Virus record (IMG/VR): IMGVR_UViG_3300022592_000004
Span: 1 to 63,735 of that record
From: a virus
Taxonomy: Duplodnaviria > Caudoviricetes
DNA length: 63,735 bases
Strand: one strand, 5' to 3'
Part shown: piece after piece, positions 1 through 63,735 of the stretch
How positions within the stretch are numbered: the first letter of the stretch is position 1
Layout of the letters: each line of letters begins with the position of its first letter
Translations under genes and position numbers: made by a program
Notes under the pieces: generated by a model
Database searches by the model: none
What the model was told of the DNA's origin: nothing
What the model saw: the letters and a program-made list of their open reading frames with translations, nothing else

Positions 1-189
1 GGTTAAGGTGCTGGCGGGATTACTGGGATGGCGGCGGTGCGGGACGTGTGGCCGGTGGACGAGGAATGCGATTGTGTGTTCGGGGTGTTGGGAGGAGTCG
101 AGGACGAAGGCGGGCTGGGGTTGGCTGACGGTTGCGGAAGCGCTGAGGCGCCGCGAGGCTGCAGGGAGGGCGCGAAAGGGATGGAGACC

Positions 190-444
190 ATGAAGGAGCT
201 GAATCCGAACCATCCGGTTACGCGGGAGTTTCACGAGCAGTGGCACAAGGTGTGCGCGTTGGTGATGATAAAGCTCGGGGTGCGCGAGGTTCACATCGAC
301 GAAGACGACATTCGGCGCCTGGCCGATGAGCCCGGCGGTTGCAACATCACGATGCGAGTCCGGAACGAGGTGATCATTCTGAAGTTGGTGGATGATGCGG
401 AGGCGGAGCGCCTGGCGCGTGAAGAGGGGGGACTGCCATCGTGA
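190..444 (+). CDS. hypothetical phage protein
   Basis: ATG at 190 after GGAG; stop overlaps next start. Confidence 0.6.
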   Translation: MKELNPNHPVTREFHEQWHKVCALVMIKLGVREVHIDEDDIRRLADEPGGCNITMRVRNEVIILKLVDDAEAERLAREEGGLPS

Positions 445-656
445 GCGAGCTTGACGGGAGGGGCCGGTGCTGCAAGATAAAGCCGCTGGTGTACAAGCGA
501 CCGCCGATCACAGGGGAGCCGCCGCAGAGGTATTGCTGGAGATGCGACCGGGCGTATGACCTGGATACTGGAGCGCAGATACCGAACTGGGCCTGGATGC
601 AGATTGGCGAGGTTTTCGTGAGAAGAGGGAGCTACGGCTGGGCGAGGTTTTCGTGA
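441..656 (+). CDS. small Cys-rich hypothetical protein
   Basis: CC and CWRC motifs; coupled to upstream gene. Confidence 0.5.
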   Translation: MSELDGRGRCCKIKPLVYKRPPITGEPPQRYCWRCDRAYDLDTGAQIPNWAWMQIGEVFVRRGSYGWARFS

Positions 657-674
657 GAAGAGGGAGCCACGGCT
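606..674. repeat. 34-bp direct tandem repeat, period 35, one mismatch
   Basis: GGCGAGGTTTTCGTGAGAAGAGGGAGCYACGGCT at 606-639 and 641-674. Confidence 0.9.
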
Positions 675-675
675 T

Positions 676-870
676 ATGAGCAACCTCTCCGAAGAGATTC
701 TGAAGGGTATCACCGCTGCCATGGGTGGCACGAGGGAAGGGACCGTCTTCAAGGTATCCATCGACCAGGATGCCAAGTGCAAAAGATGCGGCAAAGGATG
801 GGCGGCAGAATCAGGCTACTGCATGAAATGCATAAATAAGGCGCTCAAACTTATGAAGGGGAAACGATGA
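676..870 (+). CDS. small zinc-finger protein
   Basis: CKRC...CMKC; GGGAG RBS upstream. Confidence 0.6.
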   Translation: MSNLSEEILKGITAAMGGTREGTVFKVSIDQDAKCKRCGKGWAAESGYCMKCINKALKLMKGKR

Positions 871-2171
871 GCGGCGGGGACTGGAGAACGATCACGATTG
901 GTCGGGTGGAGACAGAAACCATGAGCGAGGAGCTGAAGAAGTGCCCATTTTGCGGCGGCCCGGCCTATTACACCGAGAGTGTGAACGGATCGCTGATAGT
1001 TACCGTCGGTTGTGATCGATGCGGCGTCCACGTAAAGGCCGTGAAGGATGGTTACGGCGAGAATCCCCGGATCAGCAAGGATATTGTGGCGGTGTGGAAT
1101 TCGCGAGCTGAGGTCGAGAGACTGCAAAAGTGGATCGGGGATCTGCAGTCGGGGATGTACGTCAACTGCGTGTATTGCGGATACCAGTATGGGCCGAAGG
1201 AAACGACGCCGGTTACGATGGCCGATGCGCTGAAAGCGCACATCGAGGTGTGCGAGAAGCACCCCATGAGTGCGCTGAGACAAGAGACCGAGAGGCTGAA
1301 AAGCGCGTTACAGGCGATAAAAAAGCACGCCCTGCATCCCTGGGAGACTACACACCCGCCTTATCTGTACCAAGCCGCGCTGCGAACGATTGCGATAGCT
1401 GTCGACGAGATCCTGGACCGTTCCAAGGGGAACCTAGCCGGAGAGGTATGCGGGAAGCAATCCATGAGCGCCCTGAAGCGGGAGTTCGAGGAGGCCCGTA
1501 AGAACCTGGAGATCATGGACTCTATGGCGGCCGACAAGAACCGGCTGACGCTTGAGCTTGCCGAGGCTCGGAAGTCCCTGGTGAACCTGATTCAGGAACT
1601 TGAAGACGAATATTCAGCCGATAGAGACATCATTGCGACATCGGCAAAGGTCCAGGAGGAGAACGACCATCTCCGCGGTGATCTCGAACAGCTCGAGAAG
1701 AAGTCAGCCTGCTACAGGGCGATATTGGAGGCGCTGGAATTCCCCCGCCTCGACGATTATTCCGACCCGGAATTTGCCAGGATGATTGGAAAGAAAACGC
1801 TCCAGGTGATCCAGGACAAGGATGCCACGATAGGCGTCCTGACTGCAGCTGTCGACACCCGAACCAGAGACAAAGAGACACTCCAGGAAGAGCTTGAGCA
1901 GCTGAAGCGCGATACCCGGGAGGTCTGCATCTGCGCCGCCGTCCGGTTGCCTGGGGGCTGCATTACCAGGGGGCATCGCCACGAAGACTGTTTCCAAAGG
2001 ATGCTGGATCGGAAGATAGATCGAACCGACAGCGTGCAGGGATTTATCACCTCGCGCAACAGATTTGTGGATCGTGCGGCAGGCCGGCGCCTGCAGGATG
2101 CGGCCGGCCTGACGAGCGCGGATCCGGAAGGATACGAACCAGGCACGTTGCTCAGCGAGGATCTATATTGA
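867..2171 (+). CDS. mosaic protein: Lar-like zinc ribbon, coiled coil and C-terminal phage domain
   Basis: ELKKCPFCGG...CDRCG...WNSR is typical of Lar-family N-termini; long heptad region. Confidence 0.65.
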   Translation: MSGGDWRTITIGRVETETMSEELKKCPFCGGPAYYTESVNGSLIVTVGCDRCGVHVKAVKDGYGENPRISKDIVAVWNSRAEVERLQKWIGDLQSGMYVNCVYCGYQYGPKETTPVTMADALKAHIEVCEKHPMSALRQETERLKSALQAIKKHALHPWETTHPPYLYQAALRTIAIAVDEILDRSKGNLAGEVCGKQSMSALKREFEEARKNLEIMDSMAADKNRLTLELAEARKSLVNLIQELEDEYSADRDIIATSAKVQEENDHLRGDLEQLEKKSACYRAILEALEFPRLDDYSDPEFARMIGKKTLQVIQDKDATIGVLTAAVDTRTRDKETLQEELEQLKRDTREVCICAAVRLPGGCITRGHRHEDCFQRMLDRKIDRTDSVQGFITSRNRFVDRAAGRRLQDAAGLTSADPEGYEPGTLLSEDLY

Positions 2172-2267
2172 CACCCGCGATAAGTAGGTTGATTTCGTGT
2201 CTCGTATTGATGGGCCTGGCGGTCGGGTTTGGGTGGGTGCTTGGCCGGTTTATGAGGAGGTAGGGTC

Positions 2268-2741
2268 ATGGCGCTGTTCATGGAAACGACGAAGATTTCG
2301 GCAAAGAGCACGGCTCAGGAGATCGCGACGATCCTGGCGGAGGCCGGTGCCACGGCCGTTCTGACGGAATACGATAGGGACCGGAAGATCTGCGGACTCG
2401 CGTTCAGGCTAATGGTGGGGGAAAAGCAGGTTCCCTTCACTCTGCCGGCGCGGATACCTCCGGTGTTCACATATCTGCAGAAGAAGCGGCCGGCGAAATG
2501 GCGCGTCAAGAGGGCCCAGGCGGATCTGGAGCAGGCTGAGCGGGTAGCGTGGCGGCAGTTGTATCGCTGGATCCTTGCGCAACTGGCGATGATCGACACC
2601 GGCATGGTCGCCGCGCAGGAGGTTTTCCTTCCGTACCTGCAGACCGGGCCGAAAGAGACGCTATACGATCGGATGACGGCAGGGGGGCGCCTGGCGCTGC
2701 CGTCCATAGGGCAAGCCGACGGGCACCTGGAGGATCGATGA
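2268..2741 (+). CDS. conserved-type phage hypothetical protein
   Basis: GAGGAG RBS; AERVAWRQLYRWILAQLA and EVFLPY motifs. Confidence 0.7.
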   Translation: MALFMETTKISAKSTAQEIATILAEAGATAVLTEYDRDRKICGLAFRLMVGEKQVPFTLPARIPPVFTYLQKKRPAKWRVKRAQADLEQAERVAWRQLYRWILAQLAMIDTGMVAAQEVFLPYLQTGPKETLYDRMTAGGRLALPSIGQADGHLEDR

Positions 2742-2938
2742 AAATCCAGATTCACAACAAGAAGGACCTGATCTGTGCGGAGATTATCATGGCGTGCTTT
2801 CCGGTAGCCCTTGTGGGGTTCGCCGGCTGGGCGCCGCGCCAGGGAATGGTGGTCGCGGTCGCGGTCACGATCGGGTATTGCATCGGTAAGTTCCACGAGG
2901 AACAGATAAGGCGGATGAAAGATGGGAATCGCGGATGA
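2738..2938 (+). CDS. small membrane protein
   Basis: ATGA overlap with upstream gene; two hydrophobic segments. Confidence 0.5.
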   Translation: MKIQIHNKKDLICAEIIMACFPVALVGFAGWAPRQGMVVAVAVTIGYCIGKFHEEQIRRMKDGNRG

Positions 2939-3461
2939 AATAGGCGGTGAGCTCGAGAAGAAGCCGGAGGCCAGGTTCAGGAAACTGCTGGCGGAGGTGG
3001 AGGGCGCCAGGCGTTTCTTCTCCCGGTGGCGCACGGAGGCGGATGAGGTCTCCGAGAGGATGCAGGAGGTCCAGAAGGTCCTCGAGCAAAACATGGAACG
3101 GCTCCAGGAGCAGGCCCAGAGGGTGGGCGAGGCCGAGGATGCCGCGAATGTTCTGGCGCTCCAGATCTCTACGATCGACGAATTCATCAACGAGAACTTC
3201 CGGGACGTCTTTCTCCGGCCGCCATCAGTAAAAAGGGCCACGGATGATCCGGGACAGGCCACCGATGAGAAGCCGACTGACTCGGCTCCCGAGGGTGCCT
3301 TTACTCCAAGCAAGCGCGATCGAGATGCGCTCATGGGGAAGACACCGCAGACGACCGCGGATAAGACGCTTTACCTGCTCGGGGAGCTGAAGAAGATCCG
3401 GGATAGGTTCGGAGGCAGCTTCGTGGAAAAGATGAATCGTATGGTTGGAGGCCAGGAATGA
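2922..3461 (+). CDS. coiled-coil hypothetical protein
   Basis: 179 aa ORF in a tightly packed operon. Confidence 0.6.
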   Translation: MGIADEIGGELEKKPEARFRKLLAEVEGARRFFSRWRTEADEVSERMQEVQKVLEQNMERLQEQAQRVGEAEDAANVLALQISTIDEFINENFRDVFLRPPSVKRATDDPGQATDEKPTDSAPEGAFTPSKRDRDALMGKTPQTTADKTLYLLGELKKIRDRFGGSFVEKMNRMVGGQE

Positions 3462-4132
3462 GCAAATGCACTTTGTGTGGAACCATAGGAGAGACAACCC
3501 GGGTGGCAGACGATGAGTTCTGTGCGCGTTGCGTCGAACAATTCAAACCGTCACCTGTAGCGTTATCAGGAAAACCCGGTGAGCAGTTTATTTGGGAACC
3601 AAAGGATGAGGCCGATCTCAAGGACTCGTGGGATTTAGCGCACGGCCGAAACGATGCCAAACAGAAACTGAAGGAGTCCGGCCGATGTGAAATGAAGGAG
3701 CAGTTTAAGACCAAGGCATTTGACGGAAACTCACTGCTTCAGAACTTCTTTGGAGTGAACACGGAGAAGGCTGTTGCCTGGCTTACCCACGGCACAATCG
3801 ACAGAACCTTCCACACCCATGGAGATTTCGGGTGCGACATACTGAGTCCTTGGGGCCCGATCCAAGCCAAGGGAAGATCGAATCCCAAGGGAACTCTCTG
3901 GTTTGAGACGATGGAGCAGTTCCGCACCCCGTATGCAATTCAAGGGGTCCCTGTCATGCCAAATCCGGACTACGCACACATCCGCATTACCGGCTGGATC
4001 ACCCGGGAGGAGTTCGACAGGATAAAACACCCGGATGATTACGGATTCGGCCCCAGGGTGGCTGTATATCAGGTGGAACTCCATCCGATGCGGGAATTCT
4101 TTGAGCTTCCAAAGCTGGGAGGAAAAAAATGA
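3458..4132 (+). CDS. hypothetical protein, possible PD-(D/E)xK nuclease-like fold
   Basis: N-terminal CxxC...CxxC; GDFGCDI...IQAKG resembles a restriction-endonuclease-like core. Confidence 0.45.
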   Translation: MSKCTLCGTIGETTRVADDEFCARCVEQFKPSPVALSGKPGEQFIWEPKDEADLKDSWDLAHGRNDAKQKLKESGRCEMKEQFKTKAFDGNSLLQNFFGVNTEKAVAWLTHGTIDRTFHTHGDFGCDILSPWGPIQAKGRSNPKGTLWFETMEQFRTPYAIQGVPVMPNPDYAHIRITGWITREEFDRIKHPDDYGFGPRVAVYQVELHPMREFFELPKLGGKK

Positions 4133-6861
4133 CAGCAGGAGCGGCAAAATATGGGAGCAGCCGCTTTGGAGTTGTAAGTTCGGGCCCGGACAGGAAGAAG
4201 CTCGAGTATTACATGGCCGATTTTATACAGATCGATGCCAGCGGAAACCTGCTCCTTTGGGGACACACGGAAGATCGGCCGAAAACCCCTCTTCTCATGG
4301 TGGCCATATGGGTCGGTGCTTGGGTCGAAGTGTTTGCCGCCGGCCTCCTCGAGGGCGAACGACTCAACAAGGATTGAGAAATGAAAACAGTAATCGTTCG
4401 AGGAGCCCTGGGAACGAGCTATCGGCACTTCTTCATGCTGCCTGGTGGGCCAGAAACCTGTGATCACGAGTGGAAATACATGATCATGAAACACGGGATC
4501 CGGAGATATGCCTACTGCAAGAGGACCGAGACGATGTTCGTGAGCCCGATGTTCCGCGAGGACAAGAAGTAATGGCCAACAACCGGATGTACCTCGTATG
4601 CACGCAGTGCCTGCAGACTCCCGACGTCCCGTGGGAAGACTGCCATCTATATCTGGCTAAATATTACCCGCACCAAGGCTGGTATTTCAACCGGGATCCC
4701 GGGAAAACCGAAACAGAGCTCGGCAAGTTCCTGGAGACTCACTCCCATAAGAGCCTGTTTGGCCAGGATTTCGCGGTCGTCTATGACACGATGATCCCCG
4801 GATTCCCCAAAGAGAAGTCAGACATACTACGGAAGGTCAGCAAATCTCTCTCGGAGAGGAAGTGATGTCGGCCATGGACCCCATAATCGATCTTTGCGGG
4901 GCGCTCGTTGGGATCATCCTCCTTGGGCAGATCGCCTACCTCGTTGGTCGCATGATGGTGTCGCTCTATCGGTTCGTTCGATATCGCCAGGGAAATCATC
5001 TGGCGGGATCCAGATGGACCTTTGAGGAATAGGACATGCATCTAAAACTTGTGGAACCTCTGAAGAACCTCCTGCGGCGGCAGCCGATAAACGAGATGGC
5101 AGTCGCGAAGCTCGAGCCAGGAGATTACATCATCGTCGTAAACAAAGGACAATTTGCCCGCAGCTCGACGGAGGTGCTCAGGGGACTACTGGAGCACCGA
5201 GGGATCACCGCGATCATGGTGCCCGCCGAGAACGTCGATCTGGCTCTCCGGATCTACCGGGTCGAGGGCGATCCCGACGAGCTTGTTAGGATCCAGGCGG
5301 AGATTGAGGCGAGGAAGAAGGGTTCTGGAGCTACATGGCTTGACCGCCTGTTTATCAGATCACGCAGCAACAAAGAAGGGAGTGAAAAATGATCCATATT
5401 TTAGTAAAGAAAGTCAAGAACAAGAAGGGCCGTCCGGTGTCAGGCGCGGTTACGGTCCACGGAATCACGGAGGACATTGTTGAAGCTGGACGCTGGGTCG
5501 ATTGGGCCGGCGGCCAACTCATCACGGCTGATGTGAAAGACAAGGCCAATCCATCAAAGGCACTCTTGACATCCGATGAGGTTGGGGTGCCGATGGAAGA
5601 AAAACAGGGATAAAACATGGAAAATGAACCTCCAAACAACGAACCGGGTCCAGTCCCAGGCATCAGCCACTCGCAACCCATAATGGCCAGGCTTGCCAAC
5701 CTGCTGGTCCAGGAATACGAAGACATAGTCGCTCAGCTCAATAAGATGCAATCTGTGGCTCACTATAACCACAAGACTGGTCTGCAGTGGAAGGAATTAG
5801 CCGAACATGAAACCGAAAGGCGCCGTCAGGCCCTGGTGAGCCTGGAATTCGAGACAGCCAAGGTATCTGCCGTGACGGCCGATATTGAGAAGCTGATGAA
5901 TAAGCTCCAGCGGATGACAGACGGCTGGGCGAAGGCCGAGGAAGAGAAAAAGGTTCTCCAGGAGGAGAAGCATCACCTCGCTGTTTGGCTTGAAGTGGCT
6001 CGGAGCCGCGAGCAGCAGTTAGAGAAGGACCTGCTTGTCGCGTCACAGCGCGTGGTTGAGAAAGAGGATCAACTCACCGTGGCACGGCAGCAATTATTGG
6101 CCCAGGGCATAGAGATTGGGGATAGGGACCTTCGAATCGCCAAGCTCGAGGGGCATGAGGATAAAACGTCATAGATTATCCGGGGCCCCAGGTTTGGGGT
6201 TGGCGGCTGGGGTCGTGTGGGGCAACCCCCATGGTCAACGCATGCGGCCCGCCAGGCAGACGCCGGCACGGCCTCGACAGGCCGGGCCCCGGACACTGAG
6301 AGAGGAAAAGAGGATGACAGGATCCATAATATTTGGCGGCATCGTCATTTGTGCGATCGTCATGCTGTTCATCGGGATGGACTGGTGGCACCCTCGCCGG
6401 ATGAAATCTCCGGTCGGGGAATTGCGAGCCAGAACCGGGGCGAACTTCATCGAGGTTAACGAAGAGAAGATGAATGAAACGCTCATTCTTTTTTCTTACT
6501 ACAGGTGTGCGCGTCTAGTGGACGGCAACGGGGGAAGAATGTATCATCCCTTGATCTACGATCAGTTAGATAGGCAGATCCAGGAGTTAGAAGCCAAACT
6601 CGTGAGGGAAAAGATCCTGGCGATCCTCGATATCAGCGCCCTCATCGAATCGTCCAAACACCAGGTAAAATAATGAAGAGGGTTTGGAAGAAAGTCGCCG
6701 TCTCGCCGGAGGTCGCCAAGATCTGGGTGTGCAGATTCTGTGGGTTCGAATGCTATCAGAGTTGCGGTTGGTGGCGCGAGGCGAGACGCAGCAGGCAGGA
6801 TATTGATCTGATCTATCGATTCTGGGCAGGGCGTCCTGCTCCCAAGGGGGTATCTGACTGA
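4129..6861 (+). CDS. run of small hypothetical genes (4129-4377, 4381-4572, 4572-4865, 5036-5392, 5389-5613, 5617-6174, 6314-6673, 6673-6861)
   Basis: abutting or overlapping start/stop codons; no recognisable domains. Confidence 0.55.
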
Positions 6862-7409
6862 TGAAATATCATCCGATTATTTTCATCGGTCCGATGGTCC
6901 GCGCGATCCAAGAGGGACGGAAGACGCAGACACGGCGGATCGTGAAGCCGCAACCGGGCGCCGGAGTGCGCATAAGCGTGTTCGCCCCATCTGGTCTGGA
7001 AGATGGCCACGGCAGGAAAATAAAGCTAAAATATTGCGTCGGAGATCGCCTCTGGATTCGTGAGTGCTTCGCCCGCCGCATGGGTGGTTTCTACTACCGG
7101 GCCGACGCGAACCTCGCTGGGATTACATGGAAGCCTTCCATCCACATGCCGCGTTGCGCCTCGCGTATCACCCTGGAGGTCACGGCCATCAGACTGCAGC
7201 GGGTGCAGGAGATCAGCGAGGAGGATGCGATCGCAGAAGGCGTACAGCACGGAAACGTAGCGGGTCAGGATGTCGATATCGACGGCGATGTTTGGAACGG
7301 AGCCTATCGCAAGGCTTTCTCAATTCTATGGGACCAGATCAACGGTGCTCGCGCTTCATGGTCAGATAATCCATGGGTTTGGGCAATCACTTTCAGGAGG
7401 CTTGAATGA
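6861..7409 (+). CDS. ASCH/PUA-like phage protein
   Basis: MVRAIQEGRKTQTRR, GDRLWIRE, WKPSIHMPR, ISEEDAIAEG and NPWVWAITF motifs. Confidence 0.8.
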   Translation: MKYHPIIFIGPMVRAIQEGRKTQTRRIVKPQPGAGVRISVFAPSGLEDGHGRKIKLKYCVGDRLWIRECFARRMGGFYYRADANLAGITWKPSIHMPRCASRITLEVTAIRLQRVQEISEEDAIAEGVQHGNVAGQDVDIDGDVWNGAYRKAFSILWDQINGARASWSDNPWVWAITFRRLE

Positions 7410-7528
7410 AGCCGATATACGGGAAAAAGCATTGGAGAGACAGACTCACCGAGACGCAGCCCAAGTCCTGGACCAAAGAATTCGAGAAAATGATGAAACG
7501 CCTCCGCGAATGGATGGAGACCAGGTGA
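7406..7528 (+). CDS. 40-aa hypothetical peptide
   Basis: MKPIYGKKHW...WMETR; coupled at both ends. Confidence 0.45.
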   Translation: MKPIYGKKHWRDRLTETQPKSWTKEFEKMMKRLREWMETR

Positions 7529-7556
7529 GTGCTGATCCAGTGTGATGCCCGATGGC

Positions 7557-8024
7557 TTATTTCTTCCTTGGTTTTTTGTTCAGCTGGAGGGATCGAAATT
7601 CTGCGAATAAAACATCTGCCTTTATTCCAAACTCCACGGGCAACGGGAGGAAATGGGGCGCTCCGTGATGCTTCCGAGAGGGGCTGTATGATCGACGGAG
7701 CGCATCCAACTCTAGGCAGATTTCTACCTGGCGCTGCTTTCCCTGTACATAAGGAAGGGCAAGCCTTAGAAGATTCAGTGCCTCTTGCTGGCATAACCTC
7801 AAACGATAATAAGCCGAGCGGCGGCCATGCGATCGCGTATAGAGCCGTTTGGCTCTCGGAAGTAGAGAATTTACAAAATCGATCGTCTTTTTGTCCACCA
7901 TCGTCAATTCGTAGCGGATTACATAGGCTGGAGTCCTTCTCCGGGGGCCTGTATCGCGCTGAATGCCAACATGGCTCTCTGCATCAATCATTGCGGCAAG
8001 ATATCCAAGATGCCATTGTTTCAT
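7557..8024 (-). CDS. LAGLIDADG homing endonuclease (single motif)
   Basis: GYLAAMIDAESHVGI motif and LPYVQGKQRQ; AAAGGA RBS on the minus strand before ATG 8024; only convincing minus-strand gene. Confidence 0.85.
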   Translation of the reverse strand: MKQWHLGYLAAMIDAESHVGIQRDTGPRRRTPAYVIRYELTMVDKKTIDFVNSLLPRAKRLYTRSHGRRSAYYRLRLCQQEALNLLRLALPYVQGKQRQVEICLELDALRRSYSPSRKHHGAPHFLPLPVEFGIKADVLFAEFRSLQLNKKPRKK

Positions 8025-8070
8025 CGGAGTATCCTTTGCGTTGTCACCGTGCACACACACAGGAATATAA

Positions 8071-9131
8071 ATGTTAATCCAATCGGATGCAAGGGATATC
8101 CCGCTCAGATCAGAATGCGTTCAGCTGGTTGTTACGTCACCTCCCTACTGGGCCTTGAGAGTTTATCCGCACAAAGATCAGATCGGTCTCGAGCGGACGC
8201 CGCAGGAGTATGTGGCCGAGCTCGTGAAAGTCTTCCGCGAAGTCCGACGCGTTCTCCGGCCGGACGGAGTGCTTTTCATGTGCCTCGGCGACACCTACGC
8301 CACCGGCGCCGGCAAGGTGGGCGGCAGGCCGGGTGGCGGCCCTCGCGGGGAGAAGTGGCGCGGAGCGGGCCCTTACGATCAGGATCGCAAGAAGCGCTGT
8401 CCGCGGGGCCCCATGACCTCGCCGAATCGGATGCCGTTGCCCGGGCTGAAGCCGAAAGACCTAATAGGCATCCCCTGGCGCGCAGCATTGGCGCTTCAGG
8501 AAGACGGATGGTGGTTGCGTAGCGATATAATCTGGGAGAAGCCGAACCCGATCCCGGAGAGCGCCAAGGACAGAGTCTGCAGATCGCACGACTACATCTT
8601 CATGCTGTCAAAGTCCCGCCACTATTATTGGAACCGGGACGCCGTCAGAGAACCCCTGAGCGACGGGCCTCTTGGCGGCCGGCAGATGGCGGAAATGAGC
8701 GGCAAAACCGCAGCGCCGCGGAGAAAGGATTATCACGATGGCCGACTCGACAGATTCAGCGCTGGCAACGTGCCCAAGAAGCCGCCACTCGTCGGAGCTC
8801 ACGGCAGTCTTGCGCAGGACGGACAGGGAATGCGCATGCCCGGGAAATGGACAGCGCCAGGCGGCAGAAACGTGCGATCCGTGTGGACGATCGCCACGGA
8901 GCAGTATGGCGGAATCACTTTGCCGTGTTCCCTCGTCGACTCGCGGAGCGCTGCATTCTCCTCGCGAGCCGTCCTGGTGACCTGGTATTCGATCCCTTCG
9001 TGGGCTCCGGCACTACCGTGATGGCGGCGCAGAACCTCGGGCGCCGCGGGTGTGGCAGCGATTTAGCCTACCACGATCTGAGTCGCGAGAGGATCAACGG
9101 ACCTTTGTTTGCGGCGACGGTGAACCAATGA
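8071..9131 (+). pseudogene. N4-C/N6-A DNA methyltransferase (beta class) split by a frameshift near 8911
   Basis: VVTSPPYW, KDLIGIPW and IIWEKPNP in one frame; HFAVFP and FDPFVGSGTT in another frame. Confidence 0.85.
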
Positions 9132-9514
9132 AGAAGATCTTTGACATGGGACGAAACATGACCATCGACCAGATAAATGTGAAAATAGACGACATCGCCG
9201 AGCGGGCCAATAAGAAGGTCGACGACCTTATCCAGAGGACGTTCGAAACGGCCTACAAAGATCTTGACCGCGTCACGGGCATGAACATGGGAGCTGAAGG
9301 CAGTTTTGGCTTCAGCCCCTTCAGGGACCCATCCATTATTATCTGGGAACGCTTGGAGGATGCACAGCATGAGGCCGTGAGAAAGGCCGCGGGCGGGGCG
9401 CCCGGCCCCCCAGGCATCATTGACCTGGGCCGCGGGGACTATCGGGATGCGACGGGAGATGTCGAGCGAGAAGATCGGATGCTAGGGGACGGCCCACCAA
9501 AGGAAAAGGAGTAG
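9128..9514 (+). CDS. hypothetical protein
   Basis: ATGA overlap with the methyltransferase end. Confidence 0.55.
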   Translation: MKKIFDMGRNMTIDQINVKIDDIAERANKKVDDLIQRTFETAYKDLDRVTGMNMGAEGSFGFSPFRDPSIIIWERLEDAQHEAVRKAAGGAPGPPGIIDLGRGDYRDATGDVEREDRMLGDGPPKEKE

Positions 9515-9539
9515 AGAAATATCTCGTCGAAAGAATAAT

Positions 9540-9568
9540 TTGCTATACACCGGGCATGTCTCTATGAT
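9540..9568 (+). promoter_or_regulatory. sigma70-type promoter
   Basis: TTGCTA-17-TATGAT in an AT-rich intergenic gap. Confidence 0.6.
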
Positions 9569-9595
9569 ATTACTCTACACGAGAGGAACCAACCC

Positions 9596-10862
9596 ATGGC
9601 AATCAACGGGCAGGAAGTTACTGAGACCGCCGAGCAAGAGCCGCCGGCGAAGACCGAAAAACAAGTCGACGACCTGATGCGCGGGCTGGTTGGAAAGCTG
9701 GTCACGGGTGCATCGTTCAGCTTGGAAGACGGCTTCCTCATCGAAATCGACGACATGATTCGATTTCGTTCCTGCTGCGAGCACACGCTGGTAATGCACA
9801 GGAAGGTTCAATGACCTACAGGCTGGGCGCCCGCGTGCGCCTCAAGGAGATTCATCAGTTCCAGGCGCATTGGAAGAAAAATCGAGAGCGCCTTGGCACG
9901 ATCGTGAGACTGGCTTTGGACCTGAACGGCTGCGATGGTGCCTGCCTGGTGTTGTGGGACGGTAAAATGAGCCTTGACGAATATTATCTTCATGAACTGG
10001 ACCTGGTAGAGGCATGACAGAGGAATTTTTCGCGGCTGAAAAAGTGGTGTGGCAGTTATTCGAGAGAGACCATTTCCGGCATCTCCACCTCACGATTTTC
10101 AGAAAGCAGCGTGCCAATGTCCTTGTGCGGTCGTTTGACCCGTCGGAAAGCGCCCAGATGACATTCTGTACCATGGTTCCACAGTTCTGGGTCGTTCCGA
10201 TCACGGGGATAATGATCACCTGGTGCTACTGCCCGGTCGAAAAAACATTCTTCTACGAGACCAGACATTATGATTCGGATCCGCTGCAGAGGGCTCTTGA
10301 CGAGCGAAGGGACAAGGTGCGCAAATGGACGGCTATGTGAAGATCGGATTTGGGCCCACTGGCACAGAGGAAGACCCCTCTAAAATTCCCTCGAAGCTGA
10401 TGGAGAAGATCGATCTTGCCAGGGAGATGTGCGAGGATTTCGCCGGTATCATGTCCAAGGCCGGGTTCTTTGTTTTCATGCAAGTCGTTGCGGCACAGGA
10501 GTGCCCCGACGGTTTGGCGGTGTTTTTCAACAAGATCGTAAGGCCGGATCAGGCAGCAGTGCTCCTGGATAAAATATCGAATGGTTCAGGCGCGATAAGA
10601 AAAAGATTTGGGGTACAAGACGGTAATGAGCGAAAACCCAGCTGATCGGATCACCCTGGAACGGAAGGTGGAGACGCTCGTTGACCAACTGGCGGGGTTC
10701 GACGAGAGGATACACCGGATCGAAAGCAAAGTTGAGGAGATCATTGACTGGATGAACAAGTTGTTCAAACAGGTCAATCCGATCGTCATCGAGTATACAA
10801 AAAACAAAGCCCTTTATGGGAATGGGACAGGAAATCCTCCACCAAGACAGGAGAAACCGTGA
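9596..10862 (+). CDS. run of small hypothetical genes (9596-9814, 9811-10017, 10014-10340, 10325-10645, 10626-10862)
   Basis: overlapping start/stop codons and RBSs. Confidence 0.55.
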
Positions 10863-11869
10863 CGAGAACAATATTCGAACCCTTTATGACTTATGCCAAA
10901 AAGATCGAGGCCGCCACAAAGTTCGGAAATCTCCTGGAACCCGGGGACGATCGCGATCGCATGTTCAAGAGGTATTCCAAGATTGTGCATCCGGATGTCG
11001 CGCCGGAGCCGCTCAAGGAGAGGGCTGAGGTCGTGTTCGCGAGACTGAACCAGCTCTACAGCGAAGAAACGAAGCCTCCCATTGTGCACCCGGTTGTAAT
11101 TGCTGGCTATGTCGTGATGGGGCCGCTCTCCAAAGGGGATATCGCAGATCTCTATGAGGCCCAGCACGCCGCCGGCGGAAGATTCGTGCTGAAGATTTCC
11201 AGGAGTCCGAAGGATAACGACCTCATGGATCGAGAGGCCGCGGCGCTCAAGGTTCTGCGTCCACCAAAGCCGAGTGTCAATGACATCGACTTTTTCAAAT
11301 ATATTCCAGAACTCCACGCCTCAACAAAAGCATCCGGCCGCCGCGTCAATGTGATCAGCGAGGCCGTGGATTGCATCAGCCTCAAGGAGATCGTTGCGTG
11401 TCAGGACGGAATAGGCGACTTCCGCCACATCGTGTGGATGGGGAATCGCGCCTTGAGCGCTCTTGGATATCTCCACCGGCAGGGCGTGATCCACGGTGCG
11501 GTGCTGCCACCGCACCTGATGTATCGGCCTGCAGACCACGGGTTTCAGTTGGTCGACTACTGCTACTCGTGCCAGGTCGAGAACAATGAGAAAGTGCCGG
11601 CGATGGCCAAGGAATATCAGGATTGGTACGCGCCGGAGATCATCAAGAAGAGGCCGGCTTCGGCCGCGACGGACATCTTCATGCTGATGACGACATTGAA
11701 AAAAGTCGCCAACAACATGCCAACTCGATTTCGGGATCTTATTACCTGGTGCACAGCAGGTTCGCCGGCCTCCAGGCCGGGCGACGCCTGGTTTGTCCAG
11801 GATAAGTGGGCGACCCTGGCGAAAGAAGAGTATGGGAAGCCCAAGTTCGTGCCGTTCACACTTAAATAA
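10859..11869 (+). CDS. J-domain (HPD) plus protein-kinase-like fold, probably a pseudokinase
   Basis: YSKIVHPD; KGDIADLY, VLKIS, LHRQGVIHGAVLPPHL (no HRD Asp), LVDY, YAPE. Confidence 0.8.
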   Translation: MTRTIFEPFMTYAKKIEAATKFGNLLEPGDDRDRMFKRYSKIVHPDVAPEPLKERAEVVFARLNQLYSEETKPPIVHPVVIAGYVVMGPLSKGDIADLYEAQHAAGGRFVLKISRSPKDNDLMDREAAALKVLRPPKPSVNDIDFFKYIPELHASTKASGRRVNVISEAVDCISLKEIVACQDGIGDFRHIVWMGNRALSALGYLHRQGVIHGAVLPPHLMYRPADHGFQLVDYCYSCQVENNEKVPAMAKEYQDWYAPEIIKKRPASAATDIFMLMTTLKKVANNMPTRFRDLITWCTAGSPASRPGDAWFVQDKWATLAKEEYGKPKFVPFTLK

Positions 11870-11885
11870 CGAAAGGAAATCACCC

Positions 11886-12923
11886 ATGGGTGGAAGTAGC
11901 TATTCAAAACACGATTACGACAGCCGAAGCAGCATGCGGTCGAGCCATGCCGCGATTCACCACATGTCCATCGATGACGCGACATTTGCCCACAGCCGCG
12001 ACATCAAGGACGGGACGATCGCCGCGAAAGTCCACGCAAGTCTGGATCCGAAGGGCGTGAAGATCCGCGAGGCTCGGGACTCAGACAAGCATCCGGTCAG
12101 CGTTCCGGTTGCGATCCTTTGTGACACGACCGGATCGATGGGCGGCGTTCCGAAGATCATCCAGAAGGAACTCTCCCACCTGATGGGCTGCTTCCTGGAT
12201 GACAAGGCGTCCGGCAAGAAATATCTCGGCGAGGGATATCCGGCGATTCTCATCGGCGCCGTCGACGACTACGACGCCATGGCTCACTTTGGCCATAATG
12301 GAACGTTGCAGGTCGGGCAGTTCGAGTCCGGAATCGAGATCGATGACAATCTCACCAACCTCTGGATCACCGCCATGGGCGGAGGAACCTACGACGAGGA
12401 CTATGAGCTCGGCCTCTATTTCATGGCCCGGCACACGGCTCACGATCACTTCGAAAAGCGCGGCCGCAAGGGATACATCTTCATGATCGGCGACGAACAC
12501 GCCTATCGGAGGCTTCGCAAGGCCGTGGTGGCGGACATCATCGGCGACACCCTTCAGGAAGACATGACCCTCGAGGAGATCCTGAAGGAAGCCCAGGAGC
12601 GCTACCATGTGTTCATGATCATTCCGAACATGACCAGCTACTACAACGATCCGGAACTGGAAAAGTGGTGGGTCGGTCATCTCGGACAGCAAAACGTGAT
12701 CAAACTCGCGGATCCGGAGAAGATCTGCCAGTGTATCGTTTCGGCCGTGGCGATCTGCGAGGAATACGTCGGTCTCGACGAACTCGTCGCGGACGGCGTG
12801 GCTGACAAGAACGTCTCGGGTGCACTGGTGCACCTGGCCAAGGCGGCCGGAGACATCAGCAGGTATTCCGCGGACGGTCTGCCGGCGGTCGCGGGCGCTC
12901 CGGGAGGAGTCGATCGCCTATGA
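11886..12923 (+). CDS. vWA-domain protein
   Basis: MIDAS DTTGSM; LQVGQFES, GGG and FMIGDE motifs. Confidence 0.8.
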   Translation: MGGSSYSKHDYDSRSSMRSSHAAIHHMSIDDATFAHSRDIKDGTIAAKVHASLDPKGVKIREARDSDKHPVSVPVAILCDTTGSMGGVPKIIQKELSHLMGCFLDDKASGKKYLGEGYPAILIGAVDDYDAMAHFGHNGTLQVGQFESGIEIDDNLTNLWITAMGGGTYDEDYELGLYFMARHTAHDHFEKRGRKGYIFMIGDEHAYRRLRKAVVADIIGDTLQEDMTLEEILKEAQERYHVFMIIPNMTSYYNDPELEKWWVGHLGQQNVIKLADPEKICQCIVSAVAICEEYVGLDELVADGVADKNVSGALVHLAKAAGDISRYSADGLPAVAGAPGGVDRL

Positions 12924-13258
12924 AAGTCAGGAAAAGGCCCGTCATCATCGATGCCGAGGAATTCGTTCTCGGGAAGGTTCCGCGACCGGATGGCGTTGAG
13001 GCCGTTTTGGTGTCCAGGCAGAACGAGCACATCTGCCTGGGGAGATATACCAAGGATACGGATCCGAACGCCTTTGACGCCGACGTAGCATTTGGGGTCT
13101 TCACCAGCGATGGGTGGAAGACCATCCACAGTGGAGACTTTGTCATGACAGGAGAAAAGGGTGACAAACGGGTCTGCACACGCCAAGTCTTTGAGGAAAT
13201 CTTCGAGATCGTGTCAGATGATGGAATAGACGGTCCGCCGTTCAACTGCGATCACTGA
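12920..13258 (+). CDS. phage protein of the RKKPVxIxA type
   Basis: MKVRKRPVIIDAEEF...GDFVMTGEKG...FEEIFE. Confidence 0.6.
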   Translation: MKVRKRPVIIDAEEFVLGKVPRPDGVEAVLVSRQNEHICLGRYTKDTDPNAFDADVAFGVFTSDGWKTIHSGDFVMTGEKGDKRVCTRQVFEEIFEIVSDDGIDGPPFNCDH

Positions 13259-13265
13259 GGAAAAG

Positions 13266-14597
13266 ATGAGAGCGTTTCTGGTTGCTGGTCTGGCCTTTGG
13301 GGACGAGGGCAAGGGATCGATGGTGGATTTCCTCGTCCGCCATTACGGCGCCAAGCTTGTCGTGCGCTATAATGGTGGACCGCAGGCGGCTCATAACGTG
13401 GTGACCCCTGACGGCCAGCACCACACCTTTTCGCAATTCGGGTCCGGCAGCTTTGTTCCCGAGTGCCGGACCCTTCTCTACAAAACAATGCTCGTGGATC
13501 CCTATGCGATGCTCAACGAGGCGGAAGTCTGGGCCAAGAACCATCCTGAACTTCCCGGCCTACTCGGGCGGATCACGGTCGATCCGGGCTGTGTTGTGAT
13601 CACGCCCTGGCATGCGATGGCGAACAGAATTAAGGAAGAAGCGCTTGGAACCGCAAGGCACGGGTCCTGCGGGCTGGGGATAGGCGAATCTCGATCCGAT
13701 CAGGAAAACGGACTGTGGTTTCAGGTTTCCGACATTTTCTCCGATGCCGGCACATCGACGAGACTGCTCGCGGCGATAAAGGGGAAAAAGATTGAGGAGA
13801 TGCGCGAGCTCTCGAATGAGACCGATTATGGGCGCAAGATGCTTCGGCGGATGAAGGATGTCGATCCCCACGAATTGCTGTTCTTCTATCGTGAGAAATG
13901 GGCCCCAAGGATACAACTCGCAAACGTGATGGATTTTCTGCGAGGGTCTTGGCATGAGACCGTTGTGTTCGAGGGGTCGCAGGGAGTTCTCATAGATCAG
14001 GATCTTGGGTTTTTCCCCTACGTGACCTGGACGGACTGCACATTTGGAAACCTGCGCATTCTCCTTGCCTGCATCGCCAGATACGCTGAACTCGAGGTTG
14101 TTAAGATCGGCGTCACCCGGGCCTATTTCGTGCGCCATGGTCCTGGCCCGTTCATAACCGAGACGAGCAGCCACGGGTATCCCGAGAGGTATAATGCGAA
14201 CGGCCCGTGGCAGGGCCCCGTGCGGAAGGGGGATATTGATTTCGTCGCCCTGCGGTATGCGCTCAAGGCGATTGGCGGCGTGGATCGGCTTGCCCTGACG
14301 CACATGGATTCGATCAACAAATACGGGACCCAATATTGCGACGGGTATCGAGCGGAGCATATGGGTTCTCTGATCAAGGACATTGCCGGCGTTCAGCTGA
14401 CCATGCTCGATCAGTTCCAGCCTCACCTAAAATCCACCGTCAACATGGTCGAAACCGCCGAAGAGCAACTCGGAGTTCGAGTGGGCTACACATCATGGGG
14501 GCCAACCGCAAATGACAAATTGGTTGCGAAATCTGTTGAAGAAGAAATACTCTCCGTACCAGTGGGCACGAACTCACATGAGAAAAGTCGAGTGTGA
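13266..14597 (+). CDS. adenylosuccinate synthetase-like protein (divergent PurA family)
   Basis: GDEGKG, RYNGGPQAAHNV, HGSCGLGIGE, FEGSQGVLID, PYVT, RHGPGPF. Confidence 0.85.
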   Translation: MRAFLVAGLAFGDEGKGSMVDFLVRHYGAKLVVRYNGGPQAAHNVVTPDGQHHTFSQFGSGSFVPECRTLLYKTMLVDPYAMLNEAEVWAKNHPELPGLLGRITVDPGCVVITPWHAMANRIKEEALGTARHGSCGLGIGESRSDQENGLWFQVSDIFSDAGTSTRLLAAIKGKKIEEMRELSNETDYGRKMLRRMKDVDPHELLFFYREKWAPRIQLANVMDFLRGSWHETVVFEGSQGVLIDQDLGFFPYVTWTDCTFGNLRILLACIARYAELEVVKIGVTRAYFVRHGPGPFITETSSHGYPERYNANGPWQGPVRKGDIDFVALRYALKAIGGVDRLALTHMDSINKYGTQYCDGYRAEHMGSLIKDIAGVQLTMLDQFQPHLKSTVNMVETAEEQLGVRVGYTSWGPTANDKLVAKSVEEEILSVPVGTNSHEKSRV

Positions 14598-15509
14598 CAC
14601 ATTCGGTTTGGCAATTGACCGCGAAAATATGAAGGTCATGATGAAGTTCAGCGAGAACATAAGCCTGCTGACCATGGATCCGGACGAGGCGCAAAGGCTC
14701 GGAGTTGCCATAATCTACGCCGCGGAGAGTCTCAAACATATGCAGGCAGGAGAACCCAGTGGCCAAAAGTCACCGTAACAACGCGAGAGCCGGGGAGAAG
14801 ATAGCATCGGTCGCCTACAGGAATAAGGAGCTGAGAAGGTCGAAAAAGGACTACGTGGGACCGTGGACCGTGACCTTCAAATGCGCTAAGATCGTTTTCA
14901 TCAGCATGGCAGGCAGCTCAGAGGTTCGGGACGTCGCCATGGACCTCCATTCGATGAGCAACTGCAAGTTGCCCGGGTGTCATCCGACGACCTTCAAACA
15001 GGAGAAATAGGAATGCCGTTCCCGAAGGATGAAAAGGAACTGGACGCGGCGGGCTATAAATTTCTGTTTTCCACTCAATGCCGGTCCTGCAGGGCGCCGA
15101 TCGAGATGTGGGAGACTCCCAACGGAAAGAAGATCCCTCTCAACGATGACTACACGGCCCACTTCAGCAACTGTCCCGACGCCGACAAATTTAGAAAGCC
15201 GCGAGGTAAATCATGAGTGAAGAGATGCCTACGATCCAAATCGAGATGCGCGTGATCGAGCACATGCGCCAGACGATGATGGCGCACTTAATTACCCACC
15301 ACGCGGAGATCGACAAGCACATTTCGGCGGTAATCGAGCACTTTAATTACAAGAGGGCTGTAGAGCAGGAAACAATAAGATGTCTTGATTCCCAGATGCG
15401 AAAATCGGTAGAGTGGGCCGTATCCGAGGTCTTCTACGACAAAAAGGTCGGGGAAGCCCTCAAGGCCGCGGTCCTTGAAGTCCTCCAAAGGAGGGCAGAA
15501 AGCGAGTAA
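14512..15509 (+). CDS. small hypothetical genes (14512/14578-14778, 14759-15010, 15013-15216 Zn-binding, 15213-15509)
   Basis: packed ORFs; the 15013 ORF has CRSC...HFSNCPDA. Confidence 0.55.
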
Positions 15510-15511
15510 TC

Positions 15512-15994
15512 ATGGCAGCCGAATATCAGAAGTCAGATCGTCTCAAAAACCTTGGCGAGGATTTGGTCGCCCTGAATCATCCGCATCTTTCCACGGCCAA
15601 GATAGCGTACCTCATGAAAGAGGCGCCCGAGGATTCCACCGGACCGAAGACGCCGGCGAGGCTCGGCAAGCATCCGAAGATGGCAAGCGCCAGGACAGTC
15701 CCGCCTCTCTACCGGGCCCTGTATCCCTACGACTTCATCATCGACGTCGACGAGGTCTACTGGGACATTCTGGACCTCGACCAGCAGAACGCGCTCATGG
15801 ACCACGAGCTCAGCTACTGTGCCATGGATGACAAGGGCTGGTACATCAAGGATCACGACGTTGAGGAGTTCATCGCGATCATTCAACGCCATGGATGCTG
15901 GAACAACAACCTCCAGGCTTTGAGAGACGCGTACCAGATGATCCTTCCGTTTGACCAGAAATCTGCTGACGCGCCGACCGGGCAGATCCAGTAA
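15512..15994 (+). CDS. putative phage metallopeptidase-family protein
   Basis: YDFII...LMDHELSYC...HDVEEF.AIIQRHG. Confidence 0.75.
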   Translation: MAAEYQKSDRLKNLGEDLVALNHPHLSTAKIAYLMKEAPEDSTGPKTPARLGKHPKMASARTVPPLYRALYPYDFIIDVDEVYWDILDLDQQNALMDHELSYCAMDDKGWYIKDHDVEEFIAIIQRHGCWNNNLQALRDAYQMILPFDQKSADAPTGQIQ

Positions 15995-16003
15995 GGAGGA
16001 TAA

Positions 16004-16910
16004 ATGGCGGTCCAACAATGCCCGAAATGTGCCATCCTGCAGGATGTAAGCCGTAACATGTCTGGGAAACTTGCCGTTCCCGGTGATGTTTTCATCTGTC
16101 CGAGCTGTGGCGGAATTCTTTCCTTTACGCTCACCCTCTCCGTCAGAAGCTTCACCTCGGAGGAGATTCGCCGCCTCGAGGCAGATGACCCGATGACCTA
16201 TGCGCACATAAAAGACAAATCGGATCAGGCTCTCGACGAAGCCACCAAACCGGAACGGCAATCGAGAAATACCGCAGATGCCAGACGAGGGGTGAGAAAT
16301 GCTACCTGAATCCGGGCCGCCGTGGGAGCTCTATCACAGACTATGGACCACCGCAGTTGGAACAGAGGGTTACGATAAACGAGGTTGGCAACTTCTTGGG
16401 GAACTGCTCTTCAGGTTCCAGTCATATAGTCTAATCCAGGAGATCAAGGGTCACCTGGAAGAAGTAGAGAGGAGGGCCAGAGATGCCAAGCGAGGAAAGA
16501 TGGGTAATACCCAGAAAGAGGATCCCAACGCATGCGTTCAAGATGGTGTGGCCGGCGGCAGTCCTTTGGCTTTACCTGGATCGATACCATGCGCCGGCGT
16601 GGCTGATGGGAGTTCTGGGAACACTGGTGGGGATGACGTTCGTGGGACTCCTGACGCAAATGTTCCGAGAAAGGAGCAGGGAGATCCTGTTCAGGCCGGA
16701 CAGTCAGGAGGAGATCCAGGGTCGGCGCTTCCCGGATTCTTGGAAGAAAAACAAGATCAGCACGTAACCCACGGGGGATGCATGCACTTGGTGCTTGACA
16801 AGGTGGTCCAGAACCTGGATGGGATCGTGAGATACCGTTGCTATATCTGCGGGTCGCTGTTCACAATCCAGCCCTCCTCGCCGATCACGGAGGCTGAGCA
16901 CCATGGCTGA
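16004..16910 (+). CDS. two hypothetical genes (16004-16309 Zn-finger; 16299-16910)
   Basis: CPKC...CPSC; GGAGG RBS; second ORF less certain. Confidence 0.5.
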
Positions 16911-17172
16911 CTGGATGCCGGTTTACGCGAGTTCAAATGTCATCGCGATTCGCTACCACGAGCCCAGCAGGGAGTGCTTCGTGAAGTTCACGGACGGCAC
17001 CGTCTACGTTTATGAGGACGTCCCCAAGGAAGTGTGGGATGATCTCGTACATGCTGGATCCAAGGGCCGCTACGTCAACATCGTGCTGAAGCGCGGCTAC
17101 AAATATCATCGCGCCACGGATGCACCGCAGAAGGAGCCGGATAGTGGGAGTGAAACTGGCGGTATCGGCTGA
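16903..17172 (+). CDS. KTSC-domain protein
   Basis: SSNVIAIRY...F.DG.VY.Y.DVP...L..AGSKGRY. Confidence 0.85.
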   Translation: MADWMPVYASSNVIAIRYHEPSRECFVKFTDGTVYVYEDVPKEVWDDLVHAGSKGRYVNIVLKRGYKYHRATDAPQKEPDSGSETGGIG

Positions 17173-18675
17173 AGAGATCGATGCGGTCAATGAGGTTCTC
17201 CACAACTTCGAAAGAGAGCTGGGAGAGACTGCAGCCGGCAAGATACGACTTCTTGGGATTCTGTTGGGCGTTCCCAATCCGGAAGGATCCTATGGGGTGC
17301 TCGCAGTCAAATCCAACCGCATGAATGACGAGGAATTCACCAACATTGTCAGGGGAACCGGGGAATGGATGTTCCAGAAGTCAGTCCAGTAAGAGTTTCC
17401 ACGTATGCCTGTCCCACTGGAGGAACCGATATGGTTGTGCACATCGAGGATTCCCTGTTTCGTGAGCAGAGCGTGGCAATTAGGCTTGTTGAAGAGGCCG
17501 TGCGTGAGGTTGTCAAACGCTGGGTCGATGAGAACTATACCGAGGTCGTGAAGGGAATGGATCAGCAGGCGATCGCAAATCTTGCTGTGGCCGATGCTGC
17601 CGCTGCTGTCGGCAAGGCAATTAGGGAGAAAATCCCAGACAAAGTTCTCCACGTCGAAGGGCCCGGCGCGGTATACCAACGTGGGATCTTGGGAGGTCTG
17701 AGAAAGATTCGATGAGCGACACCGTACCTCCACTGTCAGATGCAACACCTCCGTTCCCCCAATGCCCGGATTGCGGCCTGGAGTTTCAACCAGGGCATCT
17801 GTGTAAGGAAAGCATGATCGAGGAGATCTCGAGGATGCGTGCCGCCTTCCAGATCTCCGTGGGTACACTCGCCCGGGTCAGAAACGCAACCATGATGTGG
17901 CGCCGCGGGCAGGAAACTGAAAAGCTGCGCGAGGTGTCGTTGATGGTGAAAAAGGCGCTCGCCGATATCGAGGAACTGATCTGCAAGGAACAGAAAGGCA
18001 AGATACTCCCGGATGATCTTAGTCTTTAAGTTTGTGGTTGTTGGTCAGATAAAGGAGAAGTGATGGCAAAGACAGTTCCAAGTTTCGGCACAATCCACGC
18101 GGCTACCAGGATCGGATACAAATGGGCCCCCGATTTGCGGCTCTTTGTTCGCGTCACCCAGGTTGGCGCGTTTTATAAAGTTGAGATCCAGCCTCCAACC
18201 TTCGATGCCCGGATAGGGGTCCAGGTTGTGACAGTCGGCGATGCGGTCACGCATGCCAGTAGAGTCTCTCTTTGGCACGGCCAGGAGGGGATTCTCGGGT
18301 ACATGCCGGTGCTCAATAAATACATGGGGAAATCGACGCCGCACACCTTCTATATGGACGACGACGGTTTGGAACTCCCGCCGGAGATAGGCGGAGCTGC
18401 CGACCGGAAAACGGCTCCGATCGCCGACCTCAAGATCGCGGAGCCTCCCAAGGAGAACTGACATGTCCTGCTGCGGCCAGGCGCGACGCGCCGTATCCCT
18501 ACACAACAGATACGTGACCTATGTCCATCTCACTACCGGGAAGCTCTCCGTCCATGGAGGCGTGACCGGAAGCACCTACGTGTTTGACGGCCCCGGCGCC
18601 AGAGTGAGGATTGATATACGAGACGAGTCTGGCATTGTCCACCTCCTTTCGACGGCTCTCAAGAAGGTAGACTAA
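17120..18675 (+). CDS. hypothetical genes (17120-17392, 17431-17715, 17712-18029, 18063-18461, 18463-18675)
   Basis: packed ORFs with RBSs. Confidence 0.55.
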
Positions 18676-18686
18676 ATAACTTTCTG

Positions 18687-18715
18687 TTGACAAGGTTACT
18701 CTACTGTGACAGCAT
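18687..18715 (+). promoter_or_regulatory. promoter upstream of the solitary CRISPR-like repeat
   Basis: TTGACA at 18687, followed by TACTGT at 9 nt or TG-a-CAGCAT at 17 nt. Confidence 0.6.
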
Positions 18716-18721
18716 AGAGCA

Positions 18722-18757
18722 GTCGTCGCCTGCGTGGGCGTGGGCGTGGATTGAAAC
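18722..18757 (+). CRISPR. solitary type I-C-like CRISPR repeat unit (not an array)
   Basis: GTCG...CGCCT-GCGT-GGGCG hairpin...GCGTGGATTGAAAC; one copy and no cas genes. Confidence 0.65.
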
Positions 18758-18777
18758 AAACAAACAAGCAAACAAAC
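18754..18777 (+). repeat. AAAC microrepeat
   Basis: AAACAAACAAACAAGCAAACAAAC. Confidence 0.85.
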
Positions 18778-18787
18778 GGGAAAGCGT

Positions 18788-19018
18788 ATGCAAGTAAGTT
18801 TTCGCTTCAACAGCCGCCGCGTTCAGATTGTCCTCGAGCCGACGAACCTGATCGACGAGTCCAATCTGGCAACCGCGTGCATGTTCGGCTCTAAACCAAT
18901 GGGAATCAAACTGGGCTCCGGGAAAGAGGTCATCATCGAATCGGAGCTGATCGCCGGGGAAAATGAGAAAGATAAGGAAACCAGGGCCACCCAACGCGGA
19001 CAAGACGCACTGTCCTAA
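18788..19018 (+). CDS. hypothetical protein
   Basis: 76 aa ORF after the repeat. Confidence 0.5.
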   Translation: MQVSFRFNSRRVQIVLEPTNLIDESNLATACMFGSKPMGIKLGSGKEVIIESELIAGENEKDKETRATQRGQDALS

Positions 19019-19199
19019 AGGGCATGCCTACGAGGGAGACAATGTTCTCACGTATGCCTCGAAGACTGGACAGGTCAGGAGGGTCTGTCGCACGTGCGCC
19101 CTAAAAAAAGCGCGGCAGTATTACAAAACGATCAAAAAAGCCAAACATCCGCGGAAGCCTGGCAGGCCTCGCAAGGATGTATTGAAAAAGAGAGGATAG
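18963..19199 (+). CDS. small Zn-binding basic protein (HNH-associated type module)
   Basis: NADKTHCPKGHAY...RVCRTC. Confidence 0.65.
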   Translation: MRKIRKPGPPNADKTHCPKGHAYEGDNVLTYASKTGQVRRVCRTCALKKARQYYKTIKKAKHPRKPGRPRKDVLKKRG

Positions 19200-19201
19200 C
19201 C

Positions 19202-19633
19202 ATGCGAAGTTTCCACGCCATAGAGCCCGATCATTTGTTTGTTTTCCACACGAGGCGGGATATGCCTCCCCGGAAGGGCGAGATCGGCAATGATGTCAAG
19301 CTGCGCGGATCCAGGGCAGCGACCGTAGTGATCGTGATCTGGGGGAATGAGATGGCCTACGGAATTGCGAGGTGCCAGTGGTGTCTGTCGTTCAATCGCA
19401 AGCTGGCTCGGGAAGTCGCGATCGGGAGAGCTAAGCAGGTTCTGGGGGCATCGGCCTGCGCGGTGGATTGGCTCAAGCAGGGGTTGCGTCCATTCGATAC
19501 GGAGATCAAGGATCCGAAGGCGGTCTTCCAGGTAGCCAGGAAGTTCGCCATAGATCTTGTGAGCCGGATCAGTCTTCGAGCCGATCAGGAAGGCTATTCG
19601 GAGGCAGACGCAGATTTTTGCTTGACAGGGTAA
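19202..19633 (+). CDS. hypothetical phage protein
   Basis: YGIARC...FNRKLAREVAIGRA motif; GAGGA RBS. Confidence 0.6.
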   Translation: MRSFHAIEPDHLFVFHTRRDMPPRKGEIGNDVKLRGSRAATVVIVIWGNEMAYGIARCQWCLSFNRKLAREVAIGRAKQVLGASACAVDWLKQGLRPFDTEIKDPKAVFQVARKFAIDLVSRISLRADQEGYSEADADFCLTG

Positions 19634-19650
19634 AAACCGGCGCATAGAGT
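19622..19650 (+). promoter_or_regulatory. sigma70-type promoter, possibly driving the RNA island
   Basis: TTGACA-17-TAGAGT. Confidence 0.65.
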
Positions 19651-19669
19651 AAGGCGCGAGGGTATCTAT

Positions 19670-20089
19670 ATGGACACCGTTCTGGGATCGGAAATGACGA
19701 CAAAACTGGCGGCGATCAGGTATGAACTAAACCTGAAATGCGGCAAGGTCGAATCGTTGATTGCCGAGATTGACAAGGTTCTCGGGAACGGATCAGAGGA
19801 AACCCAAACACCTACCTCAATTCCCGGTAGCCCATTTCAGGCCGCCGTCGAGCCCGGTCGGACACATTCTAAGCGGGACAGCATCATTCAGCAGGCGCTG
19901 CGTCAATTGCAGCGCGGACCATACGGCACCCGAGACCTGCTCAACGCACTCGCCCAAGAAGGTTATCCGATCAAGGGAAAGCGCCCGATACAAACCCTCT
20001 ACGGCATTCTTCACAAGGACATGAAGAGCGCCAAGCCGAGGGTGAAGCGCTCCAAAGATGGGCTCTGGCAGGAAATCAGAAATAATTAA
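19670..20089 (+). CDS. putative winged-helix DNA-binding protein
   Basis: C-terminal GPYGTRDLLNAL...LYGILHKD...GLW resembles HARE-HTH-like domains. Confidence 0.5.
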   Translation: MDTVLGSEMTTKLAAIRYELNLKCGKVESLIAEIDKVLGNGSEETQTPTSIPGSPFQAAVEPGRTHSKRDSIIQQALRQLQRGPYGTRDLLNALAQEGYPIKGKRPIQTLYGILHKDMKSAKPRVKRSKDGLWQEIRNN

Positions 20090-20093
20090 GATC

Positions 20094-20222
20094 GTTCCCT
20101 GGCACTGAACAGCTTACATGTTAGCTCATTTGGTAGAGCAACAGCTTTTCAAGCTGTGTGTGACCAGTTCGATTCTGGTACATATCCCCGAAAGGGGAAA
20201 CGCTGATCGACTTCCAGGGAAC
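20094..20222 (+). ncRNA. Y RNA-like unit 1; cargo is an unpermuted tRNA body (anticodon UUC) plus a GAAA hairpin
   Basis: stem GTTCCCTGG/CCAGGGAAC, CACTG, TACATG, CGACTT; D arm GCTC/GAGC, ACAGC-TTTTCAA-GCTGT, ACCAG-TTCGATT-CTGGT; no CCA. Confidence 0.75.
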
Positions 20223-20231
20223 ATAAAGTTT

Positions 20232-20319
20232 GGAGGAATGGCCGAGGGGTTGAAGGCGATGGTCCTGAAAACCATTATGGGGTGACTCATCGTGGGTTCA
20301 AATCCTACTTCCTCCGCCA
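20232..20319 (+). tRNA. tRNA-Ser(UGA)
   Basis: GGAGGAA/TTCCTCC acceptor, long variable arm, G73-CCA; loop CCTGAAA (C33). Confidence 0.85.
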
Positions 20320-20321
20320 AT

Positions 20322-20451
20322 CTTGGCGTCTACTGGAGTGCTTACATGGACTTGTAATCCAGAGGTTGGGAGTTCGAGTCTCTCACGGGACCTCGGTTCC
20401 GTTAGCTCAATTGGTAGAGCGCTTAGTTTAGCGCTCCGACTTGGCGCCAAG
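20322..20451 (+). ncRNA. Y RNA-like unit 2; permuted tRNA-Thr(UGU) mimic
   Basis: stem CTTGGCGTC/GGCGCCAAG; order anticodon arm (CTTGTAA), T arm, closed acceptor ACGGGAC-CTCG-GTTCCGT, D arm. Confidence 0.8.
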
Positions 20452-20468
20452 TAAATTCGAGGGTAAAC

Positions 20469-21044
20469 ATGGGCAGTGACGATCGTTTCTACCTGATGGA
20501 GATGCGCAACCGGCCGGTGAAGTATGGGGACATCGGATCGCTGATCAAGATCTGCGGGCTGGTGATCGGCGGCGCCGGAGAAGACAAAGCAATATTGATG
20601 CTCCCCGGCATGGACGCCCCAGCCGGCATATATCCCTCGAGGACCAAGGTATTGGAGTTGACCGTTGAGGAGTGGAGCGATTTCATCCGGAGATCCGACG
20701 ACCCCGAGATCCTGGTTGGGCCGGCAAGGATCTTCCAGCGCAAGGTGCGCTATGAGATCTCCGGCGCCATCCAGCAGAAGGTGTGGGCCGCGGATGGCTT
20801 TCAGTGCAGTTATTGTGGCGTTCGCATGGGGAATGCTCTCTTGACGATCGACCATTTCATTCCGCTCGAGCTGGGCGGAAAGAACGACGTGACGAACTAT
20901 CTGACGGCGTGCAAGAGATGCAACAAAGACAAGGGGTCACAGGATCCCTTTTTCTGGATCAAAGGGATGCAGGAAAAGCATCCTCTTAATTGCACGACCT
21001 ATGAAGTGTTCCTGGAATATCTGGAGCGCAGGATTGTGAAATGA
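20469..21044 (+). CDS. HNH endonuclease with an unknown N-terminal domain
   Basis: CSYCG...LTIDHFIPLELGGKNDVTNYLTACKRCNKDKG. Confidence 0.9.
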   Translation: MGSDDRFYLMEMRNRPVKYGDIGSLIKICGLVIGGAGEDKAILMLPGMDAPAGIYPSRTKVLELTVEEWSDFIRRSDDPEILVGPARIFQRKVRYEISGAIQQKVWAADGFQCSYCGVRMGNALLTIDHFIPLELGGKNDVTNYLTACKRCNKDKGSQDPFFWIKGMQEKHPLNCTTYEVFLEYLERRIVK

Positions 21045-21049
21045 GAGAT

Positions 21050-21208
21050 TTGGCTGTTACTGGATAGCTTACATGTCTGTGGGACCGGCGTTCCCGAAAG
21101 GGAGCATGAAGGTGAAAATCCTTCTCCCCCTGCCAACCTTTTACAGTATGGGGGGATGGCGGAACTATCATACGCACCGAAAAAGTTAGCTGACCGACTT
21201 ACAGCCAA
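21050..21208 (+). ncRNA. Y RNA-like unit 3; Leu-like tRNA mimic opened at the anticodon (YrlA-like topology)
   Basis: stem TTGGCTGT/ACAGCCAA; variable arm TTCCC-GAAA-GGGAG, T arm GAAGG/CCTTC, acceptor TCCCCCT/GGGGGGA, D arm GCG/CGC. Confidence 0.75.
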
Positions 21209-21218
21209 GATTGGTAAG

Positions 21219-21842
21219 ATGAAAATGAGAGTCTTTCTGGATGTCGGCGCACACATAGGGCAAACCCTCGAAGAGGTGATCAAGGAGGAATGGGGGTTTG
21301 ACCTTATCTACTCCTTTGAGCCCATGCCGGGGGAGTTTGCGAAGCTATCCGAAAAGTTCGGAAAACTTCGAAATGTCAGGCTGTTTAACTATGGGCTCCT
21401 GGACAGGACGGAAGAACTGCCGATGTATGGGGCCAACGACGGCATGGAGGCGACAGTCCTGCCGGACATGTCCACGATCCACCACCCGGAAAAGGTCACT
21501 ATGTGCCGCTTTGTCGAGGCGAGAGCCTTTATTGACTCGATCCCGCAGGAAGAGGGGATCATCCTAAAGTTGAACTGCGAGGGATCCGAGGTCGCGATTC
21601 TCGACAACCTGATCGACACGGGAAGGATCGGTCGCATTTTCTATGCCATGATAGACCCCGACTATCGGCACATGCCCCGCGGGATGGAGGAGATTCATCG
21701 TGTCCTGGATCGGTTAAAGGACGTGGGTTTTGATCGCTATTTTATGTGCGATGAGGTGATGATCGGTCCGACTCACCAAGAGAGGACGGCAAATTGGCTT
21801 AGAAAGATACCTTGGCCTGTTACTGGGAAAGGGTACATGTGA
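21219..21842 (+). CDS. FkbM-family SAM-dependent methyltransferase
   Basis: VFLDVGAHIG, SFEP, ILKLNCEGSE. Confidence 0.8.
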   Translation: MKMRVFLDVGAHIGQTLEEVIKEEWGFDLIYSFEPMPGEFAKLSEKFGKLRNVRLFNYGLLDRTEELPMYGANDGMEATVLPDMSTIHHPEKVTMCRFVEARAFIDSIPQEEGIILKLNCEGSEVAILDNLIDTGRIGRIFYAMIDPDYRHMPRGMEEIHRVLDRLKDVGFDRYFMCDEVMIGPTHQERTANWLRKIPWPVTGKGYM

Positions 21843-21936
21843 AGCGGATCGCATCCGCCCCCCTCCACAAAAGCACAGTATGGGGGGGCTCCCAGGTGGG
21901 AGACGCAATGAAACCTTTCGACGACTTACAGGCCAG
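21812..21936 (+). ncRNA. Y RNA-like unit 4; degenerate T-arm/acceptor/hairpin cargo
   Basis: stem TGGCCTGT/ACAGGCCA, TACTG, AAAGG/CCTTT, TACATG, CGACTT. Confidence 0.7.
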
Positions 21937-21943
21937 AGAGATT

Positions 21944-22086
21944 CTGGCTGCACACTGATAAAGGATACATGTTAATAAAGGTTCGAGTCCTTTATCCCCC
22001 ACATCTATGGGGGATTGGCCGAATGGTATAGGCGACAGACTTAAAATCTGTTTAACAGCAAAAACCTTTATCGACTTTGCAGCCAG
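21944..22086 (+). ncRNA. Y RNA-like unit 5; permuted tRNA-Leu(UAA) mimic opened at the variable arm
   Basis: stem CTGGCTGCA/TGCAGCCAG; T arm AAAGG-TTCGAGT-CCTTT, acceptor ATCCCCC/GGGGGAT, D arm, ACAGA-CTTAAAA-TCTGT. Confidence 0.8.
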
Positions 22087-22093
22087 GTAGAAT

Positions 22094-22234
22094 TTGGCCT
22101 GTCACGCCATGGGGCGTTACATGACTGGCTCCGGAAGGCCCGCGTCGCGGGGGCCTGCCAGTCTCCGCGACACAGGAGCAATCCTGGCTGGCTTCGGTCG
22201 GGCATTCGTAAAGCACATGCGACTTACAGGCCAA
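22094..22234 (+). ncRNA. Y RNA-like unit 6; GC-rich non-tRNA cargo
   Basis: stem TTGGCCTGT/ACAGGCCAA, TACATG, CGACTT; hairpins GACTGGC/GCCAGTC and CAGG/CCTG. Confidence 0.7.
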
Positions 22235-22241
22235 GAAATTA

Positions 22242-22375
22242 TGGCGGTCACTGAGAACGGTTACATGGTTAAGACAATCGTTTGAAAAACGATCAATCTG
22301 GGTTCGAATCCCGGGCCCCCCGCCTCGAGGGGGGGTTCGTCAAAGAGCAACACAACCGTAGTCGACTTACCGCCA
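22242..22375 (+). ncRNA. Y RNA-like unit 7; permuted tRNA mimic (anticodon GAA) opened in the D loop
   Basis: stem TGGCGGT/ACCGCCA; GGTTAA-GAC, ATCGT-TTGAAAA-ACGAT, CTGGG-TTCGAAT-CCCGG, GCCCCCC/GGGGGGT, TC-GTC. Confidence 0.8.
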
Positions 22376-22382
22376 GTTAGGA

Positions 22383-22459
22383 TTGTGGGGATCGCGAGAA
22401 GACTCTACGGTTTCCATCGCACGTAGACCCACGTTAAATCGGGGTAACGATCCCCACGA
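22383..22459 (+). ncRNA. unclassified structured RNA within the array
   Basis: GTGGGGATCG/CGATCCCCAC stem enclosing CTACG/CGTAG and CCC/GGG hairpins; lacks scaffold motifs. Confidence 0.5.
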
Positions 22460-22465
22460 AAAGAT

Positions 22466-22567
22466 TCGCTGGCACTGATCAGGGTACATGCGTTTACCTT
22501 CTAAGTAAAAGTGCAGCTCCCGGTCTTTGCGGTCCGGGAGTTAAGTGACCTGGTCGACTTCCAGCGA
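22466..22567 (+). ncRNA. Y RNA-like unit 8; isolated Arg(UCU) anticodon stem-loop plus a hairpin
   Basis: stem TCGCTGG/CCAGCGA, CACTG, TACATG, CGACTT; TTTAC-CTTCTAA-GTAAA; CTCCCGG/CCGGGAG. Confidence 0.7.
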
Positions 22568-22588
22568 TTTAATAAAGGGAGAACCGTC

Positions 22589-24061
22589 ATGGCAGAAGCA
22601 ACGAAGATCACGAAGAATCAGATCATCTCTGAACTGTCGAAATCGCCCCACGGCGACCTGAAGGAATACGTTCCTACAGGAAAGGTCGCTGCGTCCGCGG
22701 AGCCGGAGTTTTTTGCGCACCTCATCGCCTGGGACCGAACCAACGGCCAGGTAAGAGACGCGAAGGCCGCCCTGCCTGTGGTGTCTCTGAGCGTGGCCGA
22801 CTTCCCATCCGAGCTGGTGGAGAACTCACTGGCGCACCTTGCCAAGCTGAATCCCCGCGAGCTCCTCAAGGCATATCGCTTCGCGATCGCGATCAAGACG
22901 CCGGGGCATGGTAGGCGCCTGAAAAAGTTGGTTGCCGCCTATCTTCGGGAAAAGGAAGGCAACGGATGGGATCGAATCGCTATCCAACATCGTCACGTGT
23001 TGAAAGAATTGTATGCCCTTATTCACATCAAGCCGGGTCCTCATGCCGATGCGGTCTTGTTCAAGGGCCAGAGGCCCCCCAACTCGATTTTCGACCTGGT
23101 TGCCAGGCTGAAGGACATGAGTCCCCAGGAAGCAGCGGGGACCATCCTCGAGCGCAAGATTCCCTTTCTTATTGCGACCGGGGCGCTCGGAGCGAAGGCA
23201 AAAGAGCCAGACCTAGTTCTTGCGCTCATTGAGCGCATGAGCCCGACAGAAGTCGTCACCAACACCAAGATGTTGGAGAGGCTGGGCGTCAAGGATGTGC
23301 CTGCGCTCCGGGCGGCATTCGAGTCTGCTCTGGAGCGGGCGAGCAAGTCAAAAAAGACTACCTTCAAGGCCAGCGTGGCCATCGATGCGCTCGACGATGA
23401 CAAATTGAAGGCAAAACTCTCCGGCGTACAGGAGAAGCAGATTCAGGCTCTCGGCGGAGTCGAGGGCAACTGGCTGGTCTTGGGTGATAAGTCCGGATCC
23501 ATGCAGAACACGATTGAGATCGCACGCCAGGTTGCCGCCACTCTCGCCAAGATGGCCTTGGGACGCGTGATCCTGAGCTTCTTCGATATAACGCCCGAGA
23601 CCATTGACGTCACCAACCTGACCTACGACGAGATCAAGGATAGAACGAAGAGGATCACAGCCGCCGGCGGAACTTCGATCGGATGCGGTCTCATGGCTAT
23701 TCTCGATCGCAAGGTGGAAGTCGACGGCATCGCCATCATCTCGGATGCGCAGGAGAATACCCCTCCGGTGTTCGTGAATGCCTATAAGGAGTATTCAAAG
23801 TTTGCGGATAAAGAAGTGCCGGTCTATCTCTACCGCTGCGCGTATGAAGCCCAGGGTTGGGGGGACGTCGACCTGGCAAAGGCCATGAAGCAACATGGGT
23901 TTGATTTGCAGGAGTTCGATCTGAGAAAGGGAGTCGACTTTTATTCGCTCCCAAACCTTGTCAAAACCATGCGGACCAATCGGTATAGTCTGATCGATGA
24001 GATCCTGGCCACGCCGCTTCTGAGCCTGAGACAGGCGTTTCAGGAGACGGTGCAAGATTAG
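22589..24061 (+). CDS. divergent Ro60/TROVE-like protein with C-terminal vWA domain
   Basis: PEFFAHLIAW, GRRLKKLVAAY and LKELYALIHIKP (cf. Ro60 HKDLLRLSHLKP); MIDAS DKSGSM, GGTS, IISDAQEN; AAGGGAG RBS. Confidence 0.75.
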   Translation: MAEATKITKNQIISELSKSPHGDLKEYVPTGKVAASAEPEFFAHLIAWDRTNGQVRDAKAALPVVSLSVADFPSELVENSLAHLAKLNPRELLKAYRFAIAIKTPGHGRRLKKLVAAYLREKEGNGWDRIAIQHRHVLKELYALIHIKPGPHADAVLFKGQRPPNSIFDLVARLKDMSPQEAAGTILERKIPFLIATGALGAKAKEPDLVLALIERMSPTEVVTNTKMLERLGVKDVPALRAAFESALERASKSKKTTFKASVAIDALDDDKLKAKLSGVQEKQIQALGGVEGNWLVLGDKSGSMQNTIEIARQVAATLAKMALGRVILSFFDITPETIDVTNLTYDEIKDRTKRITAAGGTSIGCGLMAILDRKVEVDGIAIISDAQENTPPVFVNAYKEYSKFADKEVPVYLYRCAYEAQGWGDVDLAKAMKQHGFDLQEFDLRKGVDFYSLPNLVKTMRTNRYSLIDEILATPLLSLRQAFQETVQD

Positions 24062-24071
24062 GAGATCGATC

Positions 24072-24608
24072 ATGCTTCCATGTCCTAAATGCGGCAGCCC
24101 CATGAAATGGGAGAAGATCGAATGTAGCGCTCATCTTGCGTGCACATCGGGCTGTTTATGGATCGATTGCCCGAGTGAGCATGTAGCCGTCAGTCAATAC
24201 ATAAGATATGTCGGCGAGGATCGAGCTACGAAACTTGGAGTGACACTGAGATTGAGTTCGTTTCCAAGAAGCTATAAATCTAAGAAAGGAGGTAAGGCCA
24301 TGTTTATTATCGACGAGATTCGCCGGTTCAATACCGACGGCACTTCGCTGGAAGACCTGGTCGCGATGTCTGCGTCTGCCCGGGCTATCCAGTCCGAGTT
24401 TGCTGCGGTCAGCGTGGAAGAGCCCGAGTGGCTCAATCCCAAGATCCGCGAGATCCGCCGGGAGATCGCTACTCGGCAGGCTGATCGTATCGAGAGGCTG
24501 ATCCGGGAGAAGAAGTCCCGGCTCGAAGCTCTGCAGCCAGAAGAGCAAAAGCGCGAGGCTCTCAAGCTTGAGATCGACCGGCTGGAGAAGAAACTTGCCG
24601 ACCAGTAA
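24072..24608 (+). CDS. Zn-ribbon N-terminus in frame with a coiled-coil protein that has its own start at 24300
   Basis: CPKC...CTSGC; AAAGGAGGT RBS before ATG 24300. Confidence 0.65.
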   Translation: MLPCPKCGSPMKWEKIECSAHLACTSGCLWIDCPSEHVAVSQYIRYVGEDRATKLGVTLRLSSFPRSYKSKKGGKAMFIIDEIRRFNTDGTSLEDLVAMSASARAIQSEFAAVSVEEPEWLNPKIREIRREIATRQADRIERLIREKKSRLEALQPEEQKREALKLEIDRLEKKLADQ

Positions 24609-24615
24609 CCAAGGT

Positions 24616-24644
24616 GGCGAGGAGCCGAACGTGGGCTCCTCGCC
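24616..24644 (+). terminator. GC-rich hairpin closing the TROVE operon
   Basis: GGCGAGGAGCC/GGCTCCTCGCC; weak U tract. Confidence 0.5.
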
Positions 24645-24653
24645 TGTGCACTA

Positions 24654-25221
24654 GTGCATAAGATTGGGAATCAGGACGTGGCAGAAAAGCCGGTTCTCAA
24701 ACACTTCATGTCCCTCGAGACGGTTGGAGAAAAATACCTGGTAAAGGTGTTCAACCGCACGAACTCTTCCGAGGAATTCTCCTGCCAAGACCTGCTCCTC
24801 ACAAAAGATGAAATTGCAAGCATAGCCATCGCCACTTTCGGCTATGATCCAAGGGTGTTTTCACGGAAGAGGACTCTCGTTCATTAGGAGGACACGGATG
24901 AAAAAGACAGAAGAAATCACAAAGCATGCGGCGAAAGTCGGGCTCATCGGCGATGCTCGACTGGCAGTGCGCGATTATGAGGGCGCGGTCCGGCGCATAG
25001 AGATTATGATGGAGCCGGAAAGGAGGGAAGCCATTCTCGGTGACAAGGTGCACGTCGATTCTAACTTCGGTTACCTAGTCGTTTCCCGAGGGGGACAGAC
25101 AGTTTTTCTTGCTGCCGGCGGCCGCTGGAAGAATTATCGGATCATGGAAGAGACACCTGCGGTGGCACCAGCAGAACTCCTCCAGGAGCACGCTCCGATC
25201 GATCCAAACCAGCCCACGTAA
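24654..25221 (+). CDS. two hypothetical genes (24654-24887, 24898-25221)
   Basis: AGGAGG RBS before 24898. Confidence 0.55.
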
Positions 25222-25227
25222 GAACAT

Positions 25228-25299
25228 CCGGGCGTAGCGCAGGGGTAGCGCACATGCCTTGGGAGCATGAGGGCGCCCGTTCGATTCGGGCCGCCCGGA
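25228..25299 (+). tRNA. tRNA-Pro(UGG)
   Basis: CCGGGCG/CGCCCGG, CATGC-CTTGGGA-GCATG, GCCCG-TTCGATT-CGGGC; CCA not encoded. Confidence 0.85.
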
Positions 25300-25308
25300 T
25301 ACCTAATG

Positions 25309-25383
25309 GGGGACCGTAGCTCAATGGTAGAGCATTCGGTTGTGGCCCGTTTGATGGCGATTCGAATCCGTCCGGTCCCTCCA
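25309..25383 (+). tRNA. tRNA-His(GUG), atypical
   Basis: G-1, GGGACCG/CGGTCCC, loop TTGTGGC, U73-CCA; mismatches in anticodon and T stems. Confidence 0.75.
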
Positions 25384-25539
25384 GACATGATTCTATGGCA
25401 GAATGGCTCAGGAGAAACAACCTCACCATGAAAAAGAAGCTCTGGCAGACAGAGAAGATGGTGATCTTCAGGGATGCCGAGGGCCGTCTCTGGCGATACA
25501 TGCCTGATTTCCACACCGGCTGGCCGGTAGAGGTGAAGA

Positions 25540-25815
25540 ATGCGAATTAGAGTAGATACCCGAGATCGCGAGACGGGAGAAGTCGTGTCGCAGATGCTAG
25601 AATCGGGCGGCCAGATCTACATCGATCTGGATCCGGATCGGAAAACCCACAGGTGGGGCCCGGGCGAAGGGAATGGCTTTTTTGGACCGCAGCTCCTCGT
25701 TCAGCTCGAGTCGACCGACGTTCACGTGGTTGGCATCCGCGTGATCCCGGAGCCTGGCCGCGACGACAGCGAATTCATGGATTCCGTTGATATTCCTAGA
25801 AATCCAGTTGTATAA
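25540..25815 (+). CDS. hypothetical protein
   Basis: GAGGTG RBS. Confidence 0.55.
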   Translation: MRIRVDTRDRETGEVVSQMLESGGQIYIDLDPDRKTHRWGPGEGNGFFGPQLLVQLESTDVHVVGIRVIPEPGRDDSEFMDSVDIPRNPVV

Positions 25816-25816
25816 T
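25787..25816 (+). promoter_or_regulatory. sigma70-type promoter upstream of the packaging genes
   Basis: TTGATA-18-TATAAT. Confidence 0.55.
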
Positions 25817-25872
25817 CTTCGGCGGGAACCGTCAACGCCGTCAAACTGAGGTAGAGGAAATGATTATGTAAC

Positions 25873-26247
25873 GTGAACTGGCTCGTCTTTGCCGCTGCAA
25901 TAGCGGCATCAGCTCTCTTTATTGCTGCCATCTCGCTTCTCGTCTGGGTGGTTTCTACCCAGCTCTCCGTCCTCATCTCACAGTCCATCGCGGTCCTGCA
26001 AGAACTTCGGATCCGCACCGGCATAACAGCGGCCGGAGCGGCGCCCACCAGCGAGTCAATCCTCGGAAGCCAACTCAAAGACTTTATAGCAAACCGTCTA
26101 AAGCCGACAGACGGCGACTTTATCACCAATTCCGACGAGGAGTTGTACCTGCAGGAGCAGATCAAGGCTCTGCGGGATCAGGGGGGCTTGACGGAACAAG
26201 AGATAGAAGCGTTCGTGCGCCAGGGCGTGACAGAGCCAAAGGTGTAG
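25873..26247 (+). CDS. membrane-anchored hypothetical protein
   Basis: hydrophobic N-terminus; directly upstream of terminase. Confidence 0.6.
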   Translation: MNWLVFAAAIAASALFIAAISLLVWVVSTQLSVLISQSIAVLQELRIRTGITAAGAAPTSESILGSQLKDFIANRLKPTDGDFITNSDEELYLQEQIKALRDQGGLTEQEIEAFVRQGVTEPKV

Positions 26248-26250
26248 ACC

Positions 26251-28143
26251 ATGGAAGGCTTACCGCGCCGGCAGCCCGATCTCCAGGAGGCACTCGACGA
26301 GCTTGACAACAAGCTCTATGAGGAAGCGGGCGGAGATCCGCAAAAAGCCTTTGCGCTGCTCACCGAGACGGAATTGGAATTCGTCGAGGGAGAGATCCAG
26401 AAGTGCCTCGAAAGCCCGCGATACTACCTCGAAAACTACCACTTCATCCGCACGAAGAAACTCGAACTGATCCCCCTGTGGCCGTTTTGGGACAGCCAGG
26501 AGATGTTTCTCGAGGTCTTCGAACGTCAGCACAAGCTCGGCGAGCTGATCCGAATCATCGTTCTGAAGGCCCGGCAGTTGGGGCTGACAACCATCAGCGT
26601 CGCGCTCATGTGCTGGCTGGTCTTCCTCCATCCGAGGGCGCACGTCCTGGAGATGGCCGACGAAGAAGACCGCACTTTCGTCAACTTCGATATGGCCCGT
26701 ACCGCCCACGAATATCTGCCCTGGTTCATGAAACCAGAAAAGCGCTACGACGCCCGCGGCCGCCTGCTCGGGTTCGACCGCCCGAAGGCTGAGGAGAGGG
26801 ATAGGAGTAGTGGCCTGCAGAGCATGATCTATTTTGAGTCAGCGAACCAGCCTTCTGGCGCCGCATACTCAAAGGCTCTCTACGGAGTGCATCTCGCCGA
26901 GGTTGCGCGATTCAGGCAGGATGACTCAATCACAGAGGGAATCTACGGATCCCTGGGCAACATCCCGGGAACGATCGGGATCATGGAATCGACAGCTCGA
27001 GGCCGCGGCGGCTTGTGGCACAGGCTGTGCAAGGCGGCCGAGAGTGGCGACATGTCCTGGGAGTTCGTGTTCATCGAATGGTTCCGGGAGCCGGGCTATA
27101 CGATTTCCGTGCCGAGGAACTTCAAACGTGATGCGGACGATCTGGCCCTCGTGAAAAAAGTTATGAGGCATAGTCAGGTTGCGCTTACCGATGGACAGCT
27201 CGCCTGGCGCCGCAAGATGCAGCGCGACTTCGAGAAGACTTCCGGCGACTCTGAGAAATTCAAGCAGGAATATCCTGTGACGCCGGTGGAAGCCTTCATC
27301 GCCAGCGGTCGCACGGCGTTCAGCAAAAAGCGCCTTCAGACGATGATTACCAAATTCTGCCAGGATCCCATTTGGCGCGGCCAGATCGAACTGAACAAAG
27401 ATGACAAGACCTTCAAAATCATGCGGCTGATGGACGGGGAGTTCGAAGTCTGGGAGTTCCCGCATGCTGGCTGGACCTATTACCTCGGCGCGGATCCGTC
27501 GATGGGGGTCGAGGGAGGGGATCCGGCCTGCGCACAGGTCTTGGCTGTTCCCGAGAATCTGAATCATCCCTTGCGCCAGGTCGCCAGATGGCATGGGTAC
27601 GTAGGACCCGGGCGATTTGCGAGGATCATCGCGGCGATCGGTTATATGTATAACACGGCCGAGATCGCGCCCGAGTGCAACACCATCACGAGCGTAGCCT
27701 CCGATCTAGTAAAGGTTCTCCTGTATCCGAAATGGTATCGATGGATGCGTGAGGACAAGGCAAAGAACGCGTTCTCGAATTTCATTGGCTGGTTGACGAC
27801 CTTCCGCAACAGGAACGAGCTCATCGGGCGCTTCCGACAGGCACTCAATGAATGGACGGTCGTGATTCGGTCAGAAAAAGACGTCGACGAGATGTTTGAC
27901 TTCGTCGAGGTAGAAGAAGGAACGGAGAGATACGAAGCAAGGTCCGGCACTCATGACGATGCCACGATGGCTATCATGATCACTTACTACTGCGCAACCC
28001 AACTGCGTCCGCGGCTGGCTGAACCGCCAGATGACGAGAAGCCGCCCGAGGGCCAAGACTTTCAAAACACCGACTATTCCCCCGCATACGACAAAAACAT
28101 CCAAAATACGGATCAGGGAGTGTCGGATTTTTACATGCTCTAG
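26251..28143 (+). CDS. terL: terminase large subunit
   Basis: Walker A KARQLGLTT, Walker B HLAEVA, ESTARG; nuclease LGADPS, ECN, HDDAT. Confidence 0.92.
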   Translation: MEGLPRRQPDLQEALDELDNKLYEEAGGDPQKAFALLTETELEFVEGEIQKCLESPRYYLENYHFIRTKKLELIPLWPFWDSQEMFLEVFERQHKLGELIRIIVLKARQLGLTTISVALMCWLVFLHPRAHVLEMADEEDRTFVNFDMARTAHEYLPWFMKPEKRYDARGRLLGFDRPKAEERDRSSGLQSMIYFESANQPSGAAYSKALYGVHLAEVARFRQDDSITEGIYGSLGNIPGTIGIMESTARGRGGLWHRLCKAAESGDMSWEFVFIEWFREPGYTISVPRNFKRDADDLALVKKVMRHSQVALTDGQLAWRRKMQRDFEKTSGDSEKFKQEYPVTPVEAFIASGRTAFSKKRLQTMITKFCQDPIWRGQIELNKDDKTFKIMRLMDGEFEVWEFPHAGWTYYLGADPSMGVEGGDPACAQVLAVPENLNHPLRQVARWHGYVGPGRFARIIAAIGYMYNTAEIAPECNTITSVASDLVKVLLYPKWYRWMREDKAKNAFSNFIGWLTTFRNRNELIGRFRQALNEWTVVIRSEKDVDEMFDFVEVEEGTERYEARSGTHDDATMAIMITYYCATQLRPRLAEPPDDEKPPEGQDFQNTDYSPAYDKNIQNTDQGVSDFYML

Positions 28144-28152
28144 GAGGGCAAA

Positions 28153-28710
28153 ATGGCTGCCGTCGTAAACAAACCGAAACCTCGCACTGTCTGTCCGCTT
28201 TGCTATAACGCTGGAGTTGAGAATGACCTTACCTTTCAAGGCAGGAGCCATAGTTGCTCTGCTGGCCACACGTTCGAGGACCGCGAGGTTCTCTCCGTTC
28301 TGGTCCTCGAGATGAACAAAAAGCGTAAAGCGCTCGCCGGCCCGGAGCCGGTTGCACCGGCGCCGGCGCAACCGCTTCCTCCTCCCGACAACAGGGTATA
28401 TATCGACGACATCGATCAGCAGCGCATTGCCTCGATAATCGGCGAGTTTGGCGACTCATCGACCCTGTTTGGAAACCTTTTCGCGATGAACGAATCGATC
28501 AAGGACCTGCGCGAGAAATTCCAGCGGGCCGAGGACCGGATCATGATCAGCCAGGTTCGGAAGGTTGGCGGCGATCACTCTGTGACCTTGAGCATCCCGG
28601 AACGGCACGTGCAGCCCATCAAGGATGTCGCCGAGGCTCAGAGCATGTCGATCGAGCGCTACATGCAGGCCATGTTTGAGGACGGCCTGGACAACCTCTG
28701 GTATTACTAG
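28153..28710 (+). CDS. hypothetical protein with N-terminal Zn ribbon
   Basis: CPLC...CSAGH; GGAGG RBS. Confidence 0.65.
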   Translation: MAAVVNKPKPRTVCPLCYNAGVENDLTFQGRSHSCSAGHTFEDREVLSVLVLEMNKKRKALAGPEPVAPAPAQPLPPPDNRVYIDDIDQQRIASIIGEFGDSSTLFGNLFAMNESIKDLREKFQRAEDRIMISQVRKVGGDHSVTLSIPERHVQPIKDVAEAQSMSIERYMQAMFEDGLDNLWYY

Positions 28711-28718
28711 GGAGCGTA

Positions 28719-29111
28719 ATGCTGGAACTCTATCGCGGATATCTGATCAGTTGGACCGGATGGAAACCTATCCCCAACCAGGATTATGAAGCATGTCAAT
28801 GGATTGGCCGACTGATGAGACAGTCGGCTATACCCATACTCCTCCACGCGTCCAGCCCAGGCTTCGAGGGATGCCATGTCCCCGGATACACCTTCAATAT
28901 TTGTCTTTTCCCGGGACAGAAACCGATCGCAAGCCAGTCATCGCCAGCCGAAAGGAAACGGGAATCAAAGCGCTGCAAACTAAGGCTCTTTGACTTGATT
29001 GATTGGGTTGTCGACTGTGGTTTGGATATCGCTGAATTTGAAGGTTACTTTGAGTTTTCCACGGCACTGTCGTGCCGGTGGAACTTTTCAAGAAGACAGG
29101 AGGCCGTATGA
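28719..29111 (+). CDS. hypothetical protein, paralog of the next gene
   Basis: YRGYLISWTGWK...QWIG. Confidence 0.65.
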   Translation: MLELYRGYLISWTGWKPIPNQDYEACQWIGRLMRQSAIPILLHASSPGFEGCHVPGYTFNICLFPGQKPIASQSSPAERKRESKRCKLRLFDLIDWVVDCGLDIAEFEGYFEFSTALSCRWNFSRRQEAV

Positions 29112-29716
29112 TCACAAGACGCGGTTTTTTTTCGTTTCTCGCTTCACTTCCGTTCATTGGCGCCATTTTCGCCAAACAAGAGATCCTCGAGAGGACGCCC
29201 CCGGATCTTGATGCTTCGGGGGGCTCTTGGGATACCCTTCAGCAATACCGAGGATACAAGATCAAATTCACTGGATGGAAACAATGCCAAAACACCGACA
29301 CAGAGGCGGCCCAGTGGGTCGGATATCCCATCCCACCAGAGCCGATCCCCGTTGATGTCGGTCCCCAATTCTTTGACGATGCGTTCCCCTATCTCGTTGC
29401 TCCGTGCCCCGGGTTGCCGGAGGCATTTCGTCGAGGGGCCAATTTCGACATCAAACCACGGCGCGGGGAGACGGAAATCGTATGGCTAGACGGCGAAAAG
29501 TTCAAAGACAAGTCTAAGAAAAAATCCGGTCGCCGGCTCATCCGAATGATCGACGCGGTGATGGACAGCGGCAAGCGGGGGCTGAAGATCAACGAATGGA
29601 ATGAGCTGCTTCAGAGCAAGGGGATCATTCCGCCACCGCAAACAGAGGAGGAAGCAAATGCCGATGTACGAAGACCAATGCAGGGTCTGCGGATACGTTC
29701 ACGAATACTTGTCTAG
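29108..29716 (+). CDS. hypothetical protein with a Tat-like N-terminus
   Basis: MITRRGFFSFLASLPFIGA; YRGYKIKFTGWK...QWVG. Confidence 0.65.
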   Translation: MITRRGFFSFLASLPFIGAIFAKQEILERTPPDLDASGGSWDTLQQYRGYKIKFTGWKQCQNTDTEAAQWVGYPIPPEPIPVDVGPQFFDDAFPYLVAPCPGLPEAFRRGANFDIKPRRGETEIVWLDGEKFKDKSKKKSGRRLIRMIDAVMDSGKRGLKINEWNELLQSKGIIPPPQTEEEANADVRRPMQGLRIRSRILV

Positions 29717-29966
29717 TTACACAGACAAAACGCGATCCTGCCCGAAGTGCGGGGGTTACGCTGATCGGCTCTATTCCCTGTCGGCCATAAACGTCTTCAA
29801 GGGATTCAGCACGAGGAACATCTCGCCGGACGGGAAAAACCTCCATATCGGCAGCCCGGGTGATCTCACGCGAGCGTGCCACGAGTTCGGAGTCGTGCCG
29901 GCGGCGGATTCTCAGGCCCCACAGACCCGCTTCCCATCGATGCAGCGCGAGGTCCCGAAGTGGTAG
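29658..29966 (+). CDS. FmdB-family zinc-ribbon protein
   Basis: MPMYEDQCRVCG...CPKCGG...RLYS. Confidence 0.8.
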   Translation: MPMYEDQCRVCGYVHEYLSSYTDKTRSCPKCGGYADRLYSLSAINVFKGFSTRNISPDGKNLHIGSPGDLTRACHEFGVVPAADSQAPQTRFPSMQREVPKW

Positions 29967-30005
29967 GGGCTTGACAGGGTCGGGTTACACTGCCCTTGGA
30001 GGAGT

Positions 30006-31901
30006 ATGGATCTACCGGGATGGTACAGTTACGATCCTCAAGGGCAGCAGTGGCCAATCCAGGAGTCCAGCCACGACGCGATCTTATCTCGTTGGTGCGA
30101 AGCGGTCTTCGAGGAGGCCAAGGATGACCTCGAACGCAATGACGAGATCGTCCAGATCGATCGCGCAATCAACTATCTGATGGGTAAGCAGTGGGTTGAG
30201 CGCCGGCCAAGCTACAAGGCTGCCCCGGTCGCCAACCGGCTATGGACCAACCTGGTCCAGCTGATCTCCTACCTCACCGACATCCGGCCTTCGTTCGAGA
30301 TAAAATCCAACAACAAACTCTACGACACCCACGCCAAAGTCCTCAACAAGATGATCACGGCCTGGTTCATGAACGAAGACATAGACATGAGCCTCGCGAT
30401 GATCATTATCCACGCCGCGCTGACGATCGGTTACGGGCGCCTGGTGTGGAACCCGGATCTGCGCAACGGCTCCGGGGAGCTCGAGCTGACTCCTCTCGGG
30501 GCAATGGATCTGATTCCGATCCGGCCGTCGCACACCCTGCAGCGCTCGATCGGATGCATTTATCGCTGTCCGAAGCCCCTGAGCTGGTTTAAGGAGAAAT
30601 ATCCTCTCAAGGGCTTCCGCGTCCCGATCGACAAGGAATATTCCCAATATACCAGCACGCCGAACCAGAACCTTTGGACCCGCGGAATGCAGGTAATGTC
30701 TCCGCAGATGCGGCGGCTCTTCGGCCAATCGTCGACTCAGATCAAGGAATCCGTGATCCCGATGGCCCTCTATCGAGAGTTTTGGCTGAGGGATAACCAG
30801 AGGAACACTTCCAACAAGGAAATCTGGGTGGGCAATGCCGGCGACTCCAGCGGTGAATATGGCTACATGGTTCGTCCGGGAGAAAAGATCTACCCTCGAG
30901 GGCGCCTGATCATCATGGGGGGCCCCGTACCCTTATTTGATGGCCCGAATCCTTTCTACCACGGACTGTTTCCGTTCTCTTGCCTCAGACTCAATCGTGT
31001 GCCGTGGCAATGGCCGGGCATCTCCGAGTTCCGCAACCAGATGCCTCTGCAGGATATCATGAACAATGTCCTGGCCGGGATCCTGGATGCGGTGAAGAAG
31101 GCGGTAAATCCTCAACTGCTCGCCCCGGACAATGCCTTCGGCGCTGCGGTAAAAAAGAACCTCGACCCGAACATGCCCAATGCGAAGATCTTTTACAGCC
31201 CGTCTTCGATCGCCGCGCCATTCTACGCGCCATCACCTGTGCTCCCCGGGTTTGTCTTCCAGACCATGCTGTATGCCCAACAGGAACTCGACAGCCAGTC
31301 GGGATTCCTGGACATGACCGGCATCAGCCGGCGCGGCGTAGTCCCGGCCGGAGATACTCTCGAGCAGCTCAAGGAAGGCCAGCAAACCCTGGTCCGCCTC
31401 AAGGTTCGATATATCGAGGATTTCGTCAAGCAGATGGGCACGCAGTGGGTTCCAAACGCGTTTCAGTTCTACACCATGGAGCGCCGGATGCAGATGCTCG
31501 GGAGCGATGGGCTCACCTGGGAAGACTTCGATTGGAACCCAGGAACCATGGTTCCGGCCGACATCCCTCCAGCAGAACATTGGAAGAGTTTCAGCTTCAT
31601 GATGGTGCCAGGATCTCTCCTGAAGTCAGCCCGGGAGCCGCAGCAGCAACTCATGCTTATGTTGCGGCGTATGGGAGATATGGACCTCAAGAACATGCTC
31701 GACTCGCTCGATCTGGGTGGCCTCTACCAATCCGTCGTCAAAGGAATCCAGGAGGAGGGAGCAGACATCCTGATCCAGGCGATGCGTGCGAAACATGCCG
31801 GTCAGGGAGGGGGTGGTGGACTTCTGCCTGGAGGTCTGGATCAGATCAGCGCTGCCACAACGGCGAATGCTGTCACTCCCAATCCGCAGGCAGTTCTGTG
31901 A
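30006..31901 (+). CDS. portal protein
   Basis: 631 aa after terL; YLMGKQW, MPLQDIMN and C-terminal helices typical of P22-like portals. Confidence 0.8.
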   Translation: MDLPGWYSYDPQGQQWPIQESSHDAILSRWCEAVFEEAKDDLERNDEIVQIDRAINYLMGKQWVERRPSYKAAPVANRLWTNLVQLISYLTDIRPSFEIKSNNKLYDTHAKVLNKMITAWFMNEDIDMSLAMIIIHAALTIGYGRLVWNPDLRNGSGELELTPLGAMDLIPIRPSHTLQRSIGCIYRCPKPLSWFKEKYPLKGFRVPIDKEYSQYTSTPNQNLWTRGMQVMSPQMRRLFGQSSTQIKESVIPMALYREFWLRDNQRNTSNKEIWVGNAGDSSGEYGYMVRPGEKIYPRGRLIIMGGPVPLFDGPNPFYHGLFPFSCLRLNRVPWQWPGISEFRNQMPLQDIMNNVLAGILDAVKKAVNPQLLAPDNAFGAAVKKNLDPNMPNAKIFYSPSSIAAPFYAPSPVLPGFVFQTMLYAQQELDSQSGFLDMTGISRRGVVPAGDTLEQLKEGQQTLVRLKVRYIEDFVKQMGTQWVPNAFQFYTMERRMQMLGSDGLTWEDFDWNPGTMVPADIPPAEHWKSFSFMMVPGSLLKSAREPQQQLMLMLRRMGDMDLKNMLDSLDLGGLYQSVVKGIQEEGADILIQAMRAKHAGQGGGGGLLPGGLDQISAATTANAVTPNPQAVL

Positions 31902-31911
31902 GGAGGAATAA

Positions 31912-32937
31912 GTGCTGGATCTCAGCCAGTATAGGGAGAAGGCCGCCTGGTATCACATCAACGTGGAGCGCGACAAGATCGAACCTTGCCATAAGTGCCC
32001 AATTTGCGGAAAGCCGGCTGTGAAAAGAGTTGTCGATGTCGGGGTCTACGCCGCGGATCCTATGTTCGTCTTCATGCATGAGTTTCTGGTGAGCGTGTCC
32101 GATGCGCCCATTGGATGCATCGGGATAACAGCGTGCCAAGTGAGGTAGGTCAATGCCAGGGATTGTTCTTCAGACCAACGCGATCGATGTGGTGAACAAG
32201 GGCGGCGGCTACCCGACCAAGACGTTCTATGAAACGGTGGAGACCGGCATTCTCCGCAAGAAAATCAAATTCTCTCGGCACATGGAGTCGACAGAACATC
32301 TGCCTGGGAGCGACTACGTCGTCTTCAAATGCCCGGCCCCGGACTGTGGCCAGAGAAACAAACAGTCCGTCTACCGCGCCAAGGGGCAGACGAAGGACGG
32401 CAGGTTATCACTTATTTGTAATAAGTGCCGGCGCGAGATCGAAGTGCAGAGGCCGATGGGCCAGGTTCTTAAAATTGAGGCGCCGCCGAAGCACGAAGCA
32501 GGACGCCCCGTAGCCCCGGGAATCATCCTCGGGCCAAACGGACTTCCGATCAGGAGATAAAAATGGCATCGAACAAGATCATCAATTTTGGCCCTGTTGC
32601 TTTAACGAACACCCTGACTACAAACATTCTCAACCCGTTGATCACATCGCTGTCCGGTCCGATTGGCTTCACGATGACCCAGCCTTACCTGATCATCCGG
32701 CACATCAGGGTAGTGAATAAGACGGCCGGAGCGGTGACGTTTTCCCTCTGGAAAGGCGGCACTGGCGGAAACGTCGCCGGCACCGAGGTCATCGGCCAAG
32801 GTTTATCGGTCCCAGCCAATTCGGCTTTTGACTGGTATGGCATGATGCGCTTCGACGCGGCAGACTTCCTGGTCGGCGGAGCAAGCGCCGCCACGTCGCT
32901 GACAATCGAAGGTGAGGGCGAAATCGGAGTCTCCTAA
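31912..32937 (+). CDS. three hypothetical genes (31912-32148, 32153-32560, 32563-32937 beta-rich)
   Basis: RBSs; Zn motifs in the first two. Confidence 0.6.
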
Positions 32938-33818
32938 TGGAGTTAGCGGCAGACTTTCAAATTGGGAATAGCGGCGGTGGCGGGCAAGGGTCAGTATCCA
33001 CCTATCAGATGCTCATAGCCATGGGCGAAGATGGGGATGAAGGCCCTCCCGGACCCCCCAGCATTACCCCCGGAGCCCCAGGAAGCGCCGGCATACAGGG
33101 ATTGGCCGGACTCCCAATATTCCTGCCTGCGGAGGACGGTGAGGAGGGCCAGGCTTCCTGCGTACCAGGTCTGCAGGGCATCCCAGGGGTTCCCGGAATT
33201 CCGGGAACCACGGGCCCGCCGATATTCCTGGTCGGGGAAGATGGTCAGGATGGCGAACCAGGAATAAGGCAATCGCCGGTCGTAGTCACAGCCACCGCTC
33301 CCTTGACGATTGACGGCGCCGCAGCAGCAGACCTGTCCGCTAACCGGACGCTTGCAATGGCAAAGGCCACCGCAGCGGTTGACGGGTATCTTGCCTCTGG
33401 GGACTTTGCCATTTTTTCTGGGAAGCAGAGCGTTCCAACGGGAGTAAACGTCCCCTATGCCGCGGGTGACTATACCGGCTACGGATCGATGACCTGGACC
33501 GTCGATCTGGGTGACATGCTTACGAATAGATACATGTTGATCGGCAAGCTGCTGATCTGGACGGTCTACATCTCGACGAGCACCGTAGGCGGGACGCTGA
33601 ATCTTTATCTGTTGGTTAATATCCCGAATTCCATGCGCCCAAAGGGAGCCTTCGCGGGAGCCGCTTATGTCATTCAGGCGGGCGCGACCAAGGTGGCGGC
33701 GGTAAGTGGAGGCAACGCGTATGCAAACCTCTTTGTTGAGCTCGTGCCCTCGGCGAATTTCGCCGCATCAACCAATGCAACCGATGTGGCCTTCGTGGCG
33801 ATTTTCGAGATAGCCTGA
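32937..33818 (+). CDS. collagen-like fibre protein
   Basis: Gly-X-Y runs with three (G/A)EDG..G repeats. Confidence 0.7.
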   Translation: MELAADFQIGNSGGGGQGSVSTYQMLIAMGEDGDEGPPGPPSITPGAPGSAGIQGLAGLPIFLPAEDGEEGQASCVPGLQGIPGVPGIPGTTGPPIFLVGEDGQDGEPGIRQSPVVVTATAPLTIDGAAAADLSANRTLAMAKATAAVDGYLASGDFAIFSGKQSVPTGVNVPYAAGDYTGYGSMTWTVDLGDMLTNRYMLIGKLLIWTVYISTSTVGGTLNLYLLVNIPNSMRPKGAFAGAAYVIQAGATKVAAVSGGNAYANLFVELVPSANFAASTNATDVAFVAIFEIA

Positions 33819-33924
33819 CGGAGAGAACGGAAATGAGATTTGATTCGAACCTTGGCCTGGAGGAGATGTCGACGAGGCAGCAGACCCGTGCTGTATTCCA
33901 CATCGGCCTAGTAGCCAGGGTACC

Positions 33925-34323
33925 TTGGTGGAAAGCGATCATCATAAGGGGCGCGGGGACCTGGTCCAACCTCTTGAGCGCCTGGAGGAAATTCCTGTGC
34001 AGGATTCGCTGGGCAAGATAATCGTAGCGACCCCTGGAGTGCCGGTGAGGGCGACCTCAAATCGCCCCAATCCTGCTGCGCGATTCGAAGTCCATGCCTA
34101 TGCCGTTCAGAGACTTAAGGCTTCAAAGGGGGACATTTATGTCAGTCTGTCCTCGGTTGATGACAGGACGGTTATGGCCAGAATCCTGTGCCGCCTGGAT
34201 ACCTCTCAACCGTCCTTCAGCGCCGGGATCGGGATCGAGCTCAACGGAACGAATATGGCGGATGTCTGGTTCGATGCGGATAACGCCGGCGACGGCGTTA
34301 CCGTCGGGGTGTTAATCAGTTAG
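33925..34323 (+). CDS. hypothetical structural protein
   Basis: beta-rich ORF; start uncertain. Confidence 0.5.
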   Translation: MVESDHHKGRGDLVQPLERLEEIPVQDSLGKIIVATPGVPVRATSNRPNPAARFEVHAYAVQRLKASKGDIYVSLSSVDDRTVMARILCRLDTSQPSFSAGIGIELNGTNMADVWFDADNAGDGVTVGVLIS

Positions 34324-34335
34324 AGGAGGCGAGAG

Positions 34336-36499
34336 ATGGCAGAAAAGTGGATGAAAAAGGCGTTCGGAAAGAACCCGGGCAAGCTTCACCGCAGGCTCGG
34401 GGTTCCTGAAGGAGAGAAGATCCCAGCTGGGAAGATCGCGCAAGCAGCTGGCAGCAAGGATCCCAGCCTGCGCAAGGAAGCTGCGTTGGCGAAAACCGGA
34501 AAACGATATGCCGGCAAGCGCCACAAATCCAGGGGCGCCTCGAGGAGGTAGTTATGGCAGAGGGCGAACTTCTACCGAAATCGGGAAAGTCGTCGGACTG
34601 GCTGGCCTACGCGGACGGGAAGCTGAAGGAGTTCCGAAATTACCACAGCGCTACGAACGTGTTTGGCCAGATCAAGAATCCTCCGCCGCTCCAAGACGAC
34701 TACTCCAGGCTGATCTCTCAGCAGGAAGTGGACGCTCGGAAGATGGGGATGCAACTGCTCAGAAATGAGAAGGCAGTTGAAGCTAAGAGGGCCCCCCAGC
34801 AGACCCCCCAATACCGGAAGGGCGGTCGAGTAGCGCGAACGGGCTCTGCCAAATTACACAAGGGGGAGGCTGTCGTTTCCGGATCCAGCCGTAAGTTGGC
34901 TCGGAAGAAAAACAGAAGCAAATCCAGATCGGCCTCGAGGTGACCATGGAATCGACAACGAGAATGGGATCGGCGCCAGCAGGCGATGCGGTGAGCTCAG
35001 CCAACCCGGCGCAATACAAACGGGGCGGCCGCGTCAAAAGGGGCGGATCCGCCAAACTTCACAAAGATGAAGCGGTTATTCGCAAGGAGAAGCGACATGG
35101 CGGGAGAGCCGGTAGGCGTTAAGGCGGGTTCATCTTCTTCACTGAAGGAGATCAAGGTCAAAGTCAAAGTGAAGATGGATCGACCTCCGAAGAGGCATCC
35201 ATCTGGACGCAAATCGAGTCGTCGATAGGGGGGGGGCTTGACAAGCACCTTGTAAGCTATTTATGACGGCAATCCCGAATTGGCCGGCCCGGTCGAAGGT
35301 TTTATCTACCTCCCTTCGGCCGGGCTGGTCCCGAGACTCGAAATGAAGGGGAAAGCAGTGAAGGTCAAAAGCCCATCGAAGGAAGTCGCAGCGGCTCCAT
35401 CGATGGCTCCGAGGATGCCAGAAATGACAAAACAGAGCCCAGAGGAAAAGAAGCGTGAGGAGAAATACAAGCTCGAGGACGATTCGAGGACCGTCAAGAG
35501 CTACCTGGATCTGCGCAAGGATCCACCTCGTCACGCAAGAACCGTAAATTACATGCGCGACCAGGCCGCCGATCTCGAAACGCTCGACACTCCTGGTGCG
35601 CAGGACGCGATGCCGCGCAAGGCCACCCGTGTGACCGCCAGGAAATCCGGGAGACCAAGGGGAAGATAAAATGGCGATATCCAGAGAGTCCATTGTTCAG
35701 GTTACCGAGGCTGTTCTTCTCGTAGGCGCCAGGAAGGCGACCAAATATCTCAGTCCCCATGAAACCGTGAGGGCTACATTTTGTGGAAAGCGCGATCGCC
35801 GCCGTCCTGTGTCACACATAGTCCTCACTGCCGGCAGGCCAAACTATGATGAGCGAATGTTCATCAAAAAGGCGCTACAGTCCGGGATGAAATTCCCAAT
35901 GTCCCACGTTGTTGTGAAGTTTGATAAGCCGGTCAAGGCGCGGGCCGCGTAGGAGGGGGAGATGCCAGCTCTCAAGGCCGGTGCCTCAAAGACGGCAAAA
36001 CGGTCCATGATGAAACACGAGATGGACAAGTGGAAGTCGGGCACCATGCATTCGGGATCCGAGAAAGGACCGATCGTCCACGATCAGAAGCAGGCCATCG
36101 CGATCGGGCTCAGCATGTCCGGACAGTCGAAGCGCAGCAAAAGGAAAGCGGCCCGTAAGGGAGCCCGCGGGGGAGGAAGACGATGAAGGCAGCGAAGGAA
36201 TGCAAGACCGACGAGAAAATCGAAAAGAAGGAAGCCAAAGCCGAAGAAAAAGGCCGAAAGAAGGTCCGGAAAGCCGGGAGATCCTCCAGCCGGAGATAAC
36301 CATGATTGCCGAGAAGAACGGTCATACCACGATCAAGCTGCCCAAAAGCGAGCTGGTTAGCGAGCATAAGCACCTCGTCGGAGTTCTCCGGTCCGGATCC
36401 AGAAAGCAACGGTCCAAGGAAGCCAAGGAACAGTCCCACGAGTTGGGACAATATCGGAAAGCGAAGCCCAGGAAAGCGGCGCGGGCGTCGGGCAGATGA
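34336..36499 (+). CDS. cluster of small basic proteins (34336-34551, 34554-34943, 34946-35122, 35097-35228, 35343-35669, 35671-35952, 35962-36186, 36183-36299, 36302-36499)
   Basis: Lys/Arg-rich ORFs with RBSs; eight end in an S/G/A-rich tail with terminal Arg. Confidence 0.7.
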
Positions 36500-36540
36500 T
36501 TTCGGGGAAGCCGCAATAACAAACCAAGGAGGCAAGCATC

Positions 36541-37112
36541 ATGGCCGATGAAAAGAAAACGACCAGTGGGCCTGGCCAGGAATACGAAGGCCACGGGGAC
36601 AACACGCAGCCGGCGGGGATTCAGTCTCCCGCTACGTTTGTGCCCCTGGCGACAGAGCCCACCAGCGTCAACCAGAAGAGCGATTCAGGGAAGAAGGGTA
36701 AGGTGACCTAACCATGCCGGTTCCAGGATTGGATCGACCACCGTTGCCGTCGCCTGACATTCAGAGTCAGCAAGGAGCAGCTCCGACACCGCCTCCGGGC
36801 ACAGGATTGGGGTCCATTGTTGCCGGAAAGTCGGGACCGGGAGGTCCAGCGCCAGGTGCGCCGGATCCCAATGGAGCGATCGTCGCGCAGGTAGAGGCGA
36901 TCAAAAAGGTCCTGGAGAGCATGGCAAACACCGAGCCTATGATGGCGCCGTTTGCAAGTCGAGCGACAGCCATTTTAGATTCTGGAGTAGCAGCCGTCAG
37001 GGCCGCTCCGAAAGCCCCGCAAGGGACAGGAGGCGACACGGGTCCAACCAGCCCGGCCGGATCTCCACCTCCAGCACCTGGAGGTCCCGGGCAGGGGCCG
37101 CCGATGGCCTAG
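36541..37112 (+). CDS. two small genes (36541-36711; 36714-37112 Pro/Gly-rich)
   Basis: AGGAGG and AAGGTG RBSs. Confidence 0.6.
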
Positions 37113-37186
37113 TCTGTGCACTGATGCACACGACACTGGCGGATTTGGGATGCCGAACCAGAGGTAGATAGTAATGGAATGCTCAA

Positions 37187-38032
37187 ATGCCGTTATCAGC
37201 GGAACTCGAGGCGTTGCTCGCCACTGAAAAGGACGCAACGAAGCGAGAAGCGATGCGAAAAGAGCTTGATGATGGATACCGTCGTCAGGCCGACTATTCA
37301 CGTGCGATGAACGATCTGGCCGCTTCGAAGAAAGAGTGGACGACGTGGCATGCCACCGTGGATAAGGAATACAAACAGGCCAAGACAGACGCCATCCAGC
37401 TCAAGCAGACCATCTTGGAGCTTCAGGCGGCCAAGGACGCTCTTGGCGGAGGCGGCGGAGGAACGGGAGATGAGAATCCTGATCTGGACAAAGCGCTCAG
37501 AGAAGCTCGTCGGGAACTCACGGAAGCCAACACCAAGAGCAGACAGCTCGAGGAAAGGATGACCGCGATCGACGACCAACTCAAATCGGGGAAACTCATC
37601 ACAGCCGAAAAGTTTGAAGAGGAAATCACCAAGCGCGGTGATGGACTCGGCGCGGCTATCTTTGAAGTGATCGACAAGCAGAACCTCTACCGGACCACCT
37701 ACGGTAAGGAACTGGATCGCAACACGTTGATCGCGGAAGCTCAGAAGCGCGGCGGAGATCTGAATTCGGCCTATGAATTCCTGACCACGAAGGACAGGGA
37801 AGAGAAGCTCCGCAAGGATATCGAAGCCGAGTATGAAAAGAAATATCAGGATAAGCTCAAGAATTCAAACCTGTCTGTTGACCAGACCGGCGGAGGGGAA
37901 CCAGGACTGGGACCTCTGCAGCAAAGGATCAAGAAGCAGGAGACGGGCATTCCTGACAGCATTCCAGCAGACGGAAGTGGTCAGCTGGCATCCGCCATGG
38001 CCCAGGAGCTAAGGGCGGAAGGGAAGTATTGA
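37187..38032 (+). CDS. capsid scaffolding protein
   Basis: GYRRQADYSRAM motif; coiled coil; precedes the capsid gene. Confidence 0.75.
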   Translation: MPLSAELEALLATEKDATKREAMRKELDDGYRRQADYSRAMNDLAASKKEWTTWHATVDKEYKQAKTDAIQLKQTILELQAAKDALGGGGGGTGDENPDLDKALREARRELTEANTKSRQLEERMTAIDDQLKSGKLITAEKFEEEITKRGDGLGAAIFEVIDKQNLYRTTYGKELDRNTLIAEAQKRGGDLNSAYEFLTTKDREEKLRKDIEAEYEKKYQDKLKNSNLSVDQTGGGEPGLGPLQQRIKKQETGIPDSIPADGSGQLASAMAQELRAEGKY

Positions 38033-38251
38033 AGCTTGGTAGTGGGAGGGCCGGCACGCGTCGGCCCTCCGAAGCGGCACGCGCCCCATTGGCGGCCGCC
38101 CGAACCAGAAGTGGAACCGAAAGCACCCGGGGAGCCACCGATGGAAGGCAGCAAGGCAGAGGCGAGTGTAGATTGGCCGTGAAGCATCGTGCTCATGGCA
38201 GGTCCGCATTAGCGGAAACTTGTAACCTTTACATCAACGGAGATAGCTCCT

Positions 38252-39226
38252 ATGGCTCTTACCTGGGACGACATCACAGGCAAGGTGAACAAGCACATTG
38301 TCCCGAGATTAGTGGATAACGTGTATAAATCATCGCCTGTCTTCACCCGGCTCCGGACGAGGAATGCAGAACGGTTTGAAGGCGGCACGACCATCCGTCA
38401 TCCAATCGCCTATGCGGAGTTGAACGGCGGCGCTTTCCAGCGCGGCGGAACCTTCAACATTTCCTACGTCCAGACCGACACCGCAATCGAGGTCAATCCG
38501 AAGTTTTACTATGTGAACGTCACGTTGTTCGGTACGGACAACGTGCTGGCTCGCGGGCCCGACGCAGCGATGAACTACGTCGAGTCGAAGATGGTAAACG
38601 CTTCGGGGAAAATGGCCAAGCTCTTGGGCACGGATATCTTCCTCGACGGCACCGGGGTTCTCTCGGCGACCATCAACATCGATGGATTTCTCCAGGCCCT
38701 CAACAACGGCACGCTTTACACCTCCTATGGCGGCATCACGCGCACCGACCTTGGCGTGCTCGCGGGCACGAACAACCAGGGGATCAACGGGTACGTCAGC
38801 GCACTCAATCCATTTACCATGACGGGTTTGCAGACCGCATACGGCGCGGCATGGTTCGGCAATGAACACATCGACCTCATCGTCACCACCCAGCTCATCT
38901 GGGACATGATCTGGAACAAGGTCCAGCCGCAACAGAGGTTCCTCGAGGAATCCTCGGACGTGGCGAAGATCGGATTCCAGAGTCTCCGATGGAATGGGGC
39001 CTCGATCACCGTGGATCAGTATTGCCCAGCCGGATATATCTTCGGTCTCAACACCAAGTATATCCAGTTCTGGATCAGCACTTTAGCCAAATACCAATTT
39101 GGCTTCACGGGTTTCAAAGAGGCTCAAAACAGCGATGACGTGGCCGGCCAATACCTGTTCTCCGGTAATCTCTTGATTCCGGCGCCCAGACTGTTCTTCA
39201 CCCTGAGTGGGGTAACTACCCTGTAA
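38252..39226 (+). CDS. major capsid protein
   Basis: 324 aa; LVDNV...GGT.IRHP, YGGITR, PQQRF...GFQSL.WNG...D..CP. Confidence 0.85.
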   Translation: MALTWDDITGKVNKHIVPRLVDNVYKSSPVFTRLRTRNAERFEGGTTIRHPIAYAELNGGAFQRGGTFNISYVQTDTAIEVNPKFYYVNVTLFGTDNVLARGPDAAMNYVESKMVNASGKMAKLLGTDIFLDGTGVLSATINIDGFLQALNNGTLYTSYGGITRTDLGVLAGTNNQGINGYVSALNPFTMTGLQTAYGAAWFGNEHIDLIVTTQLIWDMIWNKVQPQQRFLEESSDVAKIGFQSLRWNGASITVDQYCPAGYIFGLNTKYIQFWISTLAKYQFGFTGFKEAQNSDDVAGQYLFSGNLLIPAPRLFFTLSGVTTL

Positions 39227-39255
39227 CCAGAGGAATTCTCGAAAGGATAAATTCG

Positions 39256-39789
39256 ATGACTGTATACGCAAAAGATGGTCTTTACGCGTTCGGTTCACTC
39301 GAGACCGTCGAAGTTCCTTCTGGCGGTCCAGGGTTGGCGAATGATGCCGTGGCCAAGGCGCCTGTCGGTATCCTGTATCGGCATCAGGGCGCGATCTATC
39401 GGTACGTCAAGTTCACGTCGCCGTTGGTCGCTGCCGTGGCCGGTGGGGTAACCTATTGGCTTGTTGCCGGACTGGATCCGGCGAACGGCATCTTCATCGC
39501 CACCAGCGACATCAGCACGGCGATCGCAGCGGGTATAAACCTGGTTGCTGGAGTGCTGGGCTGTGTTGTCACCGACGGAAACTACACCTGGATTCAGGTC
39601 GGCGGAGTCGTGACGGCCCTCACTGCGGCGAGCACCGCCGCGGGAGACATGGTCTCCTACGGGACCGACTCAACTTTCGGCCGGATGGTGCCTGGTTCCC
39701 AGGTCAACGTGAATTACGGCGTTGCTCTGGATGCCAGAAACACCACGAACGGGACCAACACGGTCTTACTCCAGAATCTGGCCTGGTAA
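39256..39789 (+). CDS. putative capsid cement/decoration protein
   Basis: follows capsid gene; YRYVKF...YTWIQVGG. Confidence 0.6.
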   Translation: MTVYAKDGLYAFGSLETVEVPSGGPGLANDAVAKAPVGILYRHQGAIYRYVKFTSPLVAAVAGGVTYWLVAGLDPANGIFIATSDISTAIAAGINLVAGVLGCVVTDGNYTWIQVGGVVTALTAASTAAGDMVSYGTDSTFGRMVPGSQVNVNYGVALDARNTTNGTNTVLLQNLAW

Positions 39790-39801
39790 GGGGGGCGACC
39801 A

Positions 39802-40059
39802 ATGGGAGCGATAACTCCAATTACCGGAAGCAAGATTCTCCTCAACAGGGGGAATCGAAATGAGGTCCTGGTGAAGTTCACGACCATTACGGACGGTGAC
39901 ACCTGGGACGCGGGTATGGGAAAAGTCGAGGTCATCCACGCGACAGCTGGAGCCTCCGGCTTCACCATCGGCGCAACCTACAGCGCGGGTACAGTAACCT
40001 TCCTTGTAGGAGGCGGTCCGGCAACCAATGTCATGGTTTCCGCAATAGGTCTAGCTTAA
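39802..40059 (+). CDS. small structural protein
   Basis: Gly/Thr-rich, 85 aa. Confidence 0.55.
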   Translation: MGAITPITGSKILLNRGNRNEVLVKFTTITDGDTWDAGMGKVEVIHATAGASGFTIGATYSAGTVTFLVGGGPATNVMVSAIGLA

Positions 40060-40063
40060 TCAG

Positions 40064-40101
40064 GCGGGGCTGGGATGCATGCTCCCAGCCCCGCTGACTT
40101 T
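40064..40101 (+). terminator. intrinsic terminator-like hairpin
   Basis: GCGGGGCTGGGA/TCCCAGCCCCGC followed by TGACTTT. Confidence 0.6.
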
Positions 40102-40118
40102 AAGCCTCGGAGTTTGCC

Positions 40119-41306
40119 ATGGCCGTCGTCGGCCCGATCCAGCCCTATGCTGGGGGCGGGGCGGTGCAGGAAAATTTCCGGGCCATGGTCGATCACATTC
40201 TGACCTATAACCCGGACTGCCCGCCGCAGCTTGCAAAGAGAAGAATCAATACCCGTCTGCGTCAGGTTCTCGATCGCAGAATGTGGGCTGGCCTGCTTGT
40301 CCGTGGCCAGATCGTTATACCTCCGGTCTACACGACGGGGAGCGTCCAAGTCCTTCAGGGATCAGATGTGATCACCGGCGTAGGCACGGTATGGCCGGTG
40401 AACGACCTTGTCAGCACCACCCTCTCAACCGCGATCACGATCGTAAATGAATATCAGGATGTCACTCCCGCCTCGATGGTGGGTATCGGCGCCGGAGACT
40501 TTGTCACCCTTGACGCTGGGGGAGCCAACGAAGAGTTTCTCCTCGTTATCAGCGTGGGGCTCGCAACATTCAAAGCAAAGCCCACCCTGATCCACAGCCC
40601 CGCGGAAACGATAACGAAGAGCTCCCTTGTGCGCCGGCAGTTTCGCGTGGGGACCACAACCTCTTTTTATGGGATCATCGGCGTCAGTTCCGCCACGAGC
40701 CTGAAGCTTGATTTGGTTTGGGGACATCAGGACTTCGGCCCTGGGGCCACCTACCAGATCATGCGGGCATACGTGTCCTTGGAGCAGAATCTCAGGATGA
40801 TCTGGTCGGTCGTCAACAATAAACAGGGCTGGCGCCTCAGACTGAACATGCCCCAGGAGGTCGTCAACACTTATGACGCCTGGCGCCAGACGACCGGATT
40901 CGTTTACATGATGATCGACTTTGTGCCAGACGAAATCGGACGGTTTCAGTATGAACTCTATCCGACTCCCAGTATGCAGCAGGGATTTCCTTACCTAGCC
41001 TACCGGACGGTGCCCAGCCTCGAAAACGACGAGGACACACCGCCGCCGGCGATTCCCAGCCACGTGCTGGTCCACGGTGCCTTGTCCGACGTGCTTAAGT
41101 TCAATCCCAAGAGCCCGTATTATGATCCCGCCACAGCCAAGGAGTTTGGCGCCCAGTTCGAAGCTGACGTGCTGACCGCGGCGATGTCGGACGACTCCGT
41201 CTACATGCAGAACCTTCAGTGGGCGTATAGCAGATATCCTTTCACACAGCATGGTGCCAATTATTGGCAATCTCACGACGTTGACTCAGTTTTTGGCTAT
41301 GTATGA
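40119..41306 (+). CDS. head-tail adaptor-like protein
   Basis: LYPTP...Y...L..D.D.P..IP..VLVHGAL pattern and position. Confidence 0.6.
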   Translation: MAVVGPIQPYAGGGAVQENFRAMVDHILTYNPDCPPQLAKRRINTRLRQVLDRRMWAGLLVRGQIVIPPVYTTGSVQVLQGSDVITGVGTVWPVNDLVSTTLSTAITIVNEYQDVTPASMVGIGAGDFVTLDAGGANEEFLLVISVGLATFKAKPTLIHSPAETITKSSLVRRQFRVGTTTSFYGIIGVSSATSLKLDLVWGHQDFGPGATYQIMRAYVSLEQNLRMIWSVVNNKQGWRLRLNMPQEVVNTYDAWRQTTGFVYMMIDFVPDEIGRFQYELYPTPSMQQGFPYLAYRTVPSLENDEDTPPPAIPSHVLVHGALSDVLKFNPKSPYYDPATAKEFGAQFEADVLTAAMSDDSVYMQNLQWAYSRYPFTQHGANYWQSHDVDSVFGYV

Positions 41307-41312
41307 GGAAAG

Positions 41313-41966
41313 ATGCTCGAAAAGAGAATCCTATGCTCCGTTCCGACCTACCACGCAGTTGAACCGCTACCCTTTGCGCACTTTCTCTCTGTCAGCCAGG
41401 AATCAGGCCGGGCCGAAGCGGTCGGCAAATATGAGATGCGCTGGTTGGTGGGGGGCCCCAAGGTAAAGACCCAGATTGTCAGAAACATGTCCTGCAAGGT
41501 TGCGCTCGACACCGACGCCACGCATCTGGCGTTCATCGACGATGACATGCTTCCGGATCCCAAGGATATCCTTGAGCGCCTGCTTGCGCACGACGTAGAC
41601 ATCGTGGCGCCGCTTTTCTTCAGATCCTCGGGGAATTTTGATCCCTTGGTTTTCAATCTGGACGAACTCGGAGAGCCGATGCCAATCCTGGACTATCCGA
41701 GAAACAAGCTCTTTGAGGTGACGGGCGGCGTCGGTACCGGGGTCATCCTAATAAACACCAGGGTTCTCAGGGGCATGTGCGATCCTTGGTTTTATTATCC
41801 TCCGAACTCCACCAGGTCCATGGATGTGCACTTCTGCATTCGCGCTATCGGAAATGGTTTCAGGGTCTGGTGCGACAGTTCGATCATCGTGAGACAGATG
41901 GGGCTGCCGAAGCCGGTCGGTGAGGATGATTTCCTGCGGAGCGGGAAGGTGTTGACAGCACGCTGA
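41313..41966 (+). CDS. GT-A fold glycosyltransferase
   Basis: THLAFIDDDM, GTGVILI, MDVHFC..A...GF.VWCD. Confidence 0.8.
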   Translation: MLEKRILCSVPTYHAVEPLPFAHFLSVSQESGRAEAVGKYEMRWLVGGPKVKTQIVRNMSCKVALDTDATHLAFIDDDMLPDPKDILERLLAHDVDIVAPLFFRSSGNFDPLVFNLDELGEPMPILDYPRNKLFEVTGGVGTGVILINTRVLRGMCDPWFYYPPNSTRSMDVHFCIRAIGNGFRVWCDSSIIVRQMGLPKPVGEDDFLRSGKVLTAR

Positions 41967-41990
41967 TAGAATCAGTCTGGAGGTGGATCC

Positions 41991-42950
41991 ATGTCAGATC
42001 AAAGGAAAGAAATCCCCAGGGAGCAGTGCCGGCCAGATCCGGAATTCAACCAGGCGCCCACGGGACACAAGATTCCAGACGGGCGCTCGCCGGACGACCC
42101 GCAGATGGCTTTTCACGTCCCGGATTGCGGCGTCAAGGCGGGCGGCCAATTCATCACGCCCTACGTCATCGACGAGAGGGATCTTCCAACCAAGGATGAA
42201 GACGACCGCAACCGACAGGGATTTTAAGGAGGCGAAATGGCTTGGGCGCTACTCGAAAAGGTTTTGGGTTCCTCTGCCGCTGAGCAGCTGACGACGGTAA
42301 GCACCAAGGCTTCTCAGTGCTTCATAGAACAGAAGCGAGCCAACGGTAACAAGATCGAGATTGGCGACAGCACCCTTGTGGCAACAAAGGGACTCGAACT
42401 TGTTGCGCCCACCTCGGGCCTGCCGCTGGACAAGGTACATCTCAAGGCTAAGGGTGGGGGAAGCCCGATGGACCTCTCAACGATCTATGTGATCGGAACG
42501 TCAAGCCAAGGCGTTAACGTGTATTACGAGATTTTCTAACACAGATCGTCCCGAGTTGCAGAGGAGATCCAGATGTCTAGGATCATCACAAACAAAGGTC
42601 TGGGGATCATCACAGGCAGGATCAAGGGAACCGGCACGGAGCCCCTGAAGATCGGCTGGGGCATTGGGACGACTGATGCTGCGGCCGGAGACACAACCCT
42701 GGAGACAGAAGACACGACCGGAGGATACGCTCGCGCCTCTGGCTCGAGCACCGTAACAACGACCTCGGTCACCGGAGATACCTATCAGGTCAGTGGATCG
42801 CTTACAGCCCTCGCAGCCCTGGCGATCACAGAATGGGCTCTCTTCAACACCGCTGGAGACATGATCTGTCGGGAGGTGCTCGTCCCAGGATTCTCTCTGG
42901 ATCCAGGCGACATCCTGAACTTCACCTTCAAATTCCAGGACATTCGGTAA
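41991..42950 (+). CDS. three small genes (41991-42227, 42237-42539, 42573-42950 tail-fibre N-terminal-like)
   Basis: RBSs; IGWGIGTT...DTTLETE...ITEWALFN. Confidence 0.6.
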
Positions 42951-42959
42951 GGAGAAGAA

Positions 42960-44024
42960 ATGGCTCGATATACAACTCTCTCCTTCACATCGGCCTCGAT
43001 CGGCGCAAATACCTCCCTGGTGATCAACCAGGCAATCCTGAGCGACATCATCAACGTCTACAAGATCAAGGTCACTCAGGGAACGCCGGGGGGAACCACT
43101 CAGGTGTCGATCTTCAAAAAGTCGACAGCCCTGGCTGCAGATCTGATCTACAACACCGTGGCCTTCGCCGGCGATCTTGTTGACCCGGTCAACGACGACG
43201 GCTCGAATCCTGTGACCGAGGTGAACGAGGGATTCCTGTTCCCCTACGAGGATCTGGACGCTGGGAAAAAGCTTCACATCAAAATCTTCAACAACGACTC
43301 TGTCGGCAAAACCTTTGCCATCGAGATCGTCTATGAGGAAATGGTGATCTCCGTCGGTACGCTTTTCACTGACTTCACTGACACCAAGTTCTGGGTGCCG
43401 GTTTATCCGCCGGCTCCATGGGGCACACTCGCTTTCAACGGGAGCAAGCAGGCCGTCCTGACAAGCAACGCAAACGCCCCAAACAAGGGCGGCGCCGGCG
43501 GCATGTCCGCACGGTTCCGGCTCTATCCGGATGCGACGACATTTGAGCTCAAGATCAGAGCCAAATTCATCAACATGAATCTTCCGCTCAGAGCGGCTCT
43601 CAACCAGGATCAGCGCTGGGGTCTCATGCTCGGAACCATCGGAATCACTTACAACGGCGCCGCGATCCACGTAAAGGACACATCAAACACGGTCGAGGTC
43701 CTGACGATGGCTATCGACAGCGGCGTCCTTGCGGACCTGGAAGCGCTCGCCATAGGAACGATCGCCGCCTCGCTCGAGTTGAGACTGACCATTGGCGCCG
43801 ACCCGAGCGGAACATTCAACTTCGGCAGCCTGCTTTTCGAATACAACATCGACGGCGCCGGATTCGTTACGCTCACACCGTCGACGTCGCTTCAGTTTAA
43901 GACGGCTATCGTTGCCGGCCTGCGGCCATTCATCGGTGTGATGGCCAATGGAGCCAACTCCAATACCTTTGGGACATTGAGCGAATTCGAGGTCATCGAG
44001 GGACTGATCAGCCTGGGTCAATAG
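42960..44024 (+). CDS. virion structural protein, paralog A
   Basis: beta-rich; aligns with the next gene over its length. Confidence 0.65.
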   Translation: MARYTTLSFTSASIGANTSLVINQAILSDIINVYKIKVTQGTPGGTTQVSIFKKSTALAADLIYNTVAFAGDLVDPVNDDGSNPVTEVNEGFLFPYEDLDAGKKLHIKIFNNDSVGKTFAIEIVYEEMVISVGTLFTDFTDTKFWVPVYPPAPWGTLAFNGSKQAVLTSNANAPNKGGAGGMSARFRLYPDATTFELKIRAKFINMNLPLRAALNQDQRWGLMLGTIGITYNGAAIHVKDTSNTVEVLTMAIDSGVLADLEALAIGTIAASLELRLTIGADPSGTFNFGSLLFEYNIDGAGFVTLTPSTSLQFKTAIVAGLRPFIGVMANGANSNTFGTLSEFEVIEGLISLGQ

Positions 44025-44026
44025 CC

Positions 44027-45124
44027 ATGTCGAGATACAAGACGGTCACCGCCAGCCAGACAGTGGGTGCGTTTGCCACGGTCATGGTAAATCTGCAACT
44101 GTACCTGAGCGAGACCGATATCTTCAAACTGAAGGTCGTGCCCAGTATCGGCGGCGGCACATGCCAGATATCTGTCTTTAAGAGGGCCACTGGACTGCCG
44201 GCCGATCTGGTCTATGAGACCGTGGAATTCTCCGGCACCCTAGTTGATCCAGTTGAAGATGATGGCGGCGGAGTTGTCTTTGAGAGAAACGAGGGCTTCG
44301 TATTCGCCTACGAGGATCTCGACGGGACCGGCCAACTGCACCTCCAGATCTACAATAACAACGCGGCATCCAAAACCTTCACCATCACAGTGATGCACGC
44401 GCAGGAAATCCAGGGATTCGGACACTTCTCCCGCGGTCTCATGACGGATTTCATCGATCCGGATTTCTGGGATATAGTATTTGCAACTACCCCGATGGGA
44501 ACAACGGTCGGCAATGCACTCCAGCAGATCGTAACCACAACGCCACTGGATGCGCCGAACCAGGGGGGAGCCGCCGGGATAAGTTCGAACTTCAGAATCT
44601 ACCCGGATCCGCTTACCACGAGGATCGTGATCAGGTCAAAATTTGTGGATGTCACGATCCCCCTGCTACATGCACTGGATCAGTTCCAAGCTTGGGGCAT
44701 GTACCTCTTGACCATGGGGCAGATGGCTCGCGGAATCGCTTATGCCACCGGGCCGCTTGTTGGCATAATCAACAACATCGGGCAAGTTTATAATCCAACG
44801 ATCGATACGACGGACATCAGCCAGATCTTTTTCAGCTACCATGAGCCCGCTATTTCTGCGGGGACGCTTGAGTTTCGTTTGACCTTTGGCGCATCCATAG
44901 GCGCGGGCATTAACTGGTTTGGACTTCTGGACTTTGAGTTCAACGTCAATGGATCCGGATGGGTTAGCCTTGGCAACTACAACAACGGAATCAGCTTGTA
45001 TTACTCCACCATTGACGGGTTCCGGATCTTCCTGGGGCTGCAGTCCACGGGGCAAAATGCCGGATGCACGGCCGCGATCGCGGAGTTTGAAATAATCGAG
45101 GGTCTGGTGGTGATGGGGCCATGA
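44027..45124 (+). CDS. virion structural protein, paralog B
   Basis: shares LVDPV.DDG, NEGF.F.YEDLD and APN.GGA.G motifs with paralog A. Confidence 0.65.
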   Translation: MSRYKTVTASQTVGAFATVMVNLQLYLSETDIFKLKVVPSIGGGTCQISVFKRATGLPADLVYETVEFSGTLVDPVEDDGGGVVFERNEGFVFAYEDLDGTGQLHLQIYNNNAASKTFTITVMHAQEIQGFGHFSRGLMTDFIDPDFWDIVFATTPMGTTVGNALQQIVTTTPLDAPNQGGAAGISSNFRIYPDPLTTRIVIRSKFVDVTIPLLHALDQFQAWGMYLLTMGQMARGIAYATGPLVGIINNIGQVYNPTIDTTDISQIFFSYHEPAISAGTLEFRLTFGASIGAGINWFGLLDFEFNVNGSGWVSLGNYNNGISLYYSTIDGFRIFLGLQSTGQNAGCTAAIAEFEIIEGLVVMGP

Positions 45125-45810
45125 TCAGGACGGTTGGAAGAACTTATCCGAGACAGAGTCCCTATCGAAGCGCTCCTTTTGATCCGGCGGCGGAAGGACA
45201 GGGAGATGGAGATAGAATTGCTCCGCTTCCGTTCCAGAACATCCAGGCCGGCGGCGGCTCCGTCACTTCGCCGTATACGTACAAGCAGATCTTCCAAACG
45301 GTGGTGACCAAGGTTAGCTCCGGAGGAGGAGCTGCGGTCACGATCGGCGGATGTAGCACAACGGACAATCTCTTCTGCGTGCCGACAGCGACGATCTCCA
45401 TCGCTACCAGGCCGACGGCATCCATAAGGTGCTCTATAACATAAGGGGGCGCAACTGTGACAGACTTCACAATAACCAGAGGAGACACAATCGGTCTCAA
45501 TGTCGCTGTGTCGGCGGGAGGAACAGTCTATCCCCTTGTCGGCGTGAAGATGTGGTTCACAGCCAAGAACTCCTACAATGACCCCGACTCCTCGGCAGTG
45601 TTTCAAAAGACGATTGGCAGCGGCATCGTGATCACAAACACGACCCTGGGATTGGCGACAGTGACGATCGATCCGACTGACACATATGGACTTCCTAGCT
45701 CGAAAACGCTTCTTGTCTACGATCTCCAGGTGGAGGACGCCAGCGGAAACGTCTATACGGTGGCTTCGGGAAATCTGATAGTGCTCCCGGACGTTACTAG
45801 GTCAACATAA
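45121..45810 (+). CDS. two structural genes (45121-45444; 45457-45810 BppU N-terminal-like)
   Basis: ITRGDT...FTAK...YDLQV...G...V..DVTR. Confidence 0.6.
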
Positions 45811-45824
45811 TCCAGTGAGAGACG

Positions 45825-47179
45825 ATGGCCACGACCGCCCAGATCATAGACCAGGCAATCCGGAGACTCTCCGAGCTCAGCACGAGCGCACCGGTGCACT
45901 GGACAAGGCAGGAGCTTACTGACTATCTCACGGAGGCCGTGAACGAACTCAACCTCATCGCGGCCGAGATCCAGACCACGGAACCTATCTCGACGGTCAA
46001 CGACATAAACGTCTTCGACCTTGGCGACTCCACGATCGCCCCTATGGCCATCAGCGTCGACGGCTACTATCTCCAGAAGCAACCCGTTGTCGAACTTGAT
46101 AATGAAATGGATTGGGAAGCTGACGACCAGGAGCGCATGAGGATTCAAAACTGGTCACCGCTCGGCTTGCAGAGGATCATCATCGCACCCCGCCCGATCA
46201 CCCAACCGACGACCCTGATGGTTGAGGAACTCTCGCTTCATCCCCCGATCTCGGACAGCAGCATGACCCTTAGCATTCGCCCGGAATACGAATCGGCGAT
46301 CGAGGATTACATGGTGCACCGAGCGATGTTTCGTGAGGGCGGACCTGAGATAGATCAGATGGAACCCTTCTATGGAAGATTTCTCGACCAGGTCCAGCAA
46401 CTGAGCGGTCGGAACATAATTCGGCGCTATCCCGCCTGGGATGTGGAGCCTGAAACCAAGACCTCGGATACGACGCTTCCCGCATCCACGGACCCGGGGG
46501 CTAAGCAATGACGACCGTAGGGGATCTTCTCACGAGGGTTGCAAGGGACCTGCACCAGAAGGACAACACCTTCAAGCTGGGCCTCGAGGCTCCCTACTGG
46601 AGTCCCAATGAAATGATCGGCTACGTGAACTATGTCGAAAGGGATTTCCTTCGGCGTACCGGCATTCAGATATTCGACATCGCTCAGGTAATGGGCGCGG
46701 GCAGCACGATAGCTTTCACAAAGCCTGTCGGAACGATGGACATCGAGAGGCTCAGCTTCAACAAGGTGCGCATGAGGCGCCAGTCGGTATGGGACCTGAC
46801 TCGGGAAAACCCAAATTGGAGGAACAACCTTCCAGGGCGGCCGCGGTATTGGCACGAGGATCACCTGGGCGTGAATAACCTCGAGGTGGATCGTCGACCG
46901 GCTGCGGGTGGCACCCTTCGCTTTTTTGTGAGTATGGTGCCGCCAGTGCATGCCGCCTACCCGGGTGGATACATTGAAAACATCAGCGTCATCGATTGCT
47001 GGGAGCCATACATCCGCTGGGATGTTCTTTCGCTCGCGCTCGGTAAGGATGGCGACTTCCAGGATGTGAAGAGAAGCGGATACTGTCACCAGAGATACAT
47101 GCTGGGCGTCTCGCTCGCAAAGCGTCTGGTGCAGTCTACCGGGGCTCAACAGGGACAAGTCCCTCAACAGGCAGGGTAA
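45825..47179 (+). CDS. two paralogous adaptor-like proteins (45825-46511, 46508-47179)
   Basis: MxTxxxxxxRxxxxL...W...E...Y.N/T pattern in both. Confidence 0.6.
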
Positions 47180-47180
47180 G

Positions 47181-50100
47181 ATGGCGGAAACGACTAAATC
47201 CATCCCCGTGACATTCGCGAATACCGGCCTGGTTCTGAAGTCCTCGCCGGACGAGATCCCGATCACTGCCTACACAAAGCTCGTGAACATGTTCACGGAT
47301 CTGGAGAACTCCATCTCCGTGCGCAACGGATTCACGCGCCTGAATGACGGCCTTCCGACGCCACCGCACTCTTCGTATCTGCTCAGGGACTATCAGGGCA
47401 TCATCTGGCGCTACGCCATTACAGGATCGAAGCTATATATCGCTCAGGTCTCTCCGGTCACGGGAGTCTTCTCCCCTGTACCTGGGGGAGATCTGCTGTC
47501 GGCCGCGGACGATCCTCGAGCGATGTTTGGTAATTACACGCTTAACGGCGCCGAGATCAAGCCCTACATCTTTCTGGCCGATGGCAAAGCACTCCTCAAG
47601 CATCCTGGGGGATCGGCGCCGGCCAGGCGCGTAGGCATTCCAATGCCGGCGTCTGGGCTTGCCGCTGTGGCACTCGGATCTCCCAGCCTTACCTCCATCG
47701 AAGCCTTCGAGGATTCCACGGATTGGACCCCGACCGATTCGTCTGTGTCGACGGTGACAGGAGTAATAAGCGACGCCGTGGAGATGGATGTCACCGGCGC
47801 TTCGGTTCTGGGAACAGCCTACAAGGCTCTTGACCTCACCACGATGGATCTCGACAACACCAAACTCGACGAGCCCATCCAATTCTATGTTCAGTTTCCC
47901 TTCCAGGCCGATCTGGCAAACTGTCAGGAAGCTACGATCGAGTTCAATCTGAGCACGACGCCGTCGGACGTGTCCTTCCTGACTATCATGAGGGCAACGA
48001 TCGACCTCAGCGTAGTCAGCCCGGGTGTCTGGAGTCTCCAGCAGATCGCCAAGAAGGCGTTTACATTCCAGGGCGTCGACCCTTCGCTGAACTGGTCCAA
48101 TGTCACTGCCATACGCATCGGTTTGCTTATGAGCGATGCGCCGATCGCGAATCCAGATCGCGGCGGCGCGCTGGCTTCGGGAATAATTTGGGACGAGTGC
48201 AACCTGAATGTCGACGGCGGCGTCTCTGCAGATGCACCCGACTTGCAGTGGACTTTTACCTATTACAACTCAAGGACCGACACGGAGAGCGATTTTGCAA
48301 CGCCAGTGTTTGGTCCTCAGTCCGGCGCGGTTGGCTACGCGCTTTTTGATCTGACGTTTCCGATCTGCCCGCTGACAACCCCGCCGCTCGCGGATCCCGA
48401 CAAGATCCGGATCTATAGGATGGGAGGTACGATCGAGCAGTTCCAGCGCGTGGATGAGATTCCGTATACGCCTGGCACCGCTCCTCCCGTTTATCACGAC
48501 GGCACACCGGATGAGCAGCTTGGCGATGTCCTCGAGCTGGATAACCAACTGCCAGCGGACGCCGTCTTAGGCCTGGAATTCTCCGACAACAGGCTCTGGA
48601 CGTGGGGAGGAACGGTCACCGATTCTCTGGGCAATGTCGTTCCCGAGCCGCCAAATAGGCTGAGATTCTCAAAAAGAACACGCGTCGAGCTCTTTCCGGC
48701 CGAGAACTATATCGCCGTGGGCACGGGATCCGAGGCTATCCAGCGCGTTCTCGAGCATGACGGGGAGCTATTTGTCTTTACTCTGACCAGAGTTTATCGC
48801 GTTGTCGGCAGTGATCTGACCAACTATCAGGCTCCCTCGACCGCGGTGAACCAGGGACTCATGAGTCCCTTTGGTGTTTGCCGCGGAACACGCCAGCTCT
48901 TCATGTATTCCTACGACGGCGTATATGAGTTTCCGTCCGGAACCAAGGTAAGCGAGCCCATCAACCCGGTCTTCTTCGGGAAGACCATCAATGACTATCC
49001 GCCGATCCAGAAGGGAAGAGAGCACGAGATCGCGATGTCCTTCTGGAATTCCAAACTCTATTTCAGCTACCCGATGACCAGCGACCCAAGCATTCGAAAC
49101 GATGCCATGTTTGTGTGGGATATCATCTACAATCGCTGGCACTTCTATCTGTACGGCTGCCAAGGACTCTATACGGAGCCAGAGACCAAGATTCTGGGTG
49201 GCTCGAACATAACCCAGTGGGATGCCTTTGTCGACGGGTTGCCAGCAGACTTTGCCAACGCCGGCGCATGGGTCATGCACCTGGAAGATGGTTTCTTTGA
49301 TCAGTGCGAACAAGAGAACCGTGGAATCTTTTATGATATGGGCACCAAGGAGTTTGACCTTGGTTTTCCCGATCAGGAGAAGAGATTTATCGACTATGTC
49401 GTCGATGCCAATACCGGCGGCTCCGCGCTCATCCTGCTGGTCGTCTTTGACGGCACCACAAGGGAAACCCTCGGAACAATCCGAACGACTCAGCGTGATC
49501 AAGTTGTGTTTCCGGTGCTCGTTGGCGAGGGCGAGGGATTTCTGGCGCGGCGCATCGCCATCACCATAATCGGACGTCAGGACGCCGCGGCAACGTCATC
49601 GATCCAGCTATACAAAGTGATTCATCGAGTGCTTCTGGAGCCGATGAAGCACCGGATGTTCGTCACGGAATGGTCCGACTACGGAACGCCAAGTCCGAAG
49701 TTTTTCCGCGAACTCTGGGTTGAGCTGGATACCTTCGGCTTTCCTCTCGATCGCATCGAGGTCCAGATCGATCAGGCGCTTGGCGCGGTAATCCAGGCCA
49801 ACACGTTGGCAAACGGAAGACAGAAGTTCTTCTACGGGCTGCCTCCGGATCTCCGCGGCACGCTGGCACGACTCAAGATCGTTCCCAAGGGCGAGAATGA
49901 GGTGAAGCTCTGGGATCACAACTTCCAGATGCAGGCCGAGCCACCGTCGGTCAACACGTATCAGATGCCTTGGTCCGAGGAACAGTGGCCCTATCCTAAG
50001 CTTTGGAAGGAAGTCGTCTTTGACATCGACACGAACAATAGTTCGATTGATTTCGATTTCTGGCTGGATGGATCCATAAAGCAAAGCTTTTCCATTCGCA

Positions 50101-50609
50101 CCCAGGGCCGGCGCCTGATCACAAAGTCGCTTGATCAAGATCTCTTTGGCAAGCTCGGACGCGTCACCGTCGACGAAAGTTTCCTGGATCCCTTCTGTTG
50201 CCTGCCGATTGGTGTCAGGATTTACTCGATCCGTTACGTGATTGACAAAGACCCGGCAGACGTGACCTTCTCCGACACTTACGAACAACTCATGTCCTAC
50301 GATCGCACGAAGATCATCAGGCGGTTCTGGCTCGCCATGAAGAATCCGGATGCCGATGTAACCATGCAGTTGTACGTTGACGACATCCTCGCTTCCACTA
50401 AAACCATCCCGATCGATGTCAGGCCCACGGGGCACAGCAAGAAGCGCGTCGACCTCGAGAGCGCGATCGAGGGGCGGCTTGTCCGAGCCTTCTTCACGTC
50501 GCCCTTTCCCTTCCAGCTCTACTGGGAGAAGAGCGAAATCGAGATGAAGGGAACCAACCCCGAAGACGGCTACGGGCGGTATAAACTCGCTCCGCCTCAA
50601 ACCATGTGA
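47181..50609 (+). CDS. tail nozzle / stabilisation protein (podovirus-type)
   Basis: 1142 aa, beta-rich with propeller-like repeats; follows the adaptors. Confidence 0.6.
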   Translation: MAETTKSIPVTFANTGLVLKSSPDEIPITAYTKLVNMFTDLENSISVRNGFTRLNDGLPTPPHSSYLLRDYQGIIWRYAITGSKLYIAQVSPVTGVFSPVPGGDLLSAADDPRAMFGNYTLNGAEIKPYIFLADGKALLKHPGGSAPARRVGIPMPASGLAAVALGSPSLTSIEAFEDSTDWTPTDSSVSTVTGVISDAVEMDVTGASVLGTAYKALDLTTMDLDNTKLDEPIQFYVQFPFQADLANCQEATIEFNLSTTPSDVSFLTIMRATIDLSVVSPGVWSLQQIAKKAFTFQGVDPSLNWSNVTAIRIGLLMSDAPIANPDRGGALASGIIWDECNLNVDGGVSADAPDLQWTFTYYNSRTDTESDFATPVFGPQSGAVGYALFDLTFPICPLTTPPLADPDKIRIYRMGGTIEQFQRVDEIPYTPGTAPPVYHDGTPDEQLGDVLELDNQLPADAVLGLEFSDNRLWTWGGTVTDSLGNVVPEPPNRLRFSKRTRVELFPAENYIAVGTGSEAIQRVLEHDGELFVFTLTRVYRVVGSDLTNYQAPSTAVNQGLMSPFGVCRGTRQLFMYSYDGVYEFPSGTKVSEPINPVFFGKTINDYPPIQKGREHEIAMSFWNSKLYFSYPMTSDPSIRNDAMFVWDIIYNRWHFYLYGCQGLYTEPETKILGGSNITQWDAFVDGLPADFANAGAWVMHLEDGFFDQCEQENRGIFYDMGTKEFDLGFPDQEKRFIDYVVDANTGGSALILLVVFDGTTRETLGTIRTTQRDQVVFPVLVGEGEGFLARRIAITIIGRQDAAATSSIQLYKVIHRVLLEPMKHRMFVTEWSDYGTPSPKFFRELWVELDTFGFPLDRIEVQIDQALGAVIQANTLANGRQKFFYGLPPDLRGTLARLKIVPKGENEVKLWDHNFQMQAEPPSVNTYQMPWSEEQWPYPKLWKEVVFDIDTNNSSIDFDFWLDGSIKQSFSIRTQGRRLITKSLDQDLFGKLGRVTVDESFLDPFCCLPIGVRIYSIRYVIDKDPADVTFSDTYEQLMSYDRTKIIRRFWLAMKNPDADVTMQLYVDDILASTKTIPIDVRPTGHSKKRVDLESAIEGRLVRAFFTSPFPFQLYWEKSEIEMKGTNPEDGYGRYKLAPPQTM

Positions 50610-50618
50610 GGCTAAGCG

Positions 50619-51812
50619 ATGGCAGACTTTTACCAGTTGGATCCAGGGTTACAACAAAAACCCCTTATCGAAAAGCTCAACTTCATCCTGCGCCAGATCT
50701 TCAAGCGTCTGGATTCCACGGATTCCACCAAGGGGCCCGTGAAGTTTTACAACAACATCGACATGCTGGGCAACGCGATCGTCGATGGCCCCAAAAAACA
50801 GGACAATATTCCCGACACGGATTTCATCACAGCTGGATACCTGAAAACCAAGGCCGCAGCGCAGGCCGTCCAGAGTAGCGGCGTGATCACAGGGGGCGGA
50901 GCGCCTCCCCCACCGAGCGTACCGCCAACCAGACTCATCAACACCACGGCTCCTTTGACCGGCGGCGGTGATCTCTCCGCGGACCGAACCCTCGGGATTA
51001 CACAGGCAACAGCCACCACTGACGGATATCTGAGCGCCGCGGACTGGACGACGTTCTTTGGAAGGATGTCGAACCCAATGAACGCCCTCGGCGATATCAT
51101 CTACGGGGGAGCGGCCGGGACGCCCACGCGTCTGGGGATCGGCGTGAGCGGCACGGTTCTCCATGGTGGTGCGACACCGACCTGGTCGGCGGTTGTCGAA
51201 ACCGACATCCTCCTCGCGGTAGGCAGCACCGTCAATAATGCCAGCACCACAAAGCACGGGTTTCTTCCGACCTTATCAAATAATGCGGGCCAATTCCTCA
51301 ACGGCCAAGGTAACTGGGCAACGCCTGCTGGCCAGGCAAACGGCTATACCTCTCAGGGATTCATCTCGCAGACCACGGTGACGGTGACTCACAATTTTGG
51401 CGCCTACCCAGCCGTGCAGATCATCGACTCCGGAGGGAAGATCATCCAAGCGAAGGAGGTGACACATACCTCGGTCAACGCTTTTACGGTGACCTTTGTC
51501 GTCTCGACGACCGGCACCGTGATCGCTACGATCGGTAGCCCGCAGGCCCAGGCCGTCATCGTAGTGACGAACAACTACCTGATCCAGGTGACCGACCGGA
51601 TTATCGAGTGCTCCGTCGCGGGCAAAACCATTACCCTTCCCACGGCTGTAGGTCACACCGGCATGGAACTCGCAATCGACAACTCCGCCGTGCTAGGGGA
51701 TATAACGCTCGACTCGGCCGGAGGAACCATAGAAGGGGAAGCTTCCCAGGCGATCCCCCCGAACTCCGCGATTCACTGCTATAGTGATGGGACCAACTGG
51801 AGGATCTGGTAA
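50619..51812 (+). CDS. tail fibre protein
   Basis: APLTGGGDLSADRTL, GDIIYG...RLGIG, THNFGAYP, ITLPTA. Confidence 0.7.
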   Translation: MADFYQLDPGLQQKPLIEKLNFILRQIFKRLDSTDSTKGPVKFYNNIDMLGNAIVDGPKKQDNIPDTDFITAGYLKTKAAAQAVQSSGVITGGGAPPPPSVPPTRLINTTAPLTGGGDLSADRTLGITQATATTDGYLSAADWTTFFGRMSNPMNALGDIIYGGAAGTPTRLGIGVSGTVLHGGATPTWSAVVETDILLAVGSTVNNASTTKHGFLPTLSNNAGQFLNGQGNWATPAGQANGYTSQGFISQTTVTVTHNFGAYPAVQIIDSGGKIIQAKEVTHTSVNAFTVTFVVSTTGTVIATIGSPQAQAVIVVTNNYLIQVTDRIIECSVAGKTITLPTAVGHTGMELAIDNSAVLGDITLDSAGGTIEGEASQAIPPNSAIHCYSDGTNWRIW

Positions 51813-54800
51813 TGTCATTCTTTTCGCGACTAAAGCAAGACGTTCTGGTCTCGGCCAACAACAGCTCCAATGCAAATCTCGGGGGTGGCGCCTCCTTCAC
51901 GGGGACGTCAGAGGGAACGCTCGGGATCAATGCCGTCCAGGTCGCTCTCAAAGCTGACCAAAACTGCCTGGTCCAGATAGAACAGTCCATTAACGGCTCC
52001 GACTGGGATATCATCGATACCCTCGGCTACGTGATCATAAAGCCAGGTGCCTGGACGGTCATGGCGGTGGCATCGTTCGTCAGGGTCGTTGTCACCAACA
52101 TGAATGCTACAACCGCGACGACCTTCTTCAGACTCCAGACCCTGCTCTGCCCGATCGCCAATCCACTTCCCAATTCGCTGAGCGACGAGGGGAATCTGAT
52201 GGTCGGCGTTTATGAGATCGAGGGAGACTTCGCGACCAGAGTAGAGGTGACTCCGCACTCGGCTCTCAGGACGGTTTCACCTCTGAGGCTCGTCGGCGGG
52301 GAATTCGAACAAGCCTTTGACACGAGCTTTTGGACCAAGACAAGCCAGGTAGGAACGGGAGATTCTGTCGTCGCGAATTGCGTCAACATCCTCTCGACGG
52401 GGACTACGAACGCTTCCAGCATTATCGTAAACTCCGCGAGGGTTGGAAGGTACGCCTCCGGCACGGACAATTATTTCAACGGCGAGATCCGATTGCCGGC
52501 CGTCACCGGAATAAACACCCGCAGATGGGGCGCGTTTAACACGAATGACGGATTCTTTTTTGAGCACGACGGCACAACGCTGAAGGTGGTCACAAGAAAG
52601 GGTGGATCTCCTACATCCGTATCATCGGGTTCCTTCAACGGGTATCTGGGGGCGACCTACGTCCCGGGAACCAATGTCCACTTTTACGAGATTCATTATA
52701 CAAGGGATGGCGTCTGGTTCTTCATCGACAACAGACTTCTCCATCACATTGCGGCAACAACCGCTACCCTGACCAACGAAGTAGCGCTCCCTGTCGGCCT
52801 GGAGAACACTAACGGTGCGAATATCAATAACAACCAGCTCGAGGTATGGAGCGCGTCGATCTATAGAAATGGGCCGATCAGCACTCAGGCACAGTTCCTT
52901 CACCTAAATGCCCTGGCAACGACCACACTCAAGAAGGGGCCCGGGAACCTCCAGAGGGTCATAATCAACAACGTCGGGTCGGCGACGGATACGTTGACGC
53001 TATATGACAACACCGCGGCCTCCGGACTCATCATCGGCATCATTCCCCTTGGGGGCACGGCGATAGTGGTTCCTGTTTCCTTGGATTATGGTGGACTGAG
53101 CTTCAACATCGGCTTGACGGCCGTCATCGCCTCCGGCGTAACACCTGGAGACGTAACGATCTTGTTCGAGTGAATCATGCGAGAAGACGACGTACAGATG
53201 TTTGGGCCGATAAAGCCAGCAGTGGTGAACCTTGTCTATGGAGCGACCGTCGCTACTGATTGCTCGCTTGGCAATCACTTCAGGCTCACGGCCACCGGAA
53301 ACTTCACCCTGTCCAACGTGTCGAACCCGACCGATGGCCAGAGGCTCCTTTGGGAGATCCTGCAGGACGGAACCGGAAACCGGCTGATAAGTTTGGACAC
53401 AAACTTCACGGTGCCGTCGAATCTGCCGGCCATAATCCTCAGCACGAGCCCGAACGTAAGCGACATGCTCAGCGGGATCTACAACTCGGCTCTGGGAAAG
53501 GTCGTCATAACGGGTTTTGGAAAGGAGTATTTCTGATGTCAGTTCCAACTTTTCTGGTGGGGGTGCTGAACACGGACTTCAACTATCTCTCGCACCTAGC
53601 CGTGACCGACACGATCACGATCCTGAACGACCTGAACACGCAGCTGACGGCGCTAGGCTGGACCTGCTCGGTAGCCGGCGCGAGCCCGAATGCAGTGGGC
53701 ACCTATACATCCCCCGTCAGGTCCGACGGCGCATCAATCAAGGTTGTAGCCACACAGGTTTCTGCGACCGCCGTAAAATATGTGGTTACCGATCATACGG
53801 GGCTTCAGGTCAATAACGCCACGAGCACTCAACAGCAGATTGCCGTTGCCGGAAATGAGGTGAGGCTCTATTGCAACATGTTCGGCTTCTTCGTCGACAG
53901 CATCCAAGCGACTCCCGAGTGCTGGGGCGCTGGAATCCTTGACCAGACTCCCGAAGCTATGACTGTTCCGAGAGCCAATTACTTCGCCACCGGCGGTCCG
54001 AGGAATAATGCTGGGACGATCAACTCTCAGGCGTGGGAGGCGCTTTGGGTTCTCGCGCCTGGAGGGACGGCCTATGCGTTGGGGGCGGCTGCCGGCAGTC
54101 GGCGGGCGCCATCCGTGGGGACATTTACCAGGACAACATTTACCGGAGCCCTGATGTTTGCGCCCATGGAGATGGGCAAGGGCGGTGGCGATCCTCTTCT
54201 TTATCTTTTAGGCAGAGTGTTTCAGGCCCTCATGCTGGATGGCGCACAGATATTCGGGGCGGAGTTTACAGTCCCCATCGATGTAGCCGTCACCGGGGTA
54301 TTTAAGGTCATCGGGCTCGCCACGGCATCAGCCGCGAGAATTTGCGCACGAAAATCTTAGGAGGATTCTATGGCAGTCCAGGCGTTCCTGGCCTCAAGTT
54401 TCAGATTTCTGGAGATCAGAGGAGTTACCGACGTTGCGACCATCATCACCAATTTTGGAACGGAGGTGCTGGCGAATAGCCCCGCGTGGACGGGCGCGAA
54501 TCCTTACACGTCACCAACGGATATTGGCGACCCGAGATTTATGGTCGTTACTCTGACCCGGACCTCGCAGTTCAAGCTGGACGTCGCGATCGCGGATCAG
54601 CTCGGCAATACGATATGCACTCGGCGCCTAACCATTCCTTCTGGCCCGCTAGTGACGGTCAGGATCTACACTGGCAGGTATCACTTTCACATCGACGCGG
54701 ACAACGGAAACGCAGCGCCGGGATATGTCGGTGGAGGGATCCTGGATGAGAGCCCAGAAGCGCAGAACGCCCACAACCATTATGTGTTTGGGAATGGATC

Positions 54801-55543
54801 GTTTAGCACGGCTGACGCCAGCACCCTCGCAGATGTCTCCTATGCATTTATGCTGGACAATGTCACCCCCGCCGGCACTCAGAGGGTGAATCAGTGGAGC
54901 TGCGGGGATTCGACCTCACCGGCGATCATGACTCCGAACGGCGCCAGAGTCTACAGACCGAAGGAACTTTACTGCATCCCTGCCGGTGGCGGCGCAAATC
55001 TATACGCCGGAAGGGCATACCAGGCGCTTATGGTGCCTGATTCCCTGGTGCTGGGCGATGAGGTGGTTGTCCCGATAGATATAGGAACGACCGGCACTTT
55101 TAAGGTCTGCGGCGTTCCCGGATCTGCAAACGCCAACAACCGGCTCCTGGCGATGAGGAAGGCCTGAAATGTCGCTGCCCATCAACCTCTGGCAAAACAT
55201 AAGGCAGGAGGACACTGTCAGCAACATTGTTTCGCTCGTGGATACGGTGCCCAATCCGGACACGATCCTGCAGGATTTCTTGGTCCAGGATAAGGTCCTT
55301 GCCTTCTCGGAGATGGCGGCGCTCGAGAACACTGACATGAACATCTTCGAAACCAGGGTCTATCAGAATTTCACCTTTGGCCCTGAGTCCAGATCTCTCG
55401 TGGATACGGTCCCGGCGCCCGACACGATCTTTCAGGATTTTTTCTGCATGGACAAGCCTGACATCCCGATCTATCCGGTAGCCCAGATCATCAACCCGGG
55501 CACCACGCTTTACGCTGGAGATTTTGGAGGGTATATCTGCTAG
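51812..55543 (+). CDS. tail/receptor-binding region genes (51812-53173, 53177-53536, 53536-54360, 54370-55167, 55169-55543)
   Basis: Thr/Gly/Asn-rich beta proteins; 53536 and 54370 are paralogs; 55169 has an internal SLVDTVP.PDTI.QDF repeat. Confidence 0.65.
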
Positions 55544-55595
55544 GATTGGCCGGGGGTTGACACAACAATGTTAAGCTGAAATTTGGGAGAGCCTT

Positions 55596-56216
55596 ATGCT
55601 AGAAGCAATTCCTGAGGTAAACACCGTTCCTGAAGTCAAAACCGGGTTCGAGCCGCGCCGCGGCCCTTACCTGATGATTCCATACTGTGCGCAGGGTGGG
55701 ACCGACCAGCACAGAGCGCTGATCGATCTTTACTCCCGGCTGCAAGCAGAGGGGCTTGCCGAGATCGTGTTTCATGAAAACCCAGAGACAACGCTTCTCG
55801 ACTTCATGAATTTCTTTTCCGGGCCCAAAGTCGCGCTCCAGATCTTCGCCCTCATGGATGGAGACAAGGTGGTCGACATCATCGCTATGACGTGGTTGGC
55901 GGACCTGGTGTCCTGCAGCAATGGCGCCCTGATCAAGGGTGTGGGCAGCTTCGTGTTCTTCAAGGATTACCAGAAACCGGCCTACACGGATCCGGTCAGT
56001 AAACTCGTCCTCGATTATTGGTTCGACGTGCTTCTTTTGCAGACCCTTGTTGGCCTAACGCCGGCGCCAAACCGGGCAGCCTCTCTCTTCACCAAGAGGC
56101 TTGGTTTTCAGGAAGTCTGCCGTATTCCCAACTACACGACCTTTGACGGTAAGGTCTGCGACGGGATTGTCTCTTGGATGTCCAGGGAGCTGTATCACGA
56201 CACTAGATTGGAGTGA
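55596..56216 (+). CDS. GNAT-like acetyltransferase
   Basis: LVGLTPAPNRAASLFTKRLGF; typical position before ejection genes. Confidence 0.7.
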   Translation: MLEAIPEVNTVPEVKTGFEPRRGPYLMIPYCAQGGTDQHRALIDLYSRLQAEGLAEIVFHENPETTLLDFMNFFSGPKVALQIFALMDGDKVVDIIAMTWLADLVSCSNGALIKGVGSFVFFKDYQKPAYTDPVSKLVLDYWFDVLLLQTLVGLTPAPNRAASLFTKRLGFQEVCRIPNYTTFDGKVCDGIVSWMSRELYHDTRLE

Positions 56217-56218
56217 TC

Positions 56219-56731
56219 ATGGGGAAAACCGACCAGACTGCAGCTCGGATGACAGCCCAATCCCAGGCACAGATTGGACAGAGCCTCGTCGACTTCTCGA
56301 AGCAGATGTGGGGCGAAAGCGCTCCGTATCGCAAGCAAACCGGAGACTTCTGGTCCAGCATCATGAAGGGAGGCCCCTCTCTTCAGAAGGCGGTAGCTCC
56401 GCAGATCAACAGCGCAACCCAGCAGTTCGCCGTGGCCAAGAAATCCGCGGCTGAACTTCCGCCCGGGGGATTGCGCGACATCACCGCCCGCAATCTCAGT
56501 GTCGCGGAGGCAGGGGCCAAGACCGGAATCTATTCAAGCGGCGTGAATGATGCGGCCATGCGACTTGCCAACCAGGCCGCCCAGGGGACCCAGGCCGGCC
56601 TCAGTGGGATGAGTGGCGGAGCCAATGCCTACGGTGGAGCGGGTGGAACCTATATGAATCTTGCCCAGATGGGAATGCAACAAACGACCGGCTTGGCCAG
56701 TGGTCTCGGTTCCATGGTCGCTATGATTTAG
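56219..56731 (+). CDS. putative DNA ejection/pilot protein
   Basis: Gln/Ala/Gly-rich with a glycine-zipper-like C-terminus. Confidence 0.55.
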   Translation: MGKTDQTAARMTAQSQAQIGQSLVDFSKQMWGESAPYRKQTGDFWSSIMKGGPSLQKAVAPQINSATQQFAVAKKSAAELPPGGLRDITARNLSVAEAGAKTGIYSSGVNDAAMRLANQAAQGTQAGLSGMSGGANAYGGAGGTYMNLAQMGMQQTTGLASGLGSMVAMI

Positions 56732-56755
56732 TGCACCAGTGCACAAGGAGGCTTT

Positions 56756-57127
56756 ATGGCAGGAGCAGGGGACGCGGCAGGAGCATTTCTCGGAGCCCTA
56801 GCCGGAGGCGGCGGCGATTCGGATGATCAATCAAATCTCAGTCGTACCATAGGCAGGAAGGTAGGGGCACCTGCGGGATCTGGATCAAACCTCTCGCGGT
56901 GGCTTGGATCCAAGTTTGGGAGCAAGGGGGACGCCAAGGCCCCGGGCGAAGTGACCGACAACGCAACGACCATGAAGGGCGGCGGCCGCGTCAAGAAAAC
57001 GGGCGTCTATCGCGTCCATAAGGGCGAGGTTGTCATCCCGGCCAAGATCGTCAAAGCGATGGATAAGGTCGCACGCGGTAAACGCAAGCCAGTCCGTAAG
57101 TCCAGCCGAGCCAGCAGCAGGAGGTAA
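56756..57127 (+). CDS. small basic protein with GGRV motif and Arg-ending tail
   Basis: KGGGRVKKTGVYRVHKGEVVIP...SSRASSRR. Confidence 0.65.
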   Translation: MAGAGDAAGAFLGALAGGGGDSDDQSNLSRTIGRKVGAPAGSGSNLSRWLGSKFGSKGDAKAPGEVTDNATTMKGGGRVKKTGVYRVHKGEVVIPAKIVKAMDKVARGKRKPVRKSSRASSRR

Positions 57128-57129
57128 CA

Positions 57130-58725
57130 ATGGGCGCCCTCGGGAATATCTTCGGTGGGTTCATGCAGGGATATCAAAATACCCTACTGCAGCGCCACGC
57201 TGAGCGCGAGAGACAGTTCACCCAATACATGGATGCAGCTAAGACATACCGGGGCTGGGCGGATCAGGAGAAGCAAAAACCCGTCTGGAATCAGGCTCTG
57301 GTCACCGAAGCCGAGACCAATGCGCAAAAATATGAGGCAATGGCGGAGAAAGCCATCAATCAAAAGATCGGCGGGCTCGCCAAACTCGGCAGCATGATCA
57401 AGGGGATGGGGGGCGGTAAGGGGGTAGGCGCGTTGGGACAAGGTCAGCAGACTTCTCAGGCCGCACCGACGTCAGACACTTCCGGAGTCGGGATGCCTCC
57501 ATCGGCGTCCGGTCCGGGGCCGGAAAGCGTGGGGGGGATGCAGGAAGCTCCTCCGCAGTCTCCTGGAGCTTCGCTATCTCCGGGGCTTCCGGCCGCTCCA
57601 GCTGCCCAGCCGTCCGAGGAAGCGCCGCCACAGGAAGCGCCGAAATCCTCCGCATATGATATGTCTTCGCTGCCAGCCCCTCCAGGCCAGCAACCTTCCG
57701 GTCCGGTCGCTGCGCCGGCGCCGGCGCCATCGATAAGCGTAGCGGCAGCTCAGACTGCTCCTGCAGAAAAGACCGGGCCCATCGGACAGGAGGATCTCGG
57801 CCTGCCAAAGGGATACAGCGTCAACCCGCTCTATGCAACCCAGCAGAGGATGATTCTGACGGCCGAGCAAGCCAAAAACAAAATGCTTACCCAGGATCAG
57901 ATCGAAAAAGCGGACGCGATGCACAAACAGCAGAAGCAATACGCCGACGAGGACGCCGCTGAAATCCAGAAGACACCAGGATGGGATCAGCTCTCGCCGG
58001 CACAGCAAGTGCAGGCGCTCGCTGAAATCAAGACGGGGAGAAGCCTTGGGCTCCTGCAGAATTACGCGGGACGAATCGCCAGGACCACCAAGAACGTGAA
58101 GGATGAGGACGGTCTCTACGATTACCACTACGACATGTTCGGAAACTTTGTCGGGAAAACTCCTTCCGGGCAGACTGCGGGTCAGATCAACATGAGCGCA
58201 AGATATCAGCAGGCTGTCGACGTCTTCAAGAAGGCGAACCCCCAGGCTTCTGATGACGAGGCGAACCAGGCCGTCGCTGGGGCGCAGTCTGGCATTCTCC
58301 AGAACCGCGCAGCTCTTCTGAAGCTGCAACTCGTGCGCGAGCAGGATCTCATAGACATCGGCAAACAACAGTTCCAGTGGAAGAAAGACGCTGAGGCTCT
58401 CAAGAAGACCGGCACCATGTCGTCTGCTCAGGCTCTCGAAACCATTCGGCACTACGACAACATGGCTCAGTTTGAACTCTTCGGTGACCCGCTGAACAAG
58501 GTTCGCCTGACGCAGGGCAAGACTGGAGATGAAGTAGCCGAAATGATCGTAGAGCGCTCTAAAGCACTCCTCGCGGCCTCGGGATTCAACAGAGACGATC
58601 TTATGAAGACCTCGACGGGGAAAACTCCGCCGAGCGTAGAGCAGCAAACCCAAAATGCGGTAAAGAGCTTAACAGCGCCGCCGGGTACGACGAAGAAGAC
58701 AGGAACCATTAAACCCCCAGGATAA
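57130..58725 (+). CDS. putative internal virion/ejection protein
   Basis: MGALGNIFGGFMQGY start, Pro-rich linker, helical C-half. Confidence 0.6.
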   Translation: MGALGNIFGGFMQGYQNTLLQRHAERERQFTQYMDAAKTYRGWADQEKQKPVWNQALVTEAETNAQKYEAMAEKAINQKIGGLAKLGSMIKGMGGGKGVGALGQGQQTSQAAPTSDTSGVGMPPSASGPGPESVGGMQEAPPQSPGASLSPGLPAAPAAQPSEEAPPQEAPKSSAYDMSSLPAPPGQQPSGPVAAPAPAPSISVAAAQTAPAEKTGPIGQEDLGLPKGYSVNPLYATQQRMILTAEQAKNKMLTQDQIEKADAMHKQQKQYADEDAAEIQKTPGWDQLSPAQQVQALAEIKTGRSLGLLQNYAGRIARTTKNVKDEDGLYDYHYDMFGNFVGKTPSGQTAGQINMSARYQQAVDVFKKANPQASDDEANQAVAGAQSGILQNRAALLKLQLVREQDLIDIGKQQFQWKKDAEALKKTGTMSSAQALETIRHYDNMAQFELFGDPLNKVRLTQGKTGDEVAEMIVERSKALLAASGFNRDDLMKTSTGKTPPSVEQQTQNAVKSLTAPPGTTKKTGTIKPPG

Positions 58726-58732
58726 TAATCGG

Positions 58733-61700
58733 ATGGCCACGCAACCAGAACAGACGCCGGATCCGTTGCAGCCACCCCAGGGGCAAGGTCCTTCTGACGA
58801 AGATCTCCTAAAGCAAAAGTATAAGAGCCCAAGAGATCTACTGCTAGATCCGAACTTCCACAGCATTAAAAATGCCGAAGTGAGGAGGAAACTACTCGGG
58901 ATGATCTATCCCGATTTCAACAATTACGACACGCCGAGCCAAAACGATGCTTTAGGGAAGAAGGTCACTGATTGGCAGAAGTATTACTCGGATCTGGACG
59001 CCGCGGCCAAGCCAAAGACTCCTGCGATTTCAGACAAGGCGATCAGCGCTCTCGCAGGCGGCCTGCCGCCACCGCCCGGGACTGTGCCCTTCAAACCAAA
59101 GTCTACCGCGGGAATCCCCGGAGCGCTGCCGCCGGAGGGAACGCCGCTGGAGTCGATCTGGGACAAAGCCGATACCTACGCCAAAAAGTTCGGCATTGAC
59201 CCTCAGATCAACCGCGCAATTATCCTGGCCGAGTCTGGGGGGGATCCAAATACCAGTCGCACTGACTCCAATGGGCTCCTTTCGCGTGGGCTCTATCAGT
59301 GGAACGGAGCTGGCCGCGGTAAAGGGGTTCCGGATAATCTGGCATTCGATCCCGATTATGTCATTCCAAAGTCCCTCGAGTATATCAAGCCGGTCTATGA
59401 TGATGGTGTGGCGCAAGGTCTATCCGGACAAGATCTGTTGCTCTACATTGGGAGAAACGCACAGAGATATCAGCAGAACGTCGGCGACCGATCCTATTCC
59501 AATGCCTGGGAAACGATACAGACTGGGCAGGAGTTGCCGCAGCGCATAGTGACGGCAACCAAGACCGCGCAAGCGCCGGGAACCACTGCAGCCGTGCCAT
59601 CTCTGCCGGCGCCCCCATCAGCCGGTGGCCGAGCGGCTGGCCCGATGCTTCCACCTCCTCCAGGTGCCGGAGTTCGTGCTACGGGAATCGCAGCTCCGGT
59701 CGCCGCTGAGCCCGCGGCTGGGGCTCGGGCGGCGGGGATCGCGGCGCCCACACCAGCACAGACCCAGAGGCCAGTTCCCGCTGCGCCAACCCCGTTCGAT
59801 CAGATCACGACGCAGATTGCCAACCAAAGGAAGGCCCTCGAGGATCACCTCCAGGAGGGGAAGAACAAGATCGACGCCTTGAAGAAGGAAGTGGAAACCC
59901 CTCCCGCGGCAGATGCCCCGTTCCAGGAGCGCGAGGACTGGCAGCACAAGCAGGGGGTGCTGTCCGATATGGTAGATTCCTACAACGCCGATCAGGAGCA
60001 AAGAATCGCGGCGTTCAACAAGATGATTGCCGACGCGCAGCCACAGTTTACGAAGGCACCGGCAAAATATGCGACTCCAAAGAAGATCTCCTCCGATACG
60101 ATCAGGGCTGTCTATGACTTCTTCCAGCCTGGCCTGGTCGACAAGATGGCAGGTTTTTACGACCTGCATCCGGCCTTGAGACCATTCGCGCAGGGTCTCG
60201 CAGAGGGCACCACATTGGGATTCGCCGGCAGACAGCAGGGAATGCCAGAGCCAACCGGCGCCTACGCGAAGAGCATGGAATGGGTCGGCGAGCAGGCGGG
60301 ATCCCTGCCTTACTACTACCTCGGTGCTCGACTTCTCGGCCTCGCCGGCGGATTGCTGCCGAAGTTACCGATCGTCGGAAGATATCTCGGCATACTTGCC
60401 AAGCTTCCCGAGGCTGTTGGCGTGAGAACCGCCGCCGCGAAGACCGCGGAAGAGGCGGCGGAGATTGCCAGCAAGATGGTTGCGGCTGGCAAGACGATCG
60501 AAGCTCCCGCGGCGCTGGCCGACGCGCTCAGGATCGCAAGTGAGAATCCAAACCTGACCAAATTCCTCACGGTTCCCCTTATCAAAGCCGCAAACGTCGG
60601 AACGGTTATGGCTTCCGTTGGCGCAATCCATGCTATCGCGAACGGCGACGATCCAAAGATAGCCGCTCTTCATGGGTATGAGCTCGCTCTGGCTGGAGAG
60701 ATGATCGCAGCGAGTCCTCCGATGCGGGCACTGGTGGACAAGCTGAGAATGAATATCAAGGATCCGAGCGTCCAGGCGATGCTCCAGAAGATCGGCATCC
60801 CGAAGGCCGCTTTTAAGGATTATGTCGACCAAGCCGGTGAAGCCTTCAAGGAACAGCCTGAAGTTAAAAGGCTCGTCGATGAGGGCGAAGTCCAGTATGC
60901 CGAGGAACTGAAGAGGCATACCGAAGCGGGGACCCTGCACGAACTTCCGGAGAAAGATGATTTTGTCTGGAAATATATCAATCAAAATCTTCCGGAGGGC
61001 ACAAGCGCAGGGGGTTTCATAACAAATTTCACGAGGGGGAAGATCGCTAACGAACATCCGGAGTATGAGGTTCTTCGGACTTTTCTCAATAACTATCTCA
61101 CGCAGCGCCACGCTGCGGCTTTAGGAGAGGCGGCCGCGGGGGCCACGAGCTACGGTTTAGCTGCAGCTGGAATTCAGATCGCCTACACGCCTGGCGATAT
61201 CATGACCAGGCTCAAAGCTGGCGGGCGCGACGGGTTGTCCACCTTCCTTGCTGTAGGGGCATTCCATCTTCCGTCCTTGATCGATGCATTGCAGATCCGT
61301 GCAGGACGCGACCTGGATCCGACGGAAGCCGCCACCGAATACAACAACATGACGACGGCAGAGCGCAAGTTGCTCGTCGGGAAGATAGCGCAGCCGGACA
61401 TCGATCGGGCGGTCGAGAACATCAACAATGAGGCCGGCCAGACGCCGGCGACGACTGAGCCCAACCCTATTCCTCCCGAGGTAGGCGCGACGCCGATTGA
61501 ACCAACCCCAGCTCCAGCCCCTCCGGCCGAGGTTCCTACTCCTCCGCTTCCAAGGCCGCCGACTACCGAAGTGACCGCGCCTCCAGAAACTCCAGAAGCG
61601 GTTCCCGGTCCGATAACGGGCATTGCCCCGGGGGGCACGGTCGACAAGACCCCGCCGCCTGGGGGGGAAGCGCAACAACCAGGTCGCTCTGAAGAACTTG

Positions 61701-63735
61701 TCCGCGGCAGCATATCCACAGATCTTAACCAAAATGGGATGCGCGAGACCGCGGATAACGCGGAGGGAATGGCACAAAAGCCTCTCTCTCCTGGCGTCCA
61801 GTTGATGGGCATCTTTTCCAGTGATTGGAGTCGGGCGATTCAGACGGCGCAGATCTACTCCGATCGTCTTGGCATTCCGATTCTGGCACAAACGAAAGGC
61901 TTGCAGGCATGGCACCTCGGACCATTCGAGGGCCAGAAAACCACGGATGTCATCGACGAAATTCACAATTATGTGAGAAATCCCGACCGGAAGATTGACG
62001 GACGCAGTCTGGATTCGACCGAAGATGGAGAATCTTTCAACGAGTTCAAGAACCGCGGCCTGCAGTTCTTCCAGGATATCCTGCAACGGGCGATACACAA
62101 TCCGGATGGGGCCTACTTCCTTGTAACGCACTATCGTTATATTAAGTTGCTGCAGTCTTTCATCAGCGCGGGTGCGAACGGGCAGACGCTCGAGACTGAC
62201 CCCACGGAGATGGAGCGCAAGGACGGCGACCCGGGCGCCGTTTATCACATCGCGATCACTCCCAACGGCCTTCAGATGCGCAGGATCGATCCCAAGGCCG
62301 ACGATCCCTTGCAGTCCGGGATCTATATCATTCGCCACGGCACGACCGATTACAACGAGGGCAAGCCTGTGGCGCCGGCTATCGGAACTCCCGGAGCGAT
62401 TGAGCAGCCCACCTATCCTGAGACGCTCGAGACGATCGGAGCCCAAGTCCAGGCGCTTGGGTACGGCGGTCGCAAGGTTGTCTTCGTCCCGAATGAGACA
62501 CTCAACAGCTGGATGACCGGCGCGGATCCGGACCAGCTGACCGCCAAGCTGCAGGAGATGGCGGACCCACAGGTCTACGGTGCGCTCATTCTGCCGGGAA
62601 AGGGACTCTACATCTACCGCAAGGACATGATCAGCGGAGACGATATCCAGTCTGCCGTCGACGAAGGCCGCGACCAGGATCTGATGGGCATCGTCCAGCC
62701 CAAGAGTGAGAGCACCACGATCGGCGTCCGAGCGGAAGTCTGGGACGATCCGAATCAGAGGTGGATTGAGGCTGCAACCGCAGTTGTGAGTCCTGAGAAT
62801 CTGGCCGAGCAGGTGGAGAAGTTCCGACAGCAGTTCGTTGGTGCCGGCTACACCGGAAGCAAGTTGCGCATTCGCACGGGGCCGGCAGAGGCAATTGCGG
62901 CTGGCACGATCGAGAAGCGCGGCGGCCCAGAGGGGTTGGCTCCTCCTCCTGAGCCCACGGAGAATCTGCCGGAGAATATCTGGCAGATGACGCGCCAGGA
63001 GTTCATCGACTCCGGCCTGTCCCAGCAGCCGTCCGGCAATCCTCCTGTCAATGGCGTGGTAAATGACTTCAGGGATAAATGGCAACAAGTCGCCAATGCG
63101 AACCTTGCTGACCTTCCTGCATTTCCCGGTGAGACAGCGATCGTCGCGAGAATGGGAAAGCTCTGGAACGATCTTCAGAGCTATCCGTGGCTGCTGGACC
63201 GCAAACTAACATCCCCGGATTATCTCGATCGCACCAAGGCAGAGCTCTTGCGCACTCTCGATCAGTGGTCCGCCGCGATCCCAGAGGAATACGCATCTCC
63301 GGAGATCGTGACTTCGATAGGCAAGCTGATGGATCTCGCCACGAGCCTGGCAAGTGAATATGAAAGACTGGCCACCGAAGGCGACATGTGGGTGGATCCG
63401 CATCGCCACGCCGTTGAGCAGGCGCTTCGTCAGGGCCTGCAGGTTCCTGACAAGGTGATGGTGGACTATCCAGACCTGCAACATCTGGTCAATGGGCCGC
63501 CCGAGAAAGCGCCGGCGCCAGAGACCGAACTGCAACCGATCGAGCCCCTGGAGCCATCGCCGCCGACATTCCCGTCGACGCATGTCCCTTATGCTGCGCA
63601 TGTGGAGCTGCAGACTTTGGGCTATACCCCGGCCGAGACCTACATGATGACGCCCGCTCAGGCGCAGATGAGGGTGAAGTCAAAAATTCCTCGCGAAGGA
63701 TCCAACCCGATCGTCGGTACAAGGTACACGGTCCA
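58733..63735 (+). CDS. giant internal virion protein (truncated by window end) with lytic transglycosylase and histidine phosphatase domains
   Basis: same frame checked at several points; GIDP...IILAESGG...RGLYQW near 59190-59300; SSDWSRAIQTA, GESF, LVTH and RHG near 61700-62360. Confidence 0.8.
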   Translation, partial: MATQPEQTPDPLQPPQGQGPSDEDLLKQKYKSPRDLLLDPNFHSIKNAEVRRKLLGMIYPDFNNYDTPSQNDALGKKVTDWQKYYSDLDAAAKPKTPAISDKAISALAGGLPPPPGTVPFKPKSTAGIPGALPPEGTPLESIWDKADTYAKKFGIDPQINRAIILAESGGDPNTSRTDSNGLLSRGLYQWNGAGRGKGVPDNLAFDPDYVIPKSLEYIKPVYDDGVAQGLSGQDLLLYIGRNAQRYQQNVGDRSYSNAWETIQTGQELPQRIVTATKTAQAPGTTAAVPSLPAPPSAGGRAAGPMLPPPPGAGVRATGIAAPVAAEPAAGARAAGIAAPTPAQTQRPVPAAPTPFDQITTQIANQRKALEDHLQEGKNKIDALKKEVETPPAADAPFQEREDWQHKQGVLSDMVDSYNADQEQRIAAFNKMIADAQPQFTKAPAKYATPKKISSDTIRAVYDFFQPGLVDKMAGFYDLHPALRPFAQGLAEGTTLGFAGRQQGMPEPTGAYAKSMEWVGEQAGSLPYYYLGARLLGLAGGLLPKLPIVGRYLGILAKLPEAVGVRTAAAKTAEEAAEIASKMVAAGKTIEAPAALADALRIASENPNLTKFLTVPLIKAANVGTVMASVGAIHAIANGDDPKIAALHGYELALAGEMIAASPPMRALVDKLRMNIKDPSVQAMLQKIGIPKAAFKDYVDQAGEAFKEQPEVKRLVDEGEVQYAEELKRHTEAGTLHELPEKDDFVWKYINQNLPEGTSAGGFITNFTRGKIANEHPEYEVLRTFLNNYLTQRHAAALGEAAAGATSYGLAAAGIQIAYTPGDIMTRLKAGGRDGLSTFLAVGAFHLPSLIDALQIRAGRDLDPTEAATEYNNMTTAERKLLVGKIAQPDIDRAVENINNEAGQTPATTEPNPIPPEVGATPIEPTPAPAPPAEVPTPPLPRPPTTEVTAPPETPEAVPGPITGIAPGGTVDKTPPPGGEAQQPGRSEELVRGSISTDLNQNGMRETADNAEGMAQKPLSPGVQLMGIFSSDWSRAIQTAQIYSDRLGIPILAQTKGLQAWHLGPFEGQKTTDVIDEIHNYVRNPDRKIDGRSLDSTEDGESFNEFKNRGLQFFQDILQRAIHNPDGAYFLVTHYRYIKLLQSFISAGANGQTLETDPTEMERKDGDPGAVYHIAITPNGLQMRRIDPKADDPLQSGIYIIRHGTTDYNEGKPVAPAIGTPGAIEQPTYPETLETIGAQVQALGYGGRKVVFVPNETLNSWMTGADPDQLTAKLQEMADPQVYGALILPGKGLYIYRKDMISGDDIQSAVDEGRDQDLMGIVQPKSESTTIGVRAEVWDDPNQRWIEAATAVVSPENLAEQVEKFRQQFVGAGYTGSKLRIRTGPAEAIAAGTIEKRGGPEGLAPPPEPTENLPENIWQMTRQEFIDSGLSQQPSGNPPVNGVVNDFRDKWQQVANANLADLPAFPGETAIVARMGKLWNDLQSYPWLLDRKLTSPDYLDRTKAELLRTLDQWSAAIPEEYASPEIVTSIGKLMDLATSLASEYERLATEGDMWVDPHRHAVEQALRQGLQVPDKVMVDYPDLQHLVNGPPEKAPAPETELQPIEPLEPSPPTFPSTHVPYAAHVELQTLGYTPAETYMMTPAQAQMRVKSKIPREGSNPIVGTRYTV

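Follow-up and report, generated by a model that had tools for sequence, protein, structure and literature searches.

The viral record IMGVR_UViG_3300022592_000004 (IMG/VR), estimated to be ~60% complete, was analyzed over all of its 63,735 bases, referred to here as the window. Its genes lie mostly on the + strand and include a terminase, a portal, four tRNA genes, a Lar-like protein, a DNA methylase, and HNH nucleases, together with a PurZ-type adenylosuccinate synthetase; the virus is an uncultured pond phage, probably with a 2-aminoadenine genome. The complete phage is put at roughly 120 kb or more, and a contig of 122,557 nt is on record. Two + strand ORFs (18463-18675 and 18788-19018) are separated by a gap of 112 nt, which holds the repeat unit described here. 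The features of the gap and its downstream gene are as follows.

18687-18696, + strand: TTGACAAGGT, a repeated motif composed of the -35-like hexamer TTGACA (18687-18692) and a conserved 3′ extension
18707-18720, + strand: two overlapping -10 readings, from the sequence
18720-18724, + strand: 5′ flank CAGTC, including an extra GTC prefix; predicted outer helix with GAUUG of the handle
18725-18757, + strand: solitary type I-C CRISPR repeat unit of 33 nt, by covariance model
18727-18734 paired with 18739-18746, + strand: predicted 8-bp stem, preceded by a GU 5′ overhang and closed by a 4-nt loop (18735-18738)
18732-18749, + strand: (GCGTGG)x3 tandem run (TRF: period 6, 3.0 copies, 100% matches)
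18747-18757, + strand: 11-nt handle UGGAUUGAAAC, exact; 64 natural consensus repeats show little or no variation at these positions
18754-18777, + strand: AAAC tract (AAAC AAAC AAAC AAGC AAAC AAAC) at the spacer position (TRF: period 4, six copies, 90% matches)
18778-18784, + strand: SD-like GGGAAAG, 3 nt before an ATG, from the sequence
18788-19018, + strand: 76-aa ORFan, by codon score

The window DNA is present in pond and viral metagenome runs from four studies, and no RNA run is among its listed holders. Contigs of four DNA runs, from two of these studies, show zero differences from the window, with positions 18722-18781 masked as repeat. INPHARED contains no relatives of the phage, and protein searches of IMG/VR returned none for three proteins near the site. 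A Pfam scan of 32 window ORFs revealed no Cas family. No acr-like neighbor was recognized either, the two ORFs flanking the gap and five other nearby small ORFs matching no family; the next ORF downstream is an HNH fragment. Searching for the host through spacers at ~130 loci gave chance-level matches only, none longer than 23 nt and several located inside repeats.

Promoter-like motif and downstream ORFan

The motif TTGACAAGGT is positioned 29 nt upstream of the repeat unit. Its general form, TTGACARGGT, occurs six times in the window against 0.19 expected, a count reached in 0 of 100 shuffles, and four of the six sites fall in the small-ORF region between 16.8 and 19.8 kb. From its sequence, TTGACAAGGT appears to be a repeated, promoter-like regulatory motif of the phage. 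Two -10 readings overlap downstream of it. The first, an extended -10 of the form TGaCAGCAT with its TG at 18707-08, is spaced 17 nt from TTGACA and puts +1 near 18722; its CAGCAT matches TATAAT at three of six positions. The second, TAGAGC (18715-18720), puts +1 near 18727 but stands 22 nt from TTGACA. TAGAGC also matches GCATAGAG, which follows TTGACA at the promoter-like site 19622 (two matches versus 0.12 expected). Transcription would be expected to start at, or close to, the unit's first base. The original prediction assigned the unit a promoter of its own: the location directly behind a motif found six times agrees with this, whereas a sigma-70 consensus scan, which lists 19622, reports no promoter at 18687, and the -10 of the first reading is a poor one.

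The AAAC tract, unpaired in the predicted fold, leads into the SD-like GGGAAAG and the ATG of the ORFan. Motifs resembling it, GGGGAAA/GGGAAA, also stand before the ATGs at 867 and 18963. The ORFan is scored as coding (0.234 in frame versus -0.56 and -0.52 off frame; confident phage genes, 0.10-0.37). In database searches it matches only itself, with no Pfam or PHROG family, and structure prediction yields no usable model (Atlas pLDDT 0.44; AlphaFold2 pLDDT 51.2, pTM 0.22). The SD and start codon fall within one I-C spacer length of the handle (34-35 nt; 18758 to ~18792). A terminator scan found none between the unit and the ORF, and the only 3′ hairpin, over the SD region, is weak (3 bp + 2 bp). 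Because no terminator intervenes and a coding ORF begins 30 nt downstream, the unit is predicted to be transcribed as the leader of an mRNA, not as a small RNA of its own.

A solitary type I-C repeat unit

A covariance model, built from 64 natural I-C consensus repeats and run with filters off on both strands, finds a single match in the 63.7-kb window, at 18725-18757 on the + strand, with 32.5 bits and a rough E-value of 5.9e-7; the second-best match reaches 9.6 bits (E 2.6). The repeats used for training were gathered by a pattern taken from the window's own ends, so the ends of the unit fit the model partly by construction. With the same model, array repeats score 39-53 bits and other solitary viral units 31-41 bits (L126, 35.2; L127, 31.6; L122, 40.6 and 32.0; L124, 39). 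The model detects no second repeat, even a degenerate one, in the window, which represents ~60% of the genome. A hairpin at 51889-51908 resembles the I-C stem; it has no handle, scores 9 bits, and was treated as a chance resemblance. The unit shares with virus-borne mini-CRISPR arrays the presence of a host-type repeat on a virus without cas genes, and differs from them in having one repeat only, such arrays having two or more repeats that flank a spacer.

The unit opens with 2 nt, continues with a stem of 8 bp that encloses a 4-nt loop, and ends in the exact 11-nt handle TGGATTGAAAC, which follows immediately 3′ of the stem. The stem arms, CGCCUGCG and CGUGGGCG, include two G-U pairs and enclose a UGGG loop, and the 3′ arm is provided by the (GCGTGG)x3 run. 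The original prediction had noted TTGACA, a GTCG...GCGTGGATTGAAAC hairpin unit, and an unstructured AAAC tract, all of which are present. The GTCG...GCGTGGATTGAAAC stretch, spanning 18722-18757, takes in the extra GTC prefix; its start near the expected +1 holds, but the canonical repeat begins at 18725, leaving GTC (18722-24) outside. The 'extra TGGGCG copy' that had been singled out as an oddity is not one: it is part of the (GCGTGG)x3 run that builds the stem, and natural repeats, too, can be 33 nt long.

For reference, 111 natural arrays were reduced to 65 unique consensus repeats, measuring 32 nt (43/65), 33 nt (16/65), 31 nt (5/65), or 37 nt (1/65). In a gapped alignment with the closest of these, the window unit is identical at 29 of 33 positions. 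Its 15 nt GGCGTGGATTGAAAC and its 5′ GTCGCC match natural repeats exactly, and divergence is confined to the distal stem and loop. In nine of ten natural arrays, an NCBIfam scan places Cas5c, Cas8c/Csd1, Cas7/Csd2, Cas4, Cas1c, and Cas2 immediately upstream, oriented like the array; at the tenth locus (L030), the side examined has only pst genes. The adjoining I-C cas genes at nine of ten loci identify the repeat class as type I-C. The virus therefore carries a solitary, sense-oriented I-C repeat, as originally proposed. The proposed comparison with known repeats bears this out by identity to natural consensus repeats. By family model the outcome is mixed: the covariance score of the unit is below those of array repeats, and Rfam offers CRISPR-DR9 only, at a sub-threshold 18.8 bits (E 0.11) where the gathering score is 45.

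The 5′ boundary was set by the natural repeats. An initial pattern starting with GTCGNCGCC, GTC prefix included, matched >120 genomic stretches; most are 32-nt GTCGCC... repeats whose preceding spacer happens to end in GTC, which places the start of the canonical unit at 18725. The idea of a 35-36-nt repeat class was wrong, GTC belonging to the preceding spacer in most of the stretches matched. A pattern starting from 18725 matched nine stretches in genome contigs, none with the window's stem, and no stretch in viral contigs.

The fold of 18720-18762 is predicted at -17.5 kcal/mol (z -2.5), with 5 of 200 shuffles as stable. An outer helix with GAUU(G) is predicted for the window, L126, and L127, all of them GTC-prefixed, and not for prefix-less units. 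Seen in three sequences, the predicted outer helix of GTC-prefixed units is only a lead; in the modeled fold it pairs part of the handle and could hinder Cas5c instead of helping it.

In the canonical I-C repeat (PMC8524198), a 2-nt overhang precedes a stem of 7 bp with a loop of 5 nt, and a tail of 11 nt follows. As reported there, Cas5c reads the base of the stem and the 3′ overhang together with the UGG past the cut site, and not the loop or 5′ overhang; it tolerates variation in the distal stem and loop, and after cutting it remains bound to the 5′ handle. The 33-nt window unit shares the 2-nt 5′ overhang and the UGG with the 11-nt tail directly after the stem (PMC8524198). It differs in its solitude, in its 8-bp stem with two G-U pairs and a 4-nt loop derived from (GCGTGG)x3, in a stem sequence found in no array searched, and in a GTC prefix for which base pairing to the handle is predicted. 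Everything in the repeat that Cas5c requires is intact, and the differences occur only at tolerated positions.

Related solitary units and recurrence of the AAAC tract

The GTC-prefixed pattern retrieved eight viral stretches. Two are arrays (L123 and L129) and one is a mini-array of two repeats (L125), whereas L122, L124 (identical to L128), L126, and L127 carry solitary units, two of them ~490 nt apart in L122. L126 and the window share a 55-nt alignment of 87% identity (E 4e-8), extending beyond both repeat ends (TAGAG.CA before, AAAC.AAC.AG after); the two also share a methylase homologue. The L126 unit occupies a gap between a divergent capsid protease gene and a small + strand ORF located 27 nt downstream, and a unit in such a divergent intergenic region needs its own promoter. 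A metagenome scan with the TAGAG flank for further members of this family gave seven stretches, all true arrays.

The tract, too, is found elsewhere. Among 5,170 natural repeat-spacer junctions, used as a baseline, 0.39% of spacers begin with AAAC and 8.2% with AA. A viral scan for the handle followed by AAAC returned 44 stretches comprising 37 distinct units, 34 of them solitary; a second AAAC follows in six of these 34, and an SD with an ORF start within 60 nt in 13. The tract of L161 agrees with that of the window at 15/16 letters and that of L157 at 14/16, and L168 reads (AAAC)5AAGC. For an unbiased viral sample, the 14-mer alone was used, yielding 35 solitary hairpin units and 56 array junctions among the matches listed. 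Among these, the A fraction of the next 12 nt is 0.40 behind solitary units versus 0.23 behind array junctions, and an SD with an ORF start occurs within 60 nt in 7/35 versus 2/56 (Fisher p 0.025); AAAC itself comes next in only 2/35 solitary units versus 0/56 array junctions listed. These tract comparisons, and likewise those in bacterial genomes below, are post hoc and use exact words, and some of the units may be related by descent.

In bacterial genomes, the handle followed by AAACAA defines 96 distinct units, of which 47 are solitary and 49 belong to arrays. Past the required letters, A/C richness is 0.67 for solitary units (n=45) versus 0.53 for array units (n=42; p 2e-4), and AAACAAAC continues ten solitary versus no array units among the 45 and 42 with enough downstream sequence. 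An ORF of at least 60 aa starts within 70 nt of 26 of the 45 solitary units. The genes behind the bacterial units include der, pyrG, tpiA, upp, and flgK, and those for a UvrD-like helicase, a lambda-type portal, a resolvase, HicA, Uma2, and DUF2726, and at several chromosomal units (AAAC)n directly abuts the ATG. The exact 16-mer AAACAAGCAAACAAAC, corresponding to window positions 18762-18777, is present in L342 (Thiocystis violacea) and L389 behind different repeat stems. Cas8c is encoded in 14 of 40 carrier genomes versus 0 of 14 control genomes; many carriers are MAGs and possibly incomplete, making the absence of Cas8c weak evidence.

Some chromosomal matches, among them those of a Clostridia group, form poor hairpins and perhaps have no relation to the other units. 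A Latescibacterota MAG (L142) harbors an apparent host crlRNA-like element between cas3 and cas5c, and its I-C operon contains another solitary unit, located between cas1 and cas2, after which come AAACAAAACAAA and the cas2 ATG.

An origin of the tract as an array trailer remnant was rejected: trailers do not carry such tracts, and only 5/53 begin with AA. The low-complexity pseudo-spacer, originally called unusual and conjectured to avoid self-targeting, recurs behind solitary I-C units of other viruses and of bacterial chromosomes, which points to a function of the tract itself. This recurrence of handle and AAAC as a module also keeps alive two readings, of the unit as a Cas-responsive leader or as a crRNA-like regulator. 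The literature searched, in the passages covered, yielded no description of an AAAC tract or of a Cas-controlled leader.

Candidate roles of the unit

Our tentative preference, at a rough probability of 0.45, is for a decoy of the Racr type, which would capture Cas5c and Cas7. The phage would transcribe the unit early from the TTGACAAGGT promoter, as the extreme 5′ end of the ORFan mRNA, and the RNA would imitate the pre-crRNA repeat of a host that presumably has a type I-C system. Cas5c would bind the stem base, the UGG, and the 11-nt tail, would probably cleave after the stem, and would then remain on the handle. Cas7, perhaps with Cas8c and Cas11, could load onto the unstructured AAAC-rich leader. 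Cascade subunits trapped in this way without a useful guide would leave fewer for phage-targeting crRNAs, and the transcript would act as an RNA anti-CRISPR.

This reading rests on the published behavior of solitary repeats. RacrIC1 is a validated RNA anti-CRISPR acting against a type I-C system, and interference is weakened by a non-targeting crRNA as well (PMC10651486). As in the Racr and viral solitary repeat units described there, the window carries a single sense-oriented repeat mimic in a viral intergenic region, with I-C sequence and hairpin and no adjoining array or cas genes (PMC10651486). Those units have a promoter within 250 bp upstream; in the window, the promoter-like motif at this place goes unlisted by the consensus scan. 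The arrangement is nevertheless different. An acrIC5 homologue ends 11 nt upstream of RacrIC1, both being on one bicistronic RNA, and RacrIF1 is a discrete small RNA (PMC10651486), whereas the window unit, a predicted mRNA leader, heads the ORFan with an AAAC-rich stretch and without a recognizable acr gene. The original proposal of an RNA anti-CRISPR has a solitary I-C precedent in RacrIC1 (PMC10651486), but the unit does not look like a stand-alone RNA gene, being a predicted ORF leader without a terminator. The kind of element is already known from published I-C solitary repeats; its form here, a conserved AAAC-rich leader before a gene, is a variant. As a decoy only, it would be one more I-C Racr candidate, useful but expected.

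A pure anti-CRISPR decoy does not explain the module ahead of der, pyrG, tpiA, and upp. The units placed just before start codons fit neither a decoy nor a guide fully, which suggests a cis-acting leader. Repeat and AAAC tract would then form a Cas-responsive 5′-UTR module, a rather doubtful alternative, though the likeliest of the rivals. Cas5c would cut at the stem base and keep the handle, and Cas7 would coat the next 34-35 nt, including the SD and ATG; since the coated stretch holds both, downstream translation or stability would follow the level of free Cascade, and any decoy effect would be secondary. The geometry is suitable, the SD and start codon lying within one spacer length of the handle. 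Further support comes from the excess of SDs and ORF starts behind solitary units over array junctions among the viral matches listed (7/35 versus 2/56), from the 13/34 AAAC-selected viral units with the same arrangement, from the chromosomal units ahead of der, pyrG, tpiA, upp, flgK, and others, from the L142 unit that leads through AAACAAAACAAA to the cas2 ATG inside an I-C operon, and from the absence of the tract from array trailers. Against it, the literature searched yields no experiment on control of translation by Cas5c or Cascade, Cas8c is encoded in only 14/40 carrier genomes, some chromosomal matches with poor hairpins may be unrelated, and the ORF-start criterion is crude, with small samples chosen post hoc.

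An extension of this idea is less probable still. It holds that handle and (AAAC)n constitute a mobile, widely reused 5′-leader, shared by phages, prophages, and core bacterial genes and controlled by Cas5c/Cascade occupancy. Here the leader would serve as a sensor-switch, through which the ORFan, possibly an anti-defense gene, responds to free Cascade while the RNA soaks the proteins up. The recurring combination of a hairpin of free sequence, an exact handle, a conserved A/C tract, and a start codon, present in many viruses and in bacterial chromosomes, raises the question of whether Cas5c and Cascade act on mRNAs too. If true, this would amount to a further level of gene control linked to CRISPR, and compact leaders of this kind, responsive to Cas proteins, could serve engineering.

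It is distinctly unlikely that the unit is a crRNA-like regulator (Cracr), in which the 11-nt handle and an AAAC-rich guide steer Cascade to a host promoter and repress it through partial PAM-proximal pairing, the target being cas genes or a CRISPR-guarded toxin or defense system. Precedents exist: single-repeat I-C units yield promoter-repressing crlRNAs of 48-50 nt whose handle measures 11 nt (10.1101/2024.12.27.630466), and copies of such RNAs are made by phages, I-C examples being given (10.1101/2024.10.29.618823). Like the Cracr and crlRNA elements of these reports (CreR/CreA; I-C SRUs supervising defense; 10.1101/2024.10.29.618823, 10.1101/2023.03.10.532045, 10.1101/2024.12.27.630466), the window has a single I-C unit with a guide-like stretch that would receive an 11-nt handle after Cas5c cutting, and the PAM-proximal stretch is conserved among independent units: the first 12-16 nt past the handle recur behind different stems (L161, 15/16; L157, 14/16; L342 and L389, exact 16-mer). 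Unlike in those elements, the tract is of low complexity and variable copy number, no clear 3′ hairpin follows (a weak one only, and no second repeat), and a coding gene, not cas5c, stands behind the unit. The varying number of AAAC copies among units shifts the guide register. Guides of such regulators have nine or more PAM-proximal matches to a host cas, toxin, or defense promoter; for the window tract, this would mean a AAACAAACAAGC-like site behind TTC or TTA. In five genomes with the same or a similar tract, there is no TTC-flanked target, near-matches are as frequent as in a reversed control, and two tract matches of 11-12 nt lack TTC. PAM-plus-seed matches to the tract number two in the loci examined, about chance level, and the related L142 unit has no target near its own cas locus.

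Slightly less credible is a functionless relic, a piece of a host array gained by recombination in which (GCGTGG)3 and (AAAC)6 grew by replication slippage. The tandem runs are there, the model score is below that of array repeats, and no relatives are at hand to reveal purifying selection. However, the handle and stem base are exact and only tolerated positions differ, the unit is sense-oriented precisely behind a repeated promoter-like motif, its flanks are held in common with L126, and the same tract occurs behind other solitary units.

Most improbable is a single-guide unit against competitors, a repeat inserted beside a protospacer so that the downstream phage sequence guides against insert-less relatives: AAC and not TTC precedes the self copy, which would thereby be protected, but with no relatives of the flanking genes in the collections there is no empty site to examine, and the low-complexity tract, unlike a captured protospacer, is common to unrelated elements.

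I-C-like units ahead of bacterial genes

Type I-C-like hairpin-handle units carrying AAAC tracts, as the phage unit does, are present in six bacterial genome contigs (L305, L344, L363, L335, L394 and L353), where the distance from unit to the core gene downstream (der, pyrG, tpiA, upp, flgK) ranges from a few nt to about 40 nt. In Burkholderiales, AAATTCGYYCC...GGGGCGTGGATTGAAAC is common to the copies, and the changes in their stems are compensating. On the reverse strand of another stretch, L374, a solitary I-C unit is followed by (AAAC)4, with no gap before the apparent 5' end of a tRNA gene (GCCGGCGTAGCTCAGGGGTAGAGCA).

Repeat-like units within or near type I-C loci, and a viral mini-array

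L142 7954-8050 and 13235-13277 (G001:C1:28000-42500): two repeat-like units in one type I-C operon, Latescibacterota MAG
L125 2683-2781, reverse strand: viral two-repeat I-C mini-array

In the Latescibacterota operon, the element between cas3 and cas5c resembles a crlRNA gene: a repeat-like unit, then 27 nt, a degenerate hairpin and a T-run. The other unit, which is solitary, lies between cas1 and cas2, ahead of AAACAAAACAAA and then the cas2 ATG. In stretch L110 (reverse strand, about 6760-6810), a repeat-like unit preceded by TTGCAA-17-TATAAA is separated by 11 nt from the histidine-phosphatase gene downstream of it, and is located about 940 nt past the end of the I-C array. A divergent solitary I-C unit on a Planctomycetota chromosome (L133, reverse strand, about 437-470) is flanked by two near-duplicate coding-like segments, with the true array about 2.5 kb downstream. 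In the viral mini-array, the spacer is duplicated ahead of the first repeat (about 29 nt identical).

Promoter-like motif and other genes of the window

16795, 18687, 19622, 19770 and 29971 (+), 23955 (-): TTGACARGGT copies
18963-19199 (+): 78-aa ORF, overlapping the end of the 76-aa ORFan
20115-20319, 25227-25383 and 22259-22314: four tRNA genes (Glu-TTC, Ser-TGA, Pro-TGG, His-GTG) and a weak, partial tRNA-like Rfam match (31.5 bits)
13266-14597 (+): PurZ-type enzyme (Pfam Adenylsucc_synt, 5e-55; PHROG 1211, 1e-67), preceded by 11793-12923 and 12920-13258

TTGACARGGT, present in six copies against 0.19 expected, is a putative promoter or operator motif specific to this phage; its copies are not followed by a consistent -10. 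The 78-aa ORF is a stand-alone zinc-ribbon or HNH fragment, because HNH-endonuclease PHROGs were matched at their middle only (1e-11). PHROG 1211 is annotated as '2-aminooxy adenylosuccinate synthetase', and the PurZ-type enzyme suggests that 2-aminoadenine may replace adenine in the phage DNA; such a Z-genome is an anti-restriction trait in its own right.

Follow-up and report, generated by a model that had tools for sequence, protein, structure and literature searches.

Putative Y RNA genes upstream of a divergent phage Ro60 gene carry tRNA-like bodies joined to a common stem at five different points

The locus described here raises the question of why a phage attaches tRNA-like sequences to one and the same RNA stem, and to which class of RNA the products belong. 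In the window, i.e. the entire stretch of 63,735 nucleotides that was analyzed, eight small-RNA units with a common split-stem scaffold are located on the plus strand between positions 20094 and 22567 (Table 1). An initial annotation had correctly placed the array here, with limits (20114-22545) that proved slightly too narrow.

Table 1. Coordinates of the array units, their tRNA-like parts and neighboring genes in the window.
Feature	Position	Strand	Remarks
Unit 1	20094-20222	+	P1 20094-20102 / 20214-20222; R1 51.9 bits
Unit 1, tRNA-like body in normal order	20115-20186	+	anticodon TTC 20148-20150; Rfam tRNA 48.6 bits
Ordinary tRNA-Ser(TGA), class II	20232-20319	+	without scaffold; between units 1 and 2; 53.4 bits
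Unit 2, permuted tRNA-like body	20322-20451	+	R1 41.1 bits; YrlA RF02553 49 bits
Unit 2, arms	anticodon hairpin 20347-20362; T arm 20368-20384; D loop 20409-20416		TGT 20353-20355
Unit 2, acceptor	3' strand 20385-20391; 5' strand 20395-20401		4-nt loop between strands
HNH-domain ORF	20469-21044	+	191 aa; inside array
Unit 3, canonical YrlA topology	21050-21208	+	R1 45.3 bits
Unit 3, arms	T arm 21108-21124; D loop 21162-21172		T loop TGAAAAT; long variable hairpin within 21089-21107
Unit 3, closed acceptor	21125-21156		loop begins GCCA
FkbM-type methyltransferase ORF	21222-21842	+	inside array; 3' end overlaps unit 4
Unit 4	21813-21935	+	three hairpins in cloverleaf-like order; R1 31.2 bits
Unit 5, permuted tRNA-Leu-like body	21944-22086	+	R1 28.2 bits
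Unit 5, arms	T arm 21977-21993; D loop 22021-22030; anticodon arm 22035-22051		TAA 22042-22044
Unit 5, acceptor	3' strand 21994-22000; 5' strand 22009-22015		loop between strands
Unit 6	22094-22234	+	P1, TACATG and CGACTT present; irregular 5' loop and P2; not found by R1 model
Unit 7, permuted tRNA-Phe-like body	22242-22375	+	R1 34.4 bits
Unit 7, arms	anticodon arm 22277-22293; T arm 22298-22314		GAA 22284-22286
Unit 7, acceptor	3' strand 22315-22321; 5' strand 22330-22336		loop between strands
Unit 7, split D loop	22342-22347 / 22268-22272		
Spacer with long hairpin	22376-22465	+	90 nt; without scaffold; MFE -33.5 kcal/mol
Unit 8, short Y RNA (YrlB-like)	22466-22567	+	two hairpins on scaffold; R1 59.2 bits
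Divergent Ro60 homolog	22589-24061	+	490 aa; predicted TROVE-like helical ring and vWA domain
ORF directly after Ro60	24072-24608	+	178 aa; no Pfam family; part of conserved gene module

The scaffold is built in the order P1, YAC/ACTT internal loop, P2, TACATG, cargo, CGACTT and P1'. TACATG starts at positions 20115, 20343, 21070, 21834, 21966, 22118, 22262 and 22485, and CGACTT follows 70-125 nt 3' of each. Between positions 20000 and 22700 all eight copies of either motif are on the plus strand and none is on the minus strand. In 8/8 units the flanks pair to form a covarying stem P1 of 7-9 bp whose sequence differs between units; P2 comprises 6-8 bp, and both helices are thus short and interrupted. 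They are separated by an internal loop of 3 x 4 nt (5' YAC, 3' ACTT), the next pairs being U.G, which is invariant, and G-C. MFE folds of all eight units show the 5' and 3' ends paired into this closing stem, while a conserved TACATG/A-rich junction above P2 bears the cargo module. Among 17 short units across relatives, scaffold pairing was present in 91.2% of cells compared to 65.6% after shuffling (0/500 shuffles as high), with double changes in 13 of 15 scaffold pairs and the U.G pair retained in 17/17.

The array is followed, after a gap of 21 nt, by an ORF of 490 aa, with all eight units located 21-2495 nt upstream of it on the same strand. As judged from its modeled fold, this ORF is a highly divergent Ro60 homolog. 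The AF2 model (pLDDT 83.7) matched Ro60/TROVE structures over the full length at Foldseek ranks 1-13 (E 1.6e-11 to 1.4e-6; TM 0.56-0.67), the best match being Ro60 of a Thermus phage (E 1.6e-11) and others those of human, Xenopus and D. radiodurans. The D-x-S-x-S motif (MIDAS) of the vWA domain (D300, S302, S304) is invariant in 30 homologs. At the sequence level, Pfam did not report TROVE (PF05731) in the ORF and gave only a weak VWA_CoxE match, searches of the PDB with phmmer and with a 30-sequence profile did not find Ro60, and PF05731 was absent from the 120 homologs listed.

Covariance model R1, representing the scaffold, was searched against the window and 41 related phage loci (553 kb, both strands). 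It gave 133 matches at E≤1, all on the plus strand, and 123 at E≤0.01; each of the 123, spread over 37 loci, has the orientation of the Ro60 gene and precedes it. The R1 alignment, like the ARAGORN-based counts given below, is partly shaped by the models that found the units. No R1 match was found outside the array in the 63.7-kb window. Units detected by motif were likewise upstream of the Ro60 start in 84/84 cases, with approximately equal amounts of sequence searched on either side. Y RNAs are described as having their genes on the same strand as Ro60 and no more than 4 kb away from it, and as tRNA mimics and substrates of tRNA enzymes (PMC4201824); for a phage Ro60, binding to host PNPase and to two Y-like RNAs encoded upstream has been reported (PMC12135203). 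Unit 2 matched the full-length Rfam YrlA model RF02553, stems included, with 49 bits (E 2.7e-9), and relatives scored 57.3, 42.7 and 35 bits. The gathering score of 69 bits was reached by 0/8 units, and unit 2 was the only one to match. The array probably represents eight YrlA/YrlB-like Y RNA genes that belong to the adjacent phage Ro60 gene.

If the stem were instead a mere processing or punctuation signal in a polycistronic tRNA-like transcript, recognized for instance by RNase III or RNase E, its adjacency to Ro60 would be incidental. We regard this as very improbable: all 123 R1 matches in 37 loci share strand and position relative to Ro60 while the remainder of the window has none, the alignment of unit 2 extends over the full YrlA model and its stems, P1 and P2 are short, interrupted helices, and the invariant single-stranded motifs together with the U.G pair point to sequence-specific recognition by a protein. 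What a punctuation signal would account for is the spacing of only 7-8 nt between packed units, the interleaving of units with an ordinary tRNA-Ser gene and two ORFs, and the finding that no promoter- or terminator-like excess was seen within the array.

The tRNA-likeness of the cargos was determined with ARAGORN after circularization, using 408 trim combinations for each cargo. Five of the eight re-circularized cargos scored as tRNA (103-129), in agreement with the initial annotation, while random window segments subjected to the same procedure reached at most 94.4 (≥95 in 0/151, ≥90 in 8/151; the 151 consist of 150 random segments and one empty parser entry). Best scores were obtained for unit 5 as Leu(taa) (129.1), unit 2 as Thr(tgt) (121.4), unit 1 as Glu(ttc) (117.5 circularized, 111.3 as uncut linear sequence), unit 7 as Phe(gaa) (114.7) and unit 3 (103.3), the 'anticodon' of the latter being a product of the artificial junction. 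Units 2, 3, 5 and 7 reached such scores only in permuted form. Units 4, 6 and 8 have no tRNA-like head. Unit 4 (93.2, within the random range) is devoid of T-loop and D-loop consensus, the cargo of unit 6 (90.0; 2/408 trims) is a GC-rich multi-hairpin structure with no tRNA likeness, and unit 8 scored 91.0 (2/408 trims). With the Rfam tRNA model, 48.6 bits were obtained for unit 1 (GA 29), 27.9 bits for unit 5 and a partial match of 31.5 bits for unit 7 (model positions 9-63).

Units 1, 2, 5 and 7 indeed retain the 7-nt anticodon loops and TTCGA T loops ascribed to them, the former having T33 and A37, the latter reading TTCGATT, TTCGAGT, TTCGAGT and TTCGAAT, respectively. In units 2, 3, 5 and 7 the acceptor stem is a perfect helix of 7 bp closed by a loop, again as annotated. 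The annotation concluded that the RNAs cannot be charged as transcribed; charging after processing may still occur. Unit 1 forms an open cloverleaf of normal order whose acceptor stem has 5/7 pairs, starts with U and uses TACATG of the scaffold as its 5' strand. The anticodon stem of unit 2 has only 4 bp. RNAalifold predicted two consensus cloverleaves de novo, one for unit 5 from seven sequences (compensatory changes in 23 of 34 pairs) and a second one with 22 of 33 compensatory pairs. Four anticodons (UUC, UGU, UAA, GAA) rather than the claimed five are solid, because the score of unit 8 (UCU) is in the random range and its 5-bp/7-nt TCT hairpin, although present in the sequence, was not found in the orthologous units that come last in the related loci L001-L004.

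The tRNA cloverleaf is joined to the stem at five different points, all of which had been assigned correctly: (i) the acceptor end in unit 1 (UUC); (ii) the junction between D arm and anticodon stem (position 26/27) in unit 2 (UGU); (iii) the interior of the anticodon arm in unit 3, which has no anticodon loop and shows YrlA topology; (iv) the variable arm in unit 5 (UAA), where the scaffold continues the arm and is located at the site at which class II tRNAs bear their long arm; (v) the D loop in unit 7 (GAA). A census of 124 units included 28 short units and 58 (from 27 loci) that scored ≥100. Within the latter group the stem was grafted at the acceptor end in 26 units, within the anticodon arm in 16, in the D arm and the variable region in six each, at the D/anticodon junction in three and at positions 8-9 in one; the T arm was interrupted in 0/58. 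Such varied graft points represent a novel variation of the Y RNAs already known to mimic tRNA. tmRNA, too, combines a tRNA-like domain with a long helix that replaces one arm, and permuted (two-piece) gene forms exist; it differs in its free CCA end, in being known to be charged and in lacking an anticodon loop. Rfam tmRNA matches in the window (16.6 and 15 bits) were noise.

In the genes of units 2, 3, 5 and 7 the 3' half comes first, followed by the closed acceptor loop and then the 5' half. This order, the initially closed acceptor and breaks at several positions are also characteristic of the permuted tRNA genes of the red alga Cyanidioschyzon and some archaea. Maturation of the array RNAs along the same route, i.e. 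by excision at the stem, circularization and re-opening, is nevertheless extremely unlikely. The algal and archaeal pathway requires a bulge-helix-bulge motif, at which splicing endonuclease and ligase act to yield working tRNAs. The junction in the array, by contrast, is the internal loop of 3 x 4 nt, the phage has a bacterial host, and the stem also bears the non-tRNA cargos of units 4, 6 and 8 and of the 28 short units. RtcB ligase was not found in 5/5 related genomes. That YrlA might be a permuted tRNA of this kind has been considered in a publication which also states that no splicing endonuclease is known in bacteria (10.1101/312249).

YrlA of Salmonella, Mycobacterium and mycobacteriophages resembles the array in being encoded near Ro60 on the same strand and in having its ends closed by a stem. 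It shares with unit 3 the T arm, the closed acceptor stem, the D arm and a YUAY motif at the base, to which TTAC corresponds in 5/8 units. A YrlA-type head (T arm, loop-closed acceptor, D arm) was found in units 2, 3, 5 and 7 and not in units 4, 6 and 8. The anticodon loop is replaced by the stem in unit 3 and, topologically, in unit 4, whereas units 1, 2, 5 and 7 keep a 7-nt loop and the stem leaves elsewhere. Further differences from YrlA are the number of units (eight, with one or two usually described) and the presence of YACTG...TACATG...CGACTT instead of the GNCGAA motif; the published Ro60-contact motif GNCGAAN0-1G was found in the 5' stem of 0/8 units. The sole G.CGAA match of the units is located in the D arm of unit 5.

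Deinococcus radiodurans, too, has several Y RNAs upstream of rsr that are co-transcribed with a real tRNA (PMC4201824). One of them, Yrn1, possesses a T arm and an 'anticodon arm' but differs from the array RNAs in its 6-nt loop and in lacking a full D arm; no systematic graft-point variation is described for Yrn1 and Yrn2. The Y-like RNAs Yrl1 and Yrl2 of Thermus phage phiLo (PDB 9KOP, 9L5Y) are likewise encoded just upstream of a phage Ro60, which is the best structural match to the window protein and shares 16-17% identity with it in the Foldseek alignment. They differ from the array in being two in number and in having been chosen for their CGAA motif; the accessible part of their description mentions no tRNA module.

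In the Y RNA explanation that we favor, each RNA would close on itself via P1, the conserved internal loop and P2, and the closing stem would, by analogy with other Y RNAs, serve as docking site for Ro60. The TACATG/A-rich junction above P2 would carry an effector module, which in five units is predicted to be a tRNA-derived, L-shaped body with the stem grafted peripherally and, in four of them, a canonical anticodon loop left exposed. The units are presumably separate, stable RNAs; no RNA run was found to contain the sequence. Their tRNA-derived heads would bind tRNA-recognizing factors of host or phage, with Ro60 tethered to them; candidate partners are modification enzymes, RNase P, tRNA-targeting nucleases or, as in other Ro60 RNPs, PNPase. 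Since the stem is grafted at varied points, the RNPs would offer tRNA bodies of differing identity and orientation. The initial annotation had proposed recognition by tRNA enzymes rather than decoding. The first part matches published YrlA-type Y RNAs, which are modified by TruB and DusA (PMC4201824), while decoding might still occur after processing. That proposal left the scaffold unexplained, for which the closing stem of a Y RNA beside a divergent Ro60 gene would account.

Alternatively, the units might be unusual tRNA precursors that are opened by RNase P in the acceptor loop, or at TACATG in acceptor-end units, and then trimmed to CCA or provided with it. The resulting one- or two-piece tRNAs would be held together by the scaffold, charged and used in translation, with Ro60 as chaperone or protector. 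The perfect acceptor helices of units 2, 3, 5 and 7 would suit such precursors, as would NCCA directly 3' of the acceptor 3' strand in 10/58 tRNA-scoring units (background about 1.6% per position) and the canonical 7-nt anticodon loops (U33 in 23/24, R37 in 22/24, though ARAGORN favors such loops). Graft points in the variable arm and D loop coincide with sites at which tRNAs naturally vary in length, and the scaffolded anticodons UUC, UGU, UAA and GAA duplicate none of the ordinary tRNAs of the window (Ser-UGA, Pro-UGG, His-GUG). In M. smegmatis, cleavage of YrlA by RNase P and addition of CCA take place in vivo (PMC4201824). We nonetheless consider precursors unlikely in view of the mispaired acceptor of unit 1 with its initial U, the short anticodon stem of unit 2 and several other features. 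Class-A acceptor stems, constrained by the invariant TACATG, are often imperfect and have the same TACATG-derived 5' strand whatever the anticodon; A34 occurs in 5/24 anticodons; and modules with Ser anticodons in relatives have variable loops of 4-5 nt instead of a long arm. In addition, TTA, the codon read by the best-scoring module (Leu-UAA), occurs 17 times among the 9046 codons of 22 large ORFs, and neither RtcB nor a CCA-adding enzyme was found in five of five near-complete related genomes, although host enzymes could substitute. Recognition by tRNA enzymes also fits the imperfect class-A acceptors, A34 and the Ser modules without a long arm. Rather improbable, too, is a combination of both readings, in which the Ro60-docking stem would be a portable handle fused to real tRNAs wherever their L-shape tolerates it, and some RNAs would be aminoacylated once RNase P has opened the acceptor loop and exposed a CCA end, yielding Ro60-tethered, two-piece chargeable tRNAs. 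If chargeable, they could read rare or reassigned codons under protection from host anticodon nucleases, or could bring Ro60 to EF-Tu or the ribosome.

What the tRNA-like head of bacterial Y RNAs is for has been a question since 2014. Assuming that the array and its relatives are Y RNA genes, this lineage represents a natural graft scan, with one docking stem, at least five attachment points in 58 units from 27 loci, and never the T arm. The scan predicts the face of the tRNA that is contacted by the partner (T arm and elbow), and also whether the exposed anticodon loop matters. Should the heads turn out to be chargeable, or to serve as decoys for defence nucleases that target tRNA, Ro60 RNPs would be connected with translation or with phage counter-defence. 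The phage Ro60 clade to which the window protein belongs is large (more than 1100 homologs, mostly on contigs of about 100 kb) and unrecognized by domain databases; it probably has an RNA recognition motif of its own.

Conservation of the neighboring ORFs was compared in 47 related loci. The FkbM-type methyltransferase ORF was found in none of them, while homologs of the HNH ORF were present upstream of Ro60 in 26 and homologs of the 178-aa ORF directly downstream of Ro60 in 40.

The array (20094-22567, plus strand) consists of eight units of one common build. Each runs, from 5' to 3', P1 strand, YACTG(A/G), P2 strand, (T)TACATG, cargo, P2 return, CGACTT and P1 return, and the cargo varies between 64 and 119 nt. 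Between 20000 and 22700, TACATG and CGACTT are each present in eight copies, all on the plus strand and always correctly matched, at a spacing of 70-125 nt. P1 pairs in 8/8 units despite sequence differences from unit to unit. In minimum free energy (MFE) folds the layout is identical for every unit: a P1 of 7-9 bp, an internal loop between P1 and P2 of YAC (3 nt) versus ACTT (4 nt), and a P2 that opens with U.G followed by G-C and carries the cargo above it. Units 4 to 7 are spaced just 7-8 nt apart. A promoter and terminator scan gave no excess over shuffled sequences, and the scaffold was rejected as a ribozyme or intron, as no Rfam family supported either. Among sequencing runs, the stretch 20090-22570 is contained in DNA runs of four studies and in none of the RNA runs.

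Features of the array and its surroundings (window positions unless a related viral locus, L, is named)
Feature	Position	Remarks
Unit 1	20094-20222	Glu(ttc); ARAGORN 117.5 at best, 111.3 as ordinary linear tRNA
tRNA-Ser(TGA), ordinary	20232-20319	between units 1 and 2
Unit 2	20322-20451	Thr(tgt); ARAGORN 121.4
HNH ORF	20469-21044	between units 2 and 3
Unit 3	21050-21208	ARAGORN 103.3; 'anticodon' is a junction artefact
FkbM-type methyltransferase ORF	21222-21842	between units 3 and 4
Unit 4	21813-21935	best ARAGORN 93.2, no identity call
P1 of unit 4	21814-21820 / 21928-21934	
Unit 5	21944-22086	Leu(taa); ARAGORN 129.1
Unit 6	22094-22234	best ARAGORN 90.0, no identity call
P1 of unit 6	22096-22102 / 22226-22232	
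Unit 7	22242-22375	Phe(gaa); ARAGORN 114.7
Spacer	22376-22465	90 nt, between units 7 and 8
Unit 8	22466-22567	best ARAGORN 91.0, no identity call
490-aa ORF	22589-24061	begins 21 nt past array end
178-aa ORF	24072-24608	immediately 3' of the 490-aa ORF
Large terminase gene	26251-28143	
Anticodon-less modules of relatives	L001:4990-5132, L002:5032-5187, L003:5260-5413, L004:5361-5508, L013:5008-5125	
Stop-reading candidate modules of relatives	L003:3818-3940, L012:5059-5190, L021:4869-5006, L004:5624-5762	

Some local features of the array were also recorded. The 5' scaffold strand of unit 4 overlaps the final 30 nt of the FkbM-type ORF, stop codon included; this ORF is peculiar to the window (0/47 related loci). 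The 7-nt P1 strands of units 4 and 6 are identical (GGCCTGT / ACAGGCC), so unit 4's 5' strand has a possible alternative partner in the 3' strand of unit 6, a pairing that would enclose unit 5. Units 7 and 8 are separated by a spacer whose MFE fold is a long hairpin (-33.5 kcal/mol) and which contains neither scaffold motifs nor an Rfam match. The CATG core of the invariant TACATG motif is self-complementary in all units (e.g. 20116-20120) and could permit pairing between units or between RNPs; a dimer has been reported for the Thermus phage Ro60-Yrl2 complex.

Homologues of the 490-aa protein are encoded in 47 viral loci, and the scaffold recurs beside many of them. When 17 short units were aligned and counted against a structure that we had specified, 91.2% of the pairing cells were paired compared to 65.6% in shuffles and at most 44% in slid controls; 13 of 15 pairs showed changes on both sides, and U.G was found at the base of P2 in all 17. 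A covariance model built from this alignment (R1) was applied to the window together with 41 of the 47 loci, omitting six apparent duplicates (L005, L024, L025, L034, L036, L043). It gave 133 matches at E<=1 and 123 at E<=0.01, all on the Ro60 strand; the 17 sequences used for training necessarily match, and the remaining matches are independent. Within the 63.7-kb window R1 found seven of the eight units, missing unit 6, and nothing besides, and it had no match in L017, L031, L032 and L033. It superseded hand-written motif detectors, which were overly strict and failed to detect units 4 and 6, or entire loci. In the motif-based set, 84/84 units lay upstream of the Ro60 start, with comparable downstream sequence available. 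Over the 123 matches, in an alignment fitted to the model, TACAYG, ACTG and CGACT hardly vary, and TACATG lies opposite a stretch rich in A.

The tRNA-likeness of the cargos was assessed by a circularisation test, in which each cargo was cut at 408 end combinations (24 x 17), treated as a circle and scored with ARAGORN. In five units the likeness to tRNA clearly exceeds chance, because random window segments subjected to the identical procedure never scored 95 (0/151; maximum 94.4; at least 90 in 8/151); in units 4, 6 and 8 it does not. With the Rfam tRNA model, contiguous pieces of units 1, 7 and 5 scored 48.6, 31.5 (model positions 9-63) and 27.9 bits, respectively. Mapping of the junctions onto the cloverleaf bore out the graft points proposed in the initial annotation: the acceptor end in unit 1, the junction of D arm and anticodon stem in unit 2, the inside of the anticodon arm in unit 3, which has no anticodon, the variable arm in unit 5 and the D loop in unit 7. 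Five anticodons had been claimed as well, of which those of units 1, 2, 5 and 7 are solid. The fifth, TCT in unit 8, was dropped because its hairpin, though present, scores within the random range and is not shared by the orthologous units that end the arrays of the closest relatives. Unit 6 gave no Rfam match at E<=10 and no tRNA score, and weak Rfam tmRNA matches of unit 4 (16.6 and 15 bits) were taken as noise.

The circularisation test was extended to a census of 124 units, i.e., the 123 R1 matches plus unit 6. A score of at least 100 was reached by 58 of the 124, and by 0/28 units of up to 100 nt. Junctions were located (i) at the acceptor end in 26 units; (ii) within the anticodon arm, the canonical YrlA topology, in 16; (iii) in the D arm in six; (iv) in the variable region in six; (v) at the D/anticodon boundary in three; (vi) at positions 8-9 in one; and in the T arm in none. 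Only the window has five junction classes, the other loci having one to three each; it is the richest graft-point example among the loci examined. De novo folding of seven variable-arm units with RNAalifold recovered P1, P2, T arm, closed acceptor stem, D arm and anticodon arm, with compensatory changes in 23 of 34 pairs; the corresponding figure for nine units of the unit 2 type was 22 of 33. Most sequences of the latter alignment carry, 3' of TACATG, a 3-5 bp hairpin with a 7-nt CTTNNNA loop, and these hairpins have covarying stems and differing triplets. In related loci, modules of the YrlA type that lack an anticodon and have a long variable hairpin retain the loop remnants tag, tga and gta. 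Their correspondence to the three class II tRNA families of bacteria (Leu, Ser and Tyr) suggests that real tRNAs have been captured repeatedly. Two comparable anticodon-less modules, L040:5575 and window unit 3, do not fit the class II pattern.

As judged from alignment of unit 2 and of relatives to the Rfam model of the tRNA-like Y RNA YrlA, the scaffold is predicted to be the closing stem of Y RNAs. Unit 2 matched the complete model, stems included, with 49 bits (E 2.7e-9; gathering score 69), and units of related loci scored 57.3, 42.7 and 35 bits. The scaffold carries conserved motifs of its own. The GNCGAA motif known from published Y RNAs is missing from all eight stems (8/8), and the YUAY motif of YrlA has its counterpart in TTAC of TTACATG in 5/8 units.

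The ORF adjoining the array points in the same direction. Pfam gave a weak vWA match to the 490-aa product and nothing more, the sole PHROGs match was to phrog_850 ('RNA-binding protein') and covered just its C-terminal part, and neither phmmer nor a 30-sequence profile yielded a Ro60 match in the PDB. An AlphaFold model (pLDDT 83.7) was matched over its full length by Ro60 structures in a fold search, namely Thermus phage phiLo Ro60 (E 1.6e-11, TM 0.64-0.67), human and Xenopus Ro60 and D. radiodurans Rsr. This modelled fold, and the fold alone, identifies the protein as a Ro60 homologue. Its D-x-S-x-S motif is invariant across 30 homologues. The family comprises 1106 proteins at E<=0.001 (7998 candidates scored), and a TROVE domain is annotated in 0/120 of the homologues listed; Pfam TROVE does not detect the phage Ro60 clade. 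The clade (P0001-P0120) bears the source label 'hypothetical protein', and many of its members are on contigs of about 100-110 kb.

We consider the region probably a Y-RNA array. The stem would dock Ro60, and the heads would be tRNA-derived modules showing a tRNA body, its T arm intact throughout, to tRNA-recognising factors; we infer the Ro60 binding, the partner and the expression of the units. As the main alternative, some units might be unusual tRNA precursors that are opened and charged, which we regard as unlikely. Permuted units do have perfect 7-bp acceptor helices, but acceptor-end units are bound to the invariant TACATG as 5' strand, often mispaired (5/7 pairs in unit 1). In favour of the alternative, 10 of 58 units, window unit 3 among them, have NCCA directly after the 3' strand of the acceptor, versus about 1.6% per position for CCA; against it, RtcB (PF01139) and CCA-adding enzyme (PF01743) were found in 0/5 near-complete related genomes. 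U33 and R37 are present in 23/24 and 22/24 loops, two features toward which ARAGORN is biased, whereas the anticodon starts with A in 5/24, the anticodon stem of unit 2 has 4 bp, and Ser-anticodon modules of relatives have variable loops of just 4-5 nt. The scaffolded anticodons differ from those of the plain tRNAs in the window, yet TTA, the codon of the best module (unit 5), accounts for 17 of 9046 codons. In the 22 large plus-strand ORFs of the window TTA is the rarest Leu codon (2%), and AGA and AGG together account for 35% of Arg codons (162/472; 56% GC genome). Some scaffolded modules of relatives have candidate anticodon loops with the stop-codon-reading triplets tta, cta and tca.

Comparable RNAs have been described in several systems. 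Canonical YrlA 'lacks the anticodon loop' and resembles a tRNA whose permutation point is the anticodon (10.1101/312249). In D. radiodurans Yrn1, an anticodon-like arm ends in a loop of 6 nt (PMC4201824), and two Y-like RNAs encoded upstream are bound by the Ro60 of a Thermus phage (PMC12135203). PMC4201824 also describes YrlA heads modified by tRNA enzymes and one YrlA that is opened by RNase P, gains CCA and stays Ro60-bound. A full-text literature search found no Y RNAs with a tRNA head grafted at several cloverleaf positions or bearing full anticodon loops; the supplements of PMC4201824, on YrlA RNAs of 22 phages and their structures, might bear on both points and could include variants with anticodon arms.

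Genes around the array were surveyed as well. The 178-aa ORF has a cysteine-rich N-terminus, no Pfam or PHROG family and a homologue in identical position in 40/47 related loci, which makes it a candidate partner for the Ro60 module. HNH homologues lie upstream of Ro60 in 26/47 loci (32-72% identity; 50-72% in 24 of the 26), and the HNH ORF is no sporadic insertion. It may be a packaging-associated HNH, because the large terminase gene sits about 2 kb downstream of Ro60. A Pfam survey of 20 further neighbourhood ORFs gave no RNA-repair or tRNA-processing genes. Auxiliary genes of the window (13266-14597, 867-2171, 8071-9021) code for adenylosuccinate synthetase (E 5e-55), a Lar restriction-alleviation domain protein and an N6/N4 DNA methylase. 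In L022:1-13470, the Ro60/Y-RNA locus lies amid about 30 ordinary tRNA genes on the identical strand, and the tRNA and Y-RNA arrays are contiguous.

What the first reader, a model, noticed from the sequence alone, without database searches (positions are those of the whole stretch)
20094..24608. Candidate new system: Ro60/TROVE protein with an array of eight modular scaffold-plus-cargo RNAs
Eight units (20094, 20322, 21050, 21812, 21944, 22094, 22242, 22466) share a 7-9 bp terminal stem that covaries in every copy, YACTG (CACGC in unit 6), an inner stem, invariant TACATG, variable cargo, an A/T-rich linker and invariant CGACTT. Adjacent units are separated by short purine/AT-rich linkers such as AGAGATT, and the array ends about 20 nt before a TROVE-vWA gene. 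Ro60 orthologs are known to bind Y RNAs encoded next to them, and YrlA RNAs mimic tRNA, but usually only one or two RNAs with one topology are described. A constant handle with swappable cargo suggests a programmable ribonucleoprotein, for example a panel of decoys or sensors for host anticodon nucleases (inference).
Basis: partly seen in the sequence, partly recalled or inferred. Interest (0 to 1): 0.95.

Follow-up and report, generated by a model that had tools for sequence, protein, structure and literature searches.

The report
Phage Ro60 with eight Y RNAs
A pond phage carries a very divergent Ro60 RNA-binding protein preceded by eight small-RNA genes that share one docking stem but carry different, mostly tRNA-shaped bodies: an unusually large version of a known protein-RNA partnership whose job in phages is untested.

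Summary
Eight units on the + strand (20094-22569) share a 7-9 bp terminal stem, a YAC/ACUU internal loop, an inner stem, UACAUG and CGACUU. A covariance model built only from relatives finds all eight and nothing else in 63.7 kb.

Only unit 2 resembles Rfam YrlA, at 49 bits, below the 69-bit threshold. Five of the eight bodies carry an anticodon-arm-like hairpin. Units 3 and 4 carry an acceptor-like hairpin with NCCA.

The arrangement is typical of this phage group. 42 of 43 related loci have 1-7 units, always upstream of the Ro60 gene on its strand. The window's eight is the largest array seen.

In the cloverleaf-type unit the anticodon differs between phages while U33, R37 and A38 are kept.

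So this is a real Ro60/Y-RNA system and an expanded variant of a known kind.

Earlier notes of this scan report 4-6 Y RNAs beside bacterial rsr genes. None concern this phage family.

The parts
20094..20222 (+). Y-RNA unit 1: handle plus a whole tRNA-like cloverleaf (D arm, anticodon arm with loop UUUUCAA, T arm) and a GAAA-loop hairpin
   Evidence: R1 49.5 bits and R2 57.6 bits. Rfam tRNA 48.6 bits with 2 mismatched acceptor pairs. ARAGORN calls it tRNA-Glu(UUC). Fold.
20232..20319 (+). tRNA-Ser(UGA) gene with long variable arm and encoded CCA, lying between units 1 and 2
   Evidence: ARAGORN. Rfam tRNA 53.4 bits. Sequence.
20322..20451 (+). Y-RNA unit 2: YrlA-like body (T arm, acceptor-like hairpin, D arm) preceded by an anticodon-arm-like hairpin (loop CUUGUAA)
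   Evidence: Rfam YrlA RF02553 49 bits, E 2.7e-9, model 1-114 of 114, below the 69-bit threshold. R2 45.9 bits. Hairpin.
20469..21044 (+). HNH endonuclease gene (191 aa) inside the array; its link to the RNP is not shown
   Evidence: Pfam HNH_5 and HNH. Homolog found beside or inside the array in 26 of 47 related loci, 24 of them at 50-72% identity. 378 homologs. Fold resembles Cas9-HNH, Gme HNH nickase and McrA; N-terminal 100 aa unmatched.
21049..21209 (+). Y-RNA unit 3: handle plus four hairpins, one of them an acceptor-like C-run/G-run hairpin whose loop starts with GCCA
   Evidence: R1 45.3 bits and R2 64.3 bits. Fold. C-run plus NCCA.
21222..21842 (+). FkbM-family methyltransferase gene; accessory insertion whose 3' end overlaps the 5' handle of unit 4
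   Evidence: Pfam Methyltransf_21. TIGR01444 48.6 bits. No homolog in 47 related loci. The ORF as listed starts at 21156; ATG 21222 is my choice of start.
21812..21936 (+). Y-RNA unit 4: handle plus three hairpins, the middle one an invariant acceptor-like hairpin CCCCCCUCCAC...UAUGGGGGGG
   Evidence: R2 49.6 bits. Six orthologs keep the middle hairpin unchanged while the two flanking hairpins covary.
21943..22087 (+). Y-RNA unit 5: permuted tRNA-like body (T arm, acceptor-like hairpin, D arm, anticodon arm with loop CUUAAAA)
   Evidence: R1 21.6 bits and R2 44.2 bits. Rfam tRNA 27.9 bits, below the 29-bit threshold..
22094..22234 (+). Y-RNA unit 6: divergent handle (CA loop, bulged inner stem) and a G+C-rich body without tRNA features
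   Evidence: Scanner finds 0 mismatches, TACATG and CGACTT. R1 4.8 bits. R2 23.6 bits, E 1.7e-4. Fold.
22240..22377 (+). Y-RNA unit 7: anticodon arm (loop UUGAAAA), T arm, acceptor-like hairpin
   Evidence: R1 31.2 bits and R2 47.2 bits. Rfam tRNA 31.5 bits over model positions 9-63.
22383..22459 (+). Handle-less hairpin element between units 7 and 8, with the same kind of A/U-rich flanks; status unknown
   Evidence: Minimum free energy -33.5 kcal/mol, z -3.64, 2 of 200 shuffles fold as well. No similar sequence in 47 loci. R1 1.2 bits.
22464..22569 (+). Y-RNA unit 8: short unit with an anticodon-arm-like hairpin (loop CUUCUAA) and a second hairpin; ends 20 nt before the Ro60 start
   Evidence: R1 62.2 bits (unit 8 was in R1's training set) and R2 59.0 bits..
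22589..24061 (+). Ro60-like protein gene (490 aa): alpha-helical repeat ring plus C-terminal vWA domain with MIDAS residues

Best explanation
This is the small-RNA gene cluster of a phage-encoded Ro60/Y-RNA ribonucleoprotein system.

Eight RNA genes of about 100-160 nt lie upstream of, and on the same strand as, a very divergent Ro60 gene. Each RNA joins its two ends into the same handle:
- a 7-9 bp terminal stem;
- an internal loop, YAC on the 5' side and ACUU on the 3' side;
- a U-G and a G-C pair followed by a 5-6 bp inner stem;
- single-stranded UACAUG.

This handle is the family's own version of the Ro60-docking stem of YrlA-type Y RNAs.

Inferred, not shown: the Ro60 ring binds the handle, protects the RNA and displays its variable body.

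Shown by sequence and folding: the bodies are tRNA look-alikes wired to the handle in at least four different ways (whole cloverleaf; T arm, sealed acceptor hairpin, D arm; the same plus an anticodon arm; a lone anticodon-type hairpin), or multi-hairpin bodies with a sealed acceptor-like stem that carries NCCA.

The mechanism I think most likely comes by analogy with the Deinococcus and Salmonella Ro60/Y RNA/PNPase complex and the phiLo phage complex. Each Y RNA acts as an adaptor that couples the phage Ro60 ring to a host protein that handles tRNA-shaped RNA, such as a 3'-to-5' exoribonuclease (PNPase) or tRNA processing and modifying enzymes. This would redirect host RNA decay or RNA quality control during infection, and eight bodies would give eight couplings.

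The cluster is probably transcribed together with the Ro60 mRNA and cut apart at the A/U-rich linkers and at the embedded tRNA-Ser (inferred).

My odds: about 0.9 that it is a Ro60/Y-RNA array; about 0.4 that adaptor coupling rather than decoy action is the main function.
For: Protein:
- The predicted fold matches Ro60 over its whole length.
- Viral look-alikes are named Ro-like or TROVE.
- The MIDAS residues are invariant.

Handle:
- Unit 2 aligns end to end with Rfam YrlA, including both handle helices.
- On 95 distinct units from relatives, 92.2% of handle cells pair, against 58.1% in shuffles and 32-45% when partners are slid.
- 464 cells carry changes on both sides of a pair, against 126 in shuffles (0 of 500 shuffles reach it). 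14 of 15 pairs covary.
- That alignment was fitted to the model, which favours pairing.

Association with the Ro60 gene:
- 109 of 109 R1 hits in 47 loci lie on the Ro60 strand, upstream of the gene.
- 164 of 164 R2 hits in 44 sources, 500,714 bases, do the same.
- In five relatives that are 96-100% complete, all 28 hits sit in one cluster per genome; in the three I checked by coordinates that cluster lies next to the Ro60 gene.
- 42 of 43 related loci have at least 1 unit and 40 of 43 have at least 2 (my count).

tRNA mimicry:
- 55 of 103 distinct units have a canonical T arm. 14 have D before T and 6 have T before D.
- Units 1 and 7 pass the Rfam tRNA threshold.

Not real tRNAs:
- Three of the ten cloverleaf-type units that Rfam calls tRNA match only model positions 5-66 or 7-64, so they lack an acceptor stem.
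- The 'tRNA-Ser' body in L001 has a 5-nt variable loop.

Literature:
- phiLo Ro60 plus Yrl plus host PNPase form a complex in vitro (PMC12135203, passages).
Against: - There is no evidence of transcription or of discrete RNA ends.
- The TROVE domain is not detectable by sequence: Pfam TROVE matches 0 of 29 family members at E<=1, and there is no PDB hit by sequence. The Ro60 assignment therefore rests on a predicted structure.
- The 5' motif GNCGAAN0-1G, which Chen et al. 2014 link to Rsr binding, is absent from the first 35 nt of 103 of 103 units. Binding by Ro60 is therefore inferred from position and architecture only.
- Five near-complete relatives encode no RtcB, no Rnl-type RNA ligase and no CCA-adding enzyme. 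The bacterial RNA-repair context is missing, and any effector must come from the unknown host.
- The adaptor model does not by itself explain why a canonical 7-nt anticodon loop is kept while its triplet is free.
- Unit 6 fits the handle model only weakly.
Confidence: 0.6

Rival explanations
1. Decoy panel. The Ro60-stabilised tRNA look-alikes soak up host tRNA-directed defence enzymes (anticodon nucleases such as PrrC, RloC, PARIS AriB or retron PtuAB, or other tRNA-damaging toxins). The anticodon loops are retuned to whatever the local host deploys.
For: - Five of eight window units carry a 5-bp stem with a 7-nt loop, U at position 33 and a purine at 37; the triplets are UUC, UGU, UAA, GAA and UCU.
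- Sixteen units were flagged as cloverleaf order, one of them (L001_3988) wrongly. Among them U33 is kept in 15, R37 in 15 and A38 in 14, while positions 34-36 have 1.6-1.95 bits of entropy and 12 different triplets.
- ARAGORN reads 11 different anticodons (plus one 2-nt loop) in the 12 units it calls.
- A Ro60-like protein of coliphage Bas63, next to its tRNA genes, was reported to counter the ppl defence (PMC11482910, passage).
- The phage carries other anti-defence-type genes, namely a Lar-like domain and a DNA methylase.
Against: - A decoy for one nuclease should keep that nuclease's target anticodon, and no triplet is conserved.
- The compared phages are distant (Ro60 42-67% identical to the window's). 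Saturation by drift at unconstrained positions gives the same picture.
- No closely related pairs were available to test for diversifying selection: the public runs that hold this phage showed no variants in the array.
- Three of eight units have no tRNA feature at all.
- No defence or anti-defence family matches the Ro60 (PADLOC, 0 hits).
Confidence: 0.2
2. Pre-tRNA cassettes. The cloverleaf-bearing units are real tRNA genes, and the shared 'handle' is only a leader-trailer stem used for processing or storage; Ro60 is incidental.
For: - Cloverleaf units of relatives score as high as genuine tRNAs in Rfam (67.9 bits in L007, 67.1 in L003).
- Two orthologs have NCCA right after a well-paired acceptor stem (L003, L008).
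- The array is interleaved with a real tRNA-Ser and lies near tRNA-Pro and tRNA-His.
Against: - Only 14 of 103 distinct units have the D-before-T cloverleaf order. 27 are 100 nt or shorter with no T arm, and others are permuted with sealed acceptor ends.
- Unit 1 has 2 mismatched acceptor pairs and no CCA.
- Three of ten cloverleaf units lack an acceptor stem.
- D and T arms are the same whatever the anticodon, and a 'Ser' body lacks the long variable arm.
- The handle is found only next to the Ro60 gene, never at the phages' other tRNA genes.
Confidence: 0.07
3. Cis-regulatory leader. The units, above all unit 8 just before the ribosome-binding site, are binding sites through which Ro60 feeds back on translation or stability of its own mRNA, rather than free small RNAs.
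For: - The last unit ends 15-35 nt before the Ro60 start in the window and, by my reading of the coordinates, in at least 11 relatives.
- No terminator-like site on the + strand separates array and gene.
Against: - In 26 of 47 loci an HNH homolog is found upstream, in many of them directly between the array and Ro60, and in L041 the units lie 4.7 kb upstream.
- One site would suffice for feedback, whereas 2-8 different bodies are conserved as orthologous types.
- The ribosome-binding site is not part of unit 8's fold.
Confidence: 0.08
4. Repeated DNA element with no RNA role, for example target sites of the resident HNH endonuclease or recombination repeats.
For: - An HNH gene sits inside or beside the array in 26 of 47 loci.
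- The motifs TACATG and CGACTT are near-invariant at the DNA level.
Against: - Compensatory changes keep both handle helices and the body hairpins paired, which selection on DNA sites does not predict.
- All 164 hits are on one strand.
- Unit 2 matches an RNA family end to end.
- 21 of 47 loci have arrays or units without an HNH gene nearby.
Confidence: 0.03

Closest known systems
YrlA and YrlB, the Y RNAs beside rsr (Ro60) in Salmonella Typhimurium and Mycobacterium smegmatis (Rfam RF02553; Chen et al. 2014, PMC4201824)
   Same: - Small RNAs encoded next to and on the strand of Ro60.
- The ends pair into a two-helix handle with an internal loop.
- The body mimics a tRNA with T arm, sealed acceptor-like hairpin and D arm. 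Unit 2 aligns to the whole model.
- An acceptor-like hairpin that could be opened by RNase P and end in CCA, as shown for M. smegmatis YrlA (passage). Units 3 and 4 here encode NCCA at that place.
   Different: - No unit reaches the Rfam threshold: 49 against 69 bits for unit 2, no match for the other seven; 0 YrlA matches at threshold in 12 related loci.
- The 5' GNCGAAN0-1G motif is absent in 103 of 103 units, replaced by YACUG...UACAUG with CGACUU on the 3' side.
- Eight RNAs rather than two.
- Bodies with full anticodon arms.
- No rtcB or rtcA partner genes.
Yrn1 of Deinococcus radiodurans with Rsr and PNPase
   Same: - Body order D-like arm, anticodon-like stem-loop, T arm relative to the handle, as in unit 1 (passage in PMC4201824).
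- It is the source of the adaptor mechanism proposed here.
   Different: - Yrn1's 'anticodon loop' has 6 nt and its D arm is incomplete (same passage). Unit 1 and its orthologs have a standard D arm and a 7-nt loop with U33 and R37.
- No PNPase link is shown here.
Thermus phage phiLo Ro60 with Yrl1 and Yrl2 (PMC12135203; PDB 9KOP, 9L5Y)
   Same: - A phage Ro60 with Y-RNA-like genes directly upstream.
   Different: - 16-17% sequence identity.
- Two RNAs with a CGAA motif rather than eight with YACUG/UACAUG/CGACUU.
- No tRNA-like bodies are mentioned in the passages I read.
Caulobacter phage CcrColossus Ro with three putative YrlA genes, and 20 mycobacteriophages plus Bacillus phage G with one each (Chen et al. 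2014, Table S2, read)
   Same: Several Y RNA genes in a row upstream of a phage Ro gene on the same strand.
   Different: - Three at most, all found with one YrlA model.
- The window protein finds none of these phages by tblastn at E<=1e-5; the only hit in 50,697 phage records is an uncultured 595-kb phage at 28.8% identity.
Coliphage Bas63 gp130, a Ro60-like protein next to the phage tRNA genes, reported to counter the ppl defence (PMC11482910)
   Same: A phage Ro60-fold protein beside tRNA-like genes, with a proposed anti-defence role (passage).
   Different: No Y RNAs were defined there, and I made no sequence or structure comparison with gp130.

Membership tests
Ro60 / TROVE protein family | Ring of alpha-helical (HEAT-like) repeats followed by a vWA domain, as in solved Ro60 structures | tested here: met
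Ro60 / TROVE protein family | Sequence match to Pfam TROVE (PF05731) | tested here: not met
   No TROVE match for the window protein at E<=0.01, nor for any of 29 family members at E<=1. vWA_Ro60 (PF25045) matches 3 of 29, best E 2.9e-4. NCBIfam gives 0 families.
Ro60 / TROVE protein family | MIDAS motif in the vWA domain (DxSxS ... T ... D) | tested here: met
   D300, S302, S304, T362 and D386 are invariant in the 29-sequence alignment. That these are the MIDAS positions is my reading of the motif, supported by the vWA alignment.
Ro60 / TROVE protein family | Binds Y RNAs | not testable with these tools
   It needs pull-down or gel shift. The complex predictor takes no RNA and was not available.
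Y RNA (Ro60-associated small RNA) | About 80-130 nt, with 5' and 3' ends paired into a long stem with an internal loop or bulge | tested here: met
   Units are 102-160 nt. Every minimum-energy fold closes the ends into terminal stem, internal loop and inner stem. The family shows covariation. Three units (3, 5, 6) are longer than 130 nt.
Y RNA (Ro60-associated small RNA) | Encoded close to the Ro60 gene on the same strand | tested here: met
   8 of 8 in the window. 164 of 164 model hits in 44 sources. 28 of 28 hits in five near-complete genomes lie in one cluster per genome.
Y RNA (Ro60-associated small RNA) | Made as a discrete stable RNA bound by Ro60 | not testable with these tools
   No run on record as RNA holds the stretch.
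YrlA (Rfam RF02553) | Score at or above the family's gathering threshold (69 bits) | tested here: not met
   Unit 2 scores 49 bits. The other seven have no match at E<=10. 0 matches at threshold in 12 related loci, 126 kb.
YrlA (Rfam RF02553) | 5' motif GNCGAAN0-1G (Chen et al. 2014) | tested here: not met
   Present in the first 35 nt of 0 of 103 distinct units.
YrlA (Rfam RF02553) | tRNA-like domain in the order T arm, acceptor-like hairpin, D arm | tested here: met
   Met by unit 2 and unit 5, and by 6 of 103 units under strict motifs. Not met by units 1, 3, 4, 6, 7 and 8.
tRNA (Rfam RF00005) | Cloverleaf above threshold with a paired 7-bp acceptor stem and a free 3' end for CCA | tested here: not met
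   Unit 1 scores 48.6 bits but has 2 non-pairs in the acceptor stem, no CCA, and both ends run on into the handle. Unit 7 matches only positions 9-63. Three of ten orthologous cloverleaf units lack the acceptor stem.

The most novel reading that the evidence does not exclude
A widespread group of roughly 100-110 kb environmental phages uses one Ro60 ring as a common carrier for a set of up to eight exchangeable tRNA look-alikes. Their anticodon loops are kept in tRNA shape while the triplet is retuned from phage to phage. This would be a protein-scaffolded decoy or adaptor set aimed at the hosts' tRNA-directed defences or tRNA enzymes, possibly working together with the co-inherited HNH nuclease.
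Probability: 0.15. Interest if true: 0.85.

Novelty: new variant of a known kind. Interest (0 to 1): 0.55.

Why it matters
What the tRNA-like part of bacterial Y RNAs is for is still open (PMC4201824, 'Functional implications', passages).

This phage group offers a natural experiment on that question:
- One docking handle carries many bodies: whole cloverleaf, permuted tRNA, lone anticodon arm, sealed acceptor stem with CCA.
- The bodies are conserved as orthologous types across phages, next to a Ro60 so divergent that domain searches miss it.

The finding also shows that standard annotation misreads such loci. Rfam and ARAGORN call the cloverleaf bodies tRNA genes and call the rest nothing.

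The family is large: 371 protein clusters at E<=1e-30 among 1.84 billion representatives. A handle model such as R2 would recover several hundred unannotated small-RNA genes.

If the RNAs prove to be adaptors or decoys for host tRNA-handling proteins, that would give phage Ro60 a concrete role in infection.

Tried and rejected
- **Expression.** No RNA holder is listed for 20050-22650 among public runs.
- **Strain variation.** Laying contigs of four DNA runs showed no variants in the array. The lower word shares of three runs came from fragmented low-depth contigs, so no strain-level test of anticodon change was possible.
- **Ro60-HNH complex.** The complex predictor was not available.
- **Alignment of the eight whole units.** MAFFT (A2) misplaced the 3' handle of units 5 and 8, so I did not use it for a model.
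- **Closer relatives.** The metagenome scan gave one locus, which duplicates L002 by its identical hit scores.
- **Host.** The genome collection gave four short MAG contigs (Acidobacteriaceae twice, Terrimicrobiaceae, Clostridia). I do not trust these for host assignment.
- **Defence families.** PADLOC gave nothing for the Ro60. The HNH gave only weak HNH-motif matches to PtuB and similar families, best E 1e-7.
- **RNA-repair partners.** RtcB, Rnl-type RNA ligase and CCA-adding enzyme match 0 of 5 near-complete relatives.
- **Neighbouring genes.** The FkbM gene, the two small ORFs after Ro60 (24072-24608) and ORFs 24654 and 24844 have no homolog in 47 loci.
- **Element X.** It has no similar sequence in the loci.
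- **tmRNA.** Weak tmRNA matches inside unit 4 (16.6 and 15 bits) are far below threshold and I dismissed them.
- **Promoters and terminators.** The scans were at or below shuffle expectation.
- **Literature.** The 2020 Annual Review on bacterial Ro60 could not be read. Table S1 of Chen et al. 2014 (bacteria) was not opened, so I do not know the largest number of YrlA genes per bacterial genome reported there.
- **Searches for a description of larger phage arrays.** Searches found none in the listings.

Full report
**Setting.** The window is one viral record of 63,735 bases, judged 60% complete.
- All long ORFs lie on the + strand.
- Pfam finds an SU10-type portal and two SU10-type adaptors, a phage metallopeptidase, a DNA methylase, a Lar-like domain, a protein kinase and an adenylosuccinate-synthase-like gene.
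- One public run holds the stretch inside a 111,327-base contig.
- Relatives that are 96-100% complete measure 102-110 kb.

So this is a fragment of a phage of about 110 kb from pond metagenomes. The host is unknown.

**The observation.** TACATG followed within 40-160 nt by CGACTT occurs eight times in the window, all between 20115 and 22560.
- A scanner that also demands a 7-nt stem flanking YAC[TG][GC] and GACTT returns the eight units with no stem mismatch.
- It returns one loose hit elsewhere and none on the - strand. Shuffled windows give 0-6 loose hits.
- The eight stems differ in sequence but all pair.
- Minimum-energy folds of all eight close the ends in the same way: terminal stem, internal loop (three nt on the 5' side, two in unit 6, against ACUU on the 3' side), then an inner stem that starts with a U-G and a G-C pair.

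**Independent test with covariance models.**
- R1 was built from unit 8 and 12 short units of relatives. It finds 7 of 8 units and nothing else in the window at E<=1. Unit 6 gets only 4.8 bits.
- Over 47 related loci R1 gives 109 hits at E<=0.1, all on the strand of the protein gene and all upstream of it.
- On that alignment (95 distinct rows) 92.2% of cells pair, against 58.1% in shuffles and 32-45% with slid partners. 464 cells changed on both sides, against 126 in shuffles. 14 of 15 pairs covary. The alignment was fitted to the model, which favours pairing.
- R2 was built from those 109 hits, with no window sequence. It finds all eight window units (23.6 to 64.3 bits) and nothing else in the window at E<=0.01.
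- R2 gives 164 hits in 44 sources (500,714 bases), all on the + strand upstream of the gene.
- My count from that table: 42 of 43 related sources have at least one unit, 40 of 43 have at least two, and the range is 0-7. The single blank locus has only 272 nt upstream. The window's eight is the largest array.
- In five near-complete genomes all 28 hits lie in a single cluster per genome.

**The protein.** The ORF starting at ATG 22589 (490 aa) has only a weak vWA match in Pfam, a C-terminal match to PHROG 850 'RNA-binding protein', and no PDB relative by sequence or by profile beyond a vWA domain.
- It has more than 1,100 homologs, all from metagenomes, and 371 clusters at E<=1e-30 in the representative library.
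- None of 29 members matches Pfam TROVE even at E<=1.
- The AlphaFold model (pLDDT 81.3) nevertheless matches Ro60 over its full length. The twelve best listed Foldseek rows are Ro60/TROVE entries, led by the Thermus phage phiLo protein.
- Viral look-alikes include proteins named Ro-like or TROVE.
- The MIDAS residues are invariant.

I therefore call it a highly divergent Ro60 on the strength of a predicted fold.

**The handle compared with YrlA.** Only unit 2 matches Rfam YrlA: 49 bits, E 2.7e-9, the whole model, below the 69-bit threshold. Both handle helices are aligned and a 15-nt insertion sits before the T arm.
- The motif GNCGAAN0-1G, which Chen et al. link to Rsr binding (passage), is absent from the 5' part of all 103 distinct units.
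- The family instead keeps YACUG (TACTG 45, CACTG 12 among units where the pattern was found), UACAUG (79 of 96) and CGACUU (57 of 84).

A divergent protein thus goes with a divergent docking motif. That they bind each other is inference.

**The bodies**.
- Unit 1: D arm, anticodon arm (UUC), T arm, an imperfect acceptor-like stem, then a GAAA-loop hairpin.
- Unit 2: anticodon-type hairpin (UGU), T arm, sealed acceptor-like hairpin, D arm.
- Unit 5: T arm, sealed acceptor-like hairpin, D arm, anticodon arm (UAA).
- Unit 7: anticodon arm (GAA), T arm, sealed acceptor-like hairpin.
- Unit 8: anticodon-type hairpin (UCU) and one more hairpin.
- Units 3 and 4: no T or D arm, but a C-run/G-run hairpin whose loop opens with GCCA or UCCA.
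- Unit 6: G+C-rich, with no tRNA feature.

In six orthologs of unit 4 the C-run/G-run hairpin is invariant while the two flanking hairpins covary. It reads as an acceptor stem with discriminator and CCA, closed by a loop. This recalls the M. smegmatis YrlA that RNase P opens and the CCA enzyme extends (passage).

Across 103 distinct units, 55 have a canonical T arm, 14 have D before T, 6 have T before D, and 27 are 100 nt or shorter with no T arm.

**Variable anticodons.** ARAGORN of the 103 units tRNA, with 11 different anticodons plus one 2-nt loop.
- Sixteen units were flagged as cloverleaf order. One of them, L001_3988, is a misassigned row.
- Among the sixteen, U33 is kept in 15, a purine at 37 in 15 and A38 in 14. 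Positions 34-36 carry 1.6-1.95 bits of entropy and 12 different triplets.
- D and T arms are nearly the same throughout.
- These bodies are not decoding tRNAs. Three of ten lack an acceptor stem. Unit 1 has two acceptor mismatches and no CCA. A 'Ser' body has a 5-nt variable loop.

Whether the free triplet reflects drift or retuning cannot be decided, because the phages compared are distant and no close variants were found.

**What interrupts the array.**
- A genuine tRNA-Ser(UGA).
- An HNH gene whose homologs lie beside or inside the array in 26 of 47 loci, 24 of them at 50-72% identity, about as conserved as Ro60 itself. It has 378 homologs. Its fold resembles Cas9-HNH, Gme HNH nickase and McrA, and its conserved N-terminal 100 residues match nothing. 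It may be a core phage nuclease (packaging or homing) or a partner of the RNP; I could not tell.
- An FkbM methyltransferase gene found in none of 47 relatives.
- An 88-nt hairpin without handle (z -3.64).

**Context.** Five near-complete relatives encode no RtcB, no Rnl-type RNA ligase and no CCA-adding enzyme. Unlike bacterial rsr-rtcB operons, the phage brings only Ro60 and the RNAs. Phage tRNA genes lie a few kb downstream, both here and in relatives.

**Comparison with what is known.**
- Y RNAs next to Ro60, their tRNA mimicry and both body orders are described (PMC4201824, abstract and passages).
- In phages, Table S2 of that paper lists one YrlA in 21 phages and three in CcrColossus. 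phiLo has two.
- The main text gives 355 YrlA in 254 bacteria and 22 phages.
- Three literature searches showed no description of larger phage arrays or of this handle in their listings. I could not read the 2020 review and did not open Table S1.
- Earlier notes of this scan, which I did not check, report 4-6 Y RNAs beside bacterial rsr genes. None concerns this protein family.

I therefore class the finding as a new variant of a known kind:
- a large, unannotated phage branch of the Ro60/Y-RNA partnership;
- its own docking motif;
- arrays of up to eight;
- bodies that include complete anticodon arms.

**Mechanism.**
- Shown: the conserved handle structure, its exclusive position before the Ro60 gene, the Ro60 fold, and the tRNA-like features.
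- Inferred: transcription and processing into separate RNAs, binding of the handle by Ro60, and function.

The reading I favour, at about 0.4, is adaptor action as in the Ro60/Y RNA/PNPase complexes. The decoy reading gets about 0.2. The remaining odds go to feedback control, real tRNA precursors and non-RNA repeats.

Noticed in passing
window 20469-21044: The HNH gene inside the array is co-inherited with the Ro60 gene. Homologs lie beside or inside the array in 26 of 47 loci, 24 of them at 50-72% identity. Its strongly conserved N-terminal 100 residues (RFY, RP, GD, LP, W, RK-R, SG-QQ-W) have no structural match.
   Followed up: partly
window 22383-22459: A stable 77-nt hairpin (10-bp closing stem, z -3.64) without the Ro handle lies between units 7 and 8, flanked by the same GGAUU and AAGAUU type linkers. 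No copy was found in 47 related loci. It could be a ninth small RNA of another kind.
   Followed up: partly
window 21222-21842: An FkbM-family methyltransferase gene is inserted between units 3 and 4 and is absent from all 47 relatives. Its stop codon lies inside the UACAUG of unit 4, so the coding sequence and the RNA handle overlap by 31 nt.
   Followed up: partly
window 21857-21888 and 21126-21155; L001, L002, L003, L005, L034 orthologs: The acceptor-like hairpin of units 3 and 4 carries NCCA directly after the C-run (invariant CCCCCCUCCAC in six orthologs), like a tRNA 3' end sealed by a loop.
   Followed up: partly
L034:2816-2942: The cloverleaf-type unit of this relative has the anticodon UUA, which would read the UAA stop codon if the RNA were ever used in translation.
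   Followed up: no
window 13266-14597: An adenylosuccinate-synthase-like gene (Pfam E 5.2e-55) scores below the NCBIfam cut-offs for both PurA (149.6 against 402 bits) and PurZ (43.7 against 300 bits). It is a divergent phage purine-pathway enzyme of unclear product.
   Followed up: partly
window 58733-63733: An open-ended ORF of at least 1,667 aa running off the window has a histidine-phosphatase domain at residues 985-1182 and no other Pfam match.
   Followed up: no
window 867-2171 and 10859-11869: A 434-aa protein has a Lar-type restriction-alleviation domain at its N terminus, and there is a Ser/Thr-kinase-like gene with weak similarity to defence-system kinases (MADS6, PglW). These are likely host-takeover or anti-defence genes.
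   Followed up: no
window 25227-25383: tRNA-Pro(UGG) and tRNA-His(GUG) genes lie 1.2 kb downstream of the Ro60 gene. In relatives 4-10 tRNA genes follow the Ro60 gene, so the Ro60/Y-RNA module sits at the head of the phage tRNA cluster.
   Followed up: partly
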